Made by a program: the position numbers and the translations under genes. A stretch of DNA of 64,000 bases from contig OZ255842.1 of the NCBI GenBank assembly GCA_965277805.1, positions 4,288,001 through 4,352,000 of the forward strand, given 5' to 3'. Source of the DNA: Candidatus Lustribacter sp. Lineage in GTDB: Bacteria; Vulcanimicrobiota; Vulcanimicrobiia; Vulcanimicrobiales; Vulcanimicrobiaceae. Below the pieces are notes generated by a model. The model did not search any database and was not told where the DNA came from. It saw nothing but the letters and a program-made list of their open reading frames with translations. The first letter of the stretch is position 1. Each line of letters starts with the position of its first letter. Of this stretch, positions 1-64,000 are shown piece after piece.

Positions 1-13
1 GCCAGTAGGCGGT

Positions 14-1098
14 TTGCTTCTCACCGCGCTGCGGCTGGCCGACTTTCGCAATTACGCGGCGCTGGATTTCACGCCCGCGCCGGGACTGAACGTCTTCATC
101 GGTCCGAACGCGCAGGGCAAGAGCAACCTGCTCGAAGCGATCGCGATGCTCGCCACCGGCAAATCGTTTCGCGCGCGGCGCGAGGTCGAACTGATCCGCG
201 AGGGCACGCCGCTGGCGGAAATCGCCGGTGAGGCGCGCATTCCGGCCGGCGCGATCTTTCTCCACGCCTCGATCGTTCGCAGCGGCAGCGGCGCGCGCAA
301 GTCGTTCGACGTCAACGGCTCGCCGGTCGGGTTCGCCGGATTTCTCGGCCGCGCGCGGGTCGTCACGTTCGTTCCGGCCGACCTGCACCTCGTTGCGGGC
401 GGACCCGCGCTACGGCGCACGTTTCTCAACGGTGCGCTGGCGCAGCTATCGCCCGTGTATTACCGCAATCTCGCGCGCTACGGCAAGATCGTGCAGCAGA
501 AGGCGGCGTTGCTGCGCGGCGCGATCGCGCCCGACCGCGCGCTCTTGCTCGCGTACAACGACGAACTGCTGGAGCCGGGTGCCGCGCTGATGAGCGCGCG
601 CGCCGCGTTCGTCGCGGAGATTGCCGCGGCTGCGGAGGGCGTGTACGGACGCTGGCCCGGCACGCACGAACGCGTCGAAATCGGTTACGCGCCCAACGTT
701 GCGATGAACGATGCCGATCCGCGCGATGCGCTTGCGGCGGCTCTGGCCGCCGGCATCGAAGGTGAGCTGCGCCGCAAGACGACGCTGGTCGGGCCGCACC
801 GCGACGACCTGCGGTTGACGATCGACGGCAAGGCGCTGGACGCGTTCGGTTCGCAAGGTCAGCAGCGAACGGCGGTACTTGCGCTCAAGGTTGCCGAATA
901 CGAAACGATGCGCGCGCGTGCCGGCGATGCCCCGATCCTGTTGCTCGACGACGTGCTCTCCGAGCTCGATGCCGAGCGCGCCGGCGGATTTCTCGCCGCG
1001 GTCGGCTCGTTCGAACAGGCCTTTCTCACGACGACGGAACTGCCCGAACGGTTCAGCGACGCCGCGCGCTTTCGTATCGCCGCCGCAACGGTGACGGC

Positions 1099-1105
<7 letters not shown>
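14..1105 (+). CDS. recF: DNA replication and repair protein RecF
   Basis: 363 aa; FRNY, Walker A GPNAQGKSN, GPHRDD, signature GSQGQQR, Walker B LLLDDVLSELD. Confidence 0.97.
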
Positions 1106-3880
<2,775 letters not shown>

Positions 3881-3947
3881 GCCGCCCTCATCAAGTCGTA
3901 ACGATCCGGCAGGGGAGCGACGCGGGTGAAGGCCCAAACGCCACACG

Positions 3948-6900
3948 TTGAGTGAGCGCCTGAAGGTTCTGCGCGGCCGCTGGGGCGGGGCGATCGCGAT
4001 TGCCGCGGTGCTCGTTCTCGTGGCGGCGTTCGCGCATCACGCGCTCGCGAAGTTCGCCGTCTCGCGCGGCATCGGCGCCGCGCTCGGTTACGACGTGCGC
4101 TTCGGCGACATGTCGCTTGGCTGGTCGCATGCCACGCTGACCGACGTGCACGTGCGCAAAAACGGCGATCCCGTTTTCGACGCCGGCCGCGTCGACATCG
4201 ACTATGCCTTGCGCGACATCTTTCCGGGCGGCAAGCACCGCTACGGCTTTGCCGGCCTCTCGGTGGACGATCCGACGCTCACGCTCGTGCGGCACGCCGA
4301 CGGCTCGTACAACTTCAACCGCGGCGGCTCGTCATCGTCGCCGCCCCAATCGACTCAGGCCGCGGCCGAACCGCTGCTGTTCAGCGCGCGCGTGCGCGAC
4401 GGGACCCTGCGCATCATCGATCAGGCTCCGCTCGAACCGGACCTCGCGGAACAGACGATCGCGAACGTCTCGATCGATGCGTCGGTTCAATCGAACGCGC
4501 GCACCGTGGCGCGGGTCGACGGCGTGCTGATCGGCCGGCGCACGCAAGCCGCACCGATCGAACGCTGGCCGCTCAGCGTGCGCTCGGTCATCGACTACAA
4601 CCGCGGCTTTGCACTGCACCGTTTCCGCGCGCCGGAGTTGCCGCTGCGCGGGCTTTTGAACTTTCTGGTGCACGCGAAAATCGCGCGGTTCGACGACGGC
4701 GTCATGCGCAACGTCGACGTGCGTGCGTACGCGCTCAACATCGATGCCGGCAAACCGTTCGGGTACGCGCTCGGCGGCGGCGGGACGCTCGAGGGCGCGC
4801 AGATCACGCTCGGACCGCTGGCCAAACCCGTGCGCGATCTGCACGGGCAAATCGATCTGTTCGATGACGGCGTGACGTCTTCGGATTTGCGCGGTACGGT
4901 GGCAGGCGTTCCGCTGCGAATTCGCGGCGGCATGTACGACTTCGCCGACGTGCACTTCCAACTCGGTATCTCGGCCGATCCGGAATTGACGCAGCTGCGC
5001 ACGCTCTTCGCGTTCTTGCGCGATCAGCCGGTGCGCGGGCCGATGCACATCGAAACGATGGTCACGGCAACGGCGGCGCAACCGCTGATCCGCACGGTCG
5101 TCGCATCGCCGCGCGTGTACTACGATACGATCCCGCTCGACCGGGCCGGCGGCACGGTGGACTACGAAGCGGGCGTCGTTTCGTTTTCCGGATTTCACAC
5201 CGGCTTCGGCGCGCTGCAGAGCACGCTCGGCGGTCAGGTGAACGTCAACTTGCCGATCGCGGAACTCGAAGGCGCCGTGCACGTCGAGGGGCCGGCATCA
5301 TCGCTGCCGTACGCGCAGGCGATCGCCGCCGGCGAAACGATTCGCGGCGACGCGATCATCGGGGGGAACGGCGTGCACGGTTTTCGCGCACGCGGCACGA
5401 TCGACTCCGACGGCGCGCACGGCAGCGGCCAAGGCTTTCTCGACGTCGACGAACACGGCAGCGGCGAGTTCGGTCCGTTTCTGTTCACGCGCGACGACGG
5501 CTCGCTGCTGGCCGGCGCGTTTCGTCTCGAGCGGCCGATTTCGGCCAGTGCGGGCTGGGCCGTCGTGCAACACTATCGCTTCGCCGTGCCCGAGCACAAC
5601 GCGGTGCTGCCCGGCGTCAAGATGGTCGGCTTTCCGCTCATCGGCGGCATCGTCGATGCCCAGATCGTGGCCGGCGGTCCGCCGAGCGGCTTTGCCGTTG
5701 CCGGTCACGTGCGCATGCGCGACGCGCGCTTCGAACACTATCCGTTAGGCGATCTCGCCGCCGATCTCGGCGGCACGTTCGACGACATGCGTTTGCGCGA
5801 CATCACGCTGGCCGGCCCGCGCGGAAGATTTCGCGGCGACGGCGCCGTTGCACGCGGCGTGTTCGGCGTCCGCGGCACCTACGACGGATCGCTGGCGGAT
5901 CTGCGGGCGTTCACCGGCGACATCGGCGCGCGCGGCGACGTGCATGCGCCGGTGGCCGCACTCGTCGACGATCGCGGCGTCACCGTGCAGACGAGCGGTG
6001 CGGTGCTGACCGGCGGCAGCATCCACGGCGTTGCGCTGGGCGCCGCGTCGGGCACGATGCTGATCGCCGGCACGTCCGTGCGCATCATCACCGGTTCCGC
6101 GACGCTCGACGGCGCACACGCGGTCGCGGCGGCGCGCAACGGTGAAACCGCGATCTCGATGGTCGGCGTTCCGGCGGCGGCGTTCGCCGGATCAGGACTT
6201 CCGCTCGACGCCGGCCGCGTGTCGGTGTTCGGTCTGGGCAACCTCGACCGGCCGGATTTTCACGGTAGCATCGATCTCGATCGCGGCCGGGCGATGGGGT
6301 TTCCGGTCGGCGGCTGGGTCGACATCGCGCTGACCGGACGCAGTCTGAGCATCCGCGACGGCATCGCGGCACTGGGCGACACGTACGGCCGCCTCGGCGG
6401 CCGGCTCGACGACATCGGCGGCGCGAAGTTCCGCTACGATCTCGATGCCGGGGTTCGGCTCGGCGACGTGGGCGGTCTCATCCGCGACCTGCACTTGCCC
6501 TTGCGGTATGCCGAGGGCAGCTTTGCGGGCCAGGTCCGGATCAACGGCGATGCGGCGGGGACGGCCGTGTCCGGCACGGTGAGCGCACCGGAGGGATCGT
6601 ATAACGGCCTGGCGTTCCGCGACGCCGGGGGCCGGCTTTCCGTCGACCCGGGCTCGGCGATCCGAGTTGACGACGGGCGGGTGACGATCGGCAGCACTCA
6701 GGCCACGTTCCAGGCCGCCGTCGGTGCGGGCGCGCTCAGCGTGTCCGCGCAAAGCGCAGCGGCCGACCTAGCCGACTTCGACGACTACTTCGATCAGAGC
6801 GGGACGTTGAGTGGAACGGGCGCGCTGAGCTTCAGCTTCAGGAACGACGGCCGGCACACGTCGAGCAGCGGGCAGATCGCGCTGGCCGGCACGCGCGTCC

Positions 6901-9167
6901 GGAAGTTTCCATTGGGCGCGGTCACGGGCCACTGGTCGACGAGCGGCGACGCCATCCTGACGAATCTTGCGATCGCGGGCCCCGGCGGTAACCTCGCCGC
7001 CGACGGTTCGATCTTCCCGGCTGCGGGGGGACCCTTGAACGCGCTGCTGCGCGCGCGGCTGGCGGCCGACCTCAACGCCCAAAACGTCGATCTGGGCACG
7101 TTCCTTCCCGCGGCCGGCTTCCCGTACCCGATCCTCGGGCGGGTCAACGCCGCCGGCCGGATCGCCGGCGTCTTTCCGCGCCTCGCCATCGGCGGGCACG
7201 CGAGCGTCAGCGACGGTCAGCTCGGGCCGTTCCCGGTCATCAGCGCCGACGCCACGACGCACATCGTCGGCGACCGGATCGCGCTCGACTCGGCGAACGC
7301 CGACCTCGGCTTCGCGCGGCTGAGCGGAACGGGCCGGGTCGGGCTCGCGCCGGGCGATCCGCTCGCGCTGCATTTCCACGCCAGCGTCCCCGACCTCGCC
7401 GCGGCGGCGCGGCGCGTGCTGCCCCACCAGCCCCCCGACGTATCGGGCTCGCTCGAGTCCGACGCCGTGCTCGAAGGCACGTTCGTCAAGCCGCACCTGA
7501 CCGCGGGGTTCGATTTCACGCAGCCGCGCTACGGCAAGCTGCTCGTGCAGCGCATCATCGGCAATGTGGAGAGCGATTTCCGCTCGGTCAATCTCGACAG
7601 CGCGGAATTCGTGCTGAACCACGGCTCGGCCGTGGTGGCCGGATCGCTGCCGATCGCGCTGCACCCGGCCGGTATCGGTCCGCCCGACGCGCCGTTGTCG
7701 ATTACCGCCGACGCGCACTCGGTCGACCTGTCGTCGCTGGCGCCGCTGCTGCCCGGCACCGGCACCAAGTTGACCGGGACGGTCGACGGACACCTGGCCC
7801 TGGAAGGCACGGTCCACGCGCCGCGCGTGCTGGGCTCGGTCAGTCTCTCCAACGGCTCATACGTGTCCAACATCGAGACGTCGCCGATCCGCGATGCGGC
7901 CGCCCAGCTCGTCTTTGCCGGCACGTCGGTCGCCCTGCAAGCCTTTCACGCGCGGGTCGGCAACGGAACGATCGACGCCGACGGGCAGCTCGATCTGCCG
8001 GTAGCCACCCCGACGAAGGGCTATGCCGTCAACATCACGGCCAAGGGCGCGCAGGTCAACGTCCCCGGCTTCGGCGGCGGCACGATCGACGGCACGGCGC
8101 AGCTTACCAGCGGTCCCAGCCTTCCGACCTTGAGCGGCGACGTCACGCTCAGCAACGCCACGATCCCGTTCGGCGCGATCTTCAAGGCCGCCGGGGGGCC
8201 GGCGGAGAGCACGGTGCCCGGGGCGCCCCAGTTCGACTTGGGCCTCGATCTGCGCGCCGACGCCAAGAGCATCCGGATCCGCTCGCCGATCATCGACGTC
8301 GGCGCGGCCGGCACGATCGCGCTGACCGGCACGCTGCGCTCGCCGCGCGCGGCGGGGCAGTTCACCGCGACGCGCGGCGGCGTGTTCTCGACCTACCAGC
8401 GGCTGTTCCGGATTCAGGACGCGACCGTCACCTTCGATCCGGCCCGGGGGATCGTGCCGAATCTCGACCTGCACGCGACCGCCCACGTCGACAACCCCGA
8501 CCCCGACCCGGCCCGCAACGCGATCGGCAGCGCCGACATCTCGGTCGCGGTCACCGGTCCCGCCGATGCCTACACGATCAGCTACTCCTCGCAGCCGGCC
8601 TACTCGCAGGCGCAGATCATCGCGCTGCTGGTCGATCTGCCGGTGCTCGGCTCGCTCAATTTCGGCGACAGCCAGCCGGTCGGCACGCTCCGCGGCGCAC
8701 CCGGCGAATCCGACGCGTTTCTCCCGCCCGGCGTCACGCCGTACAAAACCGGTATCACACCGATCCAGCAAGAGGCATTCTCGTTGTTCAACACTCAGCT
8801 CACCCAGCGCTTGCTTTCGCCGCTTGAGAATGCGTTCGGCGGCGCGCTTGGTTTGACCGATCTCGAATTGACGCTCGACTACGGCGGACGCGTCGGGTAC
8901 ACGGCCCGCCAACAGCTCTCCAAGAAGCACGCGGTCTACGCGACCGTCGGGCAGATTTTGAGCGCTCCGACGCGCACGCAAATCGGCTTCGCATCCAAGC
9001 CGGACCCAGCGACGACGATCAGCTTCACCTACTTCCAGCAAAACGGAACGCCCTATTTTTCCAACTCGATCTTCGGCAATACAAGCACCGTCGAAATCCA
9101 GAACGGCATTCAGCCGCTGTCGGATCGGCAGGGCTTCAGCCTCATCCTGAGCCGGAGTTATCCGTGA
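3948..9167 (+). CDS. tamB: TamB/AsmA-like translocation and assembly module protein
   Basis: 1739 aa; N-terminal TM anchor, long Gly-rich beta-repeat body, DUF490-like C-terminus; directly upstream of bamA. Confidence 0.85.
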   Translation: MSERLKVLRGRWGGAIAIAAVLVLVAAFAHHALAKFAVSRGIGAALGYDVRFGDMSLGWSHATLTDVHVRKNGDPVFDAGRVDIDYALRDIFPGGKHRYGFAGLSVDDPTLTLVRHADGSYNFNRGGSSSSPPQSTQAAAEPLLFSARVRDGTLRIIDQAPLEPDLAEQTIANVSIDASVQSNARTVARVDGVLIGRRTQAAPIERWPLSVRSVIDYNRGFALHRFRAPELPLRGLLNFLVHAKIARFDDGVMRNVDVRAYALNIDAGKPFGYALGGGGTLEGAQITLGPLAKPVRDLHGQIDLFDDGVTSSDLRGTVAGVPLRIRGGMYDFADVHFQLGISADPELTQLRTLFAFLRDQPVRGPMHIETMVTATAAQPLIRTVVASPRVYYDTIPLDRAGGTVDYEAGVVSFSGFHTGFGALQSTLGGQVNVNLPIAELEGAVHVEGPASSLPYAQAIAAGETIRGDAIIGGNGVHGFRARGTIDSDGAHGSGQGFLDVDEHGSGEFGPFLFTRDDGSLLAGAFRLERPISASAGWAVVQHYRFAVPEHNAVLPGVKMVGFPLIGGIVDAQIVAGGPPSGFAVAGHVRMRDARFEHYPLGDLAADLGGTFDDMRLRDITLAGPRGRFRGDGAVARGVFGVRGTYDGSLADLRAFTGDIGARGDVHAPVAALVDDRGVTVQTSGAVLTGGSIHGVALGAASGTMLIAGTSVRIITGSATLDGAHAVAAARNGETAISMVGVPAAAFAGSGLPLDAGRVSVFGLGNLDRPDFHGSIDLDRGRAMGFPVGGWVDIALTGRSLSIRDGIAALGDTYGRLGGRLDDIGGAKFRYDLDAGVRLGDVGGLIRDLHLPLRYAEGSFAGQVRINGDAAGTAVSGTVSAPEGSYNGLAFRDAGGRLSVDPGSAIRVDDGRVTIGSTQATFQAAVGAGALSVSAQSAAADLADFDDYFDQSGTLSGTGALSFSFRNDGRHTSSSGQIALAGTRVRKFPLGAVTGHWSTSGDAILTNLAIAGPGGNLAADGSIFPAAGGPLNALLRARLAADLNAQNVDLGTFLPAAGFPYPILGRVNAAGRIAGVFPRLAIGGHASVSDGQLGPFPVISADATTHIVGDRIALDSANADLGFARLSGTGRVGLAPGDPLALHFHASVPDLAAAARRVLPHQPPDVSGSLESDAVLEGTFVKPHLTAGFDFTQPRYGKLLVQRIIGNVESDFRSVNLDSAEFVLNHGSAVVAGSLPIALHPAGIGPPDAPLSITADAHSVDLSSLAPLLPGTGTKLTGTVDGHLALEGTVHAPRVLGSVSLSNGSYVSNIETSPIRDAAAQLVFAGTSVALQAFHARVGNGTIDADGQLDLPVATPTKGYAVNITAKGAQVNVPGFGGGTIDGTAQLTSGPSLPTLSGDVTLSNATIPFGAIFKAAGGPAESTVPGAPQFDLGLDLRADAKSIRIRSPIIDVGAAGTIALTGTLRSPRAAGQFTATRGGVFSTYQRLFRIQDATVTFDPARGIVPNLDLHATAHVDNPDPDPARNAIGSADISVAVTGPADAYTISYSSQPAYSQAQIIALLVDLPVLGSLNFGDSQPVGTLRGAPGESDAFLPPGVTPYKTGITPIQQEAFSLFNTQLTQRLLSPLENAFGGALGLTDLELTLDYGGRVGYTARQQLSKKHAVYATVGQILSAPTRTQIGFASKPDPATTISFTYFQQNGTPYFSNSIFGNTSTVEIQNGIQPLSDRQGFSLILSRSYP

Positions 9168-9212
9168 GCGTTCACAAGGCCATACCAGTCGTAAGGCATA
9201 AAGTTCGGGCCC

Positions 9213-9239
9213 GGGAACCCGGCACGTTCCGTGCCCGTT
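9213..9239 (+). promoter_or_regulatory. Putative ECF sigma promoter (GGGAAC-N18-GTT) upstream of bamA
   Basis: GGAAC 9214-9218, 18-nt spacer, GTT 9237-9239; spacer holds palindrome GGCACG-ttc-CGTGCC 9221-9235; same motif recurs at 57157-57183. Confidence 0.55.
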
Positions 9240-9295
9240 GGTTTCCACAAGGTGCGCGCGCCCGCGCCCCAGTCATCGCTCGCAGGGACAGAAGT

Positions 9296-11626
9296 TTGCT
9301 CGATTGGTTTGGCCGCGCGCCGCGCACGGGGCTCGCGCTCCTCGCATTGTTCGGTTTACTCATGCCGGCCGCAGTCGGCGCGCCAACCCCGACGCCTCCA
9401 GCTGCAGCGCCGACGCCGGCTCCGGCGAGTGCTCCGGCATCGCCGGGTGCGCCAGCCGTTGCGCCGACCGTGGTCGACGTCTCGGTGACGGGCAATACGC
9501 ACGTGCCGACGGACGTGATTCTGTCCGCGGTGAAAACGAAGGTGGGCGAACCGTTCGATCCGGCCGTCGTGACCGACGATCTGCGCGCGATCAACGATCT
9601 CGGCTACTTTGCCGACCAGGCGCCGCCGGTCATCAAGCAGCGTCCCGACGGCGTGTCGGTCACGTTCCGCGTGGTCGAGAACCCGGTCGTCACCAGCATC
9701 CGCTTTCAGGGCAACAAGTCGATTTCGGCCGACACCCTGACCGCGCTCATGGACACCTCGGTCGGTAAAGTCTTCAACCTCAAGACGTATCAAGAAGACG
9801 TCCTGAAGATCAATTCGTATTACGACAAGATCGGATACGGCGGTCAGGTTCCCTCGCACGTCACCGACGTCAACATCGACACGAACGGCGTGCTGACGCT
9901 GACGATTCAAGAAGGCTTGACGGTTCGCAACGTCATCATCGTGCAGCCGCCGGATGCGGATCCCGTATTGCCGGCGCGGCTGATCACCGCCGCGCTCGTA
10001 ACCAAACCGGGCAGCACGTATTCCGAAGCGCAGCGCGACAAAGACACCGACAAGCTCAAAGATCTCTACAAACAGTACGATCTGACCATCGGCGATTTCG
10101 AAGCCGGCATCGATCCGGCCACCGTCGACACGAAGGCCGGTACGGCCGACGTGCGTTACGCGATTTCCGTCGCCCGCGTCGGCGCGGTCGAGATCACCGG
10201 CAACACGACGACGCACGACGACGTGATCCGGCGCGAGCTGCGGATGAAGCCCGGCATGCTCGTCACGGACTCCGGCGTGCGCAACGATTACAACCGGCTC
10301 AACAACCTCGGCTTCTTCGAGAAGGTCGACGTCTCGACCAATCCGGGCCCGGATCCGAAACGCCCGGCGTACGTCACGCTGCACTGGAGCGTCAAGGAAC
10401 AACGCACCGGGACGGCCCAAATCGGCGCCGGCTACTCGGGCGGCATCACCGGCACCGGCCTCACCGGCAACATCTCGTATTCGCAGAACAACATCAACGG
10501 CACGGGTAACGGCGCCTCGATCAAACTCGAGCGCGGCACGCAAGTCAGCGACGCCGAACTGTCGTTCGCGGTGCCGTATCTCGGCAACACGGAAGCCTGG
10601 CAGAAGTACAGCGGCTCGGTGACGATCTTCACCCAGTCGCAAACCAACTACTATCCGGTCTATCAGGCGACGCCCGCGCCGGCGCCGGGAATTACCTCGA
10701 CGCCGATTCCGGTCGGCGCGAACATCCCGGTTTCGATCGTGCCGGCCGATCCGACCAACTACGTGCTCGAGAGCGGCGTAGCGGCGACGTATCAAACGGC
10801 GTCCACCGGCTTCACGGCCTCGATCGGCCGCCGGTTCTCGGATTACTTCCGCGGTTCGCTCGGCTTGAATATCCAAGAAGTCTCAGCCAACGCCACGGTG
10901 CCGCTGCCGTACTTCTTCCCGAGCGAGCAAAACCTCAACCCGATCGCGCTAGCGTCGTCGAGTCCGCTCGACGGTCAAACCACCAGCGCCTCGACCGCCA
11001 TCGGCATCACGGCACCGTCGATCGCCAACATCAATTCGTCGCAACCGTACGCCCTGCACAGCGTCGTGTTCGGCGTCGGCGTCGATACGCGCGACGACAT
11101 CCAGAATCCGCGCACGGGCTGGTCGAGTTCGATCGCCGATGAGGTCTCGAACACCGCCATCGGTTCGGCCTTCGATTATTCGCAAATAACGTTCGACGTG
11201 GCGAAGTTCTTCCCGACGCTCAAACACTCGACGTTCGGCGTTCACTTCCGCTACGGCGTTACCGACGGCGCGATCCCGGTCAACAAACTCTACACCTTCT
11301 CCGATCAGCAGTTGCGCGGCTACACGAACCCGTTCTACGGGACCAACATCGCGCTGGTCCAAGCCGAGCTGCGCTATCCGCTCACGGCCGACCGCAAGGT
11401 GTCGATCGTGCTCTTCGGCGACGAAGGTGCGACGCGCATCGTCGGCGGTCAGCAGCTCAACAGCGACAACTCCACCACCGACCTGAATTCGTTCATCTGG
11501 CATGCCGATGCCGGGGTCGGCGTACGATTCGACATCCCGCAGCTGGGTCTGCACACGCTGCGCCTCGACTTCGGTAAGGGATCGCTCGGCACGCACATCT
11601 CGTTCGGCATCGGTCAGGCGTTCTAG
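9296..11626 (+). CDS. bamA: Omp85 outer membrane protein assembly factor BamA
   Basis: Four POTRA-like repeats, barrel with LRGY motif, C-terminal FGIGQAF. ORF is open from GTG 9164; TTG 9296 preferred (AGGGA upstream, normal-length signal peptide), start uncertain. Confidence 0.9.
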   Translation: MLDWFGRAPRTGLALLALFGLLMPAAVGAPTPTPPAAAPTPAPASAPASPGAPAVAPTVVDVSVTGNTHVPTDVILSAVKTKVGEPFDPAVVTDDLRAINDLGYFADQAPPVIKQRPDGVSVTFRVVENPVVTSIRFQGNKSISADTLTALMDTSVGKVFNLKTYQEDVLKINSYYDKIGYGGQVPSHVTDVNIDTNGVLTLTIQEGLTVRNVIIVQPPDADPVLPARLITAALVTKPGSTYSEAQRDKDTDKLKDLYKQYDLTIGDFEAGIDPATVDTKAGTADVRYAISVARVGAVEITGNTTTHDDVIRRELRMKPGMLVTDSGVRNDYNRLNNLGFFEKVDVSTNPGPDPKRPAYVTLHWSVKEQRTGTAQIGAGYSGGITGTGLTGNISYSQNNINGTGNGASIKLERGTQVSDAELSFAVPYLGNTEAWQKYSGSVTIFTQSQTNYYPVYQATPAPAPGITSTPIPVGANIPVSIVPADPTNYVLESGVAATYQTASTGFTASIGRRFSDYFRGSLGLNIQEVSANATVPLPYFFPSEQNLNPIALASSSPLDGQTTSASTAIGITAPSIANINSSQPYALHSVVFGVGVDTRDDIQNPRTGWSSSIADEVSNTAIGSAFDYSQITFDVAKFFPTLKHSTFGVHFRYGVTDGAIPVNKLYTFSDQQLRGYTNPFYGTNIALVQAELRYPLTADRKVSIVLFGDEGATRIVGGQQLNSDNSTTDLNSFIWHADAGVGVRFDIPQLGLHTLRLDFGKGSLGTHISFGIGQAF

Positions 11627-11632
11627 AACACG

Positions 11633-12445
11633 ATGGAAATGAACACGTTACGCATCGCATCGCGCGTCACGGCACTGGCCGGATTGGCGCTCGTCCTCAC
11701 GGCCGCACCGGCCGTGCTGGCTCAGGAAACGACCGACATCGGGTACGTCGATCAGAATGCACTCTCGTCGATCCCGACTTTCACCGCGGCACGCAAGCAG
11801 ATCGACGCGTACGGCGGCGGTCTGCAAAAAACGTACATCGCGCGCGCCCGCGGCGCTTCGCCGGCCGAACAGCAGCGCCTGAGTGCGGAGTTCCAGCAGA
11901 AGATCGCCGACAAGCAGCGCCAGCTGCTCGGCCCGATCTTCGCCCGCGCGCAGGTCGCGATCGCCTCGGTCGCGTCGAGCCATAACCTCTCGATCGTCGT
12001 GGACAAGCAGATCATCATCGTCGGCGGACAAGACATCACGGGCCCGGTCCGCGATCTGCTCACCGGCGTCGGCGAACCGGTGCCGCCGGTGAATACCCCG
12101 GCACCGTCGACGGTCGGCTACGTGGATCAGACCCAAATCGATGCCTTGCCGGCGATCAAAGCCGCCTCGACCGATTTCCAAAAATTCAAGGCGACCGAAG
12201 ATCAGGATGCCGCCGCGAAATTCAAGACGGCGAAAACGCAAGCCGACCGCGATGCGATCATGAAAGATTATCAAAAGGCGCTCACCGACAAGCAGAGTGC
12301 GACGCTGAAGCCCCTGGTCGACAAAACCCAAGCCGCGATGGCGAGCGTGGCGCAAAAACGTGGACTCATTCTGGTGGTCGATCGCGGCAACGTGATCTAC
12401 GGCGGCACGGATATCACGGCCGACGTCACCAGCGCGATGAAGTAG
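11633..12445 (+). CDS. Skp/OmpH-like chaperone with two tandem OmpH domains
   Basis: Signal peptide; IGYVD...IVGGQDIT then VGYVD...IYGGTDIT; follows bamA. Confidence 0.85.
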   Translation: MEMNTLRIASRVTALAGLALVLTAAPAVLAQETTDIGYVDQNALSSIPTFTAARKQIDAYGGGLQKTYIARARGASPAEQQRLSAEFQQKIADKQRQLLGPIFARAQVAIASVASSHNLSIVVDKQIIIVGGQDITGPVRDLLTGVGEPVPPVNTPAPSTVGYVDQTQIDALPAIKAASTDFQKFKATEDQDAAAKFKTAKTQADRDAIMKDYQKALTDKQSATLKPLVDKTQAAMASVAQKRGLILVVDRGNVIYGGTDITADVTSAMK

Positions 12446-12446
12446 C

Positions 12447-13766
12447 TTGCGCAGACGACTGCTGGCGCTCGCCGCGTGCGGGTTGCTCGCCGCGTGCGCG
12501 CACGGGAGTTCGGAAACGCCCGCGGCAGCGCCGTCGGGCGGTCGCGTCGGGTACGTGCGCATGGACGACCTGGTGAAGAAGCACCCGCTCTTCGGCCAGC
12601 TCGCTCAATACGATGCCAATATCGCGGCGCTCAACCTCAGCGCGCTGGTTCCGCACGTGCTGGCCGGCAGCGCGCAGCTGAAGGCCGAGCAGGCGCGGCT
12701 CGAAGCGCAGCTCGAGGCCGCGGCCAAACGCACCGATGCGCTGCTTGCCGCCAAAGGCAAGAGCTATCAGGACCGCGAGAACGCCGCGATCGCCGCCGCC
12801 CTGCGCGGCGCGGGCGGCGCCGGCGGTCCGAGCGTGGCTGCCATCGAGTCGCAAATGCAAGGCACGGCGAGCTCGCAAGCCGCCGGCGCGGGCGCGCAAG
12901 CCCAGCGCGACCTCGATACGTACCGCAAGCAGCTCGAAGCGCAGGACAACGCGCAGATCACGGCCGCGCAGCGCACGCTCGCCGCACGCGCCGACCGGAC
13001 GTACCGCGCGAAGGCCGACGAACTCAACGCCAAGGAGTCCGCGCTCTCGCTGATGCTGGCGAATGCCGACGCCGCCGAACGGCTCTCGCTGCGAACGCGC
13101 CTCTCGAGCCTCGCGCTCGACGAAGCGGCCCGCACCGACGCCAACAACCAGCTCGCGGCGCTCGATCGCAAGGAAGCCGATCAGGTCGCGGCGCTGCACA
13201 ACATCGACGCGCAGCAGCTGGCGACGCTGCAAGCGCAACTGCGCGCCGGCATCGAGAAAGACATGGGCACGCAGGTGGCCCAGATCCGGCAGCGTTCGGT
13301 GCAGCGCTTCCGCGACCGCGCCGATCAGCTGCGCACGCAATTCCAAACCGCGAGCGGCCCGCTGATCAAGACCTCGGCCAACGGCACCGCGACGGTCAAT
13401 CCGAACCTCCCGCCGGCCTTGCGTCAACGCATCACGCAGCTCCACGCCGACTACACGGCGGCGTTTCAGAACGACGCCAAACAAACCGTGGCCGATTTCC
13501 AGAAGACGCGCGCCGACCTCACCGCGCGCTACCGGCTCCTGACCGGAACCGATGCCGCCGCGGCGCAGAGCGCGCAGTCGGAGATTCTCTCGCTCGAGAA
13601 GAAGCGTCAGGACCTCTACCAGCAGATGGTGGCCCAAATCAATCGTGAAGTGAAGACGATCGCGCAGGAGCGCGGCGTCTCGACCGTGGTCAGCACGGTC
13701 GCGCCGGCCGGCGGCGTCGATCTCACCGGCGACGCTATGAAAGACATCGAAACGTTACATGAATAA
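12447..13766 (+). CDS. Lipoprotein, OmpH-like with very long coiled-coil insert
   Basis: Lipobox LLAAC; RVGYVRMDDL near N-terminus, GGVDLT near C-terminus, ~350 aa Ala/Gln-rich helical region between. Confidence 0.7.
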   Translation: MRRRLLALAACGLLAACAHGSSETPAAAPSGGRVGYVRMDDLVKKHPLFGQLAQYDANIAALNLSALVPHVLAGSAQLKAEQARLEAQLEAAAKRTDALLAAKGKSYQDRENAAIAAALRGAGGAGGPSVAAIESQMQGTASSQAAGAGAQAQRDLDTYRKQLEAQDNAQITAAQRTLAARADRTYRAKADELNAKESALSLMLANADAAERLSLRTRLSSLALDEAARTDANNQLAALDRKEADQVAALHNIDAQQLATLQAQLRAGIEKDMGTQVAQIRQRSVQRFRDRADQLRTQFQTASGPLIKTSANGTATVNPNLPPALRQRITQLHADYTAAFQNDAKQTVADFQKTRADLTARYRLLTGTDAAAAQSAQSEILSLEKKRQDLYQQMVAQINREVKTIAQERGVSTVVSTVAPAGGVDLTGDAMKDIETLHE

Positions 13767-14172
13767 CCGCTTCGGGTTCGCCGCGCTTGCGGCGTCGCTC
13801 TTGGTCATGACCGCCTGTTCGAAACCGCCCGCCGGCGGCGACATCGGGCTCATCGACGTGCAGCGCCTCTCGGCGAACTGGCCGAAGTTCTTGAACTATC
13901 AGAACCAGCTCAATGCCGACGTGAACGCCGTGCGAACCTCGCACCAGTCCGATAGCCAGAAGGCGCGCGAGATGGCCGGGCTGCAGTACCGTTTTCAAAC
14001 CAACCAAACCGAGCTGACCAACAACGTCCACGACGCGGCGCAGCAAGTCGCCAACGACAAACATCTGCGTTTCGTATTCACCCGGCAGAACGTGGGTTAC
14101 GGCGGCGTCGACATCACGCCCGACGTCGAGAAGATTCTCCAAATCGTCGAAAAGCCGACGCCTTCCCCGTGA
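13759..14172 (+). CDS. Small OmpH-like lipoprotein
   Basis: Lipobox-like VMTAC; DIGLIDV and VGYGGVDIT OmpH motifs; 137 aa. Confidence 0.75.
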
Positions 14173-15218
14173 TCGCCGACCTCGGTACGCTCGCGGAGAT
14201 CGCGGCGCGGACCGGCGGCCGGGTGATCGGTGACGCCGGCGTGCGCGTCGGCTTCATCGCCGCGATCGACGACGTCGACGCGACCGCCATGACGTTTGCG
14301 ACCGACGAGCGTTTTTTGCGCGCGGCGCTGGCATCGCGCGCGGCGGCGATTCTGGCCGACGAAAAACTCATCGACCCGCAAGCGAACTACCCCAAACCGA
14401 TCGTGGCGGTGACCTCTCCGCGGCTCGCGCTCGCCACGCTGCTCGCGCTGCTGGAAGCGCCGCGGCCGCGCGGTCCGCACGTCCACCCGAGCGCCGTCAT
14501 CGACCCGAGCGCAACGCTCGGCACGGCCGTGTACGTGGGTCCGCTGGTGACGGTCGGCGCGACCGCATCGATCGGCGCTGAGACGGTGCTCTCGGCCGGC
14601 GTCGTGATCGGCGCGGGTGCGCGCGTCGGGGCGCAGTGCATGCTCCATCCGCGCGCATATGTGGCCGACCGCTGCGTCGTCGGCGACCGGGTGGTGCTGC
14701 AGGCGCAAGCGATCGTCGGCAGCGACGGCTTCGGCTGGGCCTTTCTCGACGGCGCGCTGCAGAAGATTCCGCAGATCGGCATCGTCGAAATCGGCGACGA
14801 TGTGGAGATCGGCGCGAACACGTGCATCGATCGCGCGCAAACCGGCGTGACCTCGATCGGCAACGGCACGAAGATCGACAATCTCTGTCAGATCGGCCAC
14901 AACTGCCGCATCGGCAAACATTCCGCGATCGCGGCGCTGACCGGCCTCGCCGGAACGACGACGATCGGCGATTACGTGCAGGTCGGCGGCCAGAGCGGTT
15001 TTGCCGGACACCTGACGATCGGCGACGGAGCAAAAATCGCCGGCGGCAGCGAGGTCTGGAGCGATGTCGCCGCCGGTGCAAGCGTCAGCGGCTCGCCGGC
15101 GCGCGCGCACCGGGAGAACTTGCGGGTACAGGCGTCCGTACGGCGCCTTCCGAAACTCTACGAACGCGTCGAAGCGCTCGAAAAATCGCGCGCAATCGAA
15201 CATCCCGGCGAGCCGTGA
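14169..15218 (+). CDS. lpxD: UDP-3-O-acylglucosamine N-acyltransferase
   Basis: Hexapeptide repeats, [32 protein letters not shown]. Confidence 0.96.
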
Positions 15219-15221
15219 ACT

Positions 15222-16058
15222 CTGCAGAATCAAGCAACGCTCCGCAACGCGATCGAATTTTCAGGCACCGGTTTGCACACCGGGCGGCCGGCGCACGTGC
15301 GCGTTCTTCCCGCGCCCGCCGCTAGCGGGCTGCGCTTTCGGCTCGACGATGCGGTCGAGTTTCCGGCGCATCCGGATTACGTCGTCGACACGCGCCGCGC
15401 CACCGTCCTCGGTCTGGGCGAACATCGCGTTTCGACGGTCGAGCATTTGCTCTCGGCGCTCTGCGGCAGCGGCGTGACGAACGCGCTGATCGCCGTCGAC
15501 GGCCCGGAGATTCCGGCATCGGACGGCAGCGCGCTCGAGTTCATCGACGCGATCGACGCCGCCGGCATCGACGAACAGCCGTTGCCGCGCGCGTGCAACG
15601 TCGTGCGCGAGCCGCACGTGTTTCGCGACGGCGACAAGCTGCTCGCGATCGTGCCGGCGCCCGCGTTCCGGGTGCGCATGACGATCGACTTTCCGGCACC
15701 GGTCGGCTCGCAATACGTCGACTACGACAGCGCGGCGGTGACGTATCGTACCGCGGTCGCACCCAATCGCACGTTCGGTTTTCGCCACGAGGTCGAAGCG
15801 CTGCTCGCGCGCGGGCTCGCCATGGGCGGCTCGCTCGACAACGCGGTCGTGTTCGACGTCGAGGGCCCGATGGTGCCTCTGCGCGCCGCCGACGAGCCGG
15901 CGCGGCACAAGGTGCTGGATCTGATCGGCGACTTCGCGCTCCTCGGCGCCTACCCGCAGTGCGAGATCATCGCGATCAAGAGCGGTCACGCGCTTCACTT
16001 TACCGCGGTGCGGGCGCTGGTCGACCGCGCTGCCGTCGGCGCGGCGAGCGCGGGCTAA
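15222..16058 (+). CDS. lpxC: UDP-3-O-acyl-GlcNAc deacetylase (start codon anomalous)
   Basis: QATLRNAIEFSGTGLHTG N-terminal motif lies upstream of the track's TTG 15273; TVEHLLSAL, HKVLDLIGD, KSGH; CTG 15222 is the best in-frame start candidate. Confidence 0.93.
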   Translation: MQNQATLRNAIEFSGTGLHTGRPAHVRVLPAPAASGLRFRLDDAVEFPAHPDYVVDTRRATVLGLGEHRVSTVEHLLSALCGSGVTNALIAVDGPEIPASDGSALEFIDAIDAAGIDEQPLPRACNVVREPHVFRDGDKLLAIVPAPAFRVRMTIDFPAPVGSQYVDYDSAAVTYRTAVAPNRTFGFRHEVEALLARGLAMGGSLDNAVVFDVEGPMVPLRAADEPARHKVLDLIGDFALLGAYPQCEIIAIKSGHALHFTAVRALVDRAAVGAASAG

Positions 16059-16061
16059 GCG

Positions 16062-16535
16062 ATGGCGATCATCGACGTGCGCGAGATCATGACGATCTTG
16101 CCGCACCGCTACCCGATGCTCTTGATCGACCGCATCCTTGAACTCGAGCCGATGACCTACGCGCGCGGCTACAAGAACATCACCTTCAACGAACCGATGT
16201 TCGCCGGCCACTTTCCGGGCAATCCCGTGTTGCCCGGCGTGTACATGATCGAAGCACTGGCGCAGCTCGGCGGCTGCACGGTGCTCGAGCCCGGCGACAT
16301 GGCGCGCAAACTCGTGTATCTGGTCGGCATCGACAAGGTGAAGTTCCGGCGCCCGGTCGTGCCGGGCGACCGGCTCGATATGGAAGCGCGCGTGTTGCGC
16401 ACGCGGCGCAACGTCGGCTGGGTGAGCGTCGAAGCGACGGTCGAGGGGAAGACCGCCTGCAGCGGCGAGCTGATGTTCTCGATCGGCGGCGACGCGGCCA
16501 GCACCGCCTACGGCGCGGCGATCCTGAACCAGTGA
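16062..16535 (+). CDS. fabZ: 3-hydroxyacyl-ACP dehydratase
   Basis: LPHRYPMLLIDR, FAGHFPGNPVLPGVYMIEALAQ. Confidence 0.97.
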   Translation: MAIIDVREIMTILPHRYPMLLIDRILELEPMTYARGYKNITFNEPMFAGHFPGNPVLPGVYMIEALAQLGGCTVLEPGDMARKLVYLVGIDKVKFRRPVVPGDRLDMEARVLRTRRNVGWVSVEATVEGKTACSGELMFSIGGDAASTAYGAAILNQ

Positions 16536-17299
16536 TCCATCCGAGTGCCATCGTGCACCCCTCGGCGAATCTCGCGAAGGGCGTGGAAGTCGGTCCGTAT
16601 TGCATCGTCGGCGAACACGTCACGATCGGCGCGCGCTCGACCTTGCTCGCGCACGTGATCGTCAACGGCCACACGACGATCGGCGAAGACGTGATCGTGC
16701 ATCCGTTCGCTTCAATCGGCGCGACCTCGCAGGATCGCAAGGCGGCCGGCGAGATCTCGTATACGAAGATCGGCAACCGCACGATCATCCGCGAATACGC
16801 ATCGATCCACCGCGCGACCGGCCCCGGAAAGTCGACCGTGATCGGCGACGATTGCCTGTTGCTCGCCTACACCCACGTCGCGCACAATTGCACCATCGGC
16901 AACGACGTGACGATGTCGAATCTGGCGCAAGTCGCGGGCCAAGTCGTCGTTGAGGACCACGCCGGCCTTGGCGGGATGGTCGGGGTGCATCAGGACGTGC
17001 GTATCGGCGCGTACGCGTTCGTCGGCGGCATGGCGCGCATCGTGCGCGACGTCCCGCCGTACTTTCTGGCCGAGGGCAACCCGGCCGAAGTGCACGGGCT
17101 CAACAGCGTCGGGTTGCGCCGGCGCAACTTCACCTCCGATACGATCGCCGAGTTGAAGAACGCCTACAAGCTGATCTACCGCTCCGGCAACAACATGCGT
17201 CAGGCGATCGAACTGCTGCGCTCCGAGGTCAGCAGCGACGCCGGCCGCCACCTCCTCGCGTTTCTCGAGGCTCCGTCGGAACGCGGCATTTTGAAATGA
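16532..17299 (+). CDS. lpxA: Acyl-ACP--UDP-GlcNAc O-acyltransferase
   Basis: IHPSAIV, hexapeptide repeats, QDRK, IRE, HVAHNC, GLNSVGLRR. Confidence 0.97.
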   Translation: MIHPSAIVHPSANLAKGVEVGPYCIVGEHVTIGARSTLLAHVIVNGHTTIGEDVIVHPFASIGATSQDRKAAGEISYTKIGNRTIIREYASIHRATGPGKSTVIGDDCLLLAYTHVAHNCTIGNDVTMSNLAQVAGQVVVEDHAGLGGMVGVHQDVRIGAYAFVGGMARIVRDVPPYFLAEGNPAEVHGLNSVGLRRRNFTSDTIAELKNAYKLIYRSGNNMRQAIELLRSEVSSDAGRHLLAFLEAPSERGILK

Positions 17300-18417
17300 C
17301 GGCCGCGCCGGTGCGCGTGTTCGTCAGCACGGGTGAAGCGTCGGGCGAACTGCTGGCCGCCGATCTCATCGGCGCCATGCGCGCGTGCGGCGCGAACGTC
17401 GATGCCGACGGCATCGGCGGCGAACGCCTCGAGGCCGCCGGCGTGCGCCTCACCCAGCGCAGCGCCGGCTGGGCATCGATGGGACCGCTGGATGCGATCG
17501 GCAAGATTCCCAAACTCTTGGCCGTTGCGTTGCGCACGGCGGCGGCGTTGCGCGCGCATCCGCGCGACCTCATCGTGCTGGTCGATTTCGGCGCCTTCAA
17601 CCTGCGTCTCGCGCGCATGATCCGCACGCTCGGCACGACGACGCCGATCATGTATTATTTTCCGCCCGGCGCGTGGCTCGACAATCCGGGCCGCGCTCGA
17701 ACAGTGGCGGAACTGTGCGATCCGGTGACCGCGTTCGTCCACCAGCGCGACTTCTATCAGTCGCTCGGATTGCCGATCAGCTATCACGGTCATCCGCTCG
17801 TCTCGACGATGCTGCCGCGCCCGTTGCGGGCGGCGCCGCCCCCCGGCGGCGGGGTTGTCGCGCTCTTGCCCGGCAGCCGTCCGGGCGAAATCGCGCGCCA
17901 CACGCCGCGTTTGCTCAACGCGCTCGCGCTGTTGCGCGAACGCCGCCCGGAGATCACGGCGGTGCTCGCCGCGGCCGACTCGGCGGCCTACGCCGCGTTC
18001 GAAGAACTGTTGCGTTTGCGCTCGCCGCTGCCGGTGGAACTCGTACGCTCGGCGCGCGAAGCGCTGGTGCGCTGCGATGCGGCCGCGGTTGCGTCGGGAA
18101 CCGCCGTGCTCGAAGCGGCGCTGCTCGAAGTTCCGTCGATCGCGCTCTACGTACTCTCGGAAGCGACCGCGAAAGTCGCGCGCCGCGTGTATCACCGGCC
18201 CTATGTCACGTTGCCGAACCTCGTGCTGGACGAAGCGGTCGTGCCGGAACTCTTGCAAGACGATGCCACGCCGCAGGCGCTGGCCGATGCACTCGGGCGC
18301 GCGCTCGACGCGCCGGATGCGCAGCTCGCGGGCTTCCGCCGTCTGCGCGAAGCGCTCGGTCCGCCGGATGCGCTCGAACGCTGCGCGCGCTTTGCGTTGC
18401 GGTTGGCCGGACGATGA
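17296..18417 (+). CDS. lpxB: Lipid-A-disaccharide synthase
   Basis: GEASGE, VDFGAFN, GHPL, LLPGSR, SGTAVLE, LPNL, PELLQ. Confidence 0.93.
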   Translation: MTAAPVRVFVSTGEASGELLAADLIGAMRACGANVDADGIGGERLEAAGVRLTQRSAGWASMGPLDAIGKIPKLLAVALRTAAALRAHPRDLIVLVDFGAFNLRLARMIRTLGTTTPIMYYFPPGAWLDNPGRARTVAELCDPVTAFVHQRDFYQSLGLPISYHGHPLVSTMLPRPLRAAPPPGGGVVALLPGSRPGEIARHTPRLLNALALLRERRPEITAVLAAADSAAYAAFEELLRLRSPLPVELVRSAREALVRCDAAAVASGTAVLEAALLEVPSIALYVLSEATAKVARRVYHRPYVTLPNLVLDEAVVPELLQDDATPQALADALGRALDAPDAQLAGFRRLREALGPPDALERCARFALRLAGR

Positions 18418-19130
18418 TCCGCATCTATCACACGAGCGACCTGCACGACCACCGGCACTTCGCCGCCCCGCTGCGACGTTTGCGCGCCGAGCGGCCCGGC
18501 TTGCTGGTCGATTGCGGCGACTCGCTGCGCGGTTCGCAAACGGTGTACCGCGGGCGCGAACCGATCGTCGACGAACTCGATGCGGCCGGGTACGACGTCA
18601 CGGCCATGGGCAATCGCGAATTCCATTACCTGTTCGGTTTGGTCGGCCGCCGGCTGCGCAAGATGCATCATCCGGTGGTGTGCGCGAACTTGGTCGACGT
18701 GCGCGGCCGTGCGCTGCCCTTTGCTTCGGACGCGCTGGTGCGCGCGAACGACGGTGAGGCGGTGCGCTTCTTCGGTTTGCTCGTGCCGCAGTATCCCGCC
18801 GGTTCGCGCTGGGAGCGCATCTTCGGCTGGCGTTTTCTCGACCCGGTGACGGTCGCAACGGAGATCGTGCGCACGACGCCGCGCGGCGTGACGCTCGTGG
18901 CGCTCTCGCACCTGGGCTTGCGCGCCGATCGCGAACTCGCGCAGGCCGCGGGCGGCATCGACGTGATCCTCGGCGGTCATTCGCACGACACGCTGCCCGA
19001 ACCCGAAGTGGTCAACGGCGTGCCGATCGTGCACGCGGGACCGTACGGCGCGTTTGCATCGTGCACCGAACTCGTGCGCGACGGCGATCGCGCGCGCATC
19101 GCGAATTTCGCGCTGCTTCCGCTGACGTGA
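18414..19130 (+). CDS. Calcineurin-like metallophosphoesterase (5'-nucleotidase N-domain type); candidate UDP-2,3-diacylglucosamine hydrolase
   Basis: ATG overlaps lpxB stop; 238 aa; SDLH, DCGD, GNREF, SHLG, GGHSH; no signal peptide. Confidence 0.88.
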   Translation: MIRIYHTSDLHDHRHFAAPLRRLRAERPGLLVDCGDSLRGSQTVYRGREPIVDELDAAGYDVTAMGNREFHYLFGLVGRRLRKMHHPVVCANLVDVRGRALPFASDALVRANDGEAVRFFGLLVPQYPAGSRWERIFGWRFLDPVTVATEIVRTTPRGVTLVALSHLGLRADRELAQAAGGIDVILGGHSHDTLPEPEVVNGVPIVHAGPYGAFASCTELVRDGDRARIANFALLPLT

Positions 19131-20218
19131 GCGCCGCGATTCTCTTCGTGACCAACGGTCACGGCGAAGCATCGATTGCAGCGAAGATCGCGCGCGAGGT
19201 GCGCGCGCGCGCGCCGCTCGCGACCGAGCACCTGGCGCTGGTCGGCGAACGCTTCGGCGACGCGGATTTCCCCGACGTCGGACCGCAGCGCGCGATGCCC
19301 AGCGGCGGGCTCGTTGCGATGGGCAACGTTCGCGCCTTCGCCCGCGATCTCGGCGCGGGCTGGCTCGGCCTGTTCGCGGCGCAGTTGCGTTTTCTGGCCG
19401 GGGTGCGCGATCGCTACGCTGCCGTCGTCGCGGTCGGCGATGCGTATGCCGCCGCGCTCGTGCGCATCGCACGCCGGCCGTGGATCTTCGTCGGCACCGC
19501 CAAGAGCGCGTACGTGGCGCCGTATTCCGGCATCGAGCGGGAGATCATCGCGCCGGCCGCGCGGCTGTTCGTACGCGACGCAGCGACGGCGGACGTCTTG
19601 CGCCGGCACGGTCTGCGCGCCGAGGCGCCGGGCAACGTCATCGTCGATCTGCTGGCGGAAGATCGCCGTTACGCGTGGCCGGCTCCGGTGCGCATCGCGG
19701 TTCTGCCCGGCAGCCGCGAGCGCGCGTACGGCGACGCCGAACGGATCGCAACGATCGTCGACCGCGTGGCCGAACGCGTGCCCGGCGTGGCCGCCGTGCT
19801 TTCACTTGCGCCGACGCTCGAACGCGCGCGCTTCGCGCCGCTGCTCGAACGCCATCCCGCACTCGCCGTCTGGAGCGACGGCATCGGCGGCATCCTCGCC
19901 GGCGCGACGCTCGCGATCGGCCAAGCCGGTACCGCGAACGAAGCAGCAGCCGCCAGCGGCGTCCCGGTCGTCGCGCTCGATCTCAGCGACGATCGGCGCA
20001 GCGACTGGTACCGCATGCGTCAAGAACGTTTGCTCGCCGCGGGGATGCTGATCGTCCCCGGCGATCCGGCCGCGGCCGCCGACGTAATCGTCGCGCTGCT
20101 CGGCGATCCCGCGCGTTTGGCGCGGATGGGAGCGGCCGGCCGCGAACGCATGGGATCCGCGGGCGGCGCGGCCGCGATCGCGCAGGCGATCGTGCAACTC
20201 GCCGGAGCGCCGGCGTGA
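19127..20218 (+). CDS. Lipid-A-disaccharide-synthase-related GT-B protein (TIGR03492-like)
   Basis: GTG overlaps previous stop; TNGHGE, MPSGG, VGDAY, GTAKS, LPGSR, AGTANE, RMG motifs. Confidence 0.8.
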   Translation: MSAAILFVTNGHGEASIAAKIAREVRARAPLATEHLALVGERFGDADFPDVGPQRAMPSGGLVAMGNVRAFARDLGAGWLGLFAAQLRFLAGVRDRYAAVVAVGDAYAAALVRIARRPWIFVGTAKSAYVAPYSGIEREIIAPAARLFVRDAATADVLRRHGLRAEAPGNVIVDLLAEDRRYAWPAPVRIAVLPGSRERAYGDAERIATIVDRVAERVPGVAAVLSLAPTLERARFAPLLERHPALAVWSDGIGGILAGATLAIGQAGTANEAAAASGVPVVALDLSDDRRSDWYRMRQERLLAAGMLIVPGDPAAAADVIVALLGDPARLARMGAAGRERMGSAGGAAAIAQAIVQLAGAPA

Positions 20219-21432
20219 GCGCGGCCGATCGCACCGTCGTCGCGGCGATCGCGTTCATGTACGTCGCGATCCCGCTCTACGGCACGTTCGAAGTGCTCGA
20301 TCCGGTGCGGCTGCCGATCCCGGCGCTGGTCGGCGCGCACGGCGCGATCGCGATCGCGCTGGCCATGCTGGCTGCCGCGACGATCTGCGCGTGGGGTGCG
20401 TTCCGCCGTCCGGCGCCGCGGCGCATCGTGCTCGCGCAACTGCTGGCCGGCGTCGCGATCGTCCCCGGTGCGCTGCTGGGCTTCGATCCGCAGACCGGGC
20501 TCGAACTCGCGCTGATCGTGCTGGCGATGGGCGTCGTCGGCGTGGCGCTCTACGGCTATGCGCAACTGCCGGGCGTGACGCGCACGATCGTGATCGCCTG
20601 GCTCGCATCGGCGGCGCTCGCGACGGTGACCGCGCTCGCGATGGTCGCGCTGCGCAAGCCCGCGGCGCTCTATGCATACAACAACGGGCGCGCGGTGGGC
20701 ACGTTCCTCAACCCGAACGAACTCGCGGCGTATCTGCTGGTGGTCCTCGGCCTCGCCGCCGGCGTCGCGTGTTACGCGCGCAGCGCGCCCTTGCGGCTGC
20801 TCGCCGGCGTAACGCTGGTTGCGGGCCTCGCCGGTCTCGCGGCGACGTATTCGCGTTGGGGTTTGCTCTCCGCTGCGGCCGGAATGCTGTTTTTCGCCAT
20901 CCTGGCGCGCAACCGGCGGATCTGGGCCGGTCTCGCGGTGGTGGTGCTGGCGGCTTTCGTGCTCGTGCTGGGCCCGGGGGCGGCGCATCACAATCCGCGC
21001 GACGACACCTCGCGCATCATCGCCTTTCAGACCGGCGTGCGGACGTGGCTTGCGTTCCCGCTTACCGGCGTTGGTCCGTTCGCTTACCGCCGCACCTACG
21101 AGGTGCTGCGGCCGCCGGAAGCGCCGGGTGGCGAAGCGCCGGTGGCCTTCGATCCGCACAGCCTGCCGCTGGCGTATCTCGACGAGTCGGGCCTGATCGG
21201 GTTCGGGGCGCTCTTGTGGTGCTGGTCGGTGTACATCCGCGAGATACCGCGGGTGCTGCGCGCGGCCGATCCGCGACGGCGCGCGCTCGTGTACGCGGTG
21301 GCGGCCGGACTCGTCGCGCTCAACGTGCACGTCCTCGTGAACACGATCAGCATCTACTTCGCACTGGCCACGCAAGGCGCGGCGCTGGCGCTGGCACTGG
21401 CGCAACGGGATCTGGATGCGCCCGCGGCTTGA
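20215..21432 (+). CDS. O-antigen ligase (WaaL/Wzy_C) family membrane protein
   Basis: GTG 20215; many TM segments; RAVGTFLNPNELA, TYSR, PLTGVG, PHS...ESGLIG. Confidence 0.88.
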   Translation: MSAADRTVVAAIAFMYVAIPLYGTFEVLDPVRLPIPALVGAHGAIAIALAMLAAATICAWGAFRRPAPRRIVLAQLLAGVAIVPGALLGFDPQTGLELALIVLAMGVVGVALYGYAQLPGVTRTIVIAWLASAALATVTALAMVALRKPAALYAYNNGRAVGTFLNPNELAAYLLVVLGLAAGVACYARSAPLRLLAGVTLVAGLAGLAATYSRWGLLSAAAGMLFFAILARNRRIWAGLAVVVLAAFVLVLGPGAAHHNPRDDTSRIIAFQTGVRTWLAFPLTGVGPFAYRRTYEVLRPPEAPGGEAPVAFDPHSLPLAYLDESGLIGFGALLWCWSVYIREIPRVLRAADPRRRALVYAVAAGLVALNVHVLVNTISIYFALATQGAALALALAQRDLDAPAA

Positions 21433-21970
21433 ACTGCTGGTTGCCGCCGCGCTGACCGCGTGCGCGCACCCCGCAGCCGGTCCGGCCCGCGCGCCGAGCG
21501 CCGCACCGGCCGCGACCGCGACGCCGTTGCCGCTGCACATTACGAGCTCCGGCGGAACCGGCCAATACACGACCCTGAGCGAGATGAAGCACCAGCGAAC
21601 GATCTACATCATCCGCGCAACGTCGTTCGCCGCCGACACCGCGACCGGGCGCACGCCGACCGGCAGCGGCACCTTCGTCCAGCCGCACATCACCTTCATC
21701 GACCGCGACGGCGCGCGCACGGTCGCCGATGCGCCGGAGGCCGTCTTGACGAGTGCCGATAAGAGCGTTCTCATGACGGGCGGAGTACACGCGCGATCGC
21801 AAGACGGCAACGTGTTGTCCTGCGATCGTCTGCGCTATGATGGGACTTCGGAGCGCATCCATGGCGACGGCAACGTGGTGATGACCACGCCCTCCGGCCT
21901 CGTGCTGGCCGGCGACGAGTTCGACGGCGACGCCCGCTTGCAGAACGTCCGGGTGTACCGCCGCAAATGA
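21416..21970 (+). CDS. lptC: LptC/LptA-like beta-jellyroll LPS export lipoprotein
   Basis: Lipobox LTAC; MTGGV, LSCDRLRYD, GDGNV strands; directly upstream of lptB. Confidence 0.75.
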   Translation: MRPRLELLVAAALTACAHPAAGPARAPSAAPAATATPLPLHITSSGGTGQYTTLSEMKHQRTIYIIRATSFAADTATGRTPTGSGTFVQPHITFIDRDGARTVADAPEAVLTSADKSVLMTGGVHARSQDGNVLSCDRLRYDGTSERIHGDGNVVMTTPSGLVLAGDEFDGDARLQNVRVYRRK

Positions 21971-22707
21971 TGCAAGACCGCATCGTAATGACCGACCTCG
22001 TGAAACGCTACGGCACGCGCACGGTGGTCAAGAGCGTCAGCGCCGACGTGCAGCGCGGCGAAGTCGTCGGCCTGCTCGGCCCCAACGGTGCCGGCAAGAC
22101 GACCACGTTCTACATGGTCGTCGGCTTAGTGCGCCCCGACAGCGGCAGCGTGACGCTCGAACGCGCGGGCGCCGGCCGCGACATCACGCTGGCACCGATG
22201 CACGAACGCGCGCGCGCCGGCATCGGCTACCTGGCGCAGGAAAACTCGATCTTCCGCAAGCTTTCGGTGGGCGATAACCTGCGCCTTATCTGGGAGATGA
22301 ACGGCGTCGACGAAGAAGAGCGCGAGCGTCGCCTGCCGGCGCTGCTCGGCGAGTTCGGTCTCGCCGACTTGGTCGACGCGCGCGGCGATTCGCTCTCGGG
22401 CGGCGAGCGGCGGCGCGTCGAGATCGCGCGTGCCATTGCGACCGAACCCGCGTTTCTGCTCTTGGACGAACCGTTCACCGGCATCGATCCGATCGCCGTG
22501 GCCGATATCCAAGCGATGATCCGGCAGTTGCGCGATCGCGGACTCGGCGTGCTGATCACCGATCACCAAGTGCGCGAAACGCTGGCGATCGTCGATCGCG
22601 CCTACATCCTCAACGAAGGCAAGATCGAAGTCTCCGGCACCGCCGACGATGTGCTGGCCTCGCCCGTCGCGCGGAAGTTCTACTTAGGCGAAGGCTTCCG
22701 GCTGTGA
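21967..22707 (+). CDS. lptB: LPS export ABC transporter ATP-binding protein
   Basis: GPNGAGKTTTFYM, SIFRKL, LSGGERRR, LLDEPFTGIDP, YLGEGFRL. Confidence 0.96.
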   Translation: MMQDRIVMTDLVKRYGTRTVVKSVSADVQRGEVVGLLGPNGAGKTTTFYMVVGLVRPDSGSVTLERAGAGRDITLAPMHERARAGIGYLAQENSIFRKLSVGDNLRLIWEMNGVDEEERERRLPALLGEFGLADLVDARGDSLSGGERRRVEIARAIATEPAFLLLDEPFTGIDPIAVADIQAMIRQLRDRGLGVLITDHQVRETLAIVDRAYILNEGKIEVSGTADDVLASPVARKFYLGEGFRL

Positions 22708-23864
22708 GCACGCAGGCGCTGCGGCGCAACGCATCCGCGTTGCGCAACGAGCTCGAGCCGCTGCGCGTCACGATTCTCGACCGCTATCTCGTGGCCGAAC
22801 TCGGCGGTCCGGCGCTCTTCGGTGCGGCGGCGTTCACGCTGATCTTCGTTGCGACGCAATTTCTCGCGATCGGCCGGCTCGTCTCGCAGCAGAACGTTCC
22901 GCTCTTGGTCGCGATCGAATATTTTCTGTGGGAGATGCCGGCCTATCTGCTCGACGTCGTGCCGATGGCAATGCTGTTCGGCACGCTGCTCTCGATCGGC
23001 CGGCTCTCCAGCGAGAGCGAGATCACGGCGCTCAAAGCCGGCGGCATCTCGCTGATCCGGATGTTTTTGCCGCTGGCCGTGGTGGGGCTCGTCGTCTCGT
23101 TCGCGGCTCTGATCGTGCAAGAAGCGCTCGTGCCGCTGGCCAACGATCAGGCCGCCTATCTGCAAGAAACCGCCATCGAACACGTGTCGCCCGCGGCCTC
23201 GAATCTCTCGGCCGTGACGAACCTTGCCGGCGGCGGCAAACAGGTGACGATTGCGGGCGGCCTCGACGCAGCCACGCAAACGCTGCTCAACGTCACCGTG
23301 CTGCGGTACGATTCCAAGCAAACGATCCAGGAGATGATCGTCAGCAAACGCGCCCGCTACAATGCGCCGAACTGGCAATTTCAGGACGCGACGACCTACC
23401 ATTTCTCCGACGGCGACGTCTCGGACAAGATGGTCACCCCCGGCACGCTTTCGGTCGACATCGGCGAGCGTCCGAGCGAAATGGCCAAGCACACGCTCCA
23501 AGCGAACGATCCTGAGAATCTCTCGCGCAGCGAGATCAAGAACGCGCTCGATAACGTGAACCTGAGCGAATCGCAGCGCAAGCTCTTCACCGCGACCTAC
23601 GCAGCCAAGCTTGCTCGCCCGTTCGCCTCGCTCGTCTTCGTGCTGTTTGCGTTTCCGCTCGGAATGCGGCGCATTCGCGGCGGCGGCGCCGCGCTCGGCT
23701 TTGGGCTTGCGCTGCTGATCGTGTTCGTCTACTACGTGATCACGACGATCGCGCTGTCGATCGGCAGTTTGGCGTTGCCGCTCGCCGGGATTGCGGCTTG
23801 GACGCCGAACGCTCTGTTCAGCTTGATCGGACTGTGGCTTTTGCGCCGGGCGTCGGCGATATGA
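22704..23864 (+). CDS. LptF/LptG family permease
   Basis: ILDRYL, LSSESEITALKAGGIS, 3+3 TM layout, AAWTPN. Confidence 0.92.
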   Translation: MSTQALRRNASALRNELEPLRVTILDRYLVAELGGPALFGAAAFTLIFVATQFLAIGRLVSQQNVPLLVAIEYFLWEMPAYLLDVVPMAMLFGTLLSIGRLSSESEITALKAGGISLIRMFLPLAVVGLVVSFAALIVQEALVPLANDQAAYLQETAIEHVSPAASNLSAVTNLAGGGKQVTIAGGLDAATQTLLNVTVLRYDSKQTIQEMIVSKRARYNAPNWQFQDATTYHFSDGDVSDKMVTPGTLSVDIGERPSEMAKHTLQANDPENLSRSEIKNALDNVNLSESQRKLFTATYAAKLARPFASLVFVLFAFPLGMRRIRGGGAALGFGLALLIVFVYYVITTIALSIGSLALPLAGIAAWTPNALFSLIGLWLLRRASAI

Positions 23865-24799
23865 TCAGCGGCCTGCTGGTCGTACTCAGCATCATCGTGC
23901 TCGCCGGCGGCGTCGCATACGTCGGCGATCGCGTCGGTCATCAAGTCGGCCGCAAGCGGCTGACGCTCTTTGGTCTGCGCCCGAAGTACACGTCGACGAT
24001 CGTCGCCGTCGGGACCGGGATGTTGATCGCGCTGATCGTAACGCTCGGCGCGCTGGCCGCATCGAGCTACGTGCGCGATGCGTTCTTCCGTTCGGGCCGG
24101 CTGCTGGTGCGCATCAACGAGCTGCAAGCGCAAGAACTCGCGCAAGAGAAAGAGCTGCAGCAAACGCGCGGCGGCAGCCTCGCCGTGCCCAAGCTCACGT
24201 TGATTGCCAACCGCGCCTGGACGTTCGATCTGTCCCGGAGCGACGCCGACCAAATCGACGCGTTCAGCAGCTTCTTCGATACGGTCGTCGGCATCGCCAA
24301 CGCGCAGTTCGCGACCTCGGCGATCGGCCTGCGGCCGTACACGCACAAATCGTCCGAACCGGCGATCCACGCCGAGCTGCTCGAGCAGCTGGCGACGACG
24401 CGCGAGCACACCTCGGATCAGCATGCGCTGATCTTGTTCTTGCCGGTGGCCTCGCAGAATCTGTTCCGGGGCGAGGTGATCTCGTTTTCATTTGAGGCTT
24501 TCGAAGACAAGAAACTCGCTTCGGCCGGCGAGACGCTGGCCTCGATCGACATCGCGGGCGGAACGCCCAACGTCGACATCGGTGCGCTCGTGCTGCGCGT
24601 GCAGCAGACGCTCGCATCGCGCGACTACCCGCCGCAGTTCCTCTACCCGCCGTTGATCAACAGCGCGCAGGTGCAAGCCGTGACGAGTCAGATCCCGCAC
24701 TTGCGCGGCCACTACCGGCTGATCGCGAAGACGCCGGCCGACCTGTACCCGCACAGCGGCCCGTTTCAGATCGACGTTGAGCTCGAGCCGACCCGCTGA
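23861..24799 (+). CDS. DUF3084-like membrane protein
   Basis: ATG overlaps lptF/G stop; GGVAYVGDRVGHQVGRKRLTLFGLRPKYT signature. Confidence 0.82.
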   Translation: MISGLLVVLSIIVLAGGVAYVGDRVGHQVGRKRLTLFGLRPKYTSTIVAVGTGMLIALIVTLGALAASSYVRDAFFRSGRLLVRINELQAQELAQEKELQQTRGGSLAVPKLTLIANRAWTFDLSRSDADQIDAFSSFFDTVVGIANAQFATSAIGLRPYTHKSSEPAIHAELLEQLATTREHTSDQHALILFLPVASQNLFRGEVISFSFEAFEDKKLASAGETLASIDIAGGTPNVDIGALVLRVQQTLASRDYPPQFLYPPLINSAQVQAVTSQIPHLRGHYRLIAKTPADLYPHSGPFQIDVELEPTR

Positions 24800-25191
24800 T
24801 GCTGCTCGGCGTCGATCCCGGCACGCGCAAGTGCGGGTACGCGATCATCGAACGGCTCGGCGCGCAGCCGCTCGCGCTCGGGATCGCGCCGTTGGCTGAG
24901 TTCGGCGCGCGCCTGACCGCGCTGCGCGCCGATTTCCCGATCGACATGGTCGCGATCGGCCACGGCACGAACGCCGGCGTCGTGTCGGCCGTGGTCAAAG
25001 AAGCGGGCCTGCCGTTCGCGCTGGTCGACGAGCGCGAGACGACGCTGCGCGCGCGGGCCCGTTTCTTCGCCGACCATCCGCCGCGCGGCTGGCGGCGCCT
25101 CATTCCTCGCGGTATGCTGCTCCCCGACCGGCCGATCGACGATTACGCGGCGCTGCTGATCGCCGAGCGGTACCTCCGTCTGGCGGTATAG
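24799..25191 (+). CDS. YqgF/RuvX-like RNase H-fold nuclease
   Basis: GVDPGTRKCG, IGHGT, VDERETT, IDDYAA. Confidence 0.82.
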   Translation: MLLGVDPGTRKCGYAIIERLGAQPLALGIAPLAEFGARLTALRADFPIDMVAIGHGTNAGVVSAVVKEAGLPFALVDERETTLRARARFFADHPPRGWRRLIPRGMLLPDRPIDDYAALLIAERYLRLAV

Positions 25192-27741
25192 ATGCAGCGC
25201 CGAAGCGTCGCCGCCGTTGCTCTCGCGTGCATCGCTCTGACGGTGCTGCCGGCGCGCGGCGCGGCGACACCGCTGGCCGACGTGCCGTCGAGTCACTGGG
25301 CATATGCCGCGATCCAGACGCTCGCGGCCGACGGCCTGATCGACGGCTATCCGGACGGTTCGTTCAAGGGCGACCGCCCGCTGACGCGCTACGAGATGGC
25401 GGCGATCGTGGCGCGTGTGATCGCGAAGATCGAGGCCGGCGGCGCGTCGACCGCATCGAAGACCGACCTCGACGCGCTGCAGAAACTGATCGATGCGCTC
25501 AAGGATGAGCTCGACGCGCTGGGCGTGCGCGTGACGACGCTGGAAGACGCGGTGAGTTCGCTCGATCGCCGGACGCGCGTCGCGCAGTCGCTTGCGGTGC
25601 ACGGCACGATCCTCGGCAACGGTTCGATGAGCCAGTTTCCGGTGCTGCCGCTCAACGTGGCCGGCGGCGGGATCGACCGGTTCGTCAACGCCTACGCGAG
25701 CGCGCCCGACGACAACAACCCGCTCGAAGCGCTGAACGGTCCCCAGACGATCCTGCGCTCCGATGCCCGTTTCGATTTCATCTACACCGTCGACGACAAC
25801 CTGACGGTGTCGGTGCCCGTGCACGTGATCGATTACGGTTCGGGTTCGTCGTATGCGCAGCAGTTCGCGATCTCGCCCGACGTGGTCGTGAGCGTCGCGC
25901 AAGCCGGCGCGTTCACGAATCTCACGCTGCGCGAAGCACAACTCGACAACCTCGACTCCTCACGCTTGGGTCTTGCTTACCGCGCGCCCGATGCGGCCCA
26001 GCAGAACGCGTACGCCGATCCGACGCAGGCGTTTCCGCGCGGCTTCGAGATCGGCGGAATTCTCAATGGGCTGACGACGTTTCAGCTGTCGTTCTCGCGC
26101 GTCGATGCAACGTTGATCAACACGCAGAATTATCTGCCGGCGCAATCCGGCAACGGGTTCGCCAACAACTACTTGGCGCCGGTGGTGCCGCCGCAGGGCG
26201 GGCTCGTTCAAACCGGGTCGGCGGCGACGGTCGATTCGTTCACGGCCGGTGCCGGCGGCCTTGCCGCGGTGTACTTGAGTAAGAAGGCCGTGGCGGGCAC
26301 GGTCGTCATCACCTCGTATGCGGTGCCCGGCGGCGTCGCCGCAACGCCGGCGTTCGCGTACATCGACGGCTCGAACGAAGTCGTGTTCGCGATGCCGCTG
26401 CCGGCCGGCGCGCACATCTCGATCGGCTATCTCGGACTCGGTTACACGAACAACGCGATCCCGCAGCGCTATCAGGCCGGCTTGCGCATCAACCAGCAAT
26501 TCGCCGGTTTGCCCGGCGCCGAGGTCGGCCTGACGCTGCATCGCCTGTGGGATGAAGACCTCGGCCAGGCCGGCTCGCCTGCCGGCGTCGATCTCGGCGT
26601 CAACGCGTTGCCGGACGGCGACTTCGGCGAAGTGAGCGACTCGGTGTTCGGCCTCGATTTCCAAGCGCCGCTGGCGCGCGGAACGTATCTGTTCGGTGAA
26701 GTCTCGGCCAGCCGCTGGACGCCCGATCAGCAGTTCGTGGCCGAAACCGGCGCGTATGCGGCCGTCGGCGGTGTGAAGCTGAAGCTCGCGCAGGCGAGCG
26801 TGACGCTGCAGTACCAATCGATCGGCGCGAACTACCTCGACGGCGCGCCGCTGCGCTTCTTCGGCAACGCGCCGCCCACGTGGGCGAATTACCAAGGCGA
26901 TTTCTTTCCGCAGTTCTTCGGATTCGCCAACACGCTCGCCGTCAACCAAGCCTTCGACAACGCGATCAACGCCGGCGCGCCCGGGCGCTCGGCGACGGCG
27001 TCGAACCCCGCCCTGACGTTCATCTATCCGGTGTTCAACCCGTTCGTCGCGAGCGGCCCGGATTTTTACAGCGCGTTCGCGCCCAATACGCAAGGCCCGT
27101 CACTGACCGTGCAGTTGCCGATGCGCGTCGCGGGCCGCGCGATCGACGGCCGGCTGTTCGCCGAGCACCTCACCGAATTGCAGGCGAACGCCAACGCGAC
27201 CAGCACCTTCGGTCCGCAAGTTCCGACTGCCGTGCGCGCAACCTTCGATAAGCTCGATGCGGGCGCGACGTTCGGCGTGGGTGCGGCATCGGTCAATCTC
27301 TCGGGCACGCTCGAACATCTCCGCCGCAACGACACGACCGCCCTCACCTACATTCCGTACAATCCGGTAACCGCGACGTACGATCCGGGCGCGCTCGCAG
27401 CCTATCAGGCGGCCGGCGGCGCGCGCGCGGTGTACTATCCCAACTACGTCAGCCTCTACCACACGCTGCTGGCGGCCGGATTGACTCTGCCGGTGACGCG
27501 CGACCTCGCGCTCAACACGCGCTACAGCGATCAGCGCTACTTCGGCGCGTACGGCACGACGCTCTCGCAGAATATCGGCGGAATCAAGGATCAGATCGAC
27601 TTCGGCCTCACCTACACGGTGCCGAAGACGTCGAGTTCCGTCGGCTTGACCTTCCGTAACTCGACGTACAAAGACGCTGCGCTCTCGAGCTACAATCTTT
27701 CCGCGAACGGTGAGGACGTGAACTTCACGATTCGCTTTTGA
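25192..27741 (+). CDS. SLH-domain outer membrane beta-barrel (OmpM/SlpA-like tether)
   Basis: Signal peptide; SLH DVPSSHWAY...GYPDGSFKG...TRYEMA; coiled coil; amphipathic strands; C-terminal VNFTIRF. Confidence 0.88.
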   Translation: MQRRSVAAVALACIALTVLPARGAATPLADVPSSHWAYAAIQTLAADGLIDGYPDGSFKGDRPLTRYEMAAIVARVIAKIEAGGASTASKTDLDALQKLIDALKDELDALGVRVTTLEDAVSSLDRRTRVAQSLAVHGTILGNGSMSQFPVLPLNVAGGGIDRFVNAYASAPDDNNPLEALNGPQTILRSDARFDFIYTVDDNLTVSVPVHVIDYGSGSSYAQQFAISPDVVVSVAQAGAFTNLTLREAQLDNLDSSRLGLAYRAPDAAQQNAYADPTQAFPRGFEIGGILNGLTTFQLSFSRVDATLINTQNYLPAQSGNGFANNYLAPVVPPQGGLVQTGSAATVDSFTAGAGGLAAVYLSKKAVAGTVVITSYAVPGGVAATPAFAYIDGSNEVVFAMPLPAGAHISIGYLGLGYTNNAIPQRYQAGLRINQQFAGLPGAEVGLTLHRLWDEDLGQAGSPAGVDLGVNALPDGDFGEVSDSVFGLDFQAPLARGTYLFGEVSASRWTPDQQFVAETGAYAAVGGVKLKLAQASVTLQYQSIGANYLDGAPLRFFGNAPPTWANYQGDFFPQFFGFANTLAVNQAFDNAINAGAPGRSATASNPALTFIYPVFNPFVASGPDFYSAFAPNTQGPSLTVQLPMRVAGRAIDGRLFAEHLTELQANANATSTFGPQVPTAVRATFDKLDAGATFGVGAASVNLSGTLEHLRRNDTTALTYIPYNPVTATYDPGALAAYQAAGGARAVYYPNYVSLYHTLLAAGLTLPVTRDLALNTRYSDQRYFGAYGTTLSQNIGGIKDQIDFGLTYTVPKTSSSVGLTFRNSTYKDAALSSYNLSANGEDVNFTIRF

Positions 27742-28625
27742 GCGGCGCCCGCGGATCGCTGCTCGGGTTGACGGCGGCGCTGATCGTGGTGCTCGCGGCG
27801 CTCGCGCAGCTGAGTGGGGATGCCCTCTACGGCGGGATCGCGCTGCGGGGATCGGTGCCGCACGCGCTGGCCGGCGACTGGCCGTTCGCGCTCGCGGCGA
27901 ACAGCGGGCTCGACCGTATCCCCGGCGTGCGCCTGGCGCTCGCGCGCGGCGCGATCGTGCGCGACGAACCCGAGCGCGCCACGGCACTGCTGGCGAGCTT
28001 GCCCGATAGCGCCGACGTGATCGATCTGCGCGGCCGCGCTGCGCTCTTGGTGAACGACAAGCAGACGGCATTGCGCGATTTTGCCGCGTCGGGCGACTTT
28101 ATTGCCGCGCAGGCCGCGATCGACGCGCTCGGCACGGAAGATCCGCGCGCGGCGCTGGCCCTGGTGCGCGATTTCGAGCAGCGGCTGGCCCAAAACGATG
28201 CGAGCCCCGAGATCAGCGCCGAGGTCGATTTTCGCGAGGGCGAGATCGCGACCGCCGCCTATTGGCGTTATCCGGCGCAGCGCGATTACTACGCGCGGGT
28301 GTCGCTCGATGCGTTCGCCCGGGCGCTCGAGCGCGCGCCGAACGAAGAGAAGTACCTGCTGAATTATGCCGGTGCCGCGATGCGTACCGGCGACGTCGAG
28401 GCCGCGAAGCGCACGTTTCTGCGGGCGTCGGAAGTCGTTCCCGACAGCGTCGATGCGTTCACCGGGATCGCGAGCAGTTCGGCCGCGCTCGGCAATTGCG
28501 CGGCCACGCGCACGGCGTTTGCGCAAGCGCAGCGCTTTGCCGCCGGGCAGCACCGCACGGTCGACGTCGTCGGCAAAGGCTATCCGGCGGAGATTCGCGC
28601 GGCGATCGCGCGCTGCAACGGGTGA
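27738..28625 (+). CDS. Membrane-anchored TPR-like protein
   Basis: N-terminal hydrophobic helix; TPR-like repeats (FARALERAPN, FLRASEVVPD). Confidence 0.65.
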   Translation: MSGARGSLLGLTAALIVVLAALAQLSGDALYGGIALRGSVPHALAGDWPFALAANSGLDRIPGVRLALARGAIVRDEPERATALLASLPDSADVIDLRGRAALLVNDKQTALRDFAASGDFIAAQAAIDALGTEDPRAALALVRDFEQRLAQNDASPEISAEVDFREGEIATAAYWRYPAQRDYYARVSLDAFARALERAPNEEKYLLNYAGAAMRTGDVEAAKRTFLRASEVVPDSVDAFTGIASSSAALGNCAATRTAFAQAQRFAAGQHRTVDVVGKGYPAEIRAAIARCNG

Positions 28626-29644
28626 GGATCGCCCTCGACGCGCAGCTCGCCGTGGGCACGGCGACGGGCATCGGGGTGTATCAGCGCGATCTCGCGCGCG
28701 CGCTCGCCGCGGCCGGCACCGACGTGCGCGCGCTGCAGTTTTCCGCGCTGGATCCGTGGCGCTTCGACCGGCGCGTGCTGTGGGACCAAGTGCTGTTGCC
28801 GGTGTTCGCGGCCCGGAGCGGTGCGCAGTTGCTGCACGCCGCTTCCGGTACGATGCCGGCGGCGCGCACGCTGCCGGTGGTCGTGACCGTGCACGACATG
28901 GCGTGGCTGCGGGTTCAGGCGCACACGCGTGCCTACGCGCGCGCGTACTTCGGCGGCCTGATGAAACGGCTCTATCGCGGTGCGGCGGCCGTGATCACGG
29001 ATTCAGCCTTCGCGCGCGATGAGTTTCTCGCGCTGGCGGGCGCGCGCAGCGACGTGCACGTGGTGTATCCCGGCGTCGACGCGCGTTTCGCCGCGATCGT
29101 GCGGCAGCCGCAAGCGCGGCCGCTGGCCTTCGTGGTCGGCACGGTCGAACGCCGCAAGAACTTGCTGCGCGCGATCGAGACGCTCGCGGCCGTGCCCGAT
29201 CTCGATCTCGTTGCCGTCGGGCCGCCCACCCCGTACCTCGATGAAGTGCGGGCGCGCATCAGCGCGCTTGGTCTCGGCGACCGCGTGACCATACGCGGCT
29301 ACATTGATCGCGCCGACCTCGACGCGTTGTATGCGAGCGCAACGCTGGCGCTGGTGCCCTCGCGCTACGAAGGCTTCGGTTACGGCTTAGCCGAGGCGCT
29401 GTGCGCGGGACTGCCGGTCATCGCCGCGCGTTCGTCGTCGCTCGTCGAAGTAGCCGGCAGCGATGCGACGCTGATCGATCCCGACGATGCCGCCGGCTGG
29501 GTCGACGCGGTGCGCGCGCTGCTCGCCGATCGGGACGCTGCCGAAGCACGCGCCGCAGCCGCGCGTGCGCGCGCCGTCGTGCGCTTCAACTGGCCGCTCG
29601 CCGCCGCCGCCTGCACGACGATCTACAAACGGATCCTTCATTAG
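28622..29644 (+). CDS. Glycosyltransferase family 4
   Basis: GTG 28622; TGIGVY, TVHD, RKN, PSRYEGFGYGLAEA (EX7E). Confidence 0.92.
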   Translation: MRIALDAQLAVGTATGIGVYQRDLARALAAAGTDVRALQFSALDPWRFDRRVLWDQVLLPVFAARSGAQLLHAASGTMPAARTLPVVVTVHDMAWLRVQAHTRAYARAYFGGLMKRLYRGAAAVITDSAFARDEFLALAGARSDVHVVYPGVDARFAAIVRQPQARPLAFVVGTVERRKNLLRAIETLAAVPDLDLVAVGPPTPYLDEVRARISALGLGDRVTIRGYIDRADLDALYASATLALVPSRYEGFGYGLAEALCAGLPVIAARSSSLVEVAGSDATLIDPDDAAGWVDAVRALLADRDAAEARAAAARARAVVRFNWPLAAAACTTIYKRILH

Positions 29645-29651
29645 GCGGCGG

Positions 29652-29776
29652 CTTGGGCGAAGCCCAAACGCAACGGATTCGACGACGTCGAATCCTAGTA
29701 CACCGGCGAGCCGGGTGCGCCGGGTGCGACGCTGCCGTCGTCTTGGGCGAACACCAAGCGCAACGGATACGATGAC
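29652..29776. repeat. Imperfect 35-bp direct repeat, 90 bp apart
   Basis: 29652-29686 vs 29742-29776, 30/35 identical by hand alignment. Confidence 0.85.
29653..29695. terminator. Two hairpins between convergent genes; possible bidirectional terminator
   Basis: TTGGGC-gaa-GCCCAA 29653-29667 and GGATTCGAC-gac-GTCGAATCC 29675-29695; no clear U-tract. Confidence 0.5.
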
Positions 29777-31470
29777 CCGCCCTCGGGCATCGTGGTGATG
29801 CGCAAGCTGCGATAGGTGCCGGGCGCGATCGTCTCTTGCCAGATCTTGTAGCGTGAGTAGGCCGTGAGGCGGTGCGCTTGCACGATCGTGTCGTCGATGA
29901 TGAACGTGCCGGTGGCATCGCCGCCGCGCGGATTCGCGTAGAGCGCGATCGCTTGTCCGAAGCGCGAGGTGTTGACGATCACCACGCGCACGGATTGCAT
30001 CACGCCGTAGTCGCCCGAGAGCGCTTCGCCCTCGCGCAGGTTCGGCAGCGGCAGCTGACCGATCGGGATCTCGAGCGGCGGCGAATCGGTGAAGAACGTG
30101 TAGTCGGAGAAGAATTCGGGCACCGGATACTGGCCGCGCGCATGCGGCGCGCCGCCGGCGAGCAGGTTCGCCGCATCGGCCGATTGATCCAGCGGCGCAT
30201 CGGCGTGTTGCGCGACGACCGCGATGTTCAGCGGATCGCCGCTCAGCTCGCGTAACTGCATGATGCCGTTGACGATCGCATTCGGCGGCAGGTTGTGGTT
30301 GACGATGTTGACGGTGGCCCCGGGCGGGATCGTGACGATCGTGCCTTCGTTGCTGCGCGCACGCACCAGGAACGAGCGCGTCGCGTTGTGCCCGACTTCC
30401 ATCTCGTTCGCTCCGGGACCGGCCAGCGCCGCGATCACGTGCAGCACGGCGGGCGTCGCCGCCTTGTTCGTCGCCTTGACCAGGATGCGGCGCGCGGGTT
30501 CGGTGCCCGGATTGAAGTGGTAGTACAAGAAGCGCTGCGATGCGGTGCGGTCGATCGTGGCGGTGAACAGCACGCCGTCGGCGGTCAGCCGTTCGGGATA
30601 GTCGCTCACCAGCAGCTGGCTCGGTGCGACTCGCGGCAGCGCATCGTTCTCGATCGCAACGTGCGTGGTGCCGTTCGCGGTGATGTACGCATCGCCGAGA
30701 ATCTGGATCGGCACGTCGACCGAGATGTGGTTGTCGGTCGGCAGCGGCGCGTGGACGGCGACGGCGTCGGCCGGCACGTAGATGCGGGCGCCGGGGCGCA
30801 GCGTCGCGGCGGCTTCGGCGGCTTCGATCGCGGTGCTGCGCAAGAACTCCACCGACGCCGGATTGCCGGTGACGTGCAGCGGCAGCGCGCCCACGATCGT
30901 GCCCGCGTCGTAGGCGACGCGCACCGCGACGTCGCGCGTCAGCCCGCGGCTGTCGCCGACGGTGACGATCGTATTGCCGACGGCGACGCCGGTGATGGCG
31001 AGCGTGCGCGCGGTTTGGTCGACGGTCACGGTAGCGATCGCAGGATCGGCGGCGACGGCGGTGATCGTACCGGCCGCGCTGTTCACGCGGGCGAGGATCG
31101 TGCGTCCCGGTTCGATTGCCGGCGTCGCGGGCGTGACCACGATCGGCGGCGGGGTCGGCGTGGGCGAGGGGCTCGGGCCTTCGGACGGTGCGGTTTCCCC
31201 GGGCGCGGGTGACGGCGAGACTTCCGGCGAGGCTCCGGGCGATGCCTCAGCCGCCGGCGAGGTCTCGGCGCTGGGCGAGCTCTCCGCGGCCGGCGACGGG
31301 GTCGCAAGGGGACCCGCGTCCGTGGTGGGGATCGCCGGGTTGACCGGGCCGGATGGCGCCGGCACGGGCGGGTTGATCTGAGCGCCCACCGTTCGGGCGA
31401 GCACGACGACCAGGAACCCAATCACAGCGATAGCCGTGAACGCGCGACGCAATACGAACCTCCGCGGCAT
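29695..31470 (-). CDS. Secreted protein: Pro/Ser-rich linker, pilus/secretin-N Ig-like domain, C-terminal domain of unknown function
   Basis: ATG 31470 (MPRRFVLRR + hydrophobic stretch); SPxAEx repeats; DPAIATV...ITGVAVGNTIVTV; SDYPE, GDYGV, NPRGG motifs. Confidence 0.7.
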   Translation of the reverse strand: MPRRFVLRRAFTAIAVIGFLVVVLARTVGAQINPPVPAPSGPVNPAIPTTDAGPLATPSPAAESSPSAETSPAAEASPGASPEVSPSPAPGETAPSEGPSPSPTPTPPPIVVTPATPAIEPGRTILARVNSAAGTITAVAADPAIATVTVDQTARTLAITGVAVGNTIVTVGDSRGLTRDVAVRVAYDAGTIVGALPLHVTGNPASVEFLRSTAIEAAEAAATLRPGARIYVPADAVAVHAPLPTDNHISVDVPIQILGDAYITANGTTHVAIENDALPRVAPSQLLVSDYPERLTADGVLFTATIDRTASQRFLYYHFNPGTEPARRILVKATNKAATPAVLHVIAALAGPGANEMEVGHNATRSFLVRARSNEGTIVTIPPGATVNIVNHNLPPNAIVNGIMQLRELSGDPLNIAVVAQHADAPLDQSADAANLLAGGAPHARGQYPVPEFFSDYTFFTDSPPLEIPIGQLPLPNLREGEALSGDYGVMQSVRVVIVNTSRFGQAIALYANPRGGDATGTFIIDDTIVQAHRLTAYSRYKIWQETIAPGTYRSLRITTMPEGGSSYPLRLVFAQDDGSVAPGAPGSPVY

Positions 31471-31490
31471 ATTCGTCCGCCGCGGCGCGA

Positions 31491-33101
31491 TTAAGCGATC
31501 TTCATCTCGCGCGAGACGGCCGAAGCCAGCAACGTCTTGTACCCGACAGCCGGGAATAAAACGGTTACGAGGTCCTTCTCGGCGCGTTCGACCGTGCCTT
31601 GCCCGAATTTTGTATGATAGACGACATCGGCGATGCCGTAGCCGGAGAGCGCATGGTCGCGTCGGCCCTGCAAACAGTTCTCGCACGCGCCGCACGAGTC
31701 GGCGGTGAAGTTCTCACCGAAGTAGTTCAGGATGAAGCGCCGGCGGCATGACGTCGTCTCCGCATATTGCAGCATCATCGCGAGCTTGGATTGATCGTAG
31801 CGCTTCTTGGTCTCGTAGTTGGCGAGATCGAGCACCGCTTCTACGCTCGCATGCTTGGCCAAGATGTACTTCGCCCGCGACGAGGCTTCGATGAAGCCGG
31901 CTTTCTTGAGCAGTGCGAGGACGACTTTGAGCTTGGTCAGCGGCAACTGCGTGATCTTGCGCAAGTCGGTGAGCGAGACGCCGCCCTCTTGAGTGCCGAA
32001 AATTTCGAGCGTGCCGAAAACGCGCTGCACTTCCTCGATATCGGGATACTTGCCGGTGAGGAAGTAGTTCTGCACGCGCGTGTCGCTCATCCGGTAGACG
32101 AGGATGCACTTCGACGGCTTGCCGTCGCGACCGGCGCGGCCCGCCTCCTGCGTGTAGGCTTCGATCGAACCCGGCAGATCGTAGTGGACGACGAAACGGA
32201 TGTTCGGCTTGTCGATGCCGAGGCCGAACGCATTGGTCGCAACGACCGCCTTGATCGCTTCTTGCATGAACAGTTCGTGCACCGCGATGCGATCGTGCTT
32301 CTGCAACTTCGAATGATAGACGGCGGCCGGGATGTCGAGCTGCTCTTGCAGATATTTCTGCACTTCGAGCGCGTTCTTGATCGTGGCGGTGTAAATGATC
32401 CCGGTGCCTTCGAGATCGTTGTTCTCGAACAGGGCCTTGATCGCGCGCAGCTTGCCCGCTTCGTTTTCCGCCCGGCGCACGCTATAGATCAAGTTGGGAC
32501 GGTCGAATCCGCGCACGATCGGTTTCACGTCGGGCACGCCCAGTTGCGTGAGGATGTCTTCGCGCACCGCCGGCGTGGCGGTTGCGGTCAGCGCAAGAAC
32601 CGTCGGCTTGCCGAGCGCCGCGATCACGCGGCCGAGGTTGAGGTAGGCCGGACGGAAGTCGTGACCCCACTGGCTGATGCAGTGCGCTTCGTCGATCACG
32701 AACAGCGGCACGGTCAGCTTCTGTAGAATCGCGACGAACGCGTCGTCCTCGAGCTTCTCGGGCGTGACGAAGACGATCTTCATGGCGCCTGAGGCGATGC
32801 GCGCGATGCCGGCCGCTTCCTGATCTTCGGTCAAGGTTGAATTCAGCGCGACGGTCTCGTGGACGCCGTGCGATGCGAGCATGTCGATCTGATCTTTCAT
32901 CAGAGCGATCAGCGGCGATACGATGACGGTGGTGCCGGGCAGCATCAGCGCCGGCAATTGATAGCACAGCGACTTTCCGGCACCGGTGGCCAGAATGGCC
33001 AGCGTATCCTCGCCTGCCAAGACGCGGTTGATAACTTCTTCTTGGCCGGGGTTGAAAGTCTCGTATCCGAAACGCTCGCGTAGCGCAGCGTAGAGTTCCA
33101 C
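31491..33101 (-). CDS. recQ: RecQ family DNA helicase with C-terminal Tudor/SH3-like domain
   Basis: GTG 33101 with GGGAGAGG upstream; TGAGKSLCYQLP, DEAHCISQWGHDFRP, QEAGRAGRDG, CRR...CGACENC. Confidence 0.93.
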   Translation of the reverse strand: MELYAALRERFGYETFNPGQEEVINRVLAGEDTLAILATGAGKSLCYQLPALMLPGTTVIVSPLIALMKDQIDMLASHGVHETVALNSTLTEDQEAAGIARIASGAMKIVFVTPEKLEDDAFVAILQKLTVPLFVIDEAHCISQWGHDFRPAYLNLGRVIAALGKPTVLALTATATPAVREDILTQLGVPDVKPIVRGFDRPNLIYSVRRAENEAGKLRAIKALFENNDLEGTGIIYTATIKNALEVQKYLQEQLDIPAAVYHSKLQKHDRIAVHELFMQEAIKAVVATNAFGLGIDKPNIRFVVHYDLPGSIEAYTQEAGRAGRDGKPSKCILVYRMSDTRVQNYFLTGKYPDIEEVQRVFGTLEIFGTQEGGVSLTDLRKITQLPLTKLKVVLALLKKAGFIEASSRAKYILAKHASVEAVLDLANYETKKRYDQSKLAMMLQYAETTSCRRRFILNYFGENFTADSCGACENCLQGRRDHALSGYGIADVVYHTKFGQGTVERAEKDLVTVLFPAVGYKTLLASAVSREMKIA

Positions 33102-33266
33102 TGGGCCTCTCCCACACGATGATGACGGGGCGACGCTTGAAGCCCCCTGCCTAAAGGGGGCGCAAAACATAGCCGAGTCAGACGGTCACGGTATTCCCCT
33201 ACCCGCTACCGTCTAAACGGTTACATAGGCCGGGATGGACCAGCTCGGGTCCGAACCCTCCGACGA

Positions 33267-34910
33267 GTGTCCCTCTATCGTACCTGGCGTCCCCTAACCT
33301 TCGCTCACCTGGTCGGTCAGGATGCCGTCGTGCGCACGCTCACAACGGCGATTGAAACGGGCAGGCTCGCGCACGCCTATCTGTTCTCCGGACCCCGCGG
33401 TTCGGGCAAGACCTCGGCCGCCAAGATCCTCGCCCGCTGCATCGAGTGTGAGATCGGCCCGACCGCCACGCCCGACAACACGTGCGCCAACTGCATCGCG
33501 ATCCTCGAGGGCACCGCGTTCGACGTGATCGAGATCGATGCCGCATCGAACCGCGGAATCGACGAGATCCGCGCGCTGCGTGACGCAGTGAAGTTCCCGC
33601 CGTCGGTAATGCGTTCGAAAGTCTACATCATCGACGAAGCGCACATGCTCACCAAAGAGGGCGCGAACGCGTTTCTCAAAACGCTCGAAGAGCCGCCGCC
33701 GCACGTCACGTTCATTCTCGCGACGACGTCGCCCGAATCGTTGCCGCCGACGATTCTTTCGCGCTGTCAGCGCTACGCGTTTCGCCGCATCTCGATCGAA
33801 GTGATGATCGCGCGCATGCGCGAGATCGCGGACGCCGAGGGCATCCAGATCGACGACGGCGCGCTGGGCGCGATCGCATACCGCGCCGACGGCGGATTGC
33901 GCGACGCGTTGACGATGCTCGAGCAAGTCGCCGCCTTCGGCGCCGGACACGTCGACGTCAAGACCGTGAACGACGCGTTCGGCCAAACCGGACGGGCGTT
34001 TGCGCTCGCGCTGCGCGATCAATCGCTGGCCGGCGATGCCGCCGCCGCACTGCACACGATCGACGATGCGAGCGATGCGGGCACCGACATGCCGGGCTTG
34101 ATCCGTGCGCTGATCGCGGAATTCCGCCACCTGCTGGTGGCGCGCGTCAATCCGGAATTGCTCGCGCGCGATCTCGCGGCCGACGACGCCGCCGCCGCGC
34201 AAGAGCGCGCGCAGACGGTCTCACAAGCGCGGCTCGTGCGCGCGCTGCGGCTGTTCGGCGATGCGCTCGCGGCCGCGCGCACCTCGGGCAACGCGCGCCT
34301 CGAACTCGAGACCGCGATGCTGCGTTTCGTTTTGCAAACCGAAGACCCGACGTTGGAAGCACTGGCCGCGCGCGTGACGGCAATCGAAGGCGGCGCACCG
34401 GCACCGGCGCGTCCGGCAGCGGTGCCGTCGCCGCCGCCCCGCGCGGCTGCAATACCGGCGCCCGCGCCGGCTGCCAAGCCCGCCGCGAAACCCGTGGCCG
34501 CGCCGGCGGCGTCGCCGGCACCGGTACCGGCCGCCGCCCCTGCGCAGGCGCCGACCGTGTCGGGTCCGTTGACGACCGCGAAGCTGCGCTCGTTGTGGCA
34601 GAACGTGCGGGCGCGCGCGGAGAGCGAGAAGCCCTCGATGGCCGCCACGCTCAGCCGGGCCACGATCGAGTCCGTCACCGACGAGCTGATTACGCTGCGC
34701 ATGCCCGACACGACCGGGGGCGAAGCGCTCAAGCGCAGCCTCGATACGCTCGTGAAGGCGGTCGAGGGTGTTGTCGGACGGGCGATGCCCGTGCGCGTCG
34801 TGGTCGGCAGCCCCGCGCCGGTTGCAGCCAGCGATCCGGCAACGGACGGCGAATTCCCCGAAGAGCATCCCGACGACGTCGCGCGGTACGCGTTCGACCG
34901 GCTTCTCTGA
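33267..34910 (+). CDS. dnaX: DNA polymerase III subunit gamma/tau
   Basis: LYRTWRP, GPRGSGKT, EIDAASNRG, IDEAHML, SRC; Pro/Ala linker. Confidence 0.97.
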   Translation: MSLYRTWRPLTFAHLVGQDAVVRTLTTAIETGRLAHAYLFSGPRGSGKTSAAKILARCIECEIGPTATPDNTCANCIAILEGTAFDVIEIDAASNRGIDEIRALRDAVKFPPSVMRSKVYIIDEAHMLTKEGANAFLKTLEEPPPHVTFILATTSPESLPPTILSRCQRYAFRRISIEVMIARMREIADAEGIQIDDGALGAIAYRADGGLRDALTMLEQVAAFGAGHVDVKTVNDAFGQTGRAFALALRDQSLAGDAAAALHTIDDASDAGTDMPGLIRALIAEFRHLLVARVNPELLARDLAADDAAAAQERAQTVSQARLVRALRLFGDALAAARTSGNARLELETAMLRFVLQTEDPTLEALAARVTAIEGGAPAPARPAAVPSPPPRAAAIPAPAPAAKPAAKPVAAPAASPAPVPAAAPAQAPTVSGPLTTAKLRSLWQNVRARAESEKPSMAATLSRATIESVTDELITLRMPDTTGGEALKRSLDTLVKAVEGVVGRAMPVRVVVGSPAPVAASDPATDGEFPEEHPDDVARYAFDRLL

Positions 34911-34938
34911 TGCGCACCCGCTCACAAAGGACGAACTC

Positions 34939-35247
34939 GTGAATCAGGCCCAGATGATGCAGCAGCTCAAGAAGATGCAGCAAGAGATGGCGCGCGTGCA
35001 AGATGAACTCGCTAACGCGACGGTCGAAGGCAGCGCCGCCGGCGGCGTTGTGACGTGCGCGGTCAACGGCGAATTTCGCGTGACCAAGCTGACGATCAAG
35101 CCCGAAGCCGTCGATCCGGAAGACATCGAGACGCTCGAAGATCTGCTCGTCGTTGCGCTCAACGATGCGATCCTCAAAGCCAAAGCACTCAGCGAACAGA
35201 AGATGGGCAAACTGACCGGCGGCATGAAGATTCCCGGACTGATGTAG
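34939..35247 (+). CDS. ybaB: YbaB/EbfC nucleoid-associated protein
   Basis: GTG 34939 after AAAGGA; KMQQEM, GSAAGGVV, DPEDIETLEDL; between dnaX and recR. Confidence 0.95.
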   Translation: MNQAQMMQQLKKMQQEMARVQDELANATVEGSAAGGVVTCAVNGEFRVTKLTIKPEAVDPEDIETLEDLLVVALNDAILKAKALSEQKMGKLTGGMKIPGLM

Positions 35248-35852
35248 TGGCCAACGGCGTCGCCGGACCCGTTGCCGCTCTGATCAACGAATTCTCGAAG
35301 TTGCCGACGATCGGGCCGAAGACTGCGGCGCGGCTGGTTTTTCATTTGCTCAACAAGCCGCGGGCGGATGCGGAATCGCTGGCGGATGCGATCATTGCGC
35401 TCAAAGACCGGGTGCGGTTGTGTTCGTCGTGCTTTTCGATCACCGAAGAGGATCCGTGTTCGATTTGCAACGACTCGCGGCGCGACGCGCGCGTTTTGTG
35501 CGTTGTCGCGGAAGCGAAAGATATCTTCGCGCTCGAGCGCACGTCGGCGTACAACGGGCGCTATCACGTTCTGGGCGGGTTGATTTCGCCGATGGACGGG
35601 ATCGGGCCGGCGCAGCTGCGCGTCAAGGAACTCATCGAGCGCATCGGTTCCAACGGCTACGAAGAATTGATCGTCGCCACCAACCCCAACGCCGAGGGTG
35701 AAGCCACGGCGCTCTACCTCTCGCGCCTCGTCAATCCGCTCGGCGTGCTCGTCACGCGCCTCGCCTACGGTCTCCCGATCGGCGGCGACCTCGACTACGC
35801 CGACGAAGTCACCCTAGCCAAAGCCATCGAAGGCCGCCGCACCCTCGCCTAA
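35247..35852 (+). CDS. recR: Recombination mediator RecR
   Basis: GTG 35247; LPTIGPKTAARL, C4 zinc finger, YHVLGG, EGEATA, LDYAD. Confidence 0.97.
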   Translation: MANGVAGPVAALINEFSKLPTIGPKTAARLVFHLLNKPRADAESLADAIIALKDRVRLCSSCFSITEEDPCSICNDSRRDARVLCVVAEAKDIFALERTSAYNGRYHVLGGLISPMDGIGPAQLRVKELIERIGSNGYEELIVATNPNAEGEATALYLSRLVNPLGVLVTRLAYGLPIGGDLDYADEVTLAKAIEGRRTLA

Positions 35853-35873
35853 CCAACATCCCCCCGCGCCCGC

Positions 35874-35908
35874 TGTCATCCCGACCGGGCGCTCCGCGCG
35901 GGATGACA
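35874..35908. repeat. Palindrome TGTCATCCCG-N15-CGGGATGACA (REP-like or terminator)
   Basis: Perfect 10-bp arms 35874-35883 and 35899-35908, 21 nt after recR stop. Confidence 0.7.
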
Positions 35909-35971
35909 TACATAACAGAGCGGCGTTGCGACTTGACGGGATAGCTGTGGAGGGGCGTCACAGTACCCGAT

Positions 35972-36940
35972 ATGGATGACTCTTCGCCGGCCGGCGCGGG
36001 CCTTCCGCGGCCCATGTCGATCGGCGAGATTCTCGACCGCGCGATCTCGACGTATGTGCGCCGGTGTCTCCCGCTGTTCGTGATCCTCGCGATCGTGATC
36101 GTTCCCGTGACGCTGCTGCAACTTGCTGCATCGCCCGGCTTCTCGCACGTGAGCGATGTGTTCGCGGAGATGAATCGTTTGCCGGTGAGCGACACGATCG
36201 ATCGCAACCGCCTCATGGGCGAAGCGCTGCGCGGCATCAACGCCGGCTCAATTTTCGCGCTGTTCATCCTGTGGCCGGTCATCCTGTTTCCGCTCACGCG
36301 CAACGCCGTCTACACCTACGCCGACGGTGCGCTGGAAAACACGCCGGTTTCTATTGCCGCCGCGTATCGCGCTTCGTTCGCCCGCTGGTTCGCGCAGATC
36401 GTCGTGGTGATCGGCTATTTCGCCATCGCGTGCGCGATCGCCGTCGCGGTCTTTTTGGTATACGCCTTGATCCTCGTGGTCGTGTTCCTCGTGGCCGGCC
36501 GGGGCGCGGCAGCCGGAATTGCAATCGTCGTCGTCACGATTCCGTCGTTCCTCGCGTTCTTTCTCGGTTATGCGCTCTTGAACGTGGCATTCGAGCTTTC
36601 GGCCGTGAGCCTCGCGTTGGAAGCGAATAATCCGTTTCGCGCGATCGAGATCGGCTGGCGCCGCACATTCGACCGTGCATTGCGCCGTCGCACGGTCGGC
36701 GTTGCGCTCGCGTTCTCGGCGGTCGAGGTCGTCGGTTCGCTCGCGGTGGGTGCCGTGAGTTTGCTGTTGCAAGCGCTGACGCATCTCGCGTTGCTTGGCG
36801 CCCTCGTGTCGGCGATCGGGCAGATCGTGATTTCGGGCGTGCTCGGCGTGTTCATGGTCGCCTATGCGCGCGACGTGCGCCTGCGCCGTGAGGGCTACGA
36901 TTTGCTGCGCGCGGCGAGCGAGCCGGCAGCGGCAACGTGA
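35972..36940 (+). CDS. Integral membrane protein of the MoxR module
   Basis: RPMSIGEILDRA N-terminus, ~6 TM, RLRREGYDL C-terminus. Confidence 0.78.
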   Translation: MDDSSPAGAGLPRPMSIGEILDRAISTYVRRCLPLFVILAIVIVPVTLLQLAASPGFSHVSDVFAEMNRLPVSDTIDRNRLMGEALRGINAGSIFALFILWPVILFPLTRNAVYTYADGALENTPVSIAAAYRASFARWFAQIVVVIGYFAIACAIAVAVFLVYALILVVVFLVAGRGAAAGIAIVVVTIPSFLAFFLGYALLNVAFELSAVSLALEANNPFRAIEIGWRRTFDRALRRRTVGVALAFSAVEVVGSLAVGAVSLLLQALTHLALLGALVSAIGQIVISGVLGVFMVAYARDVRLRREGYDLLRAASEPAAAT

Positions 36941-37560
36941 GCGCCGGCTGGCCGGCCGGCGATCCGCGCGACGTCGCGCGTGCGATCGCGCACGAAGCGC
37001 GCTTTCGCGGCGACACGGCGCCCGCTGCCGCGGGGCCGACGCTGCTCGAGCGGTTGTTCGCCTGGATCGGCGACCGGCTCCACGACATCTTGCGCGGTAT
37101 CGATCACGTGCTCGGTCCGGCAAACGCGTTGAGCGGCGTGCTCGCGGTCGTGCTCATCTTGGCGGTGATCGGTGCCGCGATCGTGCTCGTGGTGCGCATC
37201 GCGCGCATTCGCGGCCGCGAACCGCGGCCGATGGCGGACGCGGCGATAACGGTGCTTGAGGCCGCGCTCACGAGTGCGCAATTGCTGGAACTTGCGCGGC
37301 GTTATGCGCACGAGGAACGCTGGCACGACGCGGCATCGGCGCTCGTGCGCGCAGCGCTGCTCGCGCTGGATGAAACGGGCCGGCTGCGCTACGACGCCGC
37401 GCGCACGGCGGGCGAAGCGCGGCGGCTGCTCGGCGATCCCGGCTTCGATGCGTTCGAGCGCGAGGCGACGGCGGCGCTCTTCGCGGCCGGAGCGGCTACC
37501 GCGGACCGCGTTGCGCGGCTGCGCGCGGCGTACGCGCAAACCTTCGGCGTGCCGGCGTGA
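36937..37560 (+). CDS. DUF4129-like membrane protein
   Basis: One TM; LLALDETGRLRYDAARTAGE pattern; coupled in operon. Confidence 0.72.
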   Translation: MSAGWPAGDPRDVARAIAHEARFRGDTAPAAAGPTLLERLFAWIGDRLHDILRGIDHVLGPANALSGVLAVVLILAVIGAAIVLVVRIARIRGREPRPMADAAITVLEAALTSAQLLELARRYAHEERWHDAASALVRAALLALDETGRLRYDAARTAGEARRLLGDPGFDAFEREATAALFAAGAATADRVARLRAAYAQTFGVPA

Positions 37561-38633
37561 TCGCATGGCTGCGCGTGCACCGCGGCGACGTGATCCGCGC
37601 GGCGCTGGCCGTTGCGGGGCTGATGCTGGTGGCGTTCTTGACCAAGCCGCCGCCGCAAGCCGAGCTCGACACTTATTCGGTCACCGATGCGCGCAGCGGC
37701 GGCTATGCCGCGTGGGAAGAGCTGTTGCAGCGCGAGGGTGTTGTGGTCGAGCGGTTCGACCGCCGTCCGGTCGAACTCGACGGCACGATCGATACGCTGA
37801 TCGATGCCTACAGCGTGGCGCCGTTGCCCGACGGCGTCCGTCTCGATGCCGATACGCGCGCACTCGCCGATTGGGTGGGCCGCGGCGGGCGCCTCGTGCT
37901 GATCGGCCGCAACGGCGCAACGGCCGCGCAAGAGACCAAGCTGCTGCAGCGTCCCGCCGAGCGCAGCGCAGGCGCTGCCGGCGGTCCGTTGCGCGCGCAG
38001 GCGTTCGGGGGCGCGGTCGAGCAGCTGGCGACGTTTTCGTCCGATCGTTTCGTGCGCGGGAAACCGGCCCCGCGCACGCGCGTGCTCTTGGCCGATGGCG
38101 GCGGCGCGTTGATCGTGCGCGTGGGGCTCGGGCGCGGCGCGATCCTCTACGTGAGCGATCCGCGTTTGTTCGCGAACGCGGCGCTCGCGCGCGATGACAA
38201 CGCGCGGCTGGCGTATCTGCTCGCGCGCCCGCGCGCACCCGGACGGATCGTGGCCTTCGACGAAGCGCTGCACGGCGCGCTGCACGAGCGCGGCTGGCTC
38301 GCCGCGTTGAGCGTTCCCGTTCGCGTGGCGCTGGCGGGCGCGGTGCTGACGATCCTGATCGCGCTGGCCGGCGGCGCGCTGCGGCTCGGACCGCCGGTTA
38401 CGCTGCGCGCGGTGCGCGAGCCGGCCTCGGATGAATTCATCGCGGCCGTGGCGGCGCTCTACGGGCGCGCGCACGCGCGGCGCGATGCGATCGCGCTGCT
38501 TGCCGCCGGCGCGGACGTGCCGGGCGAGACCGCAGTGCAATTGCGCCTGCTGCGCGAACGCCAGACGCCGAGCGACGCAGACCTGATTCGAAGCGCCGCG
38601 CTGGCGCAGGCGCTGCGAGGGGAGCACGGATGA
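37557..38633 (+). CDS. DUF4350-like membrane protein
   Basis: YS...SGGYAAW, WVGRGGRLV, LFANAAL, FDEALHG, RLGPP. Confidence 0.75.
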   Translation: MIAWLRVHRGDVIRAALAVAGLMLVAFLTKPPPQAELDTYSVTDARSGGYAAWEELLQREGVVVERFDRRPVELDGTIDTLIDAYSVAPLPDGVRLDADTRALADWVGRGGRLVLIGRNGATAAQETKLLQRPAERSAGAAGGPLRAQAFGGAVEQLATFSSDRFVRGKPAPRTRVLLADGGGALIVRVGLGRGAILYVSDPRLFANAALARDDNARLAYLLARPRAPGRIVAFDEALHGALHERGWLAALSVPVRVALAGAVLTILIALAGGALRLGPPVTLRAVREPASDEFIAAVAALYGRAHARRDAIALLAAGADVPGETAVQLRLLRERQTPSDADLIRSAALAQALRGEHG

Positions 38634-39583
38634 ACCCGGGGGCTACGGAACTTGCGCACCGCTTACGGGCGGGTCTCGCAAACGTCATCGCGGGCAACGA
38701 AGCGCCGACGTTCGCCGTCCTGGTCGCGCTGCTCGCGGGCGGCCATCTGCTGCTGGAAGGCGTGCCGGGCACCGCCAAAACGCTGATCGTACGTACGCTC
38801 GCGCGGCTGTTAAACGCCGGGTTTCGCCGCATTCAGTTCACGCCCGACCTGATGCCCTCGGACATCGCCGGCACGACCGTGTTCGATCCGGCCAGCGGAA
38901 CGTTCTCGTTCCGGCGCGGGCCGGTCTTCACCAACCTCGTGCTGGCCGACGAGATCAATCGCACGCCGGCGAAAACGCAGTCGGCCTTGCTCGAAGCGAT
39001 GGAAGAGCGCCAGGTGACGATCGACGGCGAGACCCATCCGATCGCCGCGCCGTTCTTCGTGTGCGCGACGCAGAACCCGATCGAGTTCGAAGGCACTTAT
39101 CCGCTGCCCGAAGCGCAGCTCGACCGCTTCATCGTGCGCGCGCGCACCGGCTATCCGAGCGAAGACCAAGAGCGCGCGCTGCTGGCGCGAACGGTTGCGG
39201 GTTTCGATGCGCACGATTTGGATACGGCCGGCATCGAGCCGGTCTGCGACGCGCACGAGATCATCGCGGCGCAGCGCGAGGTGCGGGCGACGCACGTCGA
39301 GCCGAACGTGCAGGCGTATATCCTCGCGCTGGCGATCGCAACGCGCACGGCGCGCGACGTCTCGCTCGGCGCGAGCCCGCGCGGTGCACTGGCACTGCTC
39401 GCGACCGCGCAAGCCGCCGCGGTGATCGACGGCCGCGTGTTCGTCACGCCCGACGACGTCAAAGCGGTCGCGCCGCTCGCGCTCGCGCACCGCATCATCG
39501 TGCGCCCCGAGGCGGAACTCGAAGGCGTGAACGCCGACGCGATCGTGACGCGTATTCTGGCCGGGGTTCCCGCGCCGACGTGA
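38630..39583 (+). CDS. moxR: MoxR family AAA+ ATPase
   Basis: LLEGVPGTAKT, RIQFTPDLMPSD, LADEINR, ATQNPIE, LPEAQLDRF. Confidence 0.96.
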   Translation: MNPGATELAHRLRAGLANVIAGNEAPTFAVLVALLAGGHLLLEGVPGTAKTLIVRTLARLLNAGFRRIQFTPDLMPSDIAGTTVFDPASGTFSFRRGPVFTNLVLADEINRTPAKTQSALLEAMEERQVTIDGETHPIAAPFFVCATQNPIEFEGTYPLPEAQLDRFIVRARTGYPSEDQERALLARTVAGFDAHDLDTAGIEPVCDAHEIIAAQREVRATHVEPNVQAYILALAIATRTARDVSLGASPRGALALLATAQAAAVIDGRVFVTPDDVKAVAPLALAHRIIVRPEAELEGVNADAIVTRILAGVPAPT

Positions 39584-40905
39584 TGCGCGTTCGTCCGGGC
39601 GCGTGGCTCGGACCGCGCGCAATCGCGCCCGCGCTCGCGCTCTCGATCGCGGCGGGGCTGCTCGCGCGCACGTATCCATGGGCACCGGTCGTCGCCGTGC
39701 TGGCGGCGGCGTTCGTTCTCGCCTGCGTGCTGGATGCGCGCGCCAGCAGCGGGATGTTGCGCTGGCGGCGGATCGCACCCGAACGTTACGCGCTCGCGCG
39801 CGCCGATGCGTTTCGCTACGAGCTGGAAAATCACGCGACGCTGCCGCTGCGCGTCGGGATCGTGGAAGCGCCGGTGGCGAAGCTCGCCGTCGCGCTCGCT
39901 CCGGCGCAGGTGCTGGTTCCCGCGCGCAGCCGCACCGTCGCCGAAGTGGCGTTCGTGCCGCGCGAACGCGGCCGGACGGCGCTCGGCGATTCGTACGCCT
40001 GGTATGAATCGTCGTTCGGTTTGGTGCGTCACCGCGTGCGGCTCGCCGGAGCGCAGCCGATCCGCGTGCTGCCGGATTTGAGCGCCCTCGACGGCTCGGA
40101 AGATCTCGCGCTGCGCGCGCGTTTGATCGACGCCGGATTACGGCGCCTGCGGCGGCGCGGCGCCGGTACGGAATTCGAGAGCTTGCGCGAGTACGGTACG
40201 GGCGATGCGTTTCGCGACATCGATTGGAAAGCGACCGCGCGCCGCGGCCGCGTGATGGTCGCGCAGCACGAAGTCGAACGCAGCCAGCAAGTGATCGTGG
40301 CGATCGATGCCGGGCGCCTGATGGCGGCGCGGCTCGGCGACCGGCGCAAGCTCGACTATGCGGTGTCGGCAGCGCTGGGCATCGCGGCGCTCGCGCGGCG
40401 CGCCGCCGATCGCGTCGGGGTACACGCGTTCGCCGGACGCACGCTCGCCGCCGTCGCGCCGGCGAACGGCAACGCGCAAGCCGCCGCAATCGTCGAAGCG
40501 CTGGCCGACATCGAACCGCAAGCCGAAGAGTCCGATTACGAACGCGCGGCGCTCACGTTGCGCACGAGCTATCGCAAGCGCAGCCTGGTCGTGGTGTTCA
40601 CCGATCTCTTCGATCCGGTCGCCTCGGCGACGGTGCTGGCGGCATTGGCGCTGCTCGTGCGCACGCATCTGGTGCTCGTCGCGCTGGTGAACGACGCCGC
40701 GATCGCCGACGCGCTGGCCGCCGAACCGCTCGATGCGAACGCCGCCTATCGTGCCGCCGTCGCGACCGCGCTCGCGGCCGAACGCGCGCGCGCCGTGGCG
40801 AAATTGCGCGCGACCGGCATGCTCGTCGTCGACGTTCCCGCGCGCGACCTGCGCTTGGCGCTGCTGGACGCCTACCTGGATATCAAGACGCGCGGTTTGT
40901 TGTAG
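39583..40905 (+). CDS. DUF58 / VWA-like protein
   Basis: ATG 39583; EFESLREY, IDWKATAR, IDAGRLM, VFTD. Confidence 0.9.
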   Translation: MRVRPGAWLGPRAIAPALALSIAAGLLARTYPWAPVVAVLAAAFVLACVLDARASSGMLRWRRIAPERYALARADAFRYELENHATLPLRVGIVEAPVAKLAVALAPAQVLVPARSRTVAEVAFVPRERGRTALGDSYAWYESSFGLVRHRVRLAGAQPIRVLPDLSALDGSEDLALRARLIDAGLRRLRRRGAGTEFESLREYGTGDAFRDIDWKATARRGRVMVAQHEVERSQQVIVAIDAGRLMAARLGDRRKLDYAVSAALGIAALARRAADRVGVHAFAGRTLAAVAPANGNAQAAAIVEALADIEPQAEESDYERAALTLRTSYRKRSLVVVFTDLFDPVASATVLAALALLVRTHLVLVALVNDAAIADALAAEPLDANAAYRAAVATALAAERARAVAKLRATGMLVVDVPARDLRLALLDAYLDIKTRGLL

Positions 40906-41881
40906 TGGATTCATGTTCCGTGAATCCAGCGCGGCCGGCGAAGCCGAAATACGCGCAGAGTGCGACGGCGGTGAGTGCGCCGATTGCGAAGCGGACCTCG
41001 GGCGTGAAGCGTTGCGGCGAGATGAAGCCTTCGATGAGGCCGGCGACCACGAGCATGCCCGCGACGCCGAGCATCAGCACGACCGCGCGCGCACCGTTGG
41101 CGGCGAGCGCATCGATGCGCCGCGCGCGTCCCGGCCGGACGTAACCGGCGGCGAGAACCAGGCCCGCACCGCCGGCGATCTGGATCGCCGTGAGCTCGAT
41201 GACGCCGTGCGGCGCGATCGTGGCCCACAGGTCCGTGCCGAAGCCGTGGTTTGCGAACAGCGCCGCGACCGTGCCGAGATCGAGCCCGTTGAACCCGACG
41301 ATCAAGAGCGTGATGATGCCGGCCGTGATGCCGCCGGCAAACGCGATCGCCGCGACCTTGATGTTGTTGGTGATGATCAGCGCCGACATTGCGGGCGCGT
41401 AGATGCGGTCGAAGCCGAAGTTCGTATCGTGCAGGCTGCCGCTGATCGACGGCACCGCAGACGGCGGCACGAAAGCGTAGGCGTTGGCCGGATCGGCACT
41501 GGTCGCGACGTAGGCGATCGCGCCCGCCACGAGCGAGAGCAGCGCGCACAGCGCGATCGCTGTCCACGAACGACGCACCTCGCGCGGAAACGATGTCGTG
41601 AAGAGCGCGACCGCGTTCGACCAGCCGCCGGCGGTCGTGCCGGCGTAGACGCGCGCGTGGGCGCGCGCGACCAGGCGGTTGAGATAACCGATCGTGCCGG
41701 CGTCGTAGCCCCGCGCGCGAGCCATGGCCAGATCGCTCGTGGCGGCTCGGTAGCCGAGGGCTAAGGCGTCGAGCTCGGCCGCGTTCAAGCGCCGCAGACC
41801 CGTGCGGTCGGCGCGCGCGAGCAGCTCTTCGAGTTCGCCCCAGCGTGGGCGGCCGGCGTCAACGAAGCGCGCTTCGCGCAT
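40883..41881 (-). CDS. Stage II sporulation protein M (SpoIIM/DUF95)-like membrane protein
   Basis: MREARFV start; YRAATSDLA, ITNNI, PHGVIEL, AGLIEGFISP. Confidence 0.88.
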   Translation of the reverse strand: MREARFVDAGRPRWGELEELLARADRTGLRRLNAAELDALALGYRAATSDLAMARARGYDAGTIGYLNRLVARAHARVYAGTTAGGWSNAVALFTTSFPREVRRSWTAIALCALLSLVAGAIAYVATSADPANAYAFVPPSAVPSISGSLHDTNFGFDRIYAPAMSALIITNNIKVAAIAFAGGITAGIITLLIVGFNGLDLGTVAALFANHGFGTDLWATIAPHGVIELTAIQIAGGAGLVLAAGYVRPGRARRIDALAANGARAVVLMLGVAGMLVVAGLIEGFISPQRFTPEVRFAIGALTAVALCAYFGFAGRAGFTEHESTTTNRAS

Positions 41882-41933
41882 GCTCGACATTTGGCGCGAG
41901 GTCTTGCGGCGTCCCGCTCGTAGCATGTCTTCT

Positions 41934-42701
41934 GTGGAACGCGATCTCGACGTGCGCACCGCCGAGGCGGTCGCGGTACGCTTCGAACTGGCCGGACTGG
42001 GAAGCCGCTTTCTCGCGCTCGCCGCCGACCTCGCGCTGCAGCTGCTGGTGGTGTTGGCGGTCGTGGTGGTGATGATCGTTTACGGCGTGATCGCCGTCGA
42101 CCGCGCCGTTGCGCCGGGCGGCTCCGTTCCGGCGGCCAAATTCGGCGGCGCGCTCTTCATCGCGCTAACGACGATCGCGTCGTTCGTGCTGTTCTTCGGT
42201 TATTTCATCATCTTCGAGTTAGCGTGGAACGGTCAATCGCCCGGCAAACGGCTTCTCGGCCTGCGCGTAATTCGCGACGGCGGCTTTCCGGTCGACGCCG
42301 GCGCATCGGTGATCCGCAATCTCGTGCGCATCGTTGAGGCGAGCCTCGGGTTCTACGTGATCTCCGCGGTCGTGACGCTGCTTTCGCCGGAAAACAAACG
42401 GCTCGGCGATTTCGCCGCCGGTACGATCGTCGTGCGCGACAACGCGGCGGCAATCCCGACGCTCGCATCACTCGGGCCGGATGAAGACGGCGATGTAACG
42501 GACGCTGCCGGCGACGGCCTCGGGCGCGAAGACCGCGTGCTGATCGAACAGTATCTCGCGCGTCGCGCGAGCCTCGACGGCAGCGCCGCGCAAGCGATCG
42601 CGACAGCGATTGCCGCCCGCATCCGGCCCAAGCTGCGCGCCTCGTTTCACTATCTCGACGACGTCAGCCTGATCGAACACATCGCGCGCTCGCGCGGTTA
42701 G
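41934..42701 (+). CDS. RDD family membrane protein
   Basis: AGLGSRFLA..D, GQSPGKR..GLRV, KRLGDFAAGT; start GTG 41934 or ATG 41925. Confidence 0.9.
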   Translation: MERDLDVRTAEAVAVRFELAGLGSRFLALAADLALQLLVVLAVVVVMIVYGVIAVDRAVAPGGSVPAAKFGGALFIALTTIASFVLFFGYFIIFELAWNGQSPGKRLLGLRVIRDGGFPVDAGASVIRNLVRIVEASLGFYVISAVVTLLSPENKRLGDFAAGTIVVRDNAAAIPTLASLGPDEDGDVTDAAGDGLGREDRVLIEQYLARRASLDGSAAQAIATAIAARIRPKLRASFHYLDDVSLIEHIARSRG

Positions 42702-43714
42702 GGGGGCGGAGGCGAACCGTTGCCGCGGATGCGGTTGAGCATGTCGCGCGCAAACGTTTGCGCCGACGCGCGCGCATCGTCGTAGATCTTCGCCGCGTCG
42801 ACGGTCGCCATATGGCGGCCGTGCAGTTCGAAGAACGTCGCGCCTTCACCGACGACCACGGTGCCGGCATATGCGATCGCCGATTTGATGAAGATGCCGC
42901 CGACCGGGATGAAGCCCGAGAGCTCACGCGCCAGCGCACGCCAGCCGAAGCCGCCGCCGACGACCGGCAGCAGCTCCCACATCTGCGCGACGTCGGGATC
43001 CTTACCGAACGTTGCGCGAATCTGCAGCATCAGCATCATCTGGATGCCGGTGATGGCCATCATGTCGCCGGCGGAGACGAACGCGCCCAGAAACGCACCG
43101 ACCACCGGCACGTTGTCGATCACCGCGCTCGCGCCCGACACTTTGAGCGCGTTGAGCGCGGCGTCGCGTGTCAGCTTCGCCGCGACGGTGGTGCGCAGGA
43201 CCGGCAGGCGCCGGCCGACCGCGATCTCGACGTTTTTGCAGACGTCGATGAGGTGCGGAAGCACGCGCGTGCGCAGCGGTTCGAACTCGATCGCCGGCAC
43301 GACGTAGTCCTCGATCGCCCCGGCGGCCGGGGCTTGGGCCGGACCGCTGGTCGCGCTGACCGCCGGATCGGCCAGCACCGCGAAAACCGGCAGCTTGAGG
43401 GCCGTCAGCGCGTCGACGGGAGCGCCCGCCCGGTCGGCCGGAGTGCCGAAGAACAGCACGGCGCGGGCGTCGCTGAGATCGATGGGCGAGCCGTTCGGGG
43501 AGATCGTCTCGAGCGCCGCCGCCGCTTCGAGCGGGGCCGCCGTGTCGCCGGTGCCGGAGAGCAGCAGCGCGCGGAATGCCGCCACGAGCGAGGGGTCACC
43601 GCAGAGCAAAAACTTGAACGGCTGGCGCGCGCCTGCGTGAACGGCGCCGGTGTTGAGCTTCGAACGCAGCCGGTTGAACGTCTGGGCGGCGCCGAAAACG
43701 TTACTTTTCAGCAC
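42698..43714 (-). CDS. Hypothetical protein with DUF697-like C-terminal domain
   Basis: Genome-typical codon use from GTG 43714; VPVVG...D...QMMLM, GWRALARE, IPVGG...YAGT; start uncertain. Confidence 0.65.
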   Translation of the reverse strand: MLKSNVFGAAQTFNRLRSKLNTGAVHAGARQPFKFLLCGDPSLVAAFRALLLSGTGDTAAPLEAAAALETISPNGSPIDLSDARAVLFFGTPADRAGAPVDALTALKLPVFAVLADPAVSATSGPAQAPAAGAIEDYVVPAIEFEPLRTRVLPHLIDVCKNVEIAVGRRLPVLRTTVAAKLTRDAALNALKVSGASAVIDNVPVVGAFLGAFVSAGDMMAITGIQMMLMLQIRATFGKDPDVAQMWELLPVVGGGFGWRALARELSGFIPVGGIFIKSAIAYAGTVVVGEGATFFELHGRHMATVDAAKIYDDARASAQTFARDMLNRIRGNGSPPPP

Positions 43715-43789
43715 GAGGGTGCCGGGGTGCTGGCACAGCGCGGATTCATGCTGAGCAGTATGGCTACGAAACATCCGAACCCTCGCAAC

Positions 43790-43848
43790 GGTGCACCGCG
43801 TGTGGAAAAGGTGTGGAGCGATGCAACTTCTTGTGCACCGCATGTGGA
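43790..43848. promoter_or_regulatory. Helically phased (T/G)GTG(G/C)A repeat array incl. one consensus DnaA box
   Basis: Hexamers at 43790, 43801, 43812, 43832, 43843; TGTGGAAAA 43801-43809 = TTTTCCACA on minus strand. Confidence 0.55.
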
Positions 43849-43923
43849 TGCCGGAGGGCCGACTACCACCACGCGGAACCGCGCTTCGATGGTATTTATG
43901 CGTATGAGCGGAGCGAAACTCAT

Positions 43924-44763
43924 TTGAGTACCGTGCGCGGGCGCGGCCGAAATGTGGAAATCGCGGTAGACCGGGCCTTACCTGCCGCGGGCGAAGAGTT
44001 GCGCGCCCATTTTACCGAGCGCCCGGATTTCTATCGGGGCAGCCATGCAGTCGCTAACTTGGGCGTGCTCGAGCCGGGCGCGCCGGAAATCGCCGCGTTC
44101 CGCGATCTGCTGGCCGAATTCGGCATTACGCTCGACGGCGTTTCGGGCTCCGAGCGGCTGGCCGAAATTCTCGCCGGCCTGCAGCTCGCATACCTCGGGC
44201 CGGCGCCGGTTGCCGAGGTGTCGGCGCTGCCGCGCGCCCGGGCGCCGCGTCAGATCGAGCTCTCGCCCGAAGCACGCTCGCTCGTCGCCGACTTCGCCGG
44301 GGCCCGGGCCGACTTGGCGCAGCGCCGGATCGCGAAAACGGTGCCGACCTCCGGGCCTGCCGGCGTTGCATCGGCGGGCGTGACGATTCCCGCCACGCCC
44401 GCGTACGCGCCGGCCGGCGTGTCGACGCTCTACCACCGCGGCACGCTGCGCGGCGGCCAAGCGCTGCACAACATGGGCAACATCGTCGTGATCGGCGACT
44501 TGAATCCGGGCGCCGAACTGATCGCCAGCGGCGACATCGTCGTGGTGGGCGCGCTGCGCGGCACGGCGCACGCCGGCGCGCAAGGCGATCGCACCGCGCG
44601 CGTGATCGCGCTCGAATTCGCGCCGACGCAACTGCGCATCGCAACGGTCATCGGCGCCGACGCGCTGGTCGCGACCGGTCCGCAACAAGCCGTGATCGAA
44701 GGCGATCGCATCGCCGTCGCACCGCTCGGCTCCCACATTGCCCGTCAGGAGATTTCGCTATGA
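43924..44763 (+). CDS. minC: Septum site-determining protein MinC
   Basis: TTG 43924 after GGAG; TLRGGQ, GDLNPGAELIASG, LRGTAHAG, PTQLRIA. Confidence 0.92.
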   Translation: MSTVRGRGRNVEIAVDRALPAAGEELRAHFTERPDFYRGSHAVANLGVLEPGAPEIAAFRDLLAEFGITLDGVSGSERLAEILAGLQLAYLGPAPVAEVSALPRARAPRQIELSPEARSLVADFAGARADLAQRRIAKTVPTSGPAGVASAGVTIPATPAYAPAGVSTLYHRGTLRGGQALHNMGNIVVIGDLNPGAELIASGDIVVVGALRGTAHAGAQGDRTARVIALEFAPTQLRIATVIGADALVATGPQQAVIEGDRIAVAPLGSHIARQEISL

Positions 44764-45551
44764 GCGCCCGCCGCATCGTCGTCACATCCGGGAAGGGCGG
44801 CGTCGGCAAGACGACCACCACGGCGAACATCGGGGCGGCGCTCGCGCTGCGCGGCAAACGCGTGGTGCTGGTCGATGCCGACATCGGCCTGCGGAACCTC
44901 GATCTCGTGCTCGGGCTCGAGAAGCGCATCGTGTTCGACATCGTCGAGGTCGTCGAAGGCCGCTGTCAATTGCGCCAGGCGCTGATCAAAGACAAGCGCT
45001 TCGGCGAGTCGCTGTCGATCTTGCCCGCCGCGCAAACGCGCGACAAAACGGCCGTGACGGAGAACCAATTTGCCAAGGTGATCGACGATCTGGCCGAGAT
45101 GTGCGACTACGCGATCATCGATTGCCCGGCCGGCATCGAGCACGGGTTTCGCAACGCCGTCGCCGGCGCGCGCGAAGCGATCGTCGTCACCACGCCCGAA
45201 GTCAGCGCGATTCGCGACGCCGACCGCGTGATCGGCAAACTGAACGAACGCGGCCTGCCGATGCGGCTGATCATCAACCGCATCCGCCCCGACATGGTGC
45301 GTTCGGGCGACATGCTTTCGGTCGACGACGTGTGTGAGATCCTCTCTGCCGAACTGCTGGGCATCGTGCCCGACGACGAAGACGTGATCGACACGACCAA
45401 TAAGGGCGAACCGATCGCGCTCAAGGCCGACTCGCGGCTCGCGGCGATCTACGAAAAGATCGCGCGCCGCCTCGAAGGCGAGATCGTTCCGTTCACCGCG
45501 CTCTCCGCGCCGACGTTCCTGAGCCGCTTACTCGGCCGAAAGGCAGGCTGA
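44760..45551 (+). CDS. minD: Septum site-determining ATPase MinD (copy 1)
   Basis: SGKGGVGKTT, DIGLRNLD, DCPAGIE, RDADRV, C-terminal FLSRLLG. Confidence 0.96.
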   Translation: MSARRIVVTSGKGGVGKTTTTANIGAALALRGKRVVLVDADIGLRNLDLVLGLEKRIVFDIVEVVEGRCQLRQALIKDKRFGESLSILPAAQTRDKTAVTENQFAKVIDDLAEMCDYAIIDCPAGIEHGFRNAVAGAREAIVVTTPEVSAIRDADRVIGKLNERGLPMRLIINRIRPDMVRSGDMLSVDDVCEILSAELLGIVPDDEDVIDTTNKGEPIALKADSRLAAIYEKIARRLEGEIVPFTALSAPTFLSRLLGRKAG

Positions 45552-45554
45552 CCC

Positions 45555-46391
45555 GTGCATGAGCTGCGTGAAGATCCAATCCCGGCGGCACCGCCCGAAG
45601 CGCAGCGCCGCGGGCGCTGCATCGTCATCACCTCGGGCAAGGGCGGCGTCGGTAAAACGACGACGACCGCCAACGTCGGCATGGCGCTGGCCGCGACCGG
45701 CGCGCGCGTCGTGCTGGTCGACGCCGACGTCGGCCTGCGCAACCTCGACATCGTGCTGGGTCTCGAAGCGCGCGTGCGCCACCACGTGCTCGACGTGCTC
45801 GAAGGCAACGCCGATCTCGACGACGCGCTGGTCAGCGACAAACGCGTGCCCACGCTCAAGCTGCTGGCGGCCTCGCAAACGCGCGAGAAGGACGACGTCG
45901 ACACCGCGGCGTTCAAAGGCTTGGTCGATAAACTGCGCGAGCGTTTCGACTACGTGCTGATCGATTGCCCGGCCGGCATCGAGATGGGATTTCAGAATGC
46001 GATCGTCGGCGCCGACGAAGCGATCATCGTGTGCACGCCCGAGGTCAGCGCGGTGCGCGACGCCGATCGCGTCGTGGGGCTGCTCGGCGACCGCATCAAG
46101 ACGACGCTGATCGTCAACCGTCTGCGGCCCTCGCTCGTGAAGCGGGGCAAGATGCTCTCGGTCGACGACGTCAACGCGATCCTGCGCTTGCCGCTCTTGG
46201 GCGTCATCGCCGACGAGCCCGGCGTCATCGTATCGACGAACAAAGGCGAACCGATCGCGCTCGACGTCGCGTCGCCGACGGGCCTGGCCTATCGCAAAAT
46301 TGCCGGCCGGATCGTGGGAACCGACACGTCGGCGCCGGAAATCCCGCGCGAAGCATCTTTCTTCGACAAGCTGTTCGGGGGCCAGCGCTAA
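45555..46391 (+). CDS. minD: Septum site-determining ATPase MinD (copy 2)
   Basis: SGKGGVGKTT, DVGLRNLD, DCPAGIE, RDADRV, C-terminal FFDKLFG. Confidence 0.95.
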   Translation: MHELREDPIPAAPPEAQRRGRCIVITSGKGGVGKTTTTANVGMALAATGARVVLVDADVGLRNLDIVLGLEARVRHHVLDVLEGNADLDDALVSDKRVPTLKLLAASQTREKDDVDTAAFKGLVDKLRERFDYVLIDCPAGIEMGFQNAIVGADEAIIVCTPEVSAVRDADRVVGLLGDRIKTTLIVNRLRPSLVKRGKMLSVDDVNAILRLPLLGVIADEPGVIVSTNKGEPIALDVASPTGLAYRKIAGRIVGTDTSAPEIPREASFFDKLFGGQR

Positions 46392-46394
46392 GCC

Positions 46395-46859
46395 ATGCTC
46401 GATTTTCTCAAGCGTCTCTTCAATCCGGAACCGTCGAGCGTCACCGCGCGCGAACGGCTGCGCTTGGTGCTGCTCTCCGATCATCTCGCGCTCGCGCCCG
46501 ACGTCGTCGAATCGCTCAAAGCCGATCTGATCGCGGTCATCTCCAAGTACGTCGACGTCGACGCCGCCAACTGCGACGTGACGTTCGAACAACAGGAGAG
46601 CGTCGTCGCGATGCTGGCCAACATCCCGATTCTCGGTATGAAGCCGGCCGTTCGCACGCCGCGACCTGCACCGCCCGAGCCGCCGCCGATGATCGATCCG
46701 GCGCCCGCGTCGGCCAGCGTTGCCGTCGAACCCGAAGCGATCGCGACCGAGAGCATTGCATCCGAGCCTGAGTCCGAGTCCGCTCCCGCGCCCACAGCAC
46801 CGAAACCGCGTCGCCGGCGCCGCCGGCGCGCGAACGTGAACGCCGCACCCGCTCACTAA
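46395..46859 (+). CDS. minE: Topological specificity factor MinE with C-terminal extension
   Basis: MLDFLKRLF, ARERLRLVL..D, LKADLIAVISKYV, ANIPI. Confidence 0.93.
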   Translation: MLDFLKRLFNPEPSSVTARERLRLVLLSDHLALAPDVVESLKADLIAVISKYVDVDAANCDVTFEQQESVVAMLANIPILGMKPAVRTPRPAPPEPPPMIDPAPASASVAVEPEAIATESIASEPESESAPAPTAPKPRRRRRRRANVNAAPAH

Positions 46860-47987
46860 GTGGAGCGCCCCTGGTACACACGATTTAACTGGTTACTCGC
46901 CGGCTCGTGCATCGCGCTCACGATCGTCGGCATCGTGTTCATCTCCTCGGCGACGCTGCACGAGCCGTACGCCGCCGGGGAATGGAAAAGCCAGGCCGCC
47001 TACGCGGTCGTCGGCATCATCGTGATGTTCGGCGTATCGTTCATCGACTATCACCGCTGGCAGCAGTGGTGGGCGCCGCTCTACGTGATCACGCTGCTGC
47101 TGTTGGTGTTCATTGCAGTCAAAGGGCATAGCGCGCTCGGCGCGGCGCGCTGGATCGAGATCGGCGGTTTCACGTTTCAGCCGTCCGAGCCGGCCAAGGT
47201 GACGACCGCGATCGCGGTGGCCGCGCTGCTTTCGCGCGGCACGTATCGCTCGTTGTGGCAGCTGCTGATTCCGCTCGCGGCCGTCGGCGTGCCCGCGCTC
47301 TTGATCCTCAAACAGCCCGATCTCGGCACGACGCTGGTTGTCGGCGCGATCCTCACGGCCGAGCTCGCGTTCGGTCTGCCGAACGTCGTCGACTTCTTGA
47401 TCTATTTCGGCAGCATCGTGGCGGCCACGGCGTACGTGCTCTCGAGCGACAAGATCCTCAAGCCGTTCCAGCGCGCGCGCCTGCTGGTGTTTCTCAACCC
47501 GAAGCTCGACCCCCAGGGCGTCGGCTACAACCTCAACCAGTCGAAGATCGCGGTCGGCAGCGGCGAGCTGTTCGGCAAAGGGCTCTATCACGGCACCCAG
47601 ACGCAGCTGAATTTCGTCCCGGAGAACTCGCGCGACTTCATCTTCACCGCAGTTGGTGAGGAGACCGGTTTCCTTGGTTCGCTGGTGCTGGTCGCGCTGG
47701 CCCTGATCGTCGTCGGGAGCGCGATGCGCGCGGTCTTCTCGGCGCAAGACCGGTTCGGGCTCTTGCTCAGCGTCGGCCTCGTGACGATGCTCGCCTTCCA
47801 CATGATCGTGAACATCGGGATGACGATCGGCATCATGCCCGTGACCGGCATTCCGTTGCCGTTCATGTCCTACGGCGGCAGCGCACTGATCACGAACTAC
47901 CTCGCCGTCGGTATCCTGATCAACGTCGCCCTGCAAAAGGACCGCCTCATCTTCGGCAACGCCCGCGCCCGCGTCGAAGCCGCCTAG
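46860..47987 (+). CDS. rodA: Rod shape-determining SEDS protein RodA
   Basis: GAARWI, FQPSE, QPDLGT, GYNLNQS, DFIF...EE.G, TGIPLPFMSYGGS. Confidence 0.93.
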   Translation: MERPWYTRFNWLLAGSCIALTIVGIVFISSATLHEPYAAGEWKSQAAYAVVGIIVMFGVSFIDYHRWQQWWAPLYVITLLLLVFIAVKGHSALGAARWIEIGGFTFQPSEPAKVTTAIAVAALLSRGTYRSLWQLLIPLAAVGVPALLILKQPDLGTTLVVGAILTAELAFGLPNVVDFLIYFGSIVAATAYVLSSDKILKPFQRARLLVFLNPKLDPQGVGYNLNQSKIAVGSGELFGKGLYHGTQTQLNFVPENSRDFIFTAVGEETGFLGSLVLVALALIVVGSAMRAVFSAQDRFGLLLSVGLVTMLAFHMIVNIGMTIGIMPVTGIPLPFMSYGGSALITNYLAVGILINVALQKDRLIFGNARARVEAA

Positions 47988-50288
47988 CTATCCAGGCGCC
48001 TTCGCCGTCATTGGAAGCGTGCGTTGGGCGAAGCGGAAGGCGTCGTCGGCGGGCATAGGGCGGCCGAACAGGTAGCCTTGGACGAGGCGGCAGCCGAGAT
48101 CGGCGATCATTGCTCGCTGCTCGGGCGTTTCGATGCCTTCTGCAATCACTTCGGCGTTGAGGCCGCGCGCGAGCGCGATGATGCCGGCGACAATCGGGAT
48201 CTTGGCCGGATCGTTGGCTGCCGAGATGACGAACGAGCGATCGATCTTGATGGCGTCGACTTGAAAATCGTTGAGGTGCCGCAGCGATGAGTAGCCGGTG
48301 CCGAAGTCATCGAGGCACACGCGCACGCCCATCGCGTGCAAGTTGCCGAGAAACCGACCGGCCGTCTCGATCGATTCGACCGACGCCGTTTCCGTCATCT
48401 CGATGACCAGCGACTGCGGCGGGATGTTCCAGGTTTCCATCGCGTCGGCGATCGACGCGTAGGTGTCCGCATGCGCGGCTTCCATCGGTGAGACGTTGAA
48501 GTGCACCGACATGTTCGCGATCGCGAGCCCGCCGGCGCGCCACTCCGAAAGATGCCGGCACACTTCGTGCACCACGCGCCGGCCGAGCTGATCGATCAGG
48601 CGCGCTTCTTGCGCGACGTCGACGAGGTAGGATGCATCGATCTCGCCGCGCCGCGGATGCTTCCAGCGCACCAGCGCCTCGAAACCGTGGCAGGTACGAT
48701 CGTCGAGCGCGATGATCGGTTGAAACACGACGCGCACGCCGGTGTTGCGCGCGAGCGCGTCGCGCAGGTCGCTGGCGAGTTCGGCGCGGTCGATGATCTC
48801 GGCGCGCAGCACGTCGTCGAAGACGATCACGCGATCGCCGCCCTCTTCTTTGGCGCGGTACATCGCGATATCGGCATCGCGTAAGATGCTATCGACGGTT
48901 TCGTGCAAGGCGTCGACGGCCACGATGCCGATGCTTGCCACGAGGCGATGTTCGACGCCTTCGATACGGATCGGTTCCACGAACGCTTCGCAGATCGCCT
49001 CACCGACGCTCACCGCGTACGCCGAATCCGGATCGTACTGATACACCAGCACCGCGAACTCGTCGCCGCCGACACGTGAGACCAGACCGTCCAGCGGCGT
49101 CGCGCCGTGCAGACGTTGGGCGGCGGCGATCAAGAACTCGTCGCCGGCTTGATGACCGTAGCGGTCGTTCACTTCTTTGAAGTTATCGAAGTCGATCGAG
49201 AGGATCCAACTCGTGCGGTCGTTCACCGGCGTCCACGCGGCGACGGCCTTACTCGCCGCCTGCACGAACGCACGCCGGTTCGGTAAGCCGGTCAACGCAT
49301 CGTGCGTGGCCTGGTGTGCAAAGGCCGTGCGCGTGCGGCGCGAGCGCAGCTGCGAGCGCAATACCTGGAACGAAAGCAGCGCGACGACCGCGATGATCGC
49401 CGCCATCAAGCCGACGATCAGGGCGATCTCGCGCCGCGCGCGCTCTTCCGCATCGGCCAGGCGTTGTTGGATCAGCGGTAGCAGCGCCGTCTCGAGCGAT
49501 GCAAGTTTGCCCGATGCAATGCGGGCCGACGCGAGCAACTGCGCGCGGCGCGTCAGCGCGTCGCCGCGCACGACGTGGATCCGGAACAGCTCGAGAAAAT
49601 CGGCGGCGGTGCCGCGCGCTGCGTCGGCCTGAGCGCGCACGTCGGCCGGCAAGCTCGCGAACCAGCGCGGTTCCAAAGCGACGTTGGCCGACGAGCTGGC
49701 ATCGGCATACATCGCCGCGAGCCCGGCGCGGGGAAGCTGATCGCTGCCGCCTTTGGGATCGGCCATCAAGAGCATGGCGCTGATGCGCGCGAATTGGGCG
49801 TTGGCCTCGGGCACCGCTTGCAGCGCGGCCTCGGCCAGCACGGCGTCGGTGTCGGTTTCGCTGCCGCGCATGATCGCGATCGTGCCGACGCGCAGGTAGG
49901 ACTCGCGCATCGTCTCGTTCGTCAAGCGGACGAGCGTGGCGTCAGCCGGCCGGCTCCCGGCGGCCGTCCAGTCCGCCTGAAGCTGCTCGATCTGGGATTC
50001 CGGCACGTCGGCGCTCAGGCCGCCGGCGATCGCGTCCTTGTCGAAACTGGCCAGCATGTCGGCGATCGTCCGGGCAACGGCCCGGTTAGCGGCGGAGCCT
50101 TGGCCGACGTGATAGCCTCCCAGCAGCGCCGAGAGGTCTTCGAGGCGTTCGACCAAGCGCACGGCGGTTTGGCCGACCGAATACGAGGCAATTGCCTCAT
50201 TGCGGGTGCCGATTTGCACGCCGCCGGCGTAGAGCAGCGACGCCAGCACGGCAATGCCGACCGCTACTAAGCGTAACGCGAGCCTCAC
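47988..50288 (-). CDS. Membrane-bound GGDEF-EAL diguanylate cyclase/phosphodiesterase
   Basis: Two TM flanking a helical sensor; HDALTGLPNR, GGDEF, FEALVRW, DDFGTGYSS, AEGIE. Confidence 0.94.
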   Translation of the reverse strand: MRLALRLVAVGIAVLASLLYAGGVQIGTRNEAIASYSVGQTAVRLVERLEDLSALLGGYHVGQGSAANRAVARTIADMLASFDKDAIAGGLSADVPESQIEQLQADWTAAGSRPADATLVRLTNETMRESYLRVGTIAIMRGSETDTDAVLAEAALQAVPEANAQFARISAMLLMADPKGGSDQLPRAGLAAMYADASSSANVALEPRWFASLPADVRAQADAARGTAADFLELFRIHVVRGDALTRRAQLLASARIASGKLASLETALLPLIQQRLADAEERARREIALIVGLMAAIIAVVALLSFQVLRSQLRSRRTRTAFAHQATHDALTGLPNRRAFVQAASKAVAAWTPVNDRTSWILSIDFDNFKEVNDRYGHQAGDEFLIAAAQRLHGATPLDGLVSRVGGDEFAVLVYQYDPDSAYAVSVGEAICEAFVEPIRIEGVEHRLVASIGIVAVDALHETVDSILRDADIAMYRAKEEGGDRVIVFDDVLRAEIIDRAELASDLRDALARNTGVRVVFQPIIALDDRTCHGFEALVRWKHPRRGEIDASYLVDVAQEARLIDQLGRRVVHEVCRHLSEWRAGGLAIANMSVHFNVSPMEAAHADTYASIADAMETWNIPPQSLVIEMTETASVESIETAGRFLGNLHAMGVRVCLDDFGTGYSSLRHLNDFQVDAIKIDRSFVISAANDPAKIPIVAGIIALARGLNAEVIAEGIETPEQRAMIADLGCRLVQGYLFGRPMPADDAFRFAQRTLPMTAKAPG

Positions 50289-50559
50289 CTGGAAGCGCCT
50301 TCGGCATCGGGGCCTCCGAACGCTGGCAAGCCCGCGCGAGGACCGTTTCTCCTCCCTCTCGAACGTTAGAGTAACGAAATAGCTCGCCTCGTGATCGTGT
50401 CCCCGAAGGGTGGACGCTGGATCGGTAGGGCGTTTCGGAACAGTTTCTTACCCAATTTGGGTCGCAGCCGAAGCCGGCGATACCCGCTCGATGACGCAGT
50501 AAAGAGCAGCGTCGTCGCGATGCGTGTCGTAGGACGGTCGCACCCGGGAGACACACAAC

Positions 50560-53500
50560 TTGTCGACCGACCTTCTCATTTCGAGCGATCCGTGGGAGAA
50601 CCGCGTCGCCATCCTCGAGGATGGGAAACTCTCAGAGTACTACATCGAGCGCGACGAACGCGTCATCGGCTCGATCTATAAGGGCAAAGTTCAAAACGTC
50701 TTGCCCGGCATGGGCGCGAGCTTCGTCGATATCGGGCTGGGGCGCAACGCGTTCCTCTACGTCGACGACATCAACAAAACGCCGCTGAACATCGGCGACG
50801 TCGAGATCACCGGCGGCCGCAGCGGCTGGACGATCAACGAGAAGGTCAGCAAGGGCGACGACGTCCTGGTGCAGATCGTCAAGGAACCGCGCGGTCTCAA
50901 GGGCGCGCGGGTCTCGACCAACATCTCATTACCCGGACGATACTTAATCCTGATGCCGACCGGTAAGTACTCCGGCGTGTCGCGAAAGATCGAATCGGCC
51001 GAAGAACGCAATCGCCTCAAGGGCGTGATGAAAGCGATTCGGCCCGAAGGCATGGCGACGGTCGTGCGCACGGCTGCCGGCGGCGTCTCCAACGCCGAAC
51101 TGATCGCCGATCTCGGCGTGCTCATTCGTATGTGGCACGGCATTCTCGAGAACTACAAGTCGGCACCGACGCCGTCGCTGCTACACAAAGACATGAACCT
51201 CGTCTATAAAGCGGCGCGCGATTTCATCACGCCCGAAGTAGCGAACGTCTGGATCGACGATCCCGAAGAAGCCGAACGCGTGCGCGATTTCATGCGTTTG
51301 CTCGGACCGCAGTACGTCGAGCGCATCAAGCCCTATCCGAAGGGCGCGCAGCTCTTCGCCGATTTCAAGATCGACGAAGAAGTGGCGAAGCTGATGAAGC
51401 CGACCGCGAAGTTGCCCTCGGGCGGTTCGATCGTCATCGAGACGACCGAAGCGCTGACGGTCATCGACGTGAACTCCGGCAAATTCACCGGCGGCAAGAA
51501 CCTCGACGATACGATCGTCAAAACGAACATCGAAGCGGCGGCCGAGATCGCGCGCCAAGTGCGCCTACGCGACATCGGCGGCATCATCGTCTGCGATTTC
51601 ATCGACATGTCGTCGGAGAGCGATCGCAACAAAGTCATCAAGAGCCTCGAAGACGGTTTGAAGAAAGACCGTACGCGCTCGACGATTCAGTCGTTCTCGC
51701 CGCTGGGCTTACTCGAATTCACGCGCAAGCGCGTCGGTAAGGATCTCGCCGGACAACTGCGTTCGACGTGCCCGATGTGCTCCGGCCTCGGCAGCGTGAT
51801 GTCGCCGGAATCGGTGACGATCTCGACCTTCCGCCAAATCGCGCACCATCAGAACGGCCACGCCGACCACGTGCACGTCGCCGCGTCGCCGCACGTCGCC
51901 GCGCAGATCGAGTTCTGGTACGAAGAAGAGCTGCGCGTGCTCGGCGAACGCGTCAAGACGCCGATCGACGTGCGCGTCGATCCCGCCGTGCATCCCGAAA
52001 CGCCGCTCGTCGTGTGGGGCGGCGGCTTACCCGAACTTCCGCCGGTACGCGTCGGCGATGAATTCGAAGTCGAACTGCTCGCTACGCGCCTGCCCACGGC
52101 AACGTCGGCTGCAGCGGTCGTCAACGGCCGTCTGATCGAAGTCGAGAACGCGGCCAACGCCGCCGGCAACGCCATCAAGATTCGCATCATCGACGTCGAC
52201 GGCGCCGACATTCTCGCCGAGCCGCGCTTCCCGATCGGCTCCGTTCAGTCGTCCGGCGCTGCTGCCGGCGACGGCAAGAAACGCCGCCGTCGCGGCGGCC
52301 GCGGACGCAAACCGCTCACGGCAGCCGAGCAGCAAGAAGAACTGCGCGAACTGGCCGAGGAAGCCGCGAAGGGCCTCGGCTCGCGCCCGGCCCCGGTGAT
52401 CGGCATCTCGACGACCGAAGAGGCCGTCGCCGAAGAACACGTCGCGCGCAATGAAGGCGTGCCGAAGAACGTCACGCCGGCCGTGTCGTCCGACGTCGAA
52501 GATCTGCTCGCCGATGCCCTCGATGCGCCGAGCGCGCATCCGCCGCGCGGCCGCGGCGATCGTGGCGGCCGCGGTGGCCGCGGCAACGGTCCGGCGCCCA
52601 CGGGTCCGCCCGCGGCACGCCAGCCGGCGCCGCCCGCATTCCGTCCGGCTGCTCCGGCGGCCGGCGGCCTCGCGCCGCTGCCCGGCGAGTCGCTCTCGGG
52701 CGCGCTGGTGGGCAAACTGCCGGGCGAGACGCTCTCGGGCGATCGCGTCAACGAACTCCTCACCCCGCCGCCGGCGGCCCCGCGCGAGCGCTATTCCGCG
52801 CCGGCCCAGCCGGCCGCAGCCGTGACCCCGCAGTACGAAGCGCCCGACGCCGAAACCGGTGAGCCGGGTGAAGCGGGCGATCAGCCCGGGCGCAAACGCC
52901 GCCGTCGCCGCCGTCGCGGCCGTGGCGGCAACGGTGCCGTTGCCGGCGTGGCCGGCGCAGCTCCGGCAACGTCGGGCGACTACCTCGCGCCGGACGACGA
53001 AGACGAATCCGACGAGCCGATCGCAGCCGCGGCCGCGCCGTCTTCGGGCATTCCCGAAACGGTCGTCGAGCACGACGGGCGCAAGCGCCGTCGCCGTCGC
53101 CGCCGCCGTCGCGGCGGTAACGGAGTCGCAGCCGCCGGCGCCAACGGCGTGCTCGGTCAGCCCGGGACGCTCCCCGACCGCCACATCATCCGCGTGGATG
53201 GTGACGGCGGCGCGCAGCCGACCGGTGAAAACTCTCCGCCGCCGCCCAATCGTGCCCTCGCGCCGTGGAATCGTCCGAAAAAGGGCGAGATCGCGGTCGA
53301 TGCGCCGCCGCCGAGCCTCAAGGCTCCGCGCGAACCGCTCGAAGACGTCCGCGCTACCGCTCCGTCACGCCGCCGCGCTCCCGCGCGACCGGCCGCCGCG
53401 GGGCGCGTCGAGCCGATCGAATCAGTGGAACTGAAAGCGCTGCCGGCACCGGCCCGCAAGAAGGCCTCCGCGACCGCGGGCGCTGCGAAGAAAACCAGCA

Positions 53501-53679
53501 CGCGCACCACGGCCGCCAAGAAGACCACCGCGAAAGCGACGGCTCCCAAAGCCGCTGCCGAAAAAGCGACGGCTAAGAAGAGCGTTGCGAAGAAAAGCAC
53601 CGCTGTGAAGAGCACGGCTGCGAAAAAGACGCCCGCAAAGGCCGCGAGCGCGAAGAAGACGGTCCGCAAAAAGACCTGA
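50560..53679 (+). CDS. rne: Ribonuclease E/G family with long disordered C-terminus
   Basis: TTG after GGGAG; S1 domain, IDVNSG, RLRDIGGIIVCDFIDM, CPMC; TRAM-like segment; Arg-rich and Ala/Lys-rich tail. Confidence 0.93.
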   Translation: MSTDLLISSDPWENRVAILEDGKLSEYYIERDERVIGSIYKGKVQNVLPGMGASFVDIGLGRNAFLYVDDINKTPLNIGDVEITGGRSGWTINEKVSKGDDVLVQIVKEPRGLKGARVSTNISLPGRYLILMPTGKYSGVSRKIESAEERNRLKGVMKAIRPEGMATVVRTAAGGVSNAELIADLGVLIRMWHGILENYKSAPTPSLLHKDMNLVYKAARDFITPEVANVWIDDPEEAERVRDFMRLLGPQYVERIKPYPKGAQLFADFKIDEEVAKLMKPTAKLPSGGSIVIETTEALTVIDVNSGKFTGGKNLDDTIVKTNIEAAAEIARQVRLRDIGGIIVCDFIDMSSESDRNKVIKSLEDGLKKDRTRSTIQSFSPLGLLEFTRKRVGKDLAGQLRSTCPMCSGLGSVMSPESVTISTFRQIAHHQNGHADHVHVAASPHVAAQIEFWYEEELRVLGERVKTPIDVRVDPAVHPETPLVVWGGGLPELPPVRVGDEFEVELLATRLPTATSAAAVVNGRLIEVENAANAAGNAIKIRIIDVDGADILAEPRFPIGSVQSSGAAAGDGKKRRRRGGRGRKPLTAAEQQEELRELAEEAAKGLGSRPAPVIGISTTEEAVAEEHVARNEGVPKNVTPAVSSDVEDLLADALDAPSAHPPRGRGDRGGRGGRGNGPAPTGPPAARQPAPPAFRPAAPAAGGLAPLPGESLSGALVGKLPGETLSGDRVNELLTPPPAAPRERYSAPAQPAAAVTPQYEAPDAETGEPGEAGDQPGRKRRRRRRRGRGGNGAVAGVAGAAPATSGDYLAPDDEDESDEPIAAAAAPSSGIPETVVEHDGRKRRRRRRRRRGGNGVAAAGANGVLGQPGTLPDRHIIRVDGDGGAQPTGENSPPPPNRALAPWNRPKKGEIAVDAPPPSLKAPREPLEDVRATAPSRRRAPARPAAAGRVEPIESVELKALPAPARKKASATAGAAKKTSTRTTAAKKTTAKATAPKAAAEKATAKKSVAKKSTAVKSTAAKKTPAKAASAKKTVRKKT

Positions 53680-53684
53680 TCTTC

Positions 53685-54311
53685 GTGCTCGAAGTGTTCG
53701 TCGATTTCGACGGCACGATCACCGATGTCGATACGTTCGACGCGCTGGTCCGTGCCGTCGCCGGCGACGCGGCGTGGAACGCGATCGACGAGCCGCTGAT
53801 CGCCGGGCAGATCACGTTACGCGAAGCGCTCACGCGCCAAGCCGCAACCCTCCGCCTCTCACGCGCCGACACGCTCGCGTTCATGATCGCGAACGCGCAC
53901 GTCGATCCCACGTTCGCGCCGTTCGTGGCCGCTGTGCGCGCGCACGGCGGTGAGATCCGCGTTGTCTCGAGCGGGATCGCGACCGTGATTCACGACGCGC
54001 TCGCGCGGGCGAACGTCGAGATCGAGGTCATCGCCAACGACGTCGACTTCGCGCCGGCCGGCTGGACGATGTCGTTCGTCGACCCCTCCGACAACGGGCA
54101 CGACAAGGCCGCGCACGTCCGCGCGGCCAAAGCGCGCGGCGACCGCACGGTCTACATCGGCGACGGCATCAGCGACTTCGCGGCTGCGCTCGAAGCGGAC
54201 GAGCGTTTTGCAAAAAAAGGCCGCGCGCTCGAAGCGTATTGTCGAGCGCGCGGCGTTGCATGCGAGTCGTTCGAGTCGTTCGATCAAATCGAACGGCGGC
54301 TCTTTCCCTAG
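53685..54311 (+). CDS. HAD-IB phosphatase (MtnX-like)
   Basis: DFDGTIT, VVSSG, DK, IGDGISD. Confidence 0.88.
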   Translation: MLEVFVDFDGTITDVDTFDALVRAVAGDAAWNAIDEPLIAGQITLREALTRQAATLRLSRADTLAFMIANAHVDPTFAPFVAAVRAHGGEIRVVSSGIATVIHDALARANVEIEVIANDVDFAPAGWTMSFVDPSDNGHDKAAHVRAAKARGDRTVYIGDGISDFAAALEADERFAKKGRALEAYCRARGVACESFESFDQIERRLFP

Positions 54312-55720
54312 TGAACTTGCGGCGTTACGCTGCTTGCGGCGGTGGTGCTTGAGCCGTTGAGGCTCGCGATCTTGTCCTGGAGGAACGAGATCGCTTTGGT
54401 GAGCTGCGGATCGTCATCGGGGTAACCCGGGCGGATCTTCGTGCCCTTCGGGATGTCGGCTTCGATCTGCGGCTGAATGCCGATCGTATTGATGTCGTGG
54501 CCGTTGGGCGTGTAGTAACGCGCGGTCGTGATCTTCACGGCCGAACCATCGCGCAGCGGGAAGATCGTCTGCACGACGCCCTTGCCGAAGGTCTTGGTGC
54601 CGATCAGCGTGCCGACGCCGCTGTCTTCGATCGCACCGGCCGTGATCTCGGAGGCTGAGGCCGTGTAGGCGTTGACGAGCACGGCGAGCGGACGGGGTGC
54701 GACCGCGATGTTCTCGGCATCGTACTCGGTGCTCTGGCCGGCGCGCGACTTCACGGTCACGATCGGACCGGTCGGGATGAACTTCGAACTGACGTCGATG
54801 GCCGAGTTGAGGTAGCCGCCGCCGTTGTAACGCAGGTCGAGGACGTAGGCTTTCGCGCCTTGCGCCTGCAGGCGGTTGAGCGCGGCGTTGAGTTCGCTGC
54901 CGGTATTCTGGCCGAACACCGAGAGCTGCGCGTATCCGATACCGCCGGGGAGAATCTTGGCGAACACGCTCGGCGGTTTGATCGTGTCGCGCGTAATCGT
55001 CACCGGATCGATCGGCGCATCGGAGCGGATGATCGCGAGCTTGACCTTCGTTCCCGGATCGCCGCGCAGCAACTTCTGAATGCGCGACTGCTGGACGTCG
55101 AGCGGCGCGCCGGCGATGATGTCTTTCACCGCTTTGTCGTTGATCGCGCTGATCTCGTCATCGGGACGCAGACCGCCTTTGTCGGACGGACCGTCGATGA
55201 TGACGTTCTCGACGCGGATGTTTTTCGTCGCGTCGTCGATCGAGTACGTCAGACCCACGCCGCCGAACGACGTGCCGTCGAGGCCTTCGTTCAATTCGGC
55301 GAACGACTTGGGATCGAGAAACACCGTGTAGCGATCTTTGACCGAACCGACGACGCCGGAGATCGCGGCGTAAGCGATCTTCGTAGTCGAAACTTTGCTG
55401 CCGTATTGCGTCACCGCTTCGCCGACTTCACGCTGCAATTCGCGCACGTTGTTGACGTCGTCCGCCGATGCGTGGGGCAGGCTGATCTTCGGATCCTTGA
55501 TGCCCTCGGTCTTCAACAGCGCGAGGATTCCCGTATGCGCGCCGTTGAGCACGTTTTGCGAATCGACTTTCTGGTAGAAGTCTTGCATCAGGTACATGTA
55601 GGACGCCGTCAACTCATCGGACTGCTGCTGCGAGATGGCGGCGGCCGCCGACGCCGACGGCACGTGCACGAGCATGGCGGCAAGCCCGAGGGCGAGAGCG
55701 GCGGCGAAGAAGCGCTTCAT
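54308..55720 (-). CDS. S41 carboxyl-terminal protease (downstream copy)
   Basis: Signal peptide, PDZ, LDLRYNGGG, ASASEI, TFGKG. Confidence 0.95.
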   Translation of the reverse strand: MKRFFAAALALGLAAMLVHVPSASAAAAISQQQSDELTASYMYLMQDFYQKVDSQNVLNGAHTGILALLKTEGIKDPKISLPHASADDVNNVRELQREVGEAVTQYGSKVSTTKIAYAAISGVVGSVKDRYTVFLDPKSFAELNEGLDGTSFGGVGLTYSIDDATKNIRVENVIIDGPSDKGGLRPDDEISAINDKAVKDIIAGAPLDVQQSRIQKLLRGDPGTKVKLAIIRSDAPIDPVTITRDTIKPPSVFAKILPGGIGYAQLSVFGQNTGSELNAALNRLQAQGAKAYVLDLRYNGGGYLNSAIDVSSKFIPTGPIVTVKSRAGQSTEYDAENIAVAPRPLAVLVNAYTASASEITAGAIEDSGVGTLIGTKTFGKGVVQTIFPLRDGSAVKITTARYYTPNGHDINTIGIQPQIEADIPKGTKIRPGYPDDDPQLTKAISFLQDKIASLNGSSTTAASSVTPQVH

Positions 55721-57123
55721 TGCTGATCTTTCTGGCGAAGGATGGCTTTGGCTTGGGCGAGCTGTTTATCGGCCGGTGTATCGATTATCGGCAGATCCAC
55801 GCGCTGATCGAGAACGACATCTGGAACGATGCCCTTGTGCTGGATGTCACGTCCGGCCGGCGTGAGGTAGCGAGCGGTCGTAATCTTGAGTGCGCCGACC
55901 GGCAGCGTATAGAGACTTTGGACTACGCCCTTGCCGAACGTCTTGGTGCCGACGAGCGTGGCGAGGTGATCGTCTTGCAGCGCACCGGCAGTGATCTCGG
56001 ACGCGCTGGCGGTGTACTTGTTGACCAGCACGACGAGCGGCAACGGATCGATTGCGCGCCCGGTGGCGGAGCGGATCTCGCGATGTCCGGCGCGATCGAC
56101 CGTCGAGACGATCGTGCCCTGATGGATCACGAGGCTCGAGATGTCGACGGCTGCATCGAGCAAGCCGCCGCCGTTGTTGCGCAAGTCAAGGATGTAGCCT
56201 TTGACGCCGTGCTTCTTCGCGGCTTCGAACGCGTCGCGCACTTCGTCGGCTGAGGTCGTGCCGAAATCGCTGAGGCGCACGTAGCTGAAACCGTCCTCGA
56301 TTTTGGCGCGCACCGACGGAACGTGTACGACGTCGCGCGTGACGCGGATGGTCGCGACGGCGTTGTTGGAGTGGTGCTTCACGCGCAACGCTACGACGCT
56401 GCCGCGCGGGCCGCGGATCAGGCGCTCGACGTCGTCAAGCGGTAAGCCGGCCGTGGTTTGATTGTTGACCGCGACGATCGCATCGCCGGTGCGCACGCCC
56501 GCGCGAATGGCGGGATTGCCTTCGATCGGATCGACGAGAATGGCGCCGCTTTTCGGATCTTTGCCGATGTAGACGCCGATGCCGCCGAAGTTGCCGCCCT
56601 TGAGTTCTTCATCGAGCGCACGGATGGCGTCGGCATTCAGGTACGTCGTATACGGATCGCCGAGCCCGCCGAGAATGCCGCTCAGCGCAGCATCGGTCAC
56701 TTGTGATTTGCTGCCGGCGCTCGGATAGTGCGCGTTGACGGTGTCGACGGCGCTTTCCATCAACGCGAGATCGTGCACCGACGAACCGGTCGCGTGTCCG
56801 GGTGAGAGCGGACCCTTCGGGTCGGTCACGTGGCGCTTGACGCAAGCGGTGATCAGGCAGTTGAGAGCCTTCGTTTCGCCGTCGACCATCAGCTGCGGAT
56901 TGACCGGCTGGTAATAGCTGTGCTCGACCTGCTCGTACGCGGTTTCGATGACGTGCTTGTCGGGATCGCCCGAACCGATCAACCCGTTGAGGTCGAGATC
57001 GGCAACCGGGCGGTCGGTAACGACCGAGGTATCGGCGGCGGCACGGCCCGCATACGCAGCTCCACCGAGGGCGGAGAGCGCGACGATTGCCACAGCGAGT
57101 AAGAGGCGGATACGGGCTGGCAT
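55717..57123 (-). CDS. S41 carboxyl-terminal protease (upstream copy)
   Basis: Signal peptide, DPY, GGIG PDZ, LDLRNNGGG, ASASEI, TFGKG; AGGGA upstream of ATG 57123. Confidence 0.95.
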   Translation of the reverse strand: MPARIRLLLAVAIVALSALGGAAYAGRAAADTSVVTDRPVADLDLNGLIGSGDPDKHVIETAYEQVEHSYYQPVNPQLMVDGETKALNCLITACVKRHVTDPKGPLSPGHATGSSVHDLALMESAVDTVNAHYPSAGSKSQVTDAALSGILGGLGDPYTTYLNADAIRALDEELKGGNFGGIGVYIGKDPKSGAILVDPIEGNPAIRAGVRTGDAIVAVNNQTTAGLPLDDVERLIRGPRGSVVALRVKHHSNNAVATIRVTRDVVHVPSVRAKIEDGFSYVRLSDFGTTSADEVRDAFEAAKKHGVKGYILDLRNNGGGLLDAAVDISSLVIHQGTIVSTVDRAGHREIRSATGRAIDPLPLVVLVNKYTASASEITAGALQDDHLATLVGTKTFGKGVVQSLYTLPVGALKITTARYLTPAGRDIQHKGIVPDVVLDQRVDLPIIDTPADKQLAQAKAILRQKDQQ

Positions 57124-57156
57124 CAAGTCCCTGTTTTTTAGAGTGGTCTACTCAGT

Positions 57157-57183
57157 AACCGGATTTCTACCCGAAGCGTTCCC
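57157..57183 (-). promoter_or_regulatory. Putative ECF sigma promoter (GGGAAC-N18-GTT) upstream of the ctp pair
   Basis: Minus strand GGAAC 57182-57178, 18-nt spacer, GTT 57159-57157. Confidence 0.55.
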
Positions 57184-57272
57184 GCCGGAAGCACCCGGGA
57201 GATAAGTTTACCGCGGAAAGCTTAAGCCGTCGTCAGACGGAGGGACGAAATAACGTAGACTTTATCTGCCGT

Positions 57273-58484
57273 TTACCGCAGGAACGACATCGGGTCGACC
57301 GGGTGGCCGTTCTCCATCACCTGGAAGTGGACGTGCGGGCCCGTTGCATCCCCGGTCATCCCAACCGCACCGATGGCCTGCCCGCGCTGCACGTCCTGGC
57401 CGACGCCCACGAAGATTTGGGACATATGGCAATAGATGGTCGAGAGGCCGCCATGGTGGTCGATCGCGACCATCTTGCCGCAGTCGCCCTGGGTTCCGGC
57501 CACGATCACGCGGCCGTCGGCGGCTGCGGCGATCGTGGTGCCGGTGTTGGCGGCAATGTCGATCCCGGCGTGAAGGATGGGCCGGCCGTACACCGGGTGC
57601 ATGCGCATGCCGAAGGGCGAGGTGATCGGGCCGGATACGGGCCACAGCAGCTGCCCGGGCGCGCCCGGTTCGGGCGGCAGCGAAACGCCGGCCAATTGCG
57701 CCGCCCGGCGTTCGGCGGCGCGGCGCGCGTCCTCTTCTTCCTGTTTCGCGCGCACGAGCGCTTCGAGATCCGCTTCGGCCTGCGCAGAGGTATCCTCGAG
57801 CTGGCCGACCTGCACCGCCACGTCTTGCTTTTCGCTTTGCGCGACGGCGAGCAGGTTCTGCCGTTGCTGCGCGAGCGCGGAGAGCGCGACTTGCTGCTGC
57901 GCGGCCGCAGCTTGCGCGTTGCGCAGGGTCGTCTCGTCCGACTGCAGCCCGGTTTCGATTGCTTGGACGCGTTGGGCGTCGGCGCGGCGCGCGCGGATCG
58001 TCACTTCGTTGGCCTTCACGACGAAGGCGACGTCGTTCCAGCGCTCGAGAAAGTCGCCGAACGATTTCGCTTCGAGCAGCACGGCGACGTAGCCGAGGTC
58101 GCCGTATTCGTAGGCTTGGATCAAGCGGCGTTTGAGCGCGTCGTTGTGGCGCGCAAGCGTCTTCTGCGCGGCGTCGAGCTGGAGCTGCGTGAACGCCAGT
58201 TTCGCTTGCGTCGTGTGCATCTTCGCGTTGAGGAACGCGATCTGTCCCTGCACCGATGAGATGTTGCGGTTGGCGATCGCGAGCTGTTCGGCGATCGTGC
58301 CGACCTTCGCCGCGGCCGCGTCGAGCAAGCCTTTCTTCTCGTTGAGCTTCAGGTGAACGTCGTGCAGCTTGGCCTGCTGGGCGTGAATTTTCGCATCCAG
58401 CGCGCTCGTTTTTGCGCCGGCGAGTCCCGGTGCGAGTGCGACGGCCGCGAGCGCGAAAAGGAATGCAACGCTGCGAAAATTCAC
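57273..58484 (-). CDS. envC: Coiled-coil M23 peptidase (EnvC-like FtsEX partner)
   Basis: Signal peptide, long coiled coil, WPV, HAGID, YCH, GPHVHF. Confidence 0.88.
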   Translation of the reverse strand: MNFRSVAFLFALAAVALAPGLAGAKTSALDAKIHAQQAKLHDVHLKLNEKKGLLDAAAAKVGTIAEQLAIANRNISSVQGQIAFLNAKMHTTQAKLAFTQLQLDAAQKTLARHNDALKRRLIQAYEYGDLGYVAVLLEAKSFGDFLERWNDVAFVVKANEVTIRARRADAQRVQAIETGLQSDETTLRNAQAAAAQQQVALSALAQQRQNLLAVAQSEKQDVAVQVGQLEDTSAQAEADLEALVRAKQEEEDARRAAERRAAQLAGVSLPPEPGAPGQLLWPVSGPITSPFGMRMHPVYGRPILHAGIDIAANTGTTIAAAADGRVIVAGTQGDCGKMVAIDHHGGLSTIYCHMSQIFVGVGQDVQRGQAIGAVGMTGDATGPHVHFQVMENGHPVDPMSFLR

Positions 58485-59437
58485 CGGTTGCGCTTGTCCA
58501 TCGCGACGAACGAACCGGTCTGCCGTTTCGCGAATGATTTCAGTTCGGCCGCAACTTCGCCGATGCTCTGGTAGCTCGTGATGCGCGGCGACTGCGTGAC
58601 GATCGCGAGCGAGAGCGACATCAGCGGAAAGCGCACGTTGTTGCCGCGGCGGTCCTTGGCCGCGATCCAGCCCTTGGCGCGATCGGCCGGGGTGTAGAGC
58701 GCCGGAACGTCGCGATCGAACGTTTCCGCGACCGTGCGGGCGAGGTTCTCGGCGCGCAGCGGGCTCGTGACGATGATGAAGTCGTCGCCGCCGATGTGCC
58801 CCAGAAAGTCGTCGTCTTGGCCGATGCGCTTGATCGTGTCGCTCATCGTGGTGGAAACGAGCCGGATCGCGTCGTCGCCGCGCACGAAGCCGTAGTGGTC
58901 GTTGAACGCCTTAAAGTTGTCGAGGTCGGCGTAGATCACGGCCCACGGTTCGCGCGCCTCGAAGCGCCGGCGCACTTCGTGTTCGATCGCAATGTTACCG
59001 GGCAGACGCGTCAGCGGCTGGAGCGATGAGTCGACGTTGGCGCGCCGGACTTTGGCGCGCACGCGGGCGAGCATCTCTTGCGGCGAAAACGGCTTCGCGA
59101 TGAAGTCGTCCGCGCCGGCTTCGAGGCTCTTTACCGGCTCCGTGGTATCGGTGCCGCCGCTGGTCAGCACGATCACCGGAATGTGCGAGGCCGTGGCGTG
59201 ACGGCGAATGCGGCCGAGCGTCGCGTATCCGTCCATCAACGGCATCACGACGTCGAGCACGACGACGTCGGGAATGCGGTCGTCGAGCAGCGCGAGCGCG
59301 GAGGGGCCGTCGGGCGCGCAGATCACGTCGAAGCCGCCGAGTTCGAGATTGGTGCCGATGATTTCACGGAGGACCTTGTCGTCGTCGACCACCAGCACGG
59401 TCGGGCGGTGGGCCTCAGCCGCGAGCGATTGGGTCAT
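58481..59437 (-). CDS. Response regulator receiver - diguanylate cyclase (GGDDF)
   Basis: VVDDD, LDVVMP, KPF; PLTRLPGN, DLDNFKAFND, HIGGDDF. Confidence 0.93.
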   Translation of the reverse strand: MTQSLAAEAHRPTVLVVDDDKVLREIIGTNLELGGFDVICAPDGPSALALLDDRIPDVVVLDVVMPLMDGYATLGRIRRHATASHIPVIVLTSGGTDTTEPVKSLEAGADDFIAKPFSPQEMLARVRAKVRRANVDSSLQPLTRLPGNIAIEHEVRRRFEAREPWAVIYADLDNFKAFNDHYGFVRGDDAIRLVSTTMSDTIKRIGQDDDFLGHIGGDDFIIVTSPLRAENLARTVAETFDRDVPALYTPADRAKGWIAAKDRRGNNVRFPLMSLSLAIVTQSPRITSYQSIGEVAAELKSFAKRQTGSFVAMDKRNR

Positions 59438-60306
59438 GCACGCAAGTATCGGCCGACCGAGAACCAGGACGAGATCAGTCCCACCACGGCGCCGACCAGC
59501 AGCAATTCACCGACGAGCCGGAGCTCGTCGACGTGGAACGGCACGAACTGCAGGGTGGTCGCGATCTTCGGAACGATCTGCATTTGGGCCAGTGCCAGTA
59601 ACGCGATCGCCAGCACGGCGCCGATGACGCCCGCAATGACGCCTTCGGCGATGAACGGCATGCGGATGTACATGTTGGTGGCGCCCACCAACTGCATGAT
59701 GGCGATCTCGCGCCGGCGCGCGAACACGGTGAGGCGAATCGTGTTCGCGATGATGATCGCGCAAGTGAGCACGAGCAGCGCGATCATCGCGAGGCCGATG
59801 CGGCCGATCACGTCGGCGGCCTTGAGGAGTTTCGTCACCGTGTCGGCAGCGTAGTCGACCTTGGCCACGTGCGGCAGCTTCGCGATCATCGCGGCCACCG
59901 CGGGCACGTCGTCGGCGTTGCGCACCGCCACGCGAAACGCGTTCGGCAGCGGGTTCGAGGTGAGGAGCGAGGTATCGAAATCGCGGCCCAGGCGTTCGCG
60001 CATTTCCTTGAGGCCTTGATCGCGCGGAACGTAACGCGCTGAGGAAATACGATCGTCGGCCGCCAGCCGGGTCGCCAGCGCCTTGGATTGCCCGTCGGTC
60101 GCGCTGTCGTCCAGATAGACGGCGATCTCGATTTGTTTGAGGATGCCCTGCCCGAACGTCGCGAGCGTGTCGCGAACGTAGAGGAAGCTGCCGAGCATCA
60201 CGATCGTGACGGCAACGGTGCCGATCGCCGTGAGCTGCATCGCCGCGTTACGGGTGAAGTTGGCGAAAACCTCACCCAGAAAGAACTGGACTCTGCCCCA
60301 ATCCAC
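59434..60306 (-). CDS. ftsX: Cell division permease FtsX
   Basis: NPLP, IANTIRL, RRREIAIMQLVGAT, PFIAEG. Confidence 0.95.
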   Translation of the reverse strand: MDWGRVQFFLGEVFANFTRNAAMQLTAIGTVAVTIVMLGSFLYVRDTLATFGQGILKQIEIAVYLDDSATDGQSKALATRLAADDRISSARYVPRDQGLKEMRERLGRDFDTSLLTSNPLPNAFRVAVRNADDVPAVAAMIAKLPHVAKVDYAADTVTKLLKAADVIGRIGLAMIALLVLTCAIIIANTIRLTVFARRREIAIMQLVGATNMYIRMPFIAEGVIAGVIGAVLAIALLALAQMQIVPKIATTLQFVPFHVDELRLVGELLLVGAVVGLISSWFSVGRYLRA

Positions 60307-60982
60307 GAAAGTAGTAGCCTCGCTCGTCGTCGTGCAGGATGCGCCCGTTTTCGAGCCGGACGACGCGACGCCGCATCCGGTCGACGACCGCTTGATTGTG
60401 GGTCGCGACCAGCACGGTCGTGCCTTTGAGATTGATGCGCTGCAGCAGCTCGATGATCTCGGTCGTGTTGGACGGATCGAGATTGCCGGTCGGTTCGTCG
60501 CAGAGCAAGATCTTGGGGTTGTTCACCAGCGCGCGGGCGATTGCGGCCCGCTGCTGTTCGCCGCCCGAGAGTTCGCTCGGCAACATCCGGCTCTTGTGCG
60601 AGAGGCCGACGAGGTCGAGGACGCGCGGAACTTGCCGCATCACGTCCTTCGATCGGGCACCCGTCACTTGCAGCGCGAAGGCCACATTTTCCCAGACCGT
60701 CTTGTGCGAGAGCAGCTTGAAGTCTTGGAACACGACGCCGATGTTGCGCCGCAGCGCGGCGACTTTGCCGCGGCGCAGTTTGTCGACGCGGATGCCGTCG
60801 ACTATGACCTCGCCCGAATCCGGGATCGCTTCGCGGTACAGTAATTTCAGGAGACTGGATTTACCCGTCCCCGAATGACCGACGAGAAAGACGAAATCCG
60901 CCTTTCCGATCTCCAGATCGATGTCGTCCAGTGCGCGCGTACCGTTCGGATAGGTCAGCGTCACACCGCGAAGTTCGATCAC
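60272..60982 (-). CDS. ftsE: Cell division ATP-binding protein FtsE
   Basis: GHSGTGKS, IGVVFQDFKLL, LSGGEQQR, DEPTGNLDP; GAGGTG upstream. Confidence 0.96.
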   Translation of the reverse strand: MIELRGVTLTYPNGTRALDDIDLEIGKADFVFLVGHSGTGKSSLLKLLYREAIPDSGEVIVDGIRVDKLRRGKVAALRRNIGVVFQDFKLLSHKTVWENVAFALQVTGARSKDVMRQVPRVLDLVGLSHKSRMLPSELSGGEQQRAAIARALVNNPKILLCDEPTGNLDPSNTTEIIELLQRINLKGTTVLVATHNQAVVDRMRRRVVRLENGRILHDDERGYYFRGLGQSPVLSG

Positions 60983-61048
60983 GTGCTATCCACCTCGCAC
61001 CTAAGAAGAGGAGTTTTTCCGAACGCCATTCCTACATACCTGCGAAGA

Positions 61049-62197
61049 ATGAACTTCGACCTGAGCGACGAGCAAAAGGCGATACAAGCGCTGTGCCGTG
61101 ACTTCGCGCGCGAAGTCGTCGCGCCCGCTGCCGAAGAGCACGATCGCGAGGCGCGTTTCCCCTACGAAATCGTCGCCAAGATGGCCGAACTCGGACTGTT
61201 CGGGCTGCCGTTTCCGGAAGAGTACGGCGGGGCGGGCGCGGACACGATCAGCTACGCCTTAGCTGTGATGGAGCTGGCACGCGCCGACGCGTCCGTCGCG
61301 ATCACGCTCGGCGCGCACGTCTCGCTCGGCGCCTCGCCGTTCTATCTCTTCGGGACCGAGGCGCAGAAGCAGCAGTACCTGGTCCCGCTCGCGCGCGGGG
61401 AAAAGCTTTGGGGCTTCGGCCTGACCGAGCCCAACGCGGGTTCCGACGCCGGCGCCACGGAGACGAAGGCCGAACTGCGCGACGGACGCTGGATCATCAA
61501 CGGCACCAAGGCGTTCATCACGAATTCCGGCACCGACATCACCGGCGGCACGACGATCACGGCGGTGACGGGCACCGACGAACGCGGGCGCAGCGAGATC
61601 AGCAACCTGATCGTGCCCCAAGACACACCGGGCTTCACCCGCTCGAAGACGTACCGCAAGATGGGCTGGCGCGCGTCGGATACGCGCGAACTTTCTTTCG
61701 CCGACGCTGCCGTTCCCGAAGAGAACCTGCTCGGAAAACGGGGCGAGGGGCTCAAGCAATTCCTCACGATCCTCGACGGCGGGCGGATCTCGGTTGCCGC
61801 GCTCTCGGTCGGGCTCGCGATGGGCGCATTCGACGAAGCGTTCCGCTACGCGCAGGAGCGCCGGCAGTTCGGTCAGGCGATCGCGAAGTTCCAAGCGATC
61901 CGTTTCAAGCTGGCCGACATGAAGATGGAGATCGAACACGCGCAGCTGATGATTCTCAAGGCGGCGTGGGAGAAAGATCAGGGGCGCGACTTCGCGCTCA
62001 ACGCAAGTTTGGCCAAGCTCTATGCCGGCGAACTCTCCCGCCGGGTCGTGAACGAGGCGGTGCAAATTCACGGCGGCTACGGCTTCATGGATGAGTATCC
62101 GGTGTCGCGGATGTATCGCGATCAGAAGATCAACGAAATCGGCGAGGGAACGAACGAAGTCCAGCGCCTCGTCATCGCGCGCTTGATGGGATTGTGA
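61049..62197 (+). CDS. Acyl-CoA dehydrogenase
   Basis: ATG 61049 (MNFDLSDEQ); LTEPNAGSD, NGTKAFITN, RRQFG, HGGYG, IGEGTNEVQR. Confidence 0.95.
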   Translation: MNFDLSDEQKAIQALCRDFAREVVAPAAEEHDREARFPYEIVAKMAELGLFGLPFPEEYGGAGADTISYALAVMELARADASVAITLGAHVSLGASPFYLFGTEAQKQQYLVPLARGEKLWGFGLTEPNAGSDAGATETKAELRDGRWIINGTKAFITNSGTDITGGTTITAVTGTDERGRSEISNLIVPQDTPGFTRSKTYRKMGWRASDTRELSFADAAVPEENLLGKRGEGLKQFLTILDGGRISVAALSVGLAMGAFDEAFRYAQERRQFGQAIAKFQAIRFKLADMKMEIEHAQLMILKAAWEKDQGRDFALNASLAKLYAGELSRRVVNEAVQIHGGYGFMDEYPVSRMYRDQKINEIGEGTNEVQRLVIARLMGL

Positions 62198-63270
62198 ACA
62201 CCATGCAGGATCGTCGTACGTTTCTGGCCGGCGCCGCCGCTGCGGCTGCGGCGTTCGGCGCGGCACTGCCGGCCGGCGGAGCCGCGAGCGCGCCGCTGCG
62301 CCGCATCGACGTGCACCACCATTTCTTGCCGCCGCAGTACATGCAAGACGAGGCCAAGCGGTTCGGCGAGGAGCACGGCAATTCGGCCGAATCGCAGTGG
62401 TCGCCGCAAGGCGCAATCGACGCCTGCGATCGCGCCGGCGTCGACTTCGCGATCGCGTCGATCAGCACGCCGGGCGTCTGGTACGGCGACGTCGCGCTCG
62501 GCCGCAGACTCGCGCGGCAGTGGAACGAAGCGGCCGCGCAGACCGTGCGGGAGCATCCCACGCGCTTCGGTTTCTTCGCTCCGGTGCCGCTGCCCGATAC
62601 CGACGGCACGCTGGCCGAAATCGAATACGCGTACTCGACGCTGCACGCCGACGGCATCAACCTGCTCTCGAACTTCGGCGGCAAGTGGCTCGGCGATCCG
62701 TCGTTCGCGCCGGTGATGGAAGAGCTCAACCGCCGCAAGGCGCTCGTCTACGTGCACCCGACGTTCGCGCCGTGCTGCACGGCCAACATGGTGCCGGGCT
62801 TGATCGCGCCGACGTTGGAGTTTCCGTTCGACACCGCGCGGACGATCATCAGCTTGATCACCAGCGGCACGACGACGCGCTTTCCCGACATTCGCTTCAT
62901 CTTCTCGCACGGCGGCGGCGCGCTGTTCGGCGTGTATTCGCGCGTGATCGAACTCGGCAACACGCCGGCCTTCCGCGGCAAAGTTCCGGCCGGCGTCGCG
63001 GCCGAACTACGCAAACTCTATTACGACACGGCCGGTACCAGCGCGAAGACGACGATCCCGGCGCTGCTGAACGTCGTACCGCCATCGCAGCTGCTGCTCG
63101 GCAGCGACTATCCGCTCGCGGGTCCGCCGCCGACCAACGTGATGATCGAGCACGCCGTCGAAGACTTCGAAGCCTTGCATCCTTCGCCGGCGCTGAAGGC
63201 GCAGGTCGAACACGACAACGCCGTGGCCCTCGTGCCGCGGCTCGCGCAAATCCGGCGAGCATCGGCATGA
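62194..63270 (+). CDS. Amidohydrolase_2 (ACMSD/decarboxylase-like) protein with twin-arginine signal
   Basis: DRRTFL + hydrophobic stretch; IDVHHH, YVHP, SHGGG, GSDYP. Confidence 0.9.
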   Translation: MNTMQDRRTFLAGAAAAAAAFGAALPAGGAASAPLRRIDVHHHFLPPQYMQDEAKRFGEEHGNSAESQWSPQGAIDACDRAGVDFAIASISTPGVWYGDVALGRRLARQWNEAAAQTVREHPTRFGFFAPVPLPDTDGTLAEIEYAYSTLHADGINLLSNFGGKWLGDPSFAPVMEELNRRKALVYVHPTFAPCCTANMVPGLIAPTLEFPFDTARTIISLITSGTTTRFPDIRFIFSHGGGALFGVYSRVIELGNTPAFRGKVPAGVAAELRKLYYDTAGTSAKTTIPALLNVVPPSQLLLGSDYPLAGPPPTNVMIEHAVEDFEALHPSPALKAQVEHDNAVALVPRLAQIRRASA

Positions 63271-63794
63271 AACCGTTTTTGGTTGCGATCCTGATGGCGC
63301 TCGGCATCGTCAGCGCGGCTCCGGCTCTCGCGCAGCTTCCGGTCGCCCGCACCGCGCCGGACTTCAGCGCGCAGGTCGCGCAAGGCGGCACGGTCTCAAC
63401 GTTTGCGCTGAAGGCGGCGCTCGCGCGCGGTCCGGTCGTGCTGTACTTCTTCCCCAAATCGTTCACCAGCGGCTGCACGGCCGAAGCGCACGACTTTGCC
63501 GATCACATCAACGACTACAAGAAGCTGGGCGCGACGGTGGTGGGCGTGTCGGGCGACTCGGTCGCAACGCAGGAGAAGTTTTCGACGCAGGAGTGCCGCT
63601 CGAAGTTTCTCGTGGCGGCCGATCCGGGGCTGAAGATCGCATCGTCGTACGATGCGAAAGTGCTCGGGCTCTTCGCCAACCGCACCTCATACGTCATCGC
63701 GCGCGACGGCAAGATCGCGTACGCCTACACGAGCCTCGACCCCGACAAGCACGTCGCGAACACGTTGGCCGCGCTGCGCGGACTCAGGCCGTAA
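63267..63794 (+). CDS. Exported BCP/PrxQ-type peroxiredoxin
   Basis: ATG overlaps previous stop; signal peptide ending ALA; FPKSFTSGCTAE; second Cys in ECRSKF. Confidence 0.9.
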   Translation: MKPFLVAILMALGIVSAAPALAQLPVARTAPDFSAQVAQGGTVSTFALKAALARGPVVLYFFPKSFTSGCTAEAHDFADHINDYKKLGATVVGVSGDSVATQEKFSTQECRSKFLVAADPGLKIASSYDAKVLGLFANRTSYVIARDGKIAYAYTSLDPDKHVANTLAALRGLRP

Positions 63795-64000
63795 CGAGGT
63801 CGATGCGCGTCGCGCCGATGCGTTCGGCGACCGCGGCGAGTTCGGGGCTCGCGGTGAAGAGAATCGTCTGCGCGTCGAACGCGTTGTACGCGATGATCGG
63901 GATGCAGCGCTCGATGCGCGTATCGTCCCAATAAGCGAACGGATCGTCGAGCAAGAGCGGCGGCAGCTCGAGGCCTTCAGCGAACATGCGCGCCATCGCG
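63784..64000 (-). CDS. C-terminal fragment of an SMC/SbcC/YhaN-like ATPase (runs off the window)
   Basis: Walker B/D-loop PLLLDDPFAYWD and QTILFT; frame open to window edge. Confidence 0.7.
   Translation of the reverse strand, partial: AMARMFAEGLELPPLLLDDPFAYWDDTRIERCIPIIAYNAFDAQTILFTASPELAAVAERIGATRIDLVTA

Follow-up and report, generated by a model that had tools for sequence, protein, structure and literature searches.

A short GNRE metallophosphoesterase encoded beside lpxB, a candidate UDP-2,3-diacylglucosamine pyrophosphatase of Candidatus Lustribacter sp.

The synthesis of lipid A passes obligatorily through lipid X, and three enzyme classes are known to form it: LpxH, LpxI and LpxG (PMC13018214, 2026). 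For Cyanobacteria and Dictyoglomi, a 2010 account lists only lpxA, lpxC, lpxD and lpxB, and the passages of it drawn on here name no lipid X enzyme (PMC3087551). The lipid A cluster of Candidatus Lustribacter sp., located in the window analyzed here (the whole stretch of 64,000 nucleotides), raises the question of which protein forms the lipid X required by LpxB. The gene considered as an answer (18414..19130, plus strand) encodes a short GNRE metallophosphoesterase, a candidate UDP-2,3-diacylglucosamine pyrophosphatase, which was characterized by translation, Pfam (Metallophos), hhalign and an AlphaFold2 model.

The cluster lies on the plus strand and opens with bamA (POTRA and Omp85 matches) and three Skp/OmpH-like ORFs (OmpH matches), which together occupy 9164..14172. 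These are followed by lpxD (14169..15218; TIGR01853, 318.7 bits), lpxC (15273..16058; PF03331, 270 bits; TIGR00325, 214.8 bits), fabZ (16062..16535; TIGR01750, 179.7 bits), lpxA (16532..17299; TIGR01852, 309.1 bits) and lpxB, encoding the lipid-A-disaccharide synthase (17296..18417; PF02684, 212 bits; TIGR00215, 191.5 bits with a cut-off of 190.25). The first-pass annotation had placed lpxA, lpxC, lpxD and lpxB in this cluster, and the Pfam and NCBIfam matches confirm all four. The listed lpxC ORF starts at about position 15 of the model, and its true start may be further upstream. Beyond the phosphoesterase gene lies a GT19 paralogue of LpxB (19127..20218), which is TIGR03492-like (E 2e-53; 181.5 bits over model positions 1-394, under the 219.2 cut-off) and whose GTG start was placed where the TIGR03492 alignment begins. 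Next comes a Wzy_C/O-antigen-ligase-like (IctB-like) membrane protein of uncertain start (20212..21432; a long frame with PF04932 at 54.7 bits and weak matches to TIGR00947 and TIGR03097); in related loci, conservation of this region begins about 1.1 kb past the phosphoesterase gene. The LPS export genes lptC, lptB and lptG complete the series (21416..23864; TIGR04409, TIGR04406 with 338 bits, and TIGR04408). A promoter and terminator scan of positions 9000-25500 yielded nothing that exceeded shuffled sequences.

The phosphoesterase ORF translates into 238 aa with no internal stops and overlaps its neighbors at both ends. Its ATG overlaps the lpxB stop at the junction ...ggacgATGAtc..., the lpxB ORF ending at 18417, in agreement with the earlier description of a 238-aa phosphoesterase coupled to lpxB. 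The TGA at 19128-19130 in turn overlaps the GTG at 19127 of the LpxB paralogue (GTGA), a feature that the first-pass annotation had overlooked. Every motif listed in that annotation is present in the translation: DLH (D9-H11), GD (G35-D36), GNREF (66-70), SHLG (165-168) and GGHSH (187-191), as are the basic/aromatic segments HYLFGLVGRRLRK and RWERIFGWRF. The N-terminus reads MIRIYHTSDLHD, and in the AlphaFold2 model (pLDDT 97.9) residues 2-7 form the first β-strand; because the chain opens directly with this strand, the protein has neither a signal peptide nor a membrane helix. Metallophos (PF00149; 30.0 bits, cut-off 21.5) covers residues 2-191 and is the sole Pfam domain. The same scan found no C-terminal 5_nucleotid_C domain (PF02872), the chain ending at residue 238, and neither of the LpxI domains (PF06230, PF17930). 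The proposed absence of a signal peptide and of a C-terminal nucleotidase domain is thus borne out by the model and by the Pfam scan. Nine residues, D9, H11, D36, N67, R68, E69, H166, H189 and H191, are invariant in 24/24 orthologues and in 61/61 sequences of the wider family alignment, and the alignment of the 24 orthologues further defines a conserved segment particular to the short phosphoesterases, QYPxGSxWExxFGWRFxDP.

The closest characterized relatives are found among the 5'-nucleotidases. With hhalign, the 61-sequence alignment matches E. coli UshA with a probability of 99.9% (E 4.4e-33, 239 columns), the aligned stretch of UshA being 33-319 and residue 2 of the phosphoesterase corresponding to UshA residue 33; the UshA-type character first suspected from the motifs is thereby extended to the UshA N-domain. 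A phmmer search of the PDB reached vertebrate 5'-nucleotidases at E 2e-12 (snake-venom 5h7w and human CD73), and the best folds in Foldseek were 5'-nucleotidase N-domains (TM 0.77-0.82, E 1e-17). The whole phosphoesterase corresponds to the N-terminal dinuclear metallophosphatase domain of UshA, with the DxH, GD, GN, H and GHxH ligands all kept. It differs from UshA and the 5'-nucleotidases in having no signal peptide and no 5_nucleotid_C, whereas the long relatives carry 5_nucleotid_C; CD73 and B. subtilis YunD are further members of this family. A further difference from UshA lies in the active site, where UshA His117 aligns with Arg68 and UshA Asp120 with His71 (hhalign), the two UshA residues being what we take to be its catalytic pair. 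E. coli UshA (b0480) is annotated as '5'-nucleotidase/UDP-sugar hydrolase', and from this annotation and the homology it follows that the parent family natively cleaves UDP-sugar pyrophosphates. In a tree of the 131 database representatives that were kept, 74 have fewer than 300 aa and carry GNR, and 44 have at least 400 aa and carry GNH. The long GNH forms constitute one clade (SH-aLRT 99), with every short GNRE form outside it. Judged from these sequences, the short GNRE forms are a distinct clade derived from the UshA/5'-nucleotidase lineage.

The comparison with LpxH gives a different picture, in which general features are shared and close kinship is absent. Both proteins belong to the metallophosphoesterase superfamily, with about 240 aa, a cytoplasmic location and no membrane helix; the reaction proposed here is that of LpxH, and LpxH also serves LpxB. 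In both, the motif-III His is replaced by Arg, E. coli LpxH having IHGNRDF (GNRD) and the phosphoesterase GNRE. The cited passages of PMC5016852 describe this replacement as occurring 'only in LpxH', in which Arg80 forms a salt bridge with the lipid X phosphate; together with the GNRD of the E. coli enzyme, they support the first-pass annotation in reading GNREF, in place of GNHEF, as an LpxH hallmark. Motif II of the phosphoesterase, in contrast, is GDSLRGS, of the 5'-nucleotidase type. The LpxH models TIGR01854 and NF003743 gave no match to the phosphoesterase even at E <= 10; the positive control, E. coli LpxH (b0524), scored 388.9 and 363.4 bits. The hhalign comparison of the 61-sequence alignment with E. 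coli LpxH reached a probability of 1.2% over 22 columns, located around GHxH alone, and no LpxH chain occurs among the 50 Foldseek matches listed. The AlphaFold2 model does not contain the LpxH-like helical lid for burying acyl chains, and two short helices (132-137 and 144-154) stand in that place. Nesting inside LpxH, which had been named beforehand as a check, is contradicted by the model searches and by hhalign.

LpxG and LpxI offer two further points of comparison. LpxG, represented by Chlamydia trachomatis Ct461, is described as a 37-kDa protein with an N-terminal transmembrane helix and the motifs DXH...GDXXDR...GNHD (PMC4807358). It is likewise a metallophosphoesterase, the search for it also set out from a pathway lacking both LpxH and LpxI, and it was found by complementation of a conditional E. 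coli lpxH mutant; its reaction is the one proposed here. Set against this published description, the phosphoesterase differs in its 238 aa, its lack of a membrane helix, and its GDSLRG and GNRE motifs. No NCBIfam model named for LpxG was among the matches for the phosphoesterase or for E. coli LpxH. LpxI, found in alphaproteobacteria and diderm Firmicutes, performs the same pathway step with an unrelated fold and mechanism, and its gene has been reported to adjoin lpxB too, in the lpxACDIBK cluster (PMC5007114).

The genome of Candidatus Lustribacter sp. is complete (5.53 Mb, a single contig) and was searched whole. TIGR01854 (LpxH) and PF06230 (LpxI_C) each had 0 matches in its 5.53 Mb, and LpxK, WaaA and Cdh were likewise not found. 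A motif scan in all six frames, covering open frames 120 aa or longer and based on the published LpxG motif, found none with the pattern DxH...GDxxDR...GN[HR][DE]. The genome encodes eight other Metallophos proteins: three YfcE-like (two of them under the family cut-off), one SbcD-like, one matching TIGR00282, a full-length 5'-nucleotidase of 583 aa, and two more, each some 500 aa long, without an NCBIfam name. The picture is the same across a sample of 151 Eremiobacterota genomes, which, coming from one phylum, are not independent observations: LpxH was found in 0/151 and LpxI_C in 0/151 (one profile each), LpxB in 150/151, a homologue of the phosphoesterase at E <= 1e-5 in 150/151, and the TIGR03492-like paralogue in 150/151. 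The LpxH/LpxI profile search and the co-occurrence with lpxB, both suggested beforehand as checks, therefore favor the earlier proposal. With homologues in 150 genomes and nine invariant catalytic-site residues, the ORF can also be taken as a genuine gene, as opposed to one that arose by chance in GC-rich DNA. The two exceptions were considered as natural knock-outs and rejected: the lpxB match is itself only partial in the sole genome without the phosphoesterase (G131), and in the sole genome without LpxB (G026) the TIGR03492 match begins at contig base 2, which points to an assembly gap, so that both look like gaps and provide no informative co-loss. The absence of LpxH and LpxI is read from two profiles, and an unrecognized hydrolase of another fold may fill the lipid X step.

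On balance, we favor the reading that the phosphoesterase is probably a non-orthologous UDP-2,3-diacylglucosamine pyrophosphatase, recruited from an UshA-type N-terminal domain, and we regard it as the best candidate for the lipid X enzyme of bacteria without LpxH, LpxI and LpxG. The protein would act as a cytoplasmic dinuclear-metal pyrophosphatase, converting UDP-2,3-diacylglucosamine into UMP and lipid X (2,3-diacylglucosamine 1-phosphate). Lipid X would then be the acceptor that the upstream, translationally coupled LpxB condenses with a second UDP-2,3-diacylglucosamine. Seven canonical metal ligands are predicted to hold the metal pair, which would activate a water molecule, and Arg68, in place of the catalytic His, may form a salt bridge with the sugar-side phosphate, like Arg80 of LpxH. 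The nucleotide-binding C-domain is proposed to be dispensable because the lipid and sugar-phosphate portion of the substrate would anchor it. This step of the Raetz pathway requires a cytoplasmic enzyme, which the phosphoesterase, having no signal peptide, fits.

Gene order was examined across the phylum, in genome contigs and in metagenome contigs. Of the genome-contig loci, 60 extend 900 nt or more upstream; the end of lpxB lies no more than 300 nt from the phosphoesterase gene in 48 of these and no more than 3 kb away in a further 9. Of 65 metagenome-contig loci, 60 fall in the first distance class and 1 in the second. The link with lpxB persists in the most divergent classes, in which phosphoesterase identity falls to 30-41% and one to three genes lie between the two: an LpxB-like gene, an LmtA-like methyltransferase and a 166-aa ORF. 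LmtA is a family named after the methylation of the lipid A 1-phosphate. The GT19 paralogue adjoins the phosphoesterase in 61/62 loci of genome contigs and 62/63 of metagenome contigs, and in one genus (g42) a divergent orthologue lies directly 5' of a stand-alone TIGR03492 gene, lpxB being 1.8 kb off on the opposite strand. Because linkage to the paralogue is at least as tight as that to lpxB, phyletic pattern and synteny cannot separate a protein that serves LpxB from one that serves the paralogue. The metagenome scan yielded close relatives only (60-77% identity), the plasmid collection ordinary 5'-nucleotidases and SoxB only, and no cyanobacterial cluster is named among the nearest Atlas clusters listed for the stored homologues. 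Two further lines were rejected. Loci carrying NCBI labels of other phyla (Melainabacteria, Synergistia, Burkholderiales and others) proved to be identical loci of the same GTDB phylum. Several LpxB-phosphoesterase fusions of 560-680 aa, considered as Rosetta-stone evidence, are all single-member clusters, and in one that was examined the stretch with GD and GNRE is out of frame before the frame is regained, which was taken as a frameshift artefact of GC-rich assembly.

The tightness of the paralogue linkage gives rise to the main rival reading, in which the phosphoesterase serves the GT19 paralogue or acts after LpxB and lipid X is made otherwise; for example, the lipid A disaccharide might lose its 1-phosphate, or a group attached through a pyrophosphate, on the cytoplasmic side, or the phosphoesterase might prepare the acceptor for the paralogue. 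We consider this unlikely, although several observations speak for it: the phosphoesterase stop overlaps the paralogue start, adjacency to the paralogue exceeds direct adjacency to lpxB in both contig sets, the g42 orthologue precedes a paralogue gene that stands apart from lpxB, and LpxK and WaaA are missing from the genome. Cyanobacterial LPS, made with the same four-enzyme gene set, has been described as containing no phosphate (PMC3087551), which makes a phosphate-removing step plausible. Assigning the protein to the paralogue would, however, leave the obligatory lipid X step without a candidate in 151 genomes. A 1-phosphatase role also encounters the problem of location, as known lipid A 1-phosphatases work on the periplasmic face of the membrane, and the phosphoesterase has no signal peptide. 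Furthermore, the His-to-Arg replacement removes the monoesterase residue and matches LpxH, a pyrophosphatase, according to the cited part of PMC5016852. The LmtA-like methyltransferase gene that adjoins the phosphoesterase in sister classes hints that the 1-phosphate is retained there.

A second alternative, which appears improbable, is a general soluble hydrolase of nucleotides or nucleotide sugars (UDP/UMP, UDP-sugars) that deals with the by-products of LpxB. The breadth of the parent family, which spans 5'-nucleotidases, 2',3'-cyclic phosphodiesterases, NAD nucleotidases and SoxB, would allow such a function, and the source annotations of relatives read 5'-nucleotidase or cyclic-nucleotide phosphodiesterase. 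The C-terminal domain of 5'-nucleotidases binds the nucleotide base, yet this other half of the enzyme is missing here, and no member retains the catalytic His. Moreover, a scavenger would not be expected as a phylum-wide single-copy core gene fixed in a lipid A operon, and the genome already has its full-length 583-aa 5'-nucleotidase. Least probable of all is a bifunctional enzyme that would first convert UDP-2,3-diacylglucosamine to lipid X and, in addition, dephosphorylate a later intermediate, giving the phosphate-poor lipid A expected without LpxK: the pyrophosphatase and monoesterase activities annotated for UshA, the absence of LpxK and WaaA, and the tight coupling to both GT19 genes are in its favor, but loss of the catalytic His, by analogy with LpxH as described in the cited part of PMC5016852, would speak against efficient monoester hydrolysis.

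The lipid X-forming pyrophosphatase thus remains the reading we favor. The independent recruitment suggested in the first-pass annotation gains from the computed checks on LpxH and LpxI, from the distinct clade and from synteny, and it is weakened by the linkage to the paralogue, which is at least as tight as that to lpxB, by the genes that intervene after lpxB in the divergent classes, and by the lack of an LpxH-like lid in the model.

Our survey of the literature, mostly of work outside subscription journals, found no prior description of a fourth class or of short GNRE phosphoesterases. As a tentative wider view, which we hold as possible and no more probable than that, the short phosphoesterases may constitute a fourth, independently evolved lipid X-forming class, derived from a UDP-sugar hydrolase of the UshA type and having arrived by convergence at the His-to-Arg replacement of LpxH; with the paralogue replacing the missing Kdo transferase, this would amount to a Kdo- and LpxK-independent route to LPS in Eremiobacterota, probably in Armatimonadota, and possibly in other four-enzyme Terrabacteria. 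If true, a fourth class would explain how the pathway is completed in at least one four-enzyme phylum, and the arrival of two unrelated superfamily branches at the same His-to-Arg replacement would provide a clean case of active-site convergence. A phylum widespread in soil and peat would also gain better annotation, and work on the specificity of LpxH-directed inhibitors an extra test case.

The open reading frame at 18414–19130 (+) is translated into a 238-aa metallophosphoesterase, P0001, in which all the motifs named in the first-pass annotation were found. It belongs to a co-directional cluster ordered bamA, three Skp-like ORFs, lpxD, lpxC, fabZ, lpxA, lpxB, P0001, a GT19-family LpxB paralogue, a Wzy_C-like membrane protein, lptC, lptB and lptG, located on the single 5.53-Mb contig of the source genome (G000), where the window spans C1:4288001–4352000; the public-genome relatives of the window are Eremiobacterota / Vulcanimicrobiota. 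The reported coupling to lpxB is confirmed, with the P0001 start overlapping the lpxB stop (ATGA). A second coupling was missed in that sequence-only annotation: the P0001 stop overlaps the GTG (GTGA) that opens the GT19 paralogue at 19127–20218 (+), a ‘lipid-A-disaccharide synthase-related’ gene matching TIGR03492 across the full model length (E 2e-53), but under the curated cut-off. Between bamA and lpxD, at 11633–14172 (+), three consecutive ORFs carry OmpH/Skp-like C-terminal parts (270, 439 and 137 aa); as the DNA is GC-rich here, the 439-aa frame could have been called too long. The segment 23798–27741 (+) contains genes for a DUF3084 protein and for an 849-aa protein that has an SLH domain and matches ‘iron uptake porin’ (somB-type), as well as a small RuvX/RuvC-like ORF, features that we take to be otherwise typical of cyanobacterial outer membranes.

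The initial claim that lpxH and lpxI are missing holds at the level of the whole genome: profile searches of G000 returned no LpxH, LpxI_C, LpxK, WaaA N-domain or Cdh match, and the searches for all five proteins were positive in the expected control genomes. These absences accompany the order lpxD-lpxC-fabZ-lpxA-lpxB, and the same ‘four-enzyme’ cluster (lpxA, lpxC, lpxD and lpxB only) is described for Cyanobacteria and Dictyoglomi in the available text of PMC3087551. Nine G000 proteins match Metallophos, P0001 included; the other eight comprise three YfcE-like proteins (two under the family cut-off), one SbcD-like, one TIGR00282, one full-length 583-aa 5′-nucleotidase and two of ~500 aa without an NCBIfam name. 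The published LpxG motif DXH...GDXXDR...GNH/RD was absent, by regular-expression search, from all G000 open frames of 120 aa or more, and DxH...GD...GNR[DE] occurred in P0001 only, spurious Arg-rich frames aside. Among 151 evenly drawn genomes of the phylum, including G000 and one unpublished genome (G128), LpxB, a P0001 homologue (E ≤ 1e-5) and a TIGR03492-like protein were each detected in 150, and LpxH and LpxI_C in none (0/151 each), so the co-occurrence with lpxB proposed as a check is borne out. The genome lacking a P0001 homologue (G131) has a partial lpxB match (model positions 2–173), and we suspect a contig end; the genome lacking LpxB (G026) contains LpxC and a TIGR03492 match beginning at base 2 of its contig, and this gap is one of assembly. 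The strongest P0001 matches in two genera of family f6 (g42 and g66) are long paralogues, and a divergent short orthologue (~30% identity, 274–281 aa) still lies near the lpx genes.

To place P0001 within the metallophosphoesterases, sequence, profile and structural comparisons were combined. Pfam assigns Metallophos alone (30 bits), and the top NCBIfam matches, all far under their cut-offs, are the N-terminal domains of SoxB-, CpdB-, NadN- and UshA-type enzymes. Among sequences of solved structures, the best matches were vertebrate 5′-nucleotidases (snake-venom 5h7w and human CD73) and other 5′-nucleotidases (E 2e-12), with no LpxH chain matched at E ≤ 1. For the AlphaFold2 model, a very high-confidence prediction that used an alignment of 61 sequences (pLDDT 97.9, pTM 0.94), the best Foldseek matches were the B. 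subtilis YunD model, E. coli UshA and CD73 (TM 0.77–0.82 on the query). In a direct test with E. coli lpxH and ushA taken from the K-12 record, hhalign aligned the family with UshA over residues 33–319 (probability 99.9%, E 4.4e-33), whereas for LpxH the probability was 1.2% and the alignment was confined to 22 columns at the GHxH motif; LpxH models did not match P0001 even at E ≤ 10, the E. coli LpxH control scoring 388.9 bits. On the strength of this contrast, P0001 is regarded as a free-standing counterpart of the N-terminal catalytic domain in the UshA/5′-nucleotidase lineage, in agreement with the UshA-type motifs initially described for it, and not as a divergent form of LpxH.

The metal site is intact, with D9, H11, D36, N67, R68, E69, H166, H189 and H191 invariant in 24 orthologues (30–72% identity), and in 61 sequences once a second clade of short forms is included. 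In the UshA alignment, His117 of GNHEF, which presumably forms the catalytic pair with Asp120, corresponds to Arg68 of P0001, and Asp120 to His71. The equivalent motif of E. coli LpxH reads IHGNRDF. According to the available portion of the PaLpxH structure paper (PMC5016852), this position holds a catalytic His in many metallophosphoesterases, an Arg replaces it ‘only in LpxH’, and this Arg80 forms a salt bridge to the phosphate of lipid X. This upholds and sharpens the earlier view of this Arg as an LpxH hallmark. The alignments indicate that the His-to-Arg substitution also arose in a superfamily branch different from that of LpxH.

A HMMER scan yielded 7086 matches at E ≤ 1e-3, and among the best 150 of the 50%-identity representatives the motif is GNRE in short forms and GNH[DE] in long ones; only three representatives of 225–295 aa lack GNRE, namely P0145 (garbled), P0165 (GNHE) and P0265 (GNRD). 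A tree of the family comprises 154 rows: P0001, 131 representatives (19 of the 150, with matches under 170 query residues, were left out), 15 Eremiobacterota orthologues and seven long Bacillota/Actinomycetota forms. One clade (SH-aLRT 99) unites 51 long GNH rows with three others, and all 90 short GNRE rows fall outside it; as the tree was obtained by quick-mode search with midpoint rooting only and no bootstrap, it is read as indicating a short GNRE/long GNH split, with no direction of change. The second clade within the short forms (46 rows, SH-aLRT 99; P0137, P0151, P0155, P0162, P0172, P0174, P0209 and 39 further rows) contains none of the 15 Eremiobacterota loci in the tree; its motif II reads DAGDAxxAGN, and the QYPxGSxWE segment is missing. 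Across the 151 phylum genomes, identity to its member P0137 does not exceed 45%, and in the rows checked (e.g., G000, G004 and G145) the match is the P0001 orthologue locus itself. The ten members looked up are known from metagenome-type records (JGI/IMG, ENA, Logan, MetaClust) and from no NCBI genome record. Armatimonadota is the commonest phylum in the Atlas clusters nearest P0137, and Vulcanimicrobiota and Armatimonadota appear for a clade-1 homologue, both from few members and as leads only. Apparent LpxB-phosphoesterase and phosphoesterase-GT19 fusions (P0127, P0199, P0273–P0277; 560–680 aa) are all single-member clusters of public metagenome/genome predictions, and the reading frame of P0276, examined in detail, is broken by out-of-frame segments; frameshift artefacts of GC-rich assemblies are the probable explanation for the whole set.

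Because the loci are related to one another, the following counts show how widely the arrangement is conserved in the phylum and should not be read as independent events. Genome contigs supplied 72 loci, seven of them long-form (L065–L071) and excluded; lpxB lies within 300 nt in 48 of the 60 loci with at least 900 nt upstream and within 3 kb in a further nine, the remaining three having it at 3.9 kb (L060) and 4.4 kb (L062) or showing no match in 3.1 kb (L056), and the GT19 paralogue is directly downstream in 61/62. Metagenome contigs (80 loci) gave 60 of 65 within 300 nt, one more within 3 kb, and 62/63 for the paralogue. Linkage to the GT19 paralogue is thus at least as tight as linkage to lpxB. 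The TIGR03492 search was also positive for two controls, Synechococcus elongatus and Deinococcus radiodurans, and we found no paper on this GT19 family; since G000 lacks WaaA and LpxK, the paralogue is a candidate for adding the first core sugar of a Kdo-independent LPS.

In divergent classes, lpxA is followed by lpxB, in some cases an LpxB-like gene, and then an ICMT-family methyltransferase gene, the P0001 orthologue and TIGR03492. This ICMT/PEMT-family membrane methyltransferase gene either separates lpxB from the phosphoesterase gene or lies beside them (L054:5357–5992 (+), L059:4897–5478 (+), L073:2641–3303 (-), L074:6341–6967 (+)); its best named match is LmtA (E 6e-15 to 7e-13, far under cut-off), the O-methyltransferase of the lipid A 1-phosphate, and its presence may be a sign that this phosphate is methylated. 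A Gfo/Idh/MocA oxidoreductase gene, absent from the window's own lpx cluster, lies between fabZ and lpxA (L054:2286–3311 (+), L059:686–1660 (+), L073:6622–7569 (-)); the first two best match UDP-N-acetylglucosamine 3-dehydrogenase (E 1e-79 and 3e-78, under cut-off), the third was identified by Pfam only, and they may point to a 2,3-diamino-sugar (GlcN3N) lipid A. In 12 family-f6 genomes (G003, G012, G019, G025, G034, G037, G042, G044, G056, G064, G066 and G074), LpxB lies inside an 807–857-aa open frame. Both examples examined (L073:3306–5834 (-) and L074:3904–6348 (+)) consist of an N-terminal LpxB followed by ~440 aa without a Pfam match, the whole protein matching TIGR03492 weakly, best in the LpxB half; recurring across genomes, this form looks natural, unlike the phosphoesterase fusions.

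LpxB needs an acceptor, none of the known enzymes that supply it was detected, and P0001 is the only hydrolase in the cluster. Its family is typified by a UDP-sugar hydrolase, and P0001 itself has turned cytoplasmic, lost the C-terminal domain and gained the substitution characteristic of LpxH; we therefore lean, by a modest measure, towards P0001 being a non-orthologous UDP-2,3-diacylglucosamine pyrophosphatase. Its principal competitor, rather unlikely in our estimation, is action after LpxB, such as cytoplasmic removal of the 1-phosphate: the tight GT19 linkage would suit it, as would a pathway without LpxK and WaaA in which lipid A could be phosphate-poor, as the accessible part of PMC3087551 reports for cyanobacteria, but no candidate would then remain for the lipid X step. 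In sister classes, the neighbour with a weak LmtA match hints at the presence of a 1-phosphate, which fits lipid X formation. Because P0001, lpxB and the GT19 paralogue are all universal, the comparative data do not tell which transferase P0001 serves. A general nucleotide hydrolase, improbable here, would agree with the family name but misfits the lost domain, the lost His and the fixed operon position, and a bifunctional enzyme is very improbable.

The known lipid X-forming classes are LpxH and LpxI, with LpxG added as the third (PMC4807358), and the same three are listed in a 2026 account (PMC13018214), both as far as their available text extends. P0001 shows none of the features published for LpxG in that portion of PMC4807358 (37 kDa, N-terminal membrane helix, GDXXDR and GNHD motifs), a separation by description only. 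It shares with LpxH the Arg of motif III (GNRE against GNRD) but not detectable profile homology, and its model has no LpxH-like helical lid that would account for lipid binding, a point against the pyrophosphatase reading. In a literature search of incomplete coverage, we found no description of a fourth lipid X class, the short GNRE family or Eremiobacterota lpx genes. New here are the phylum-wide counts, the direct UshA and LpxH profile tests, the short/long split, the equal linkage to the GT19 paralogue, the probable Armatimonadota clade and the rejection of the fusions as probable artefacts.
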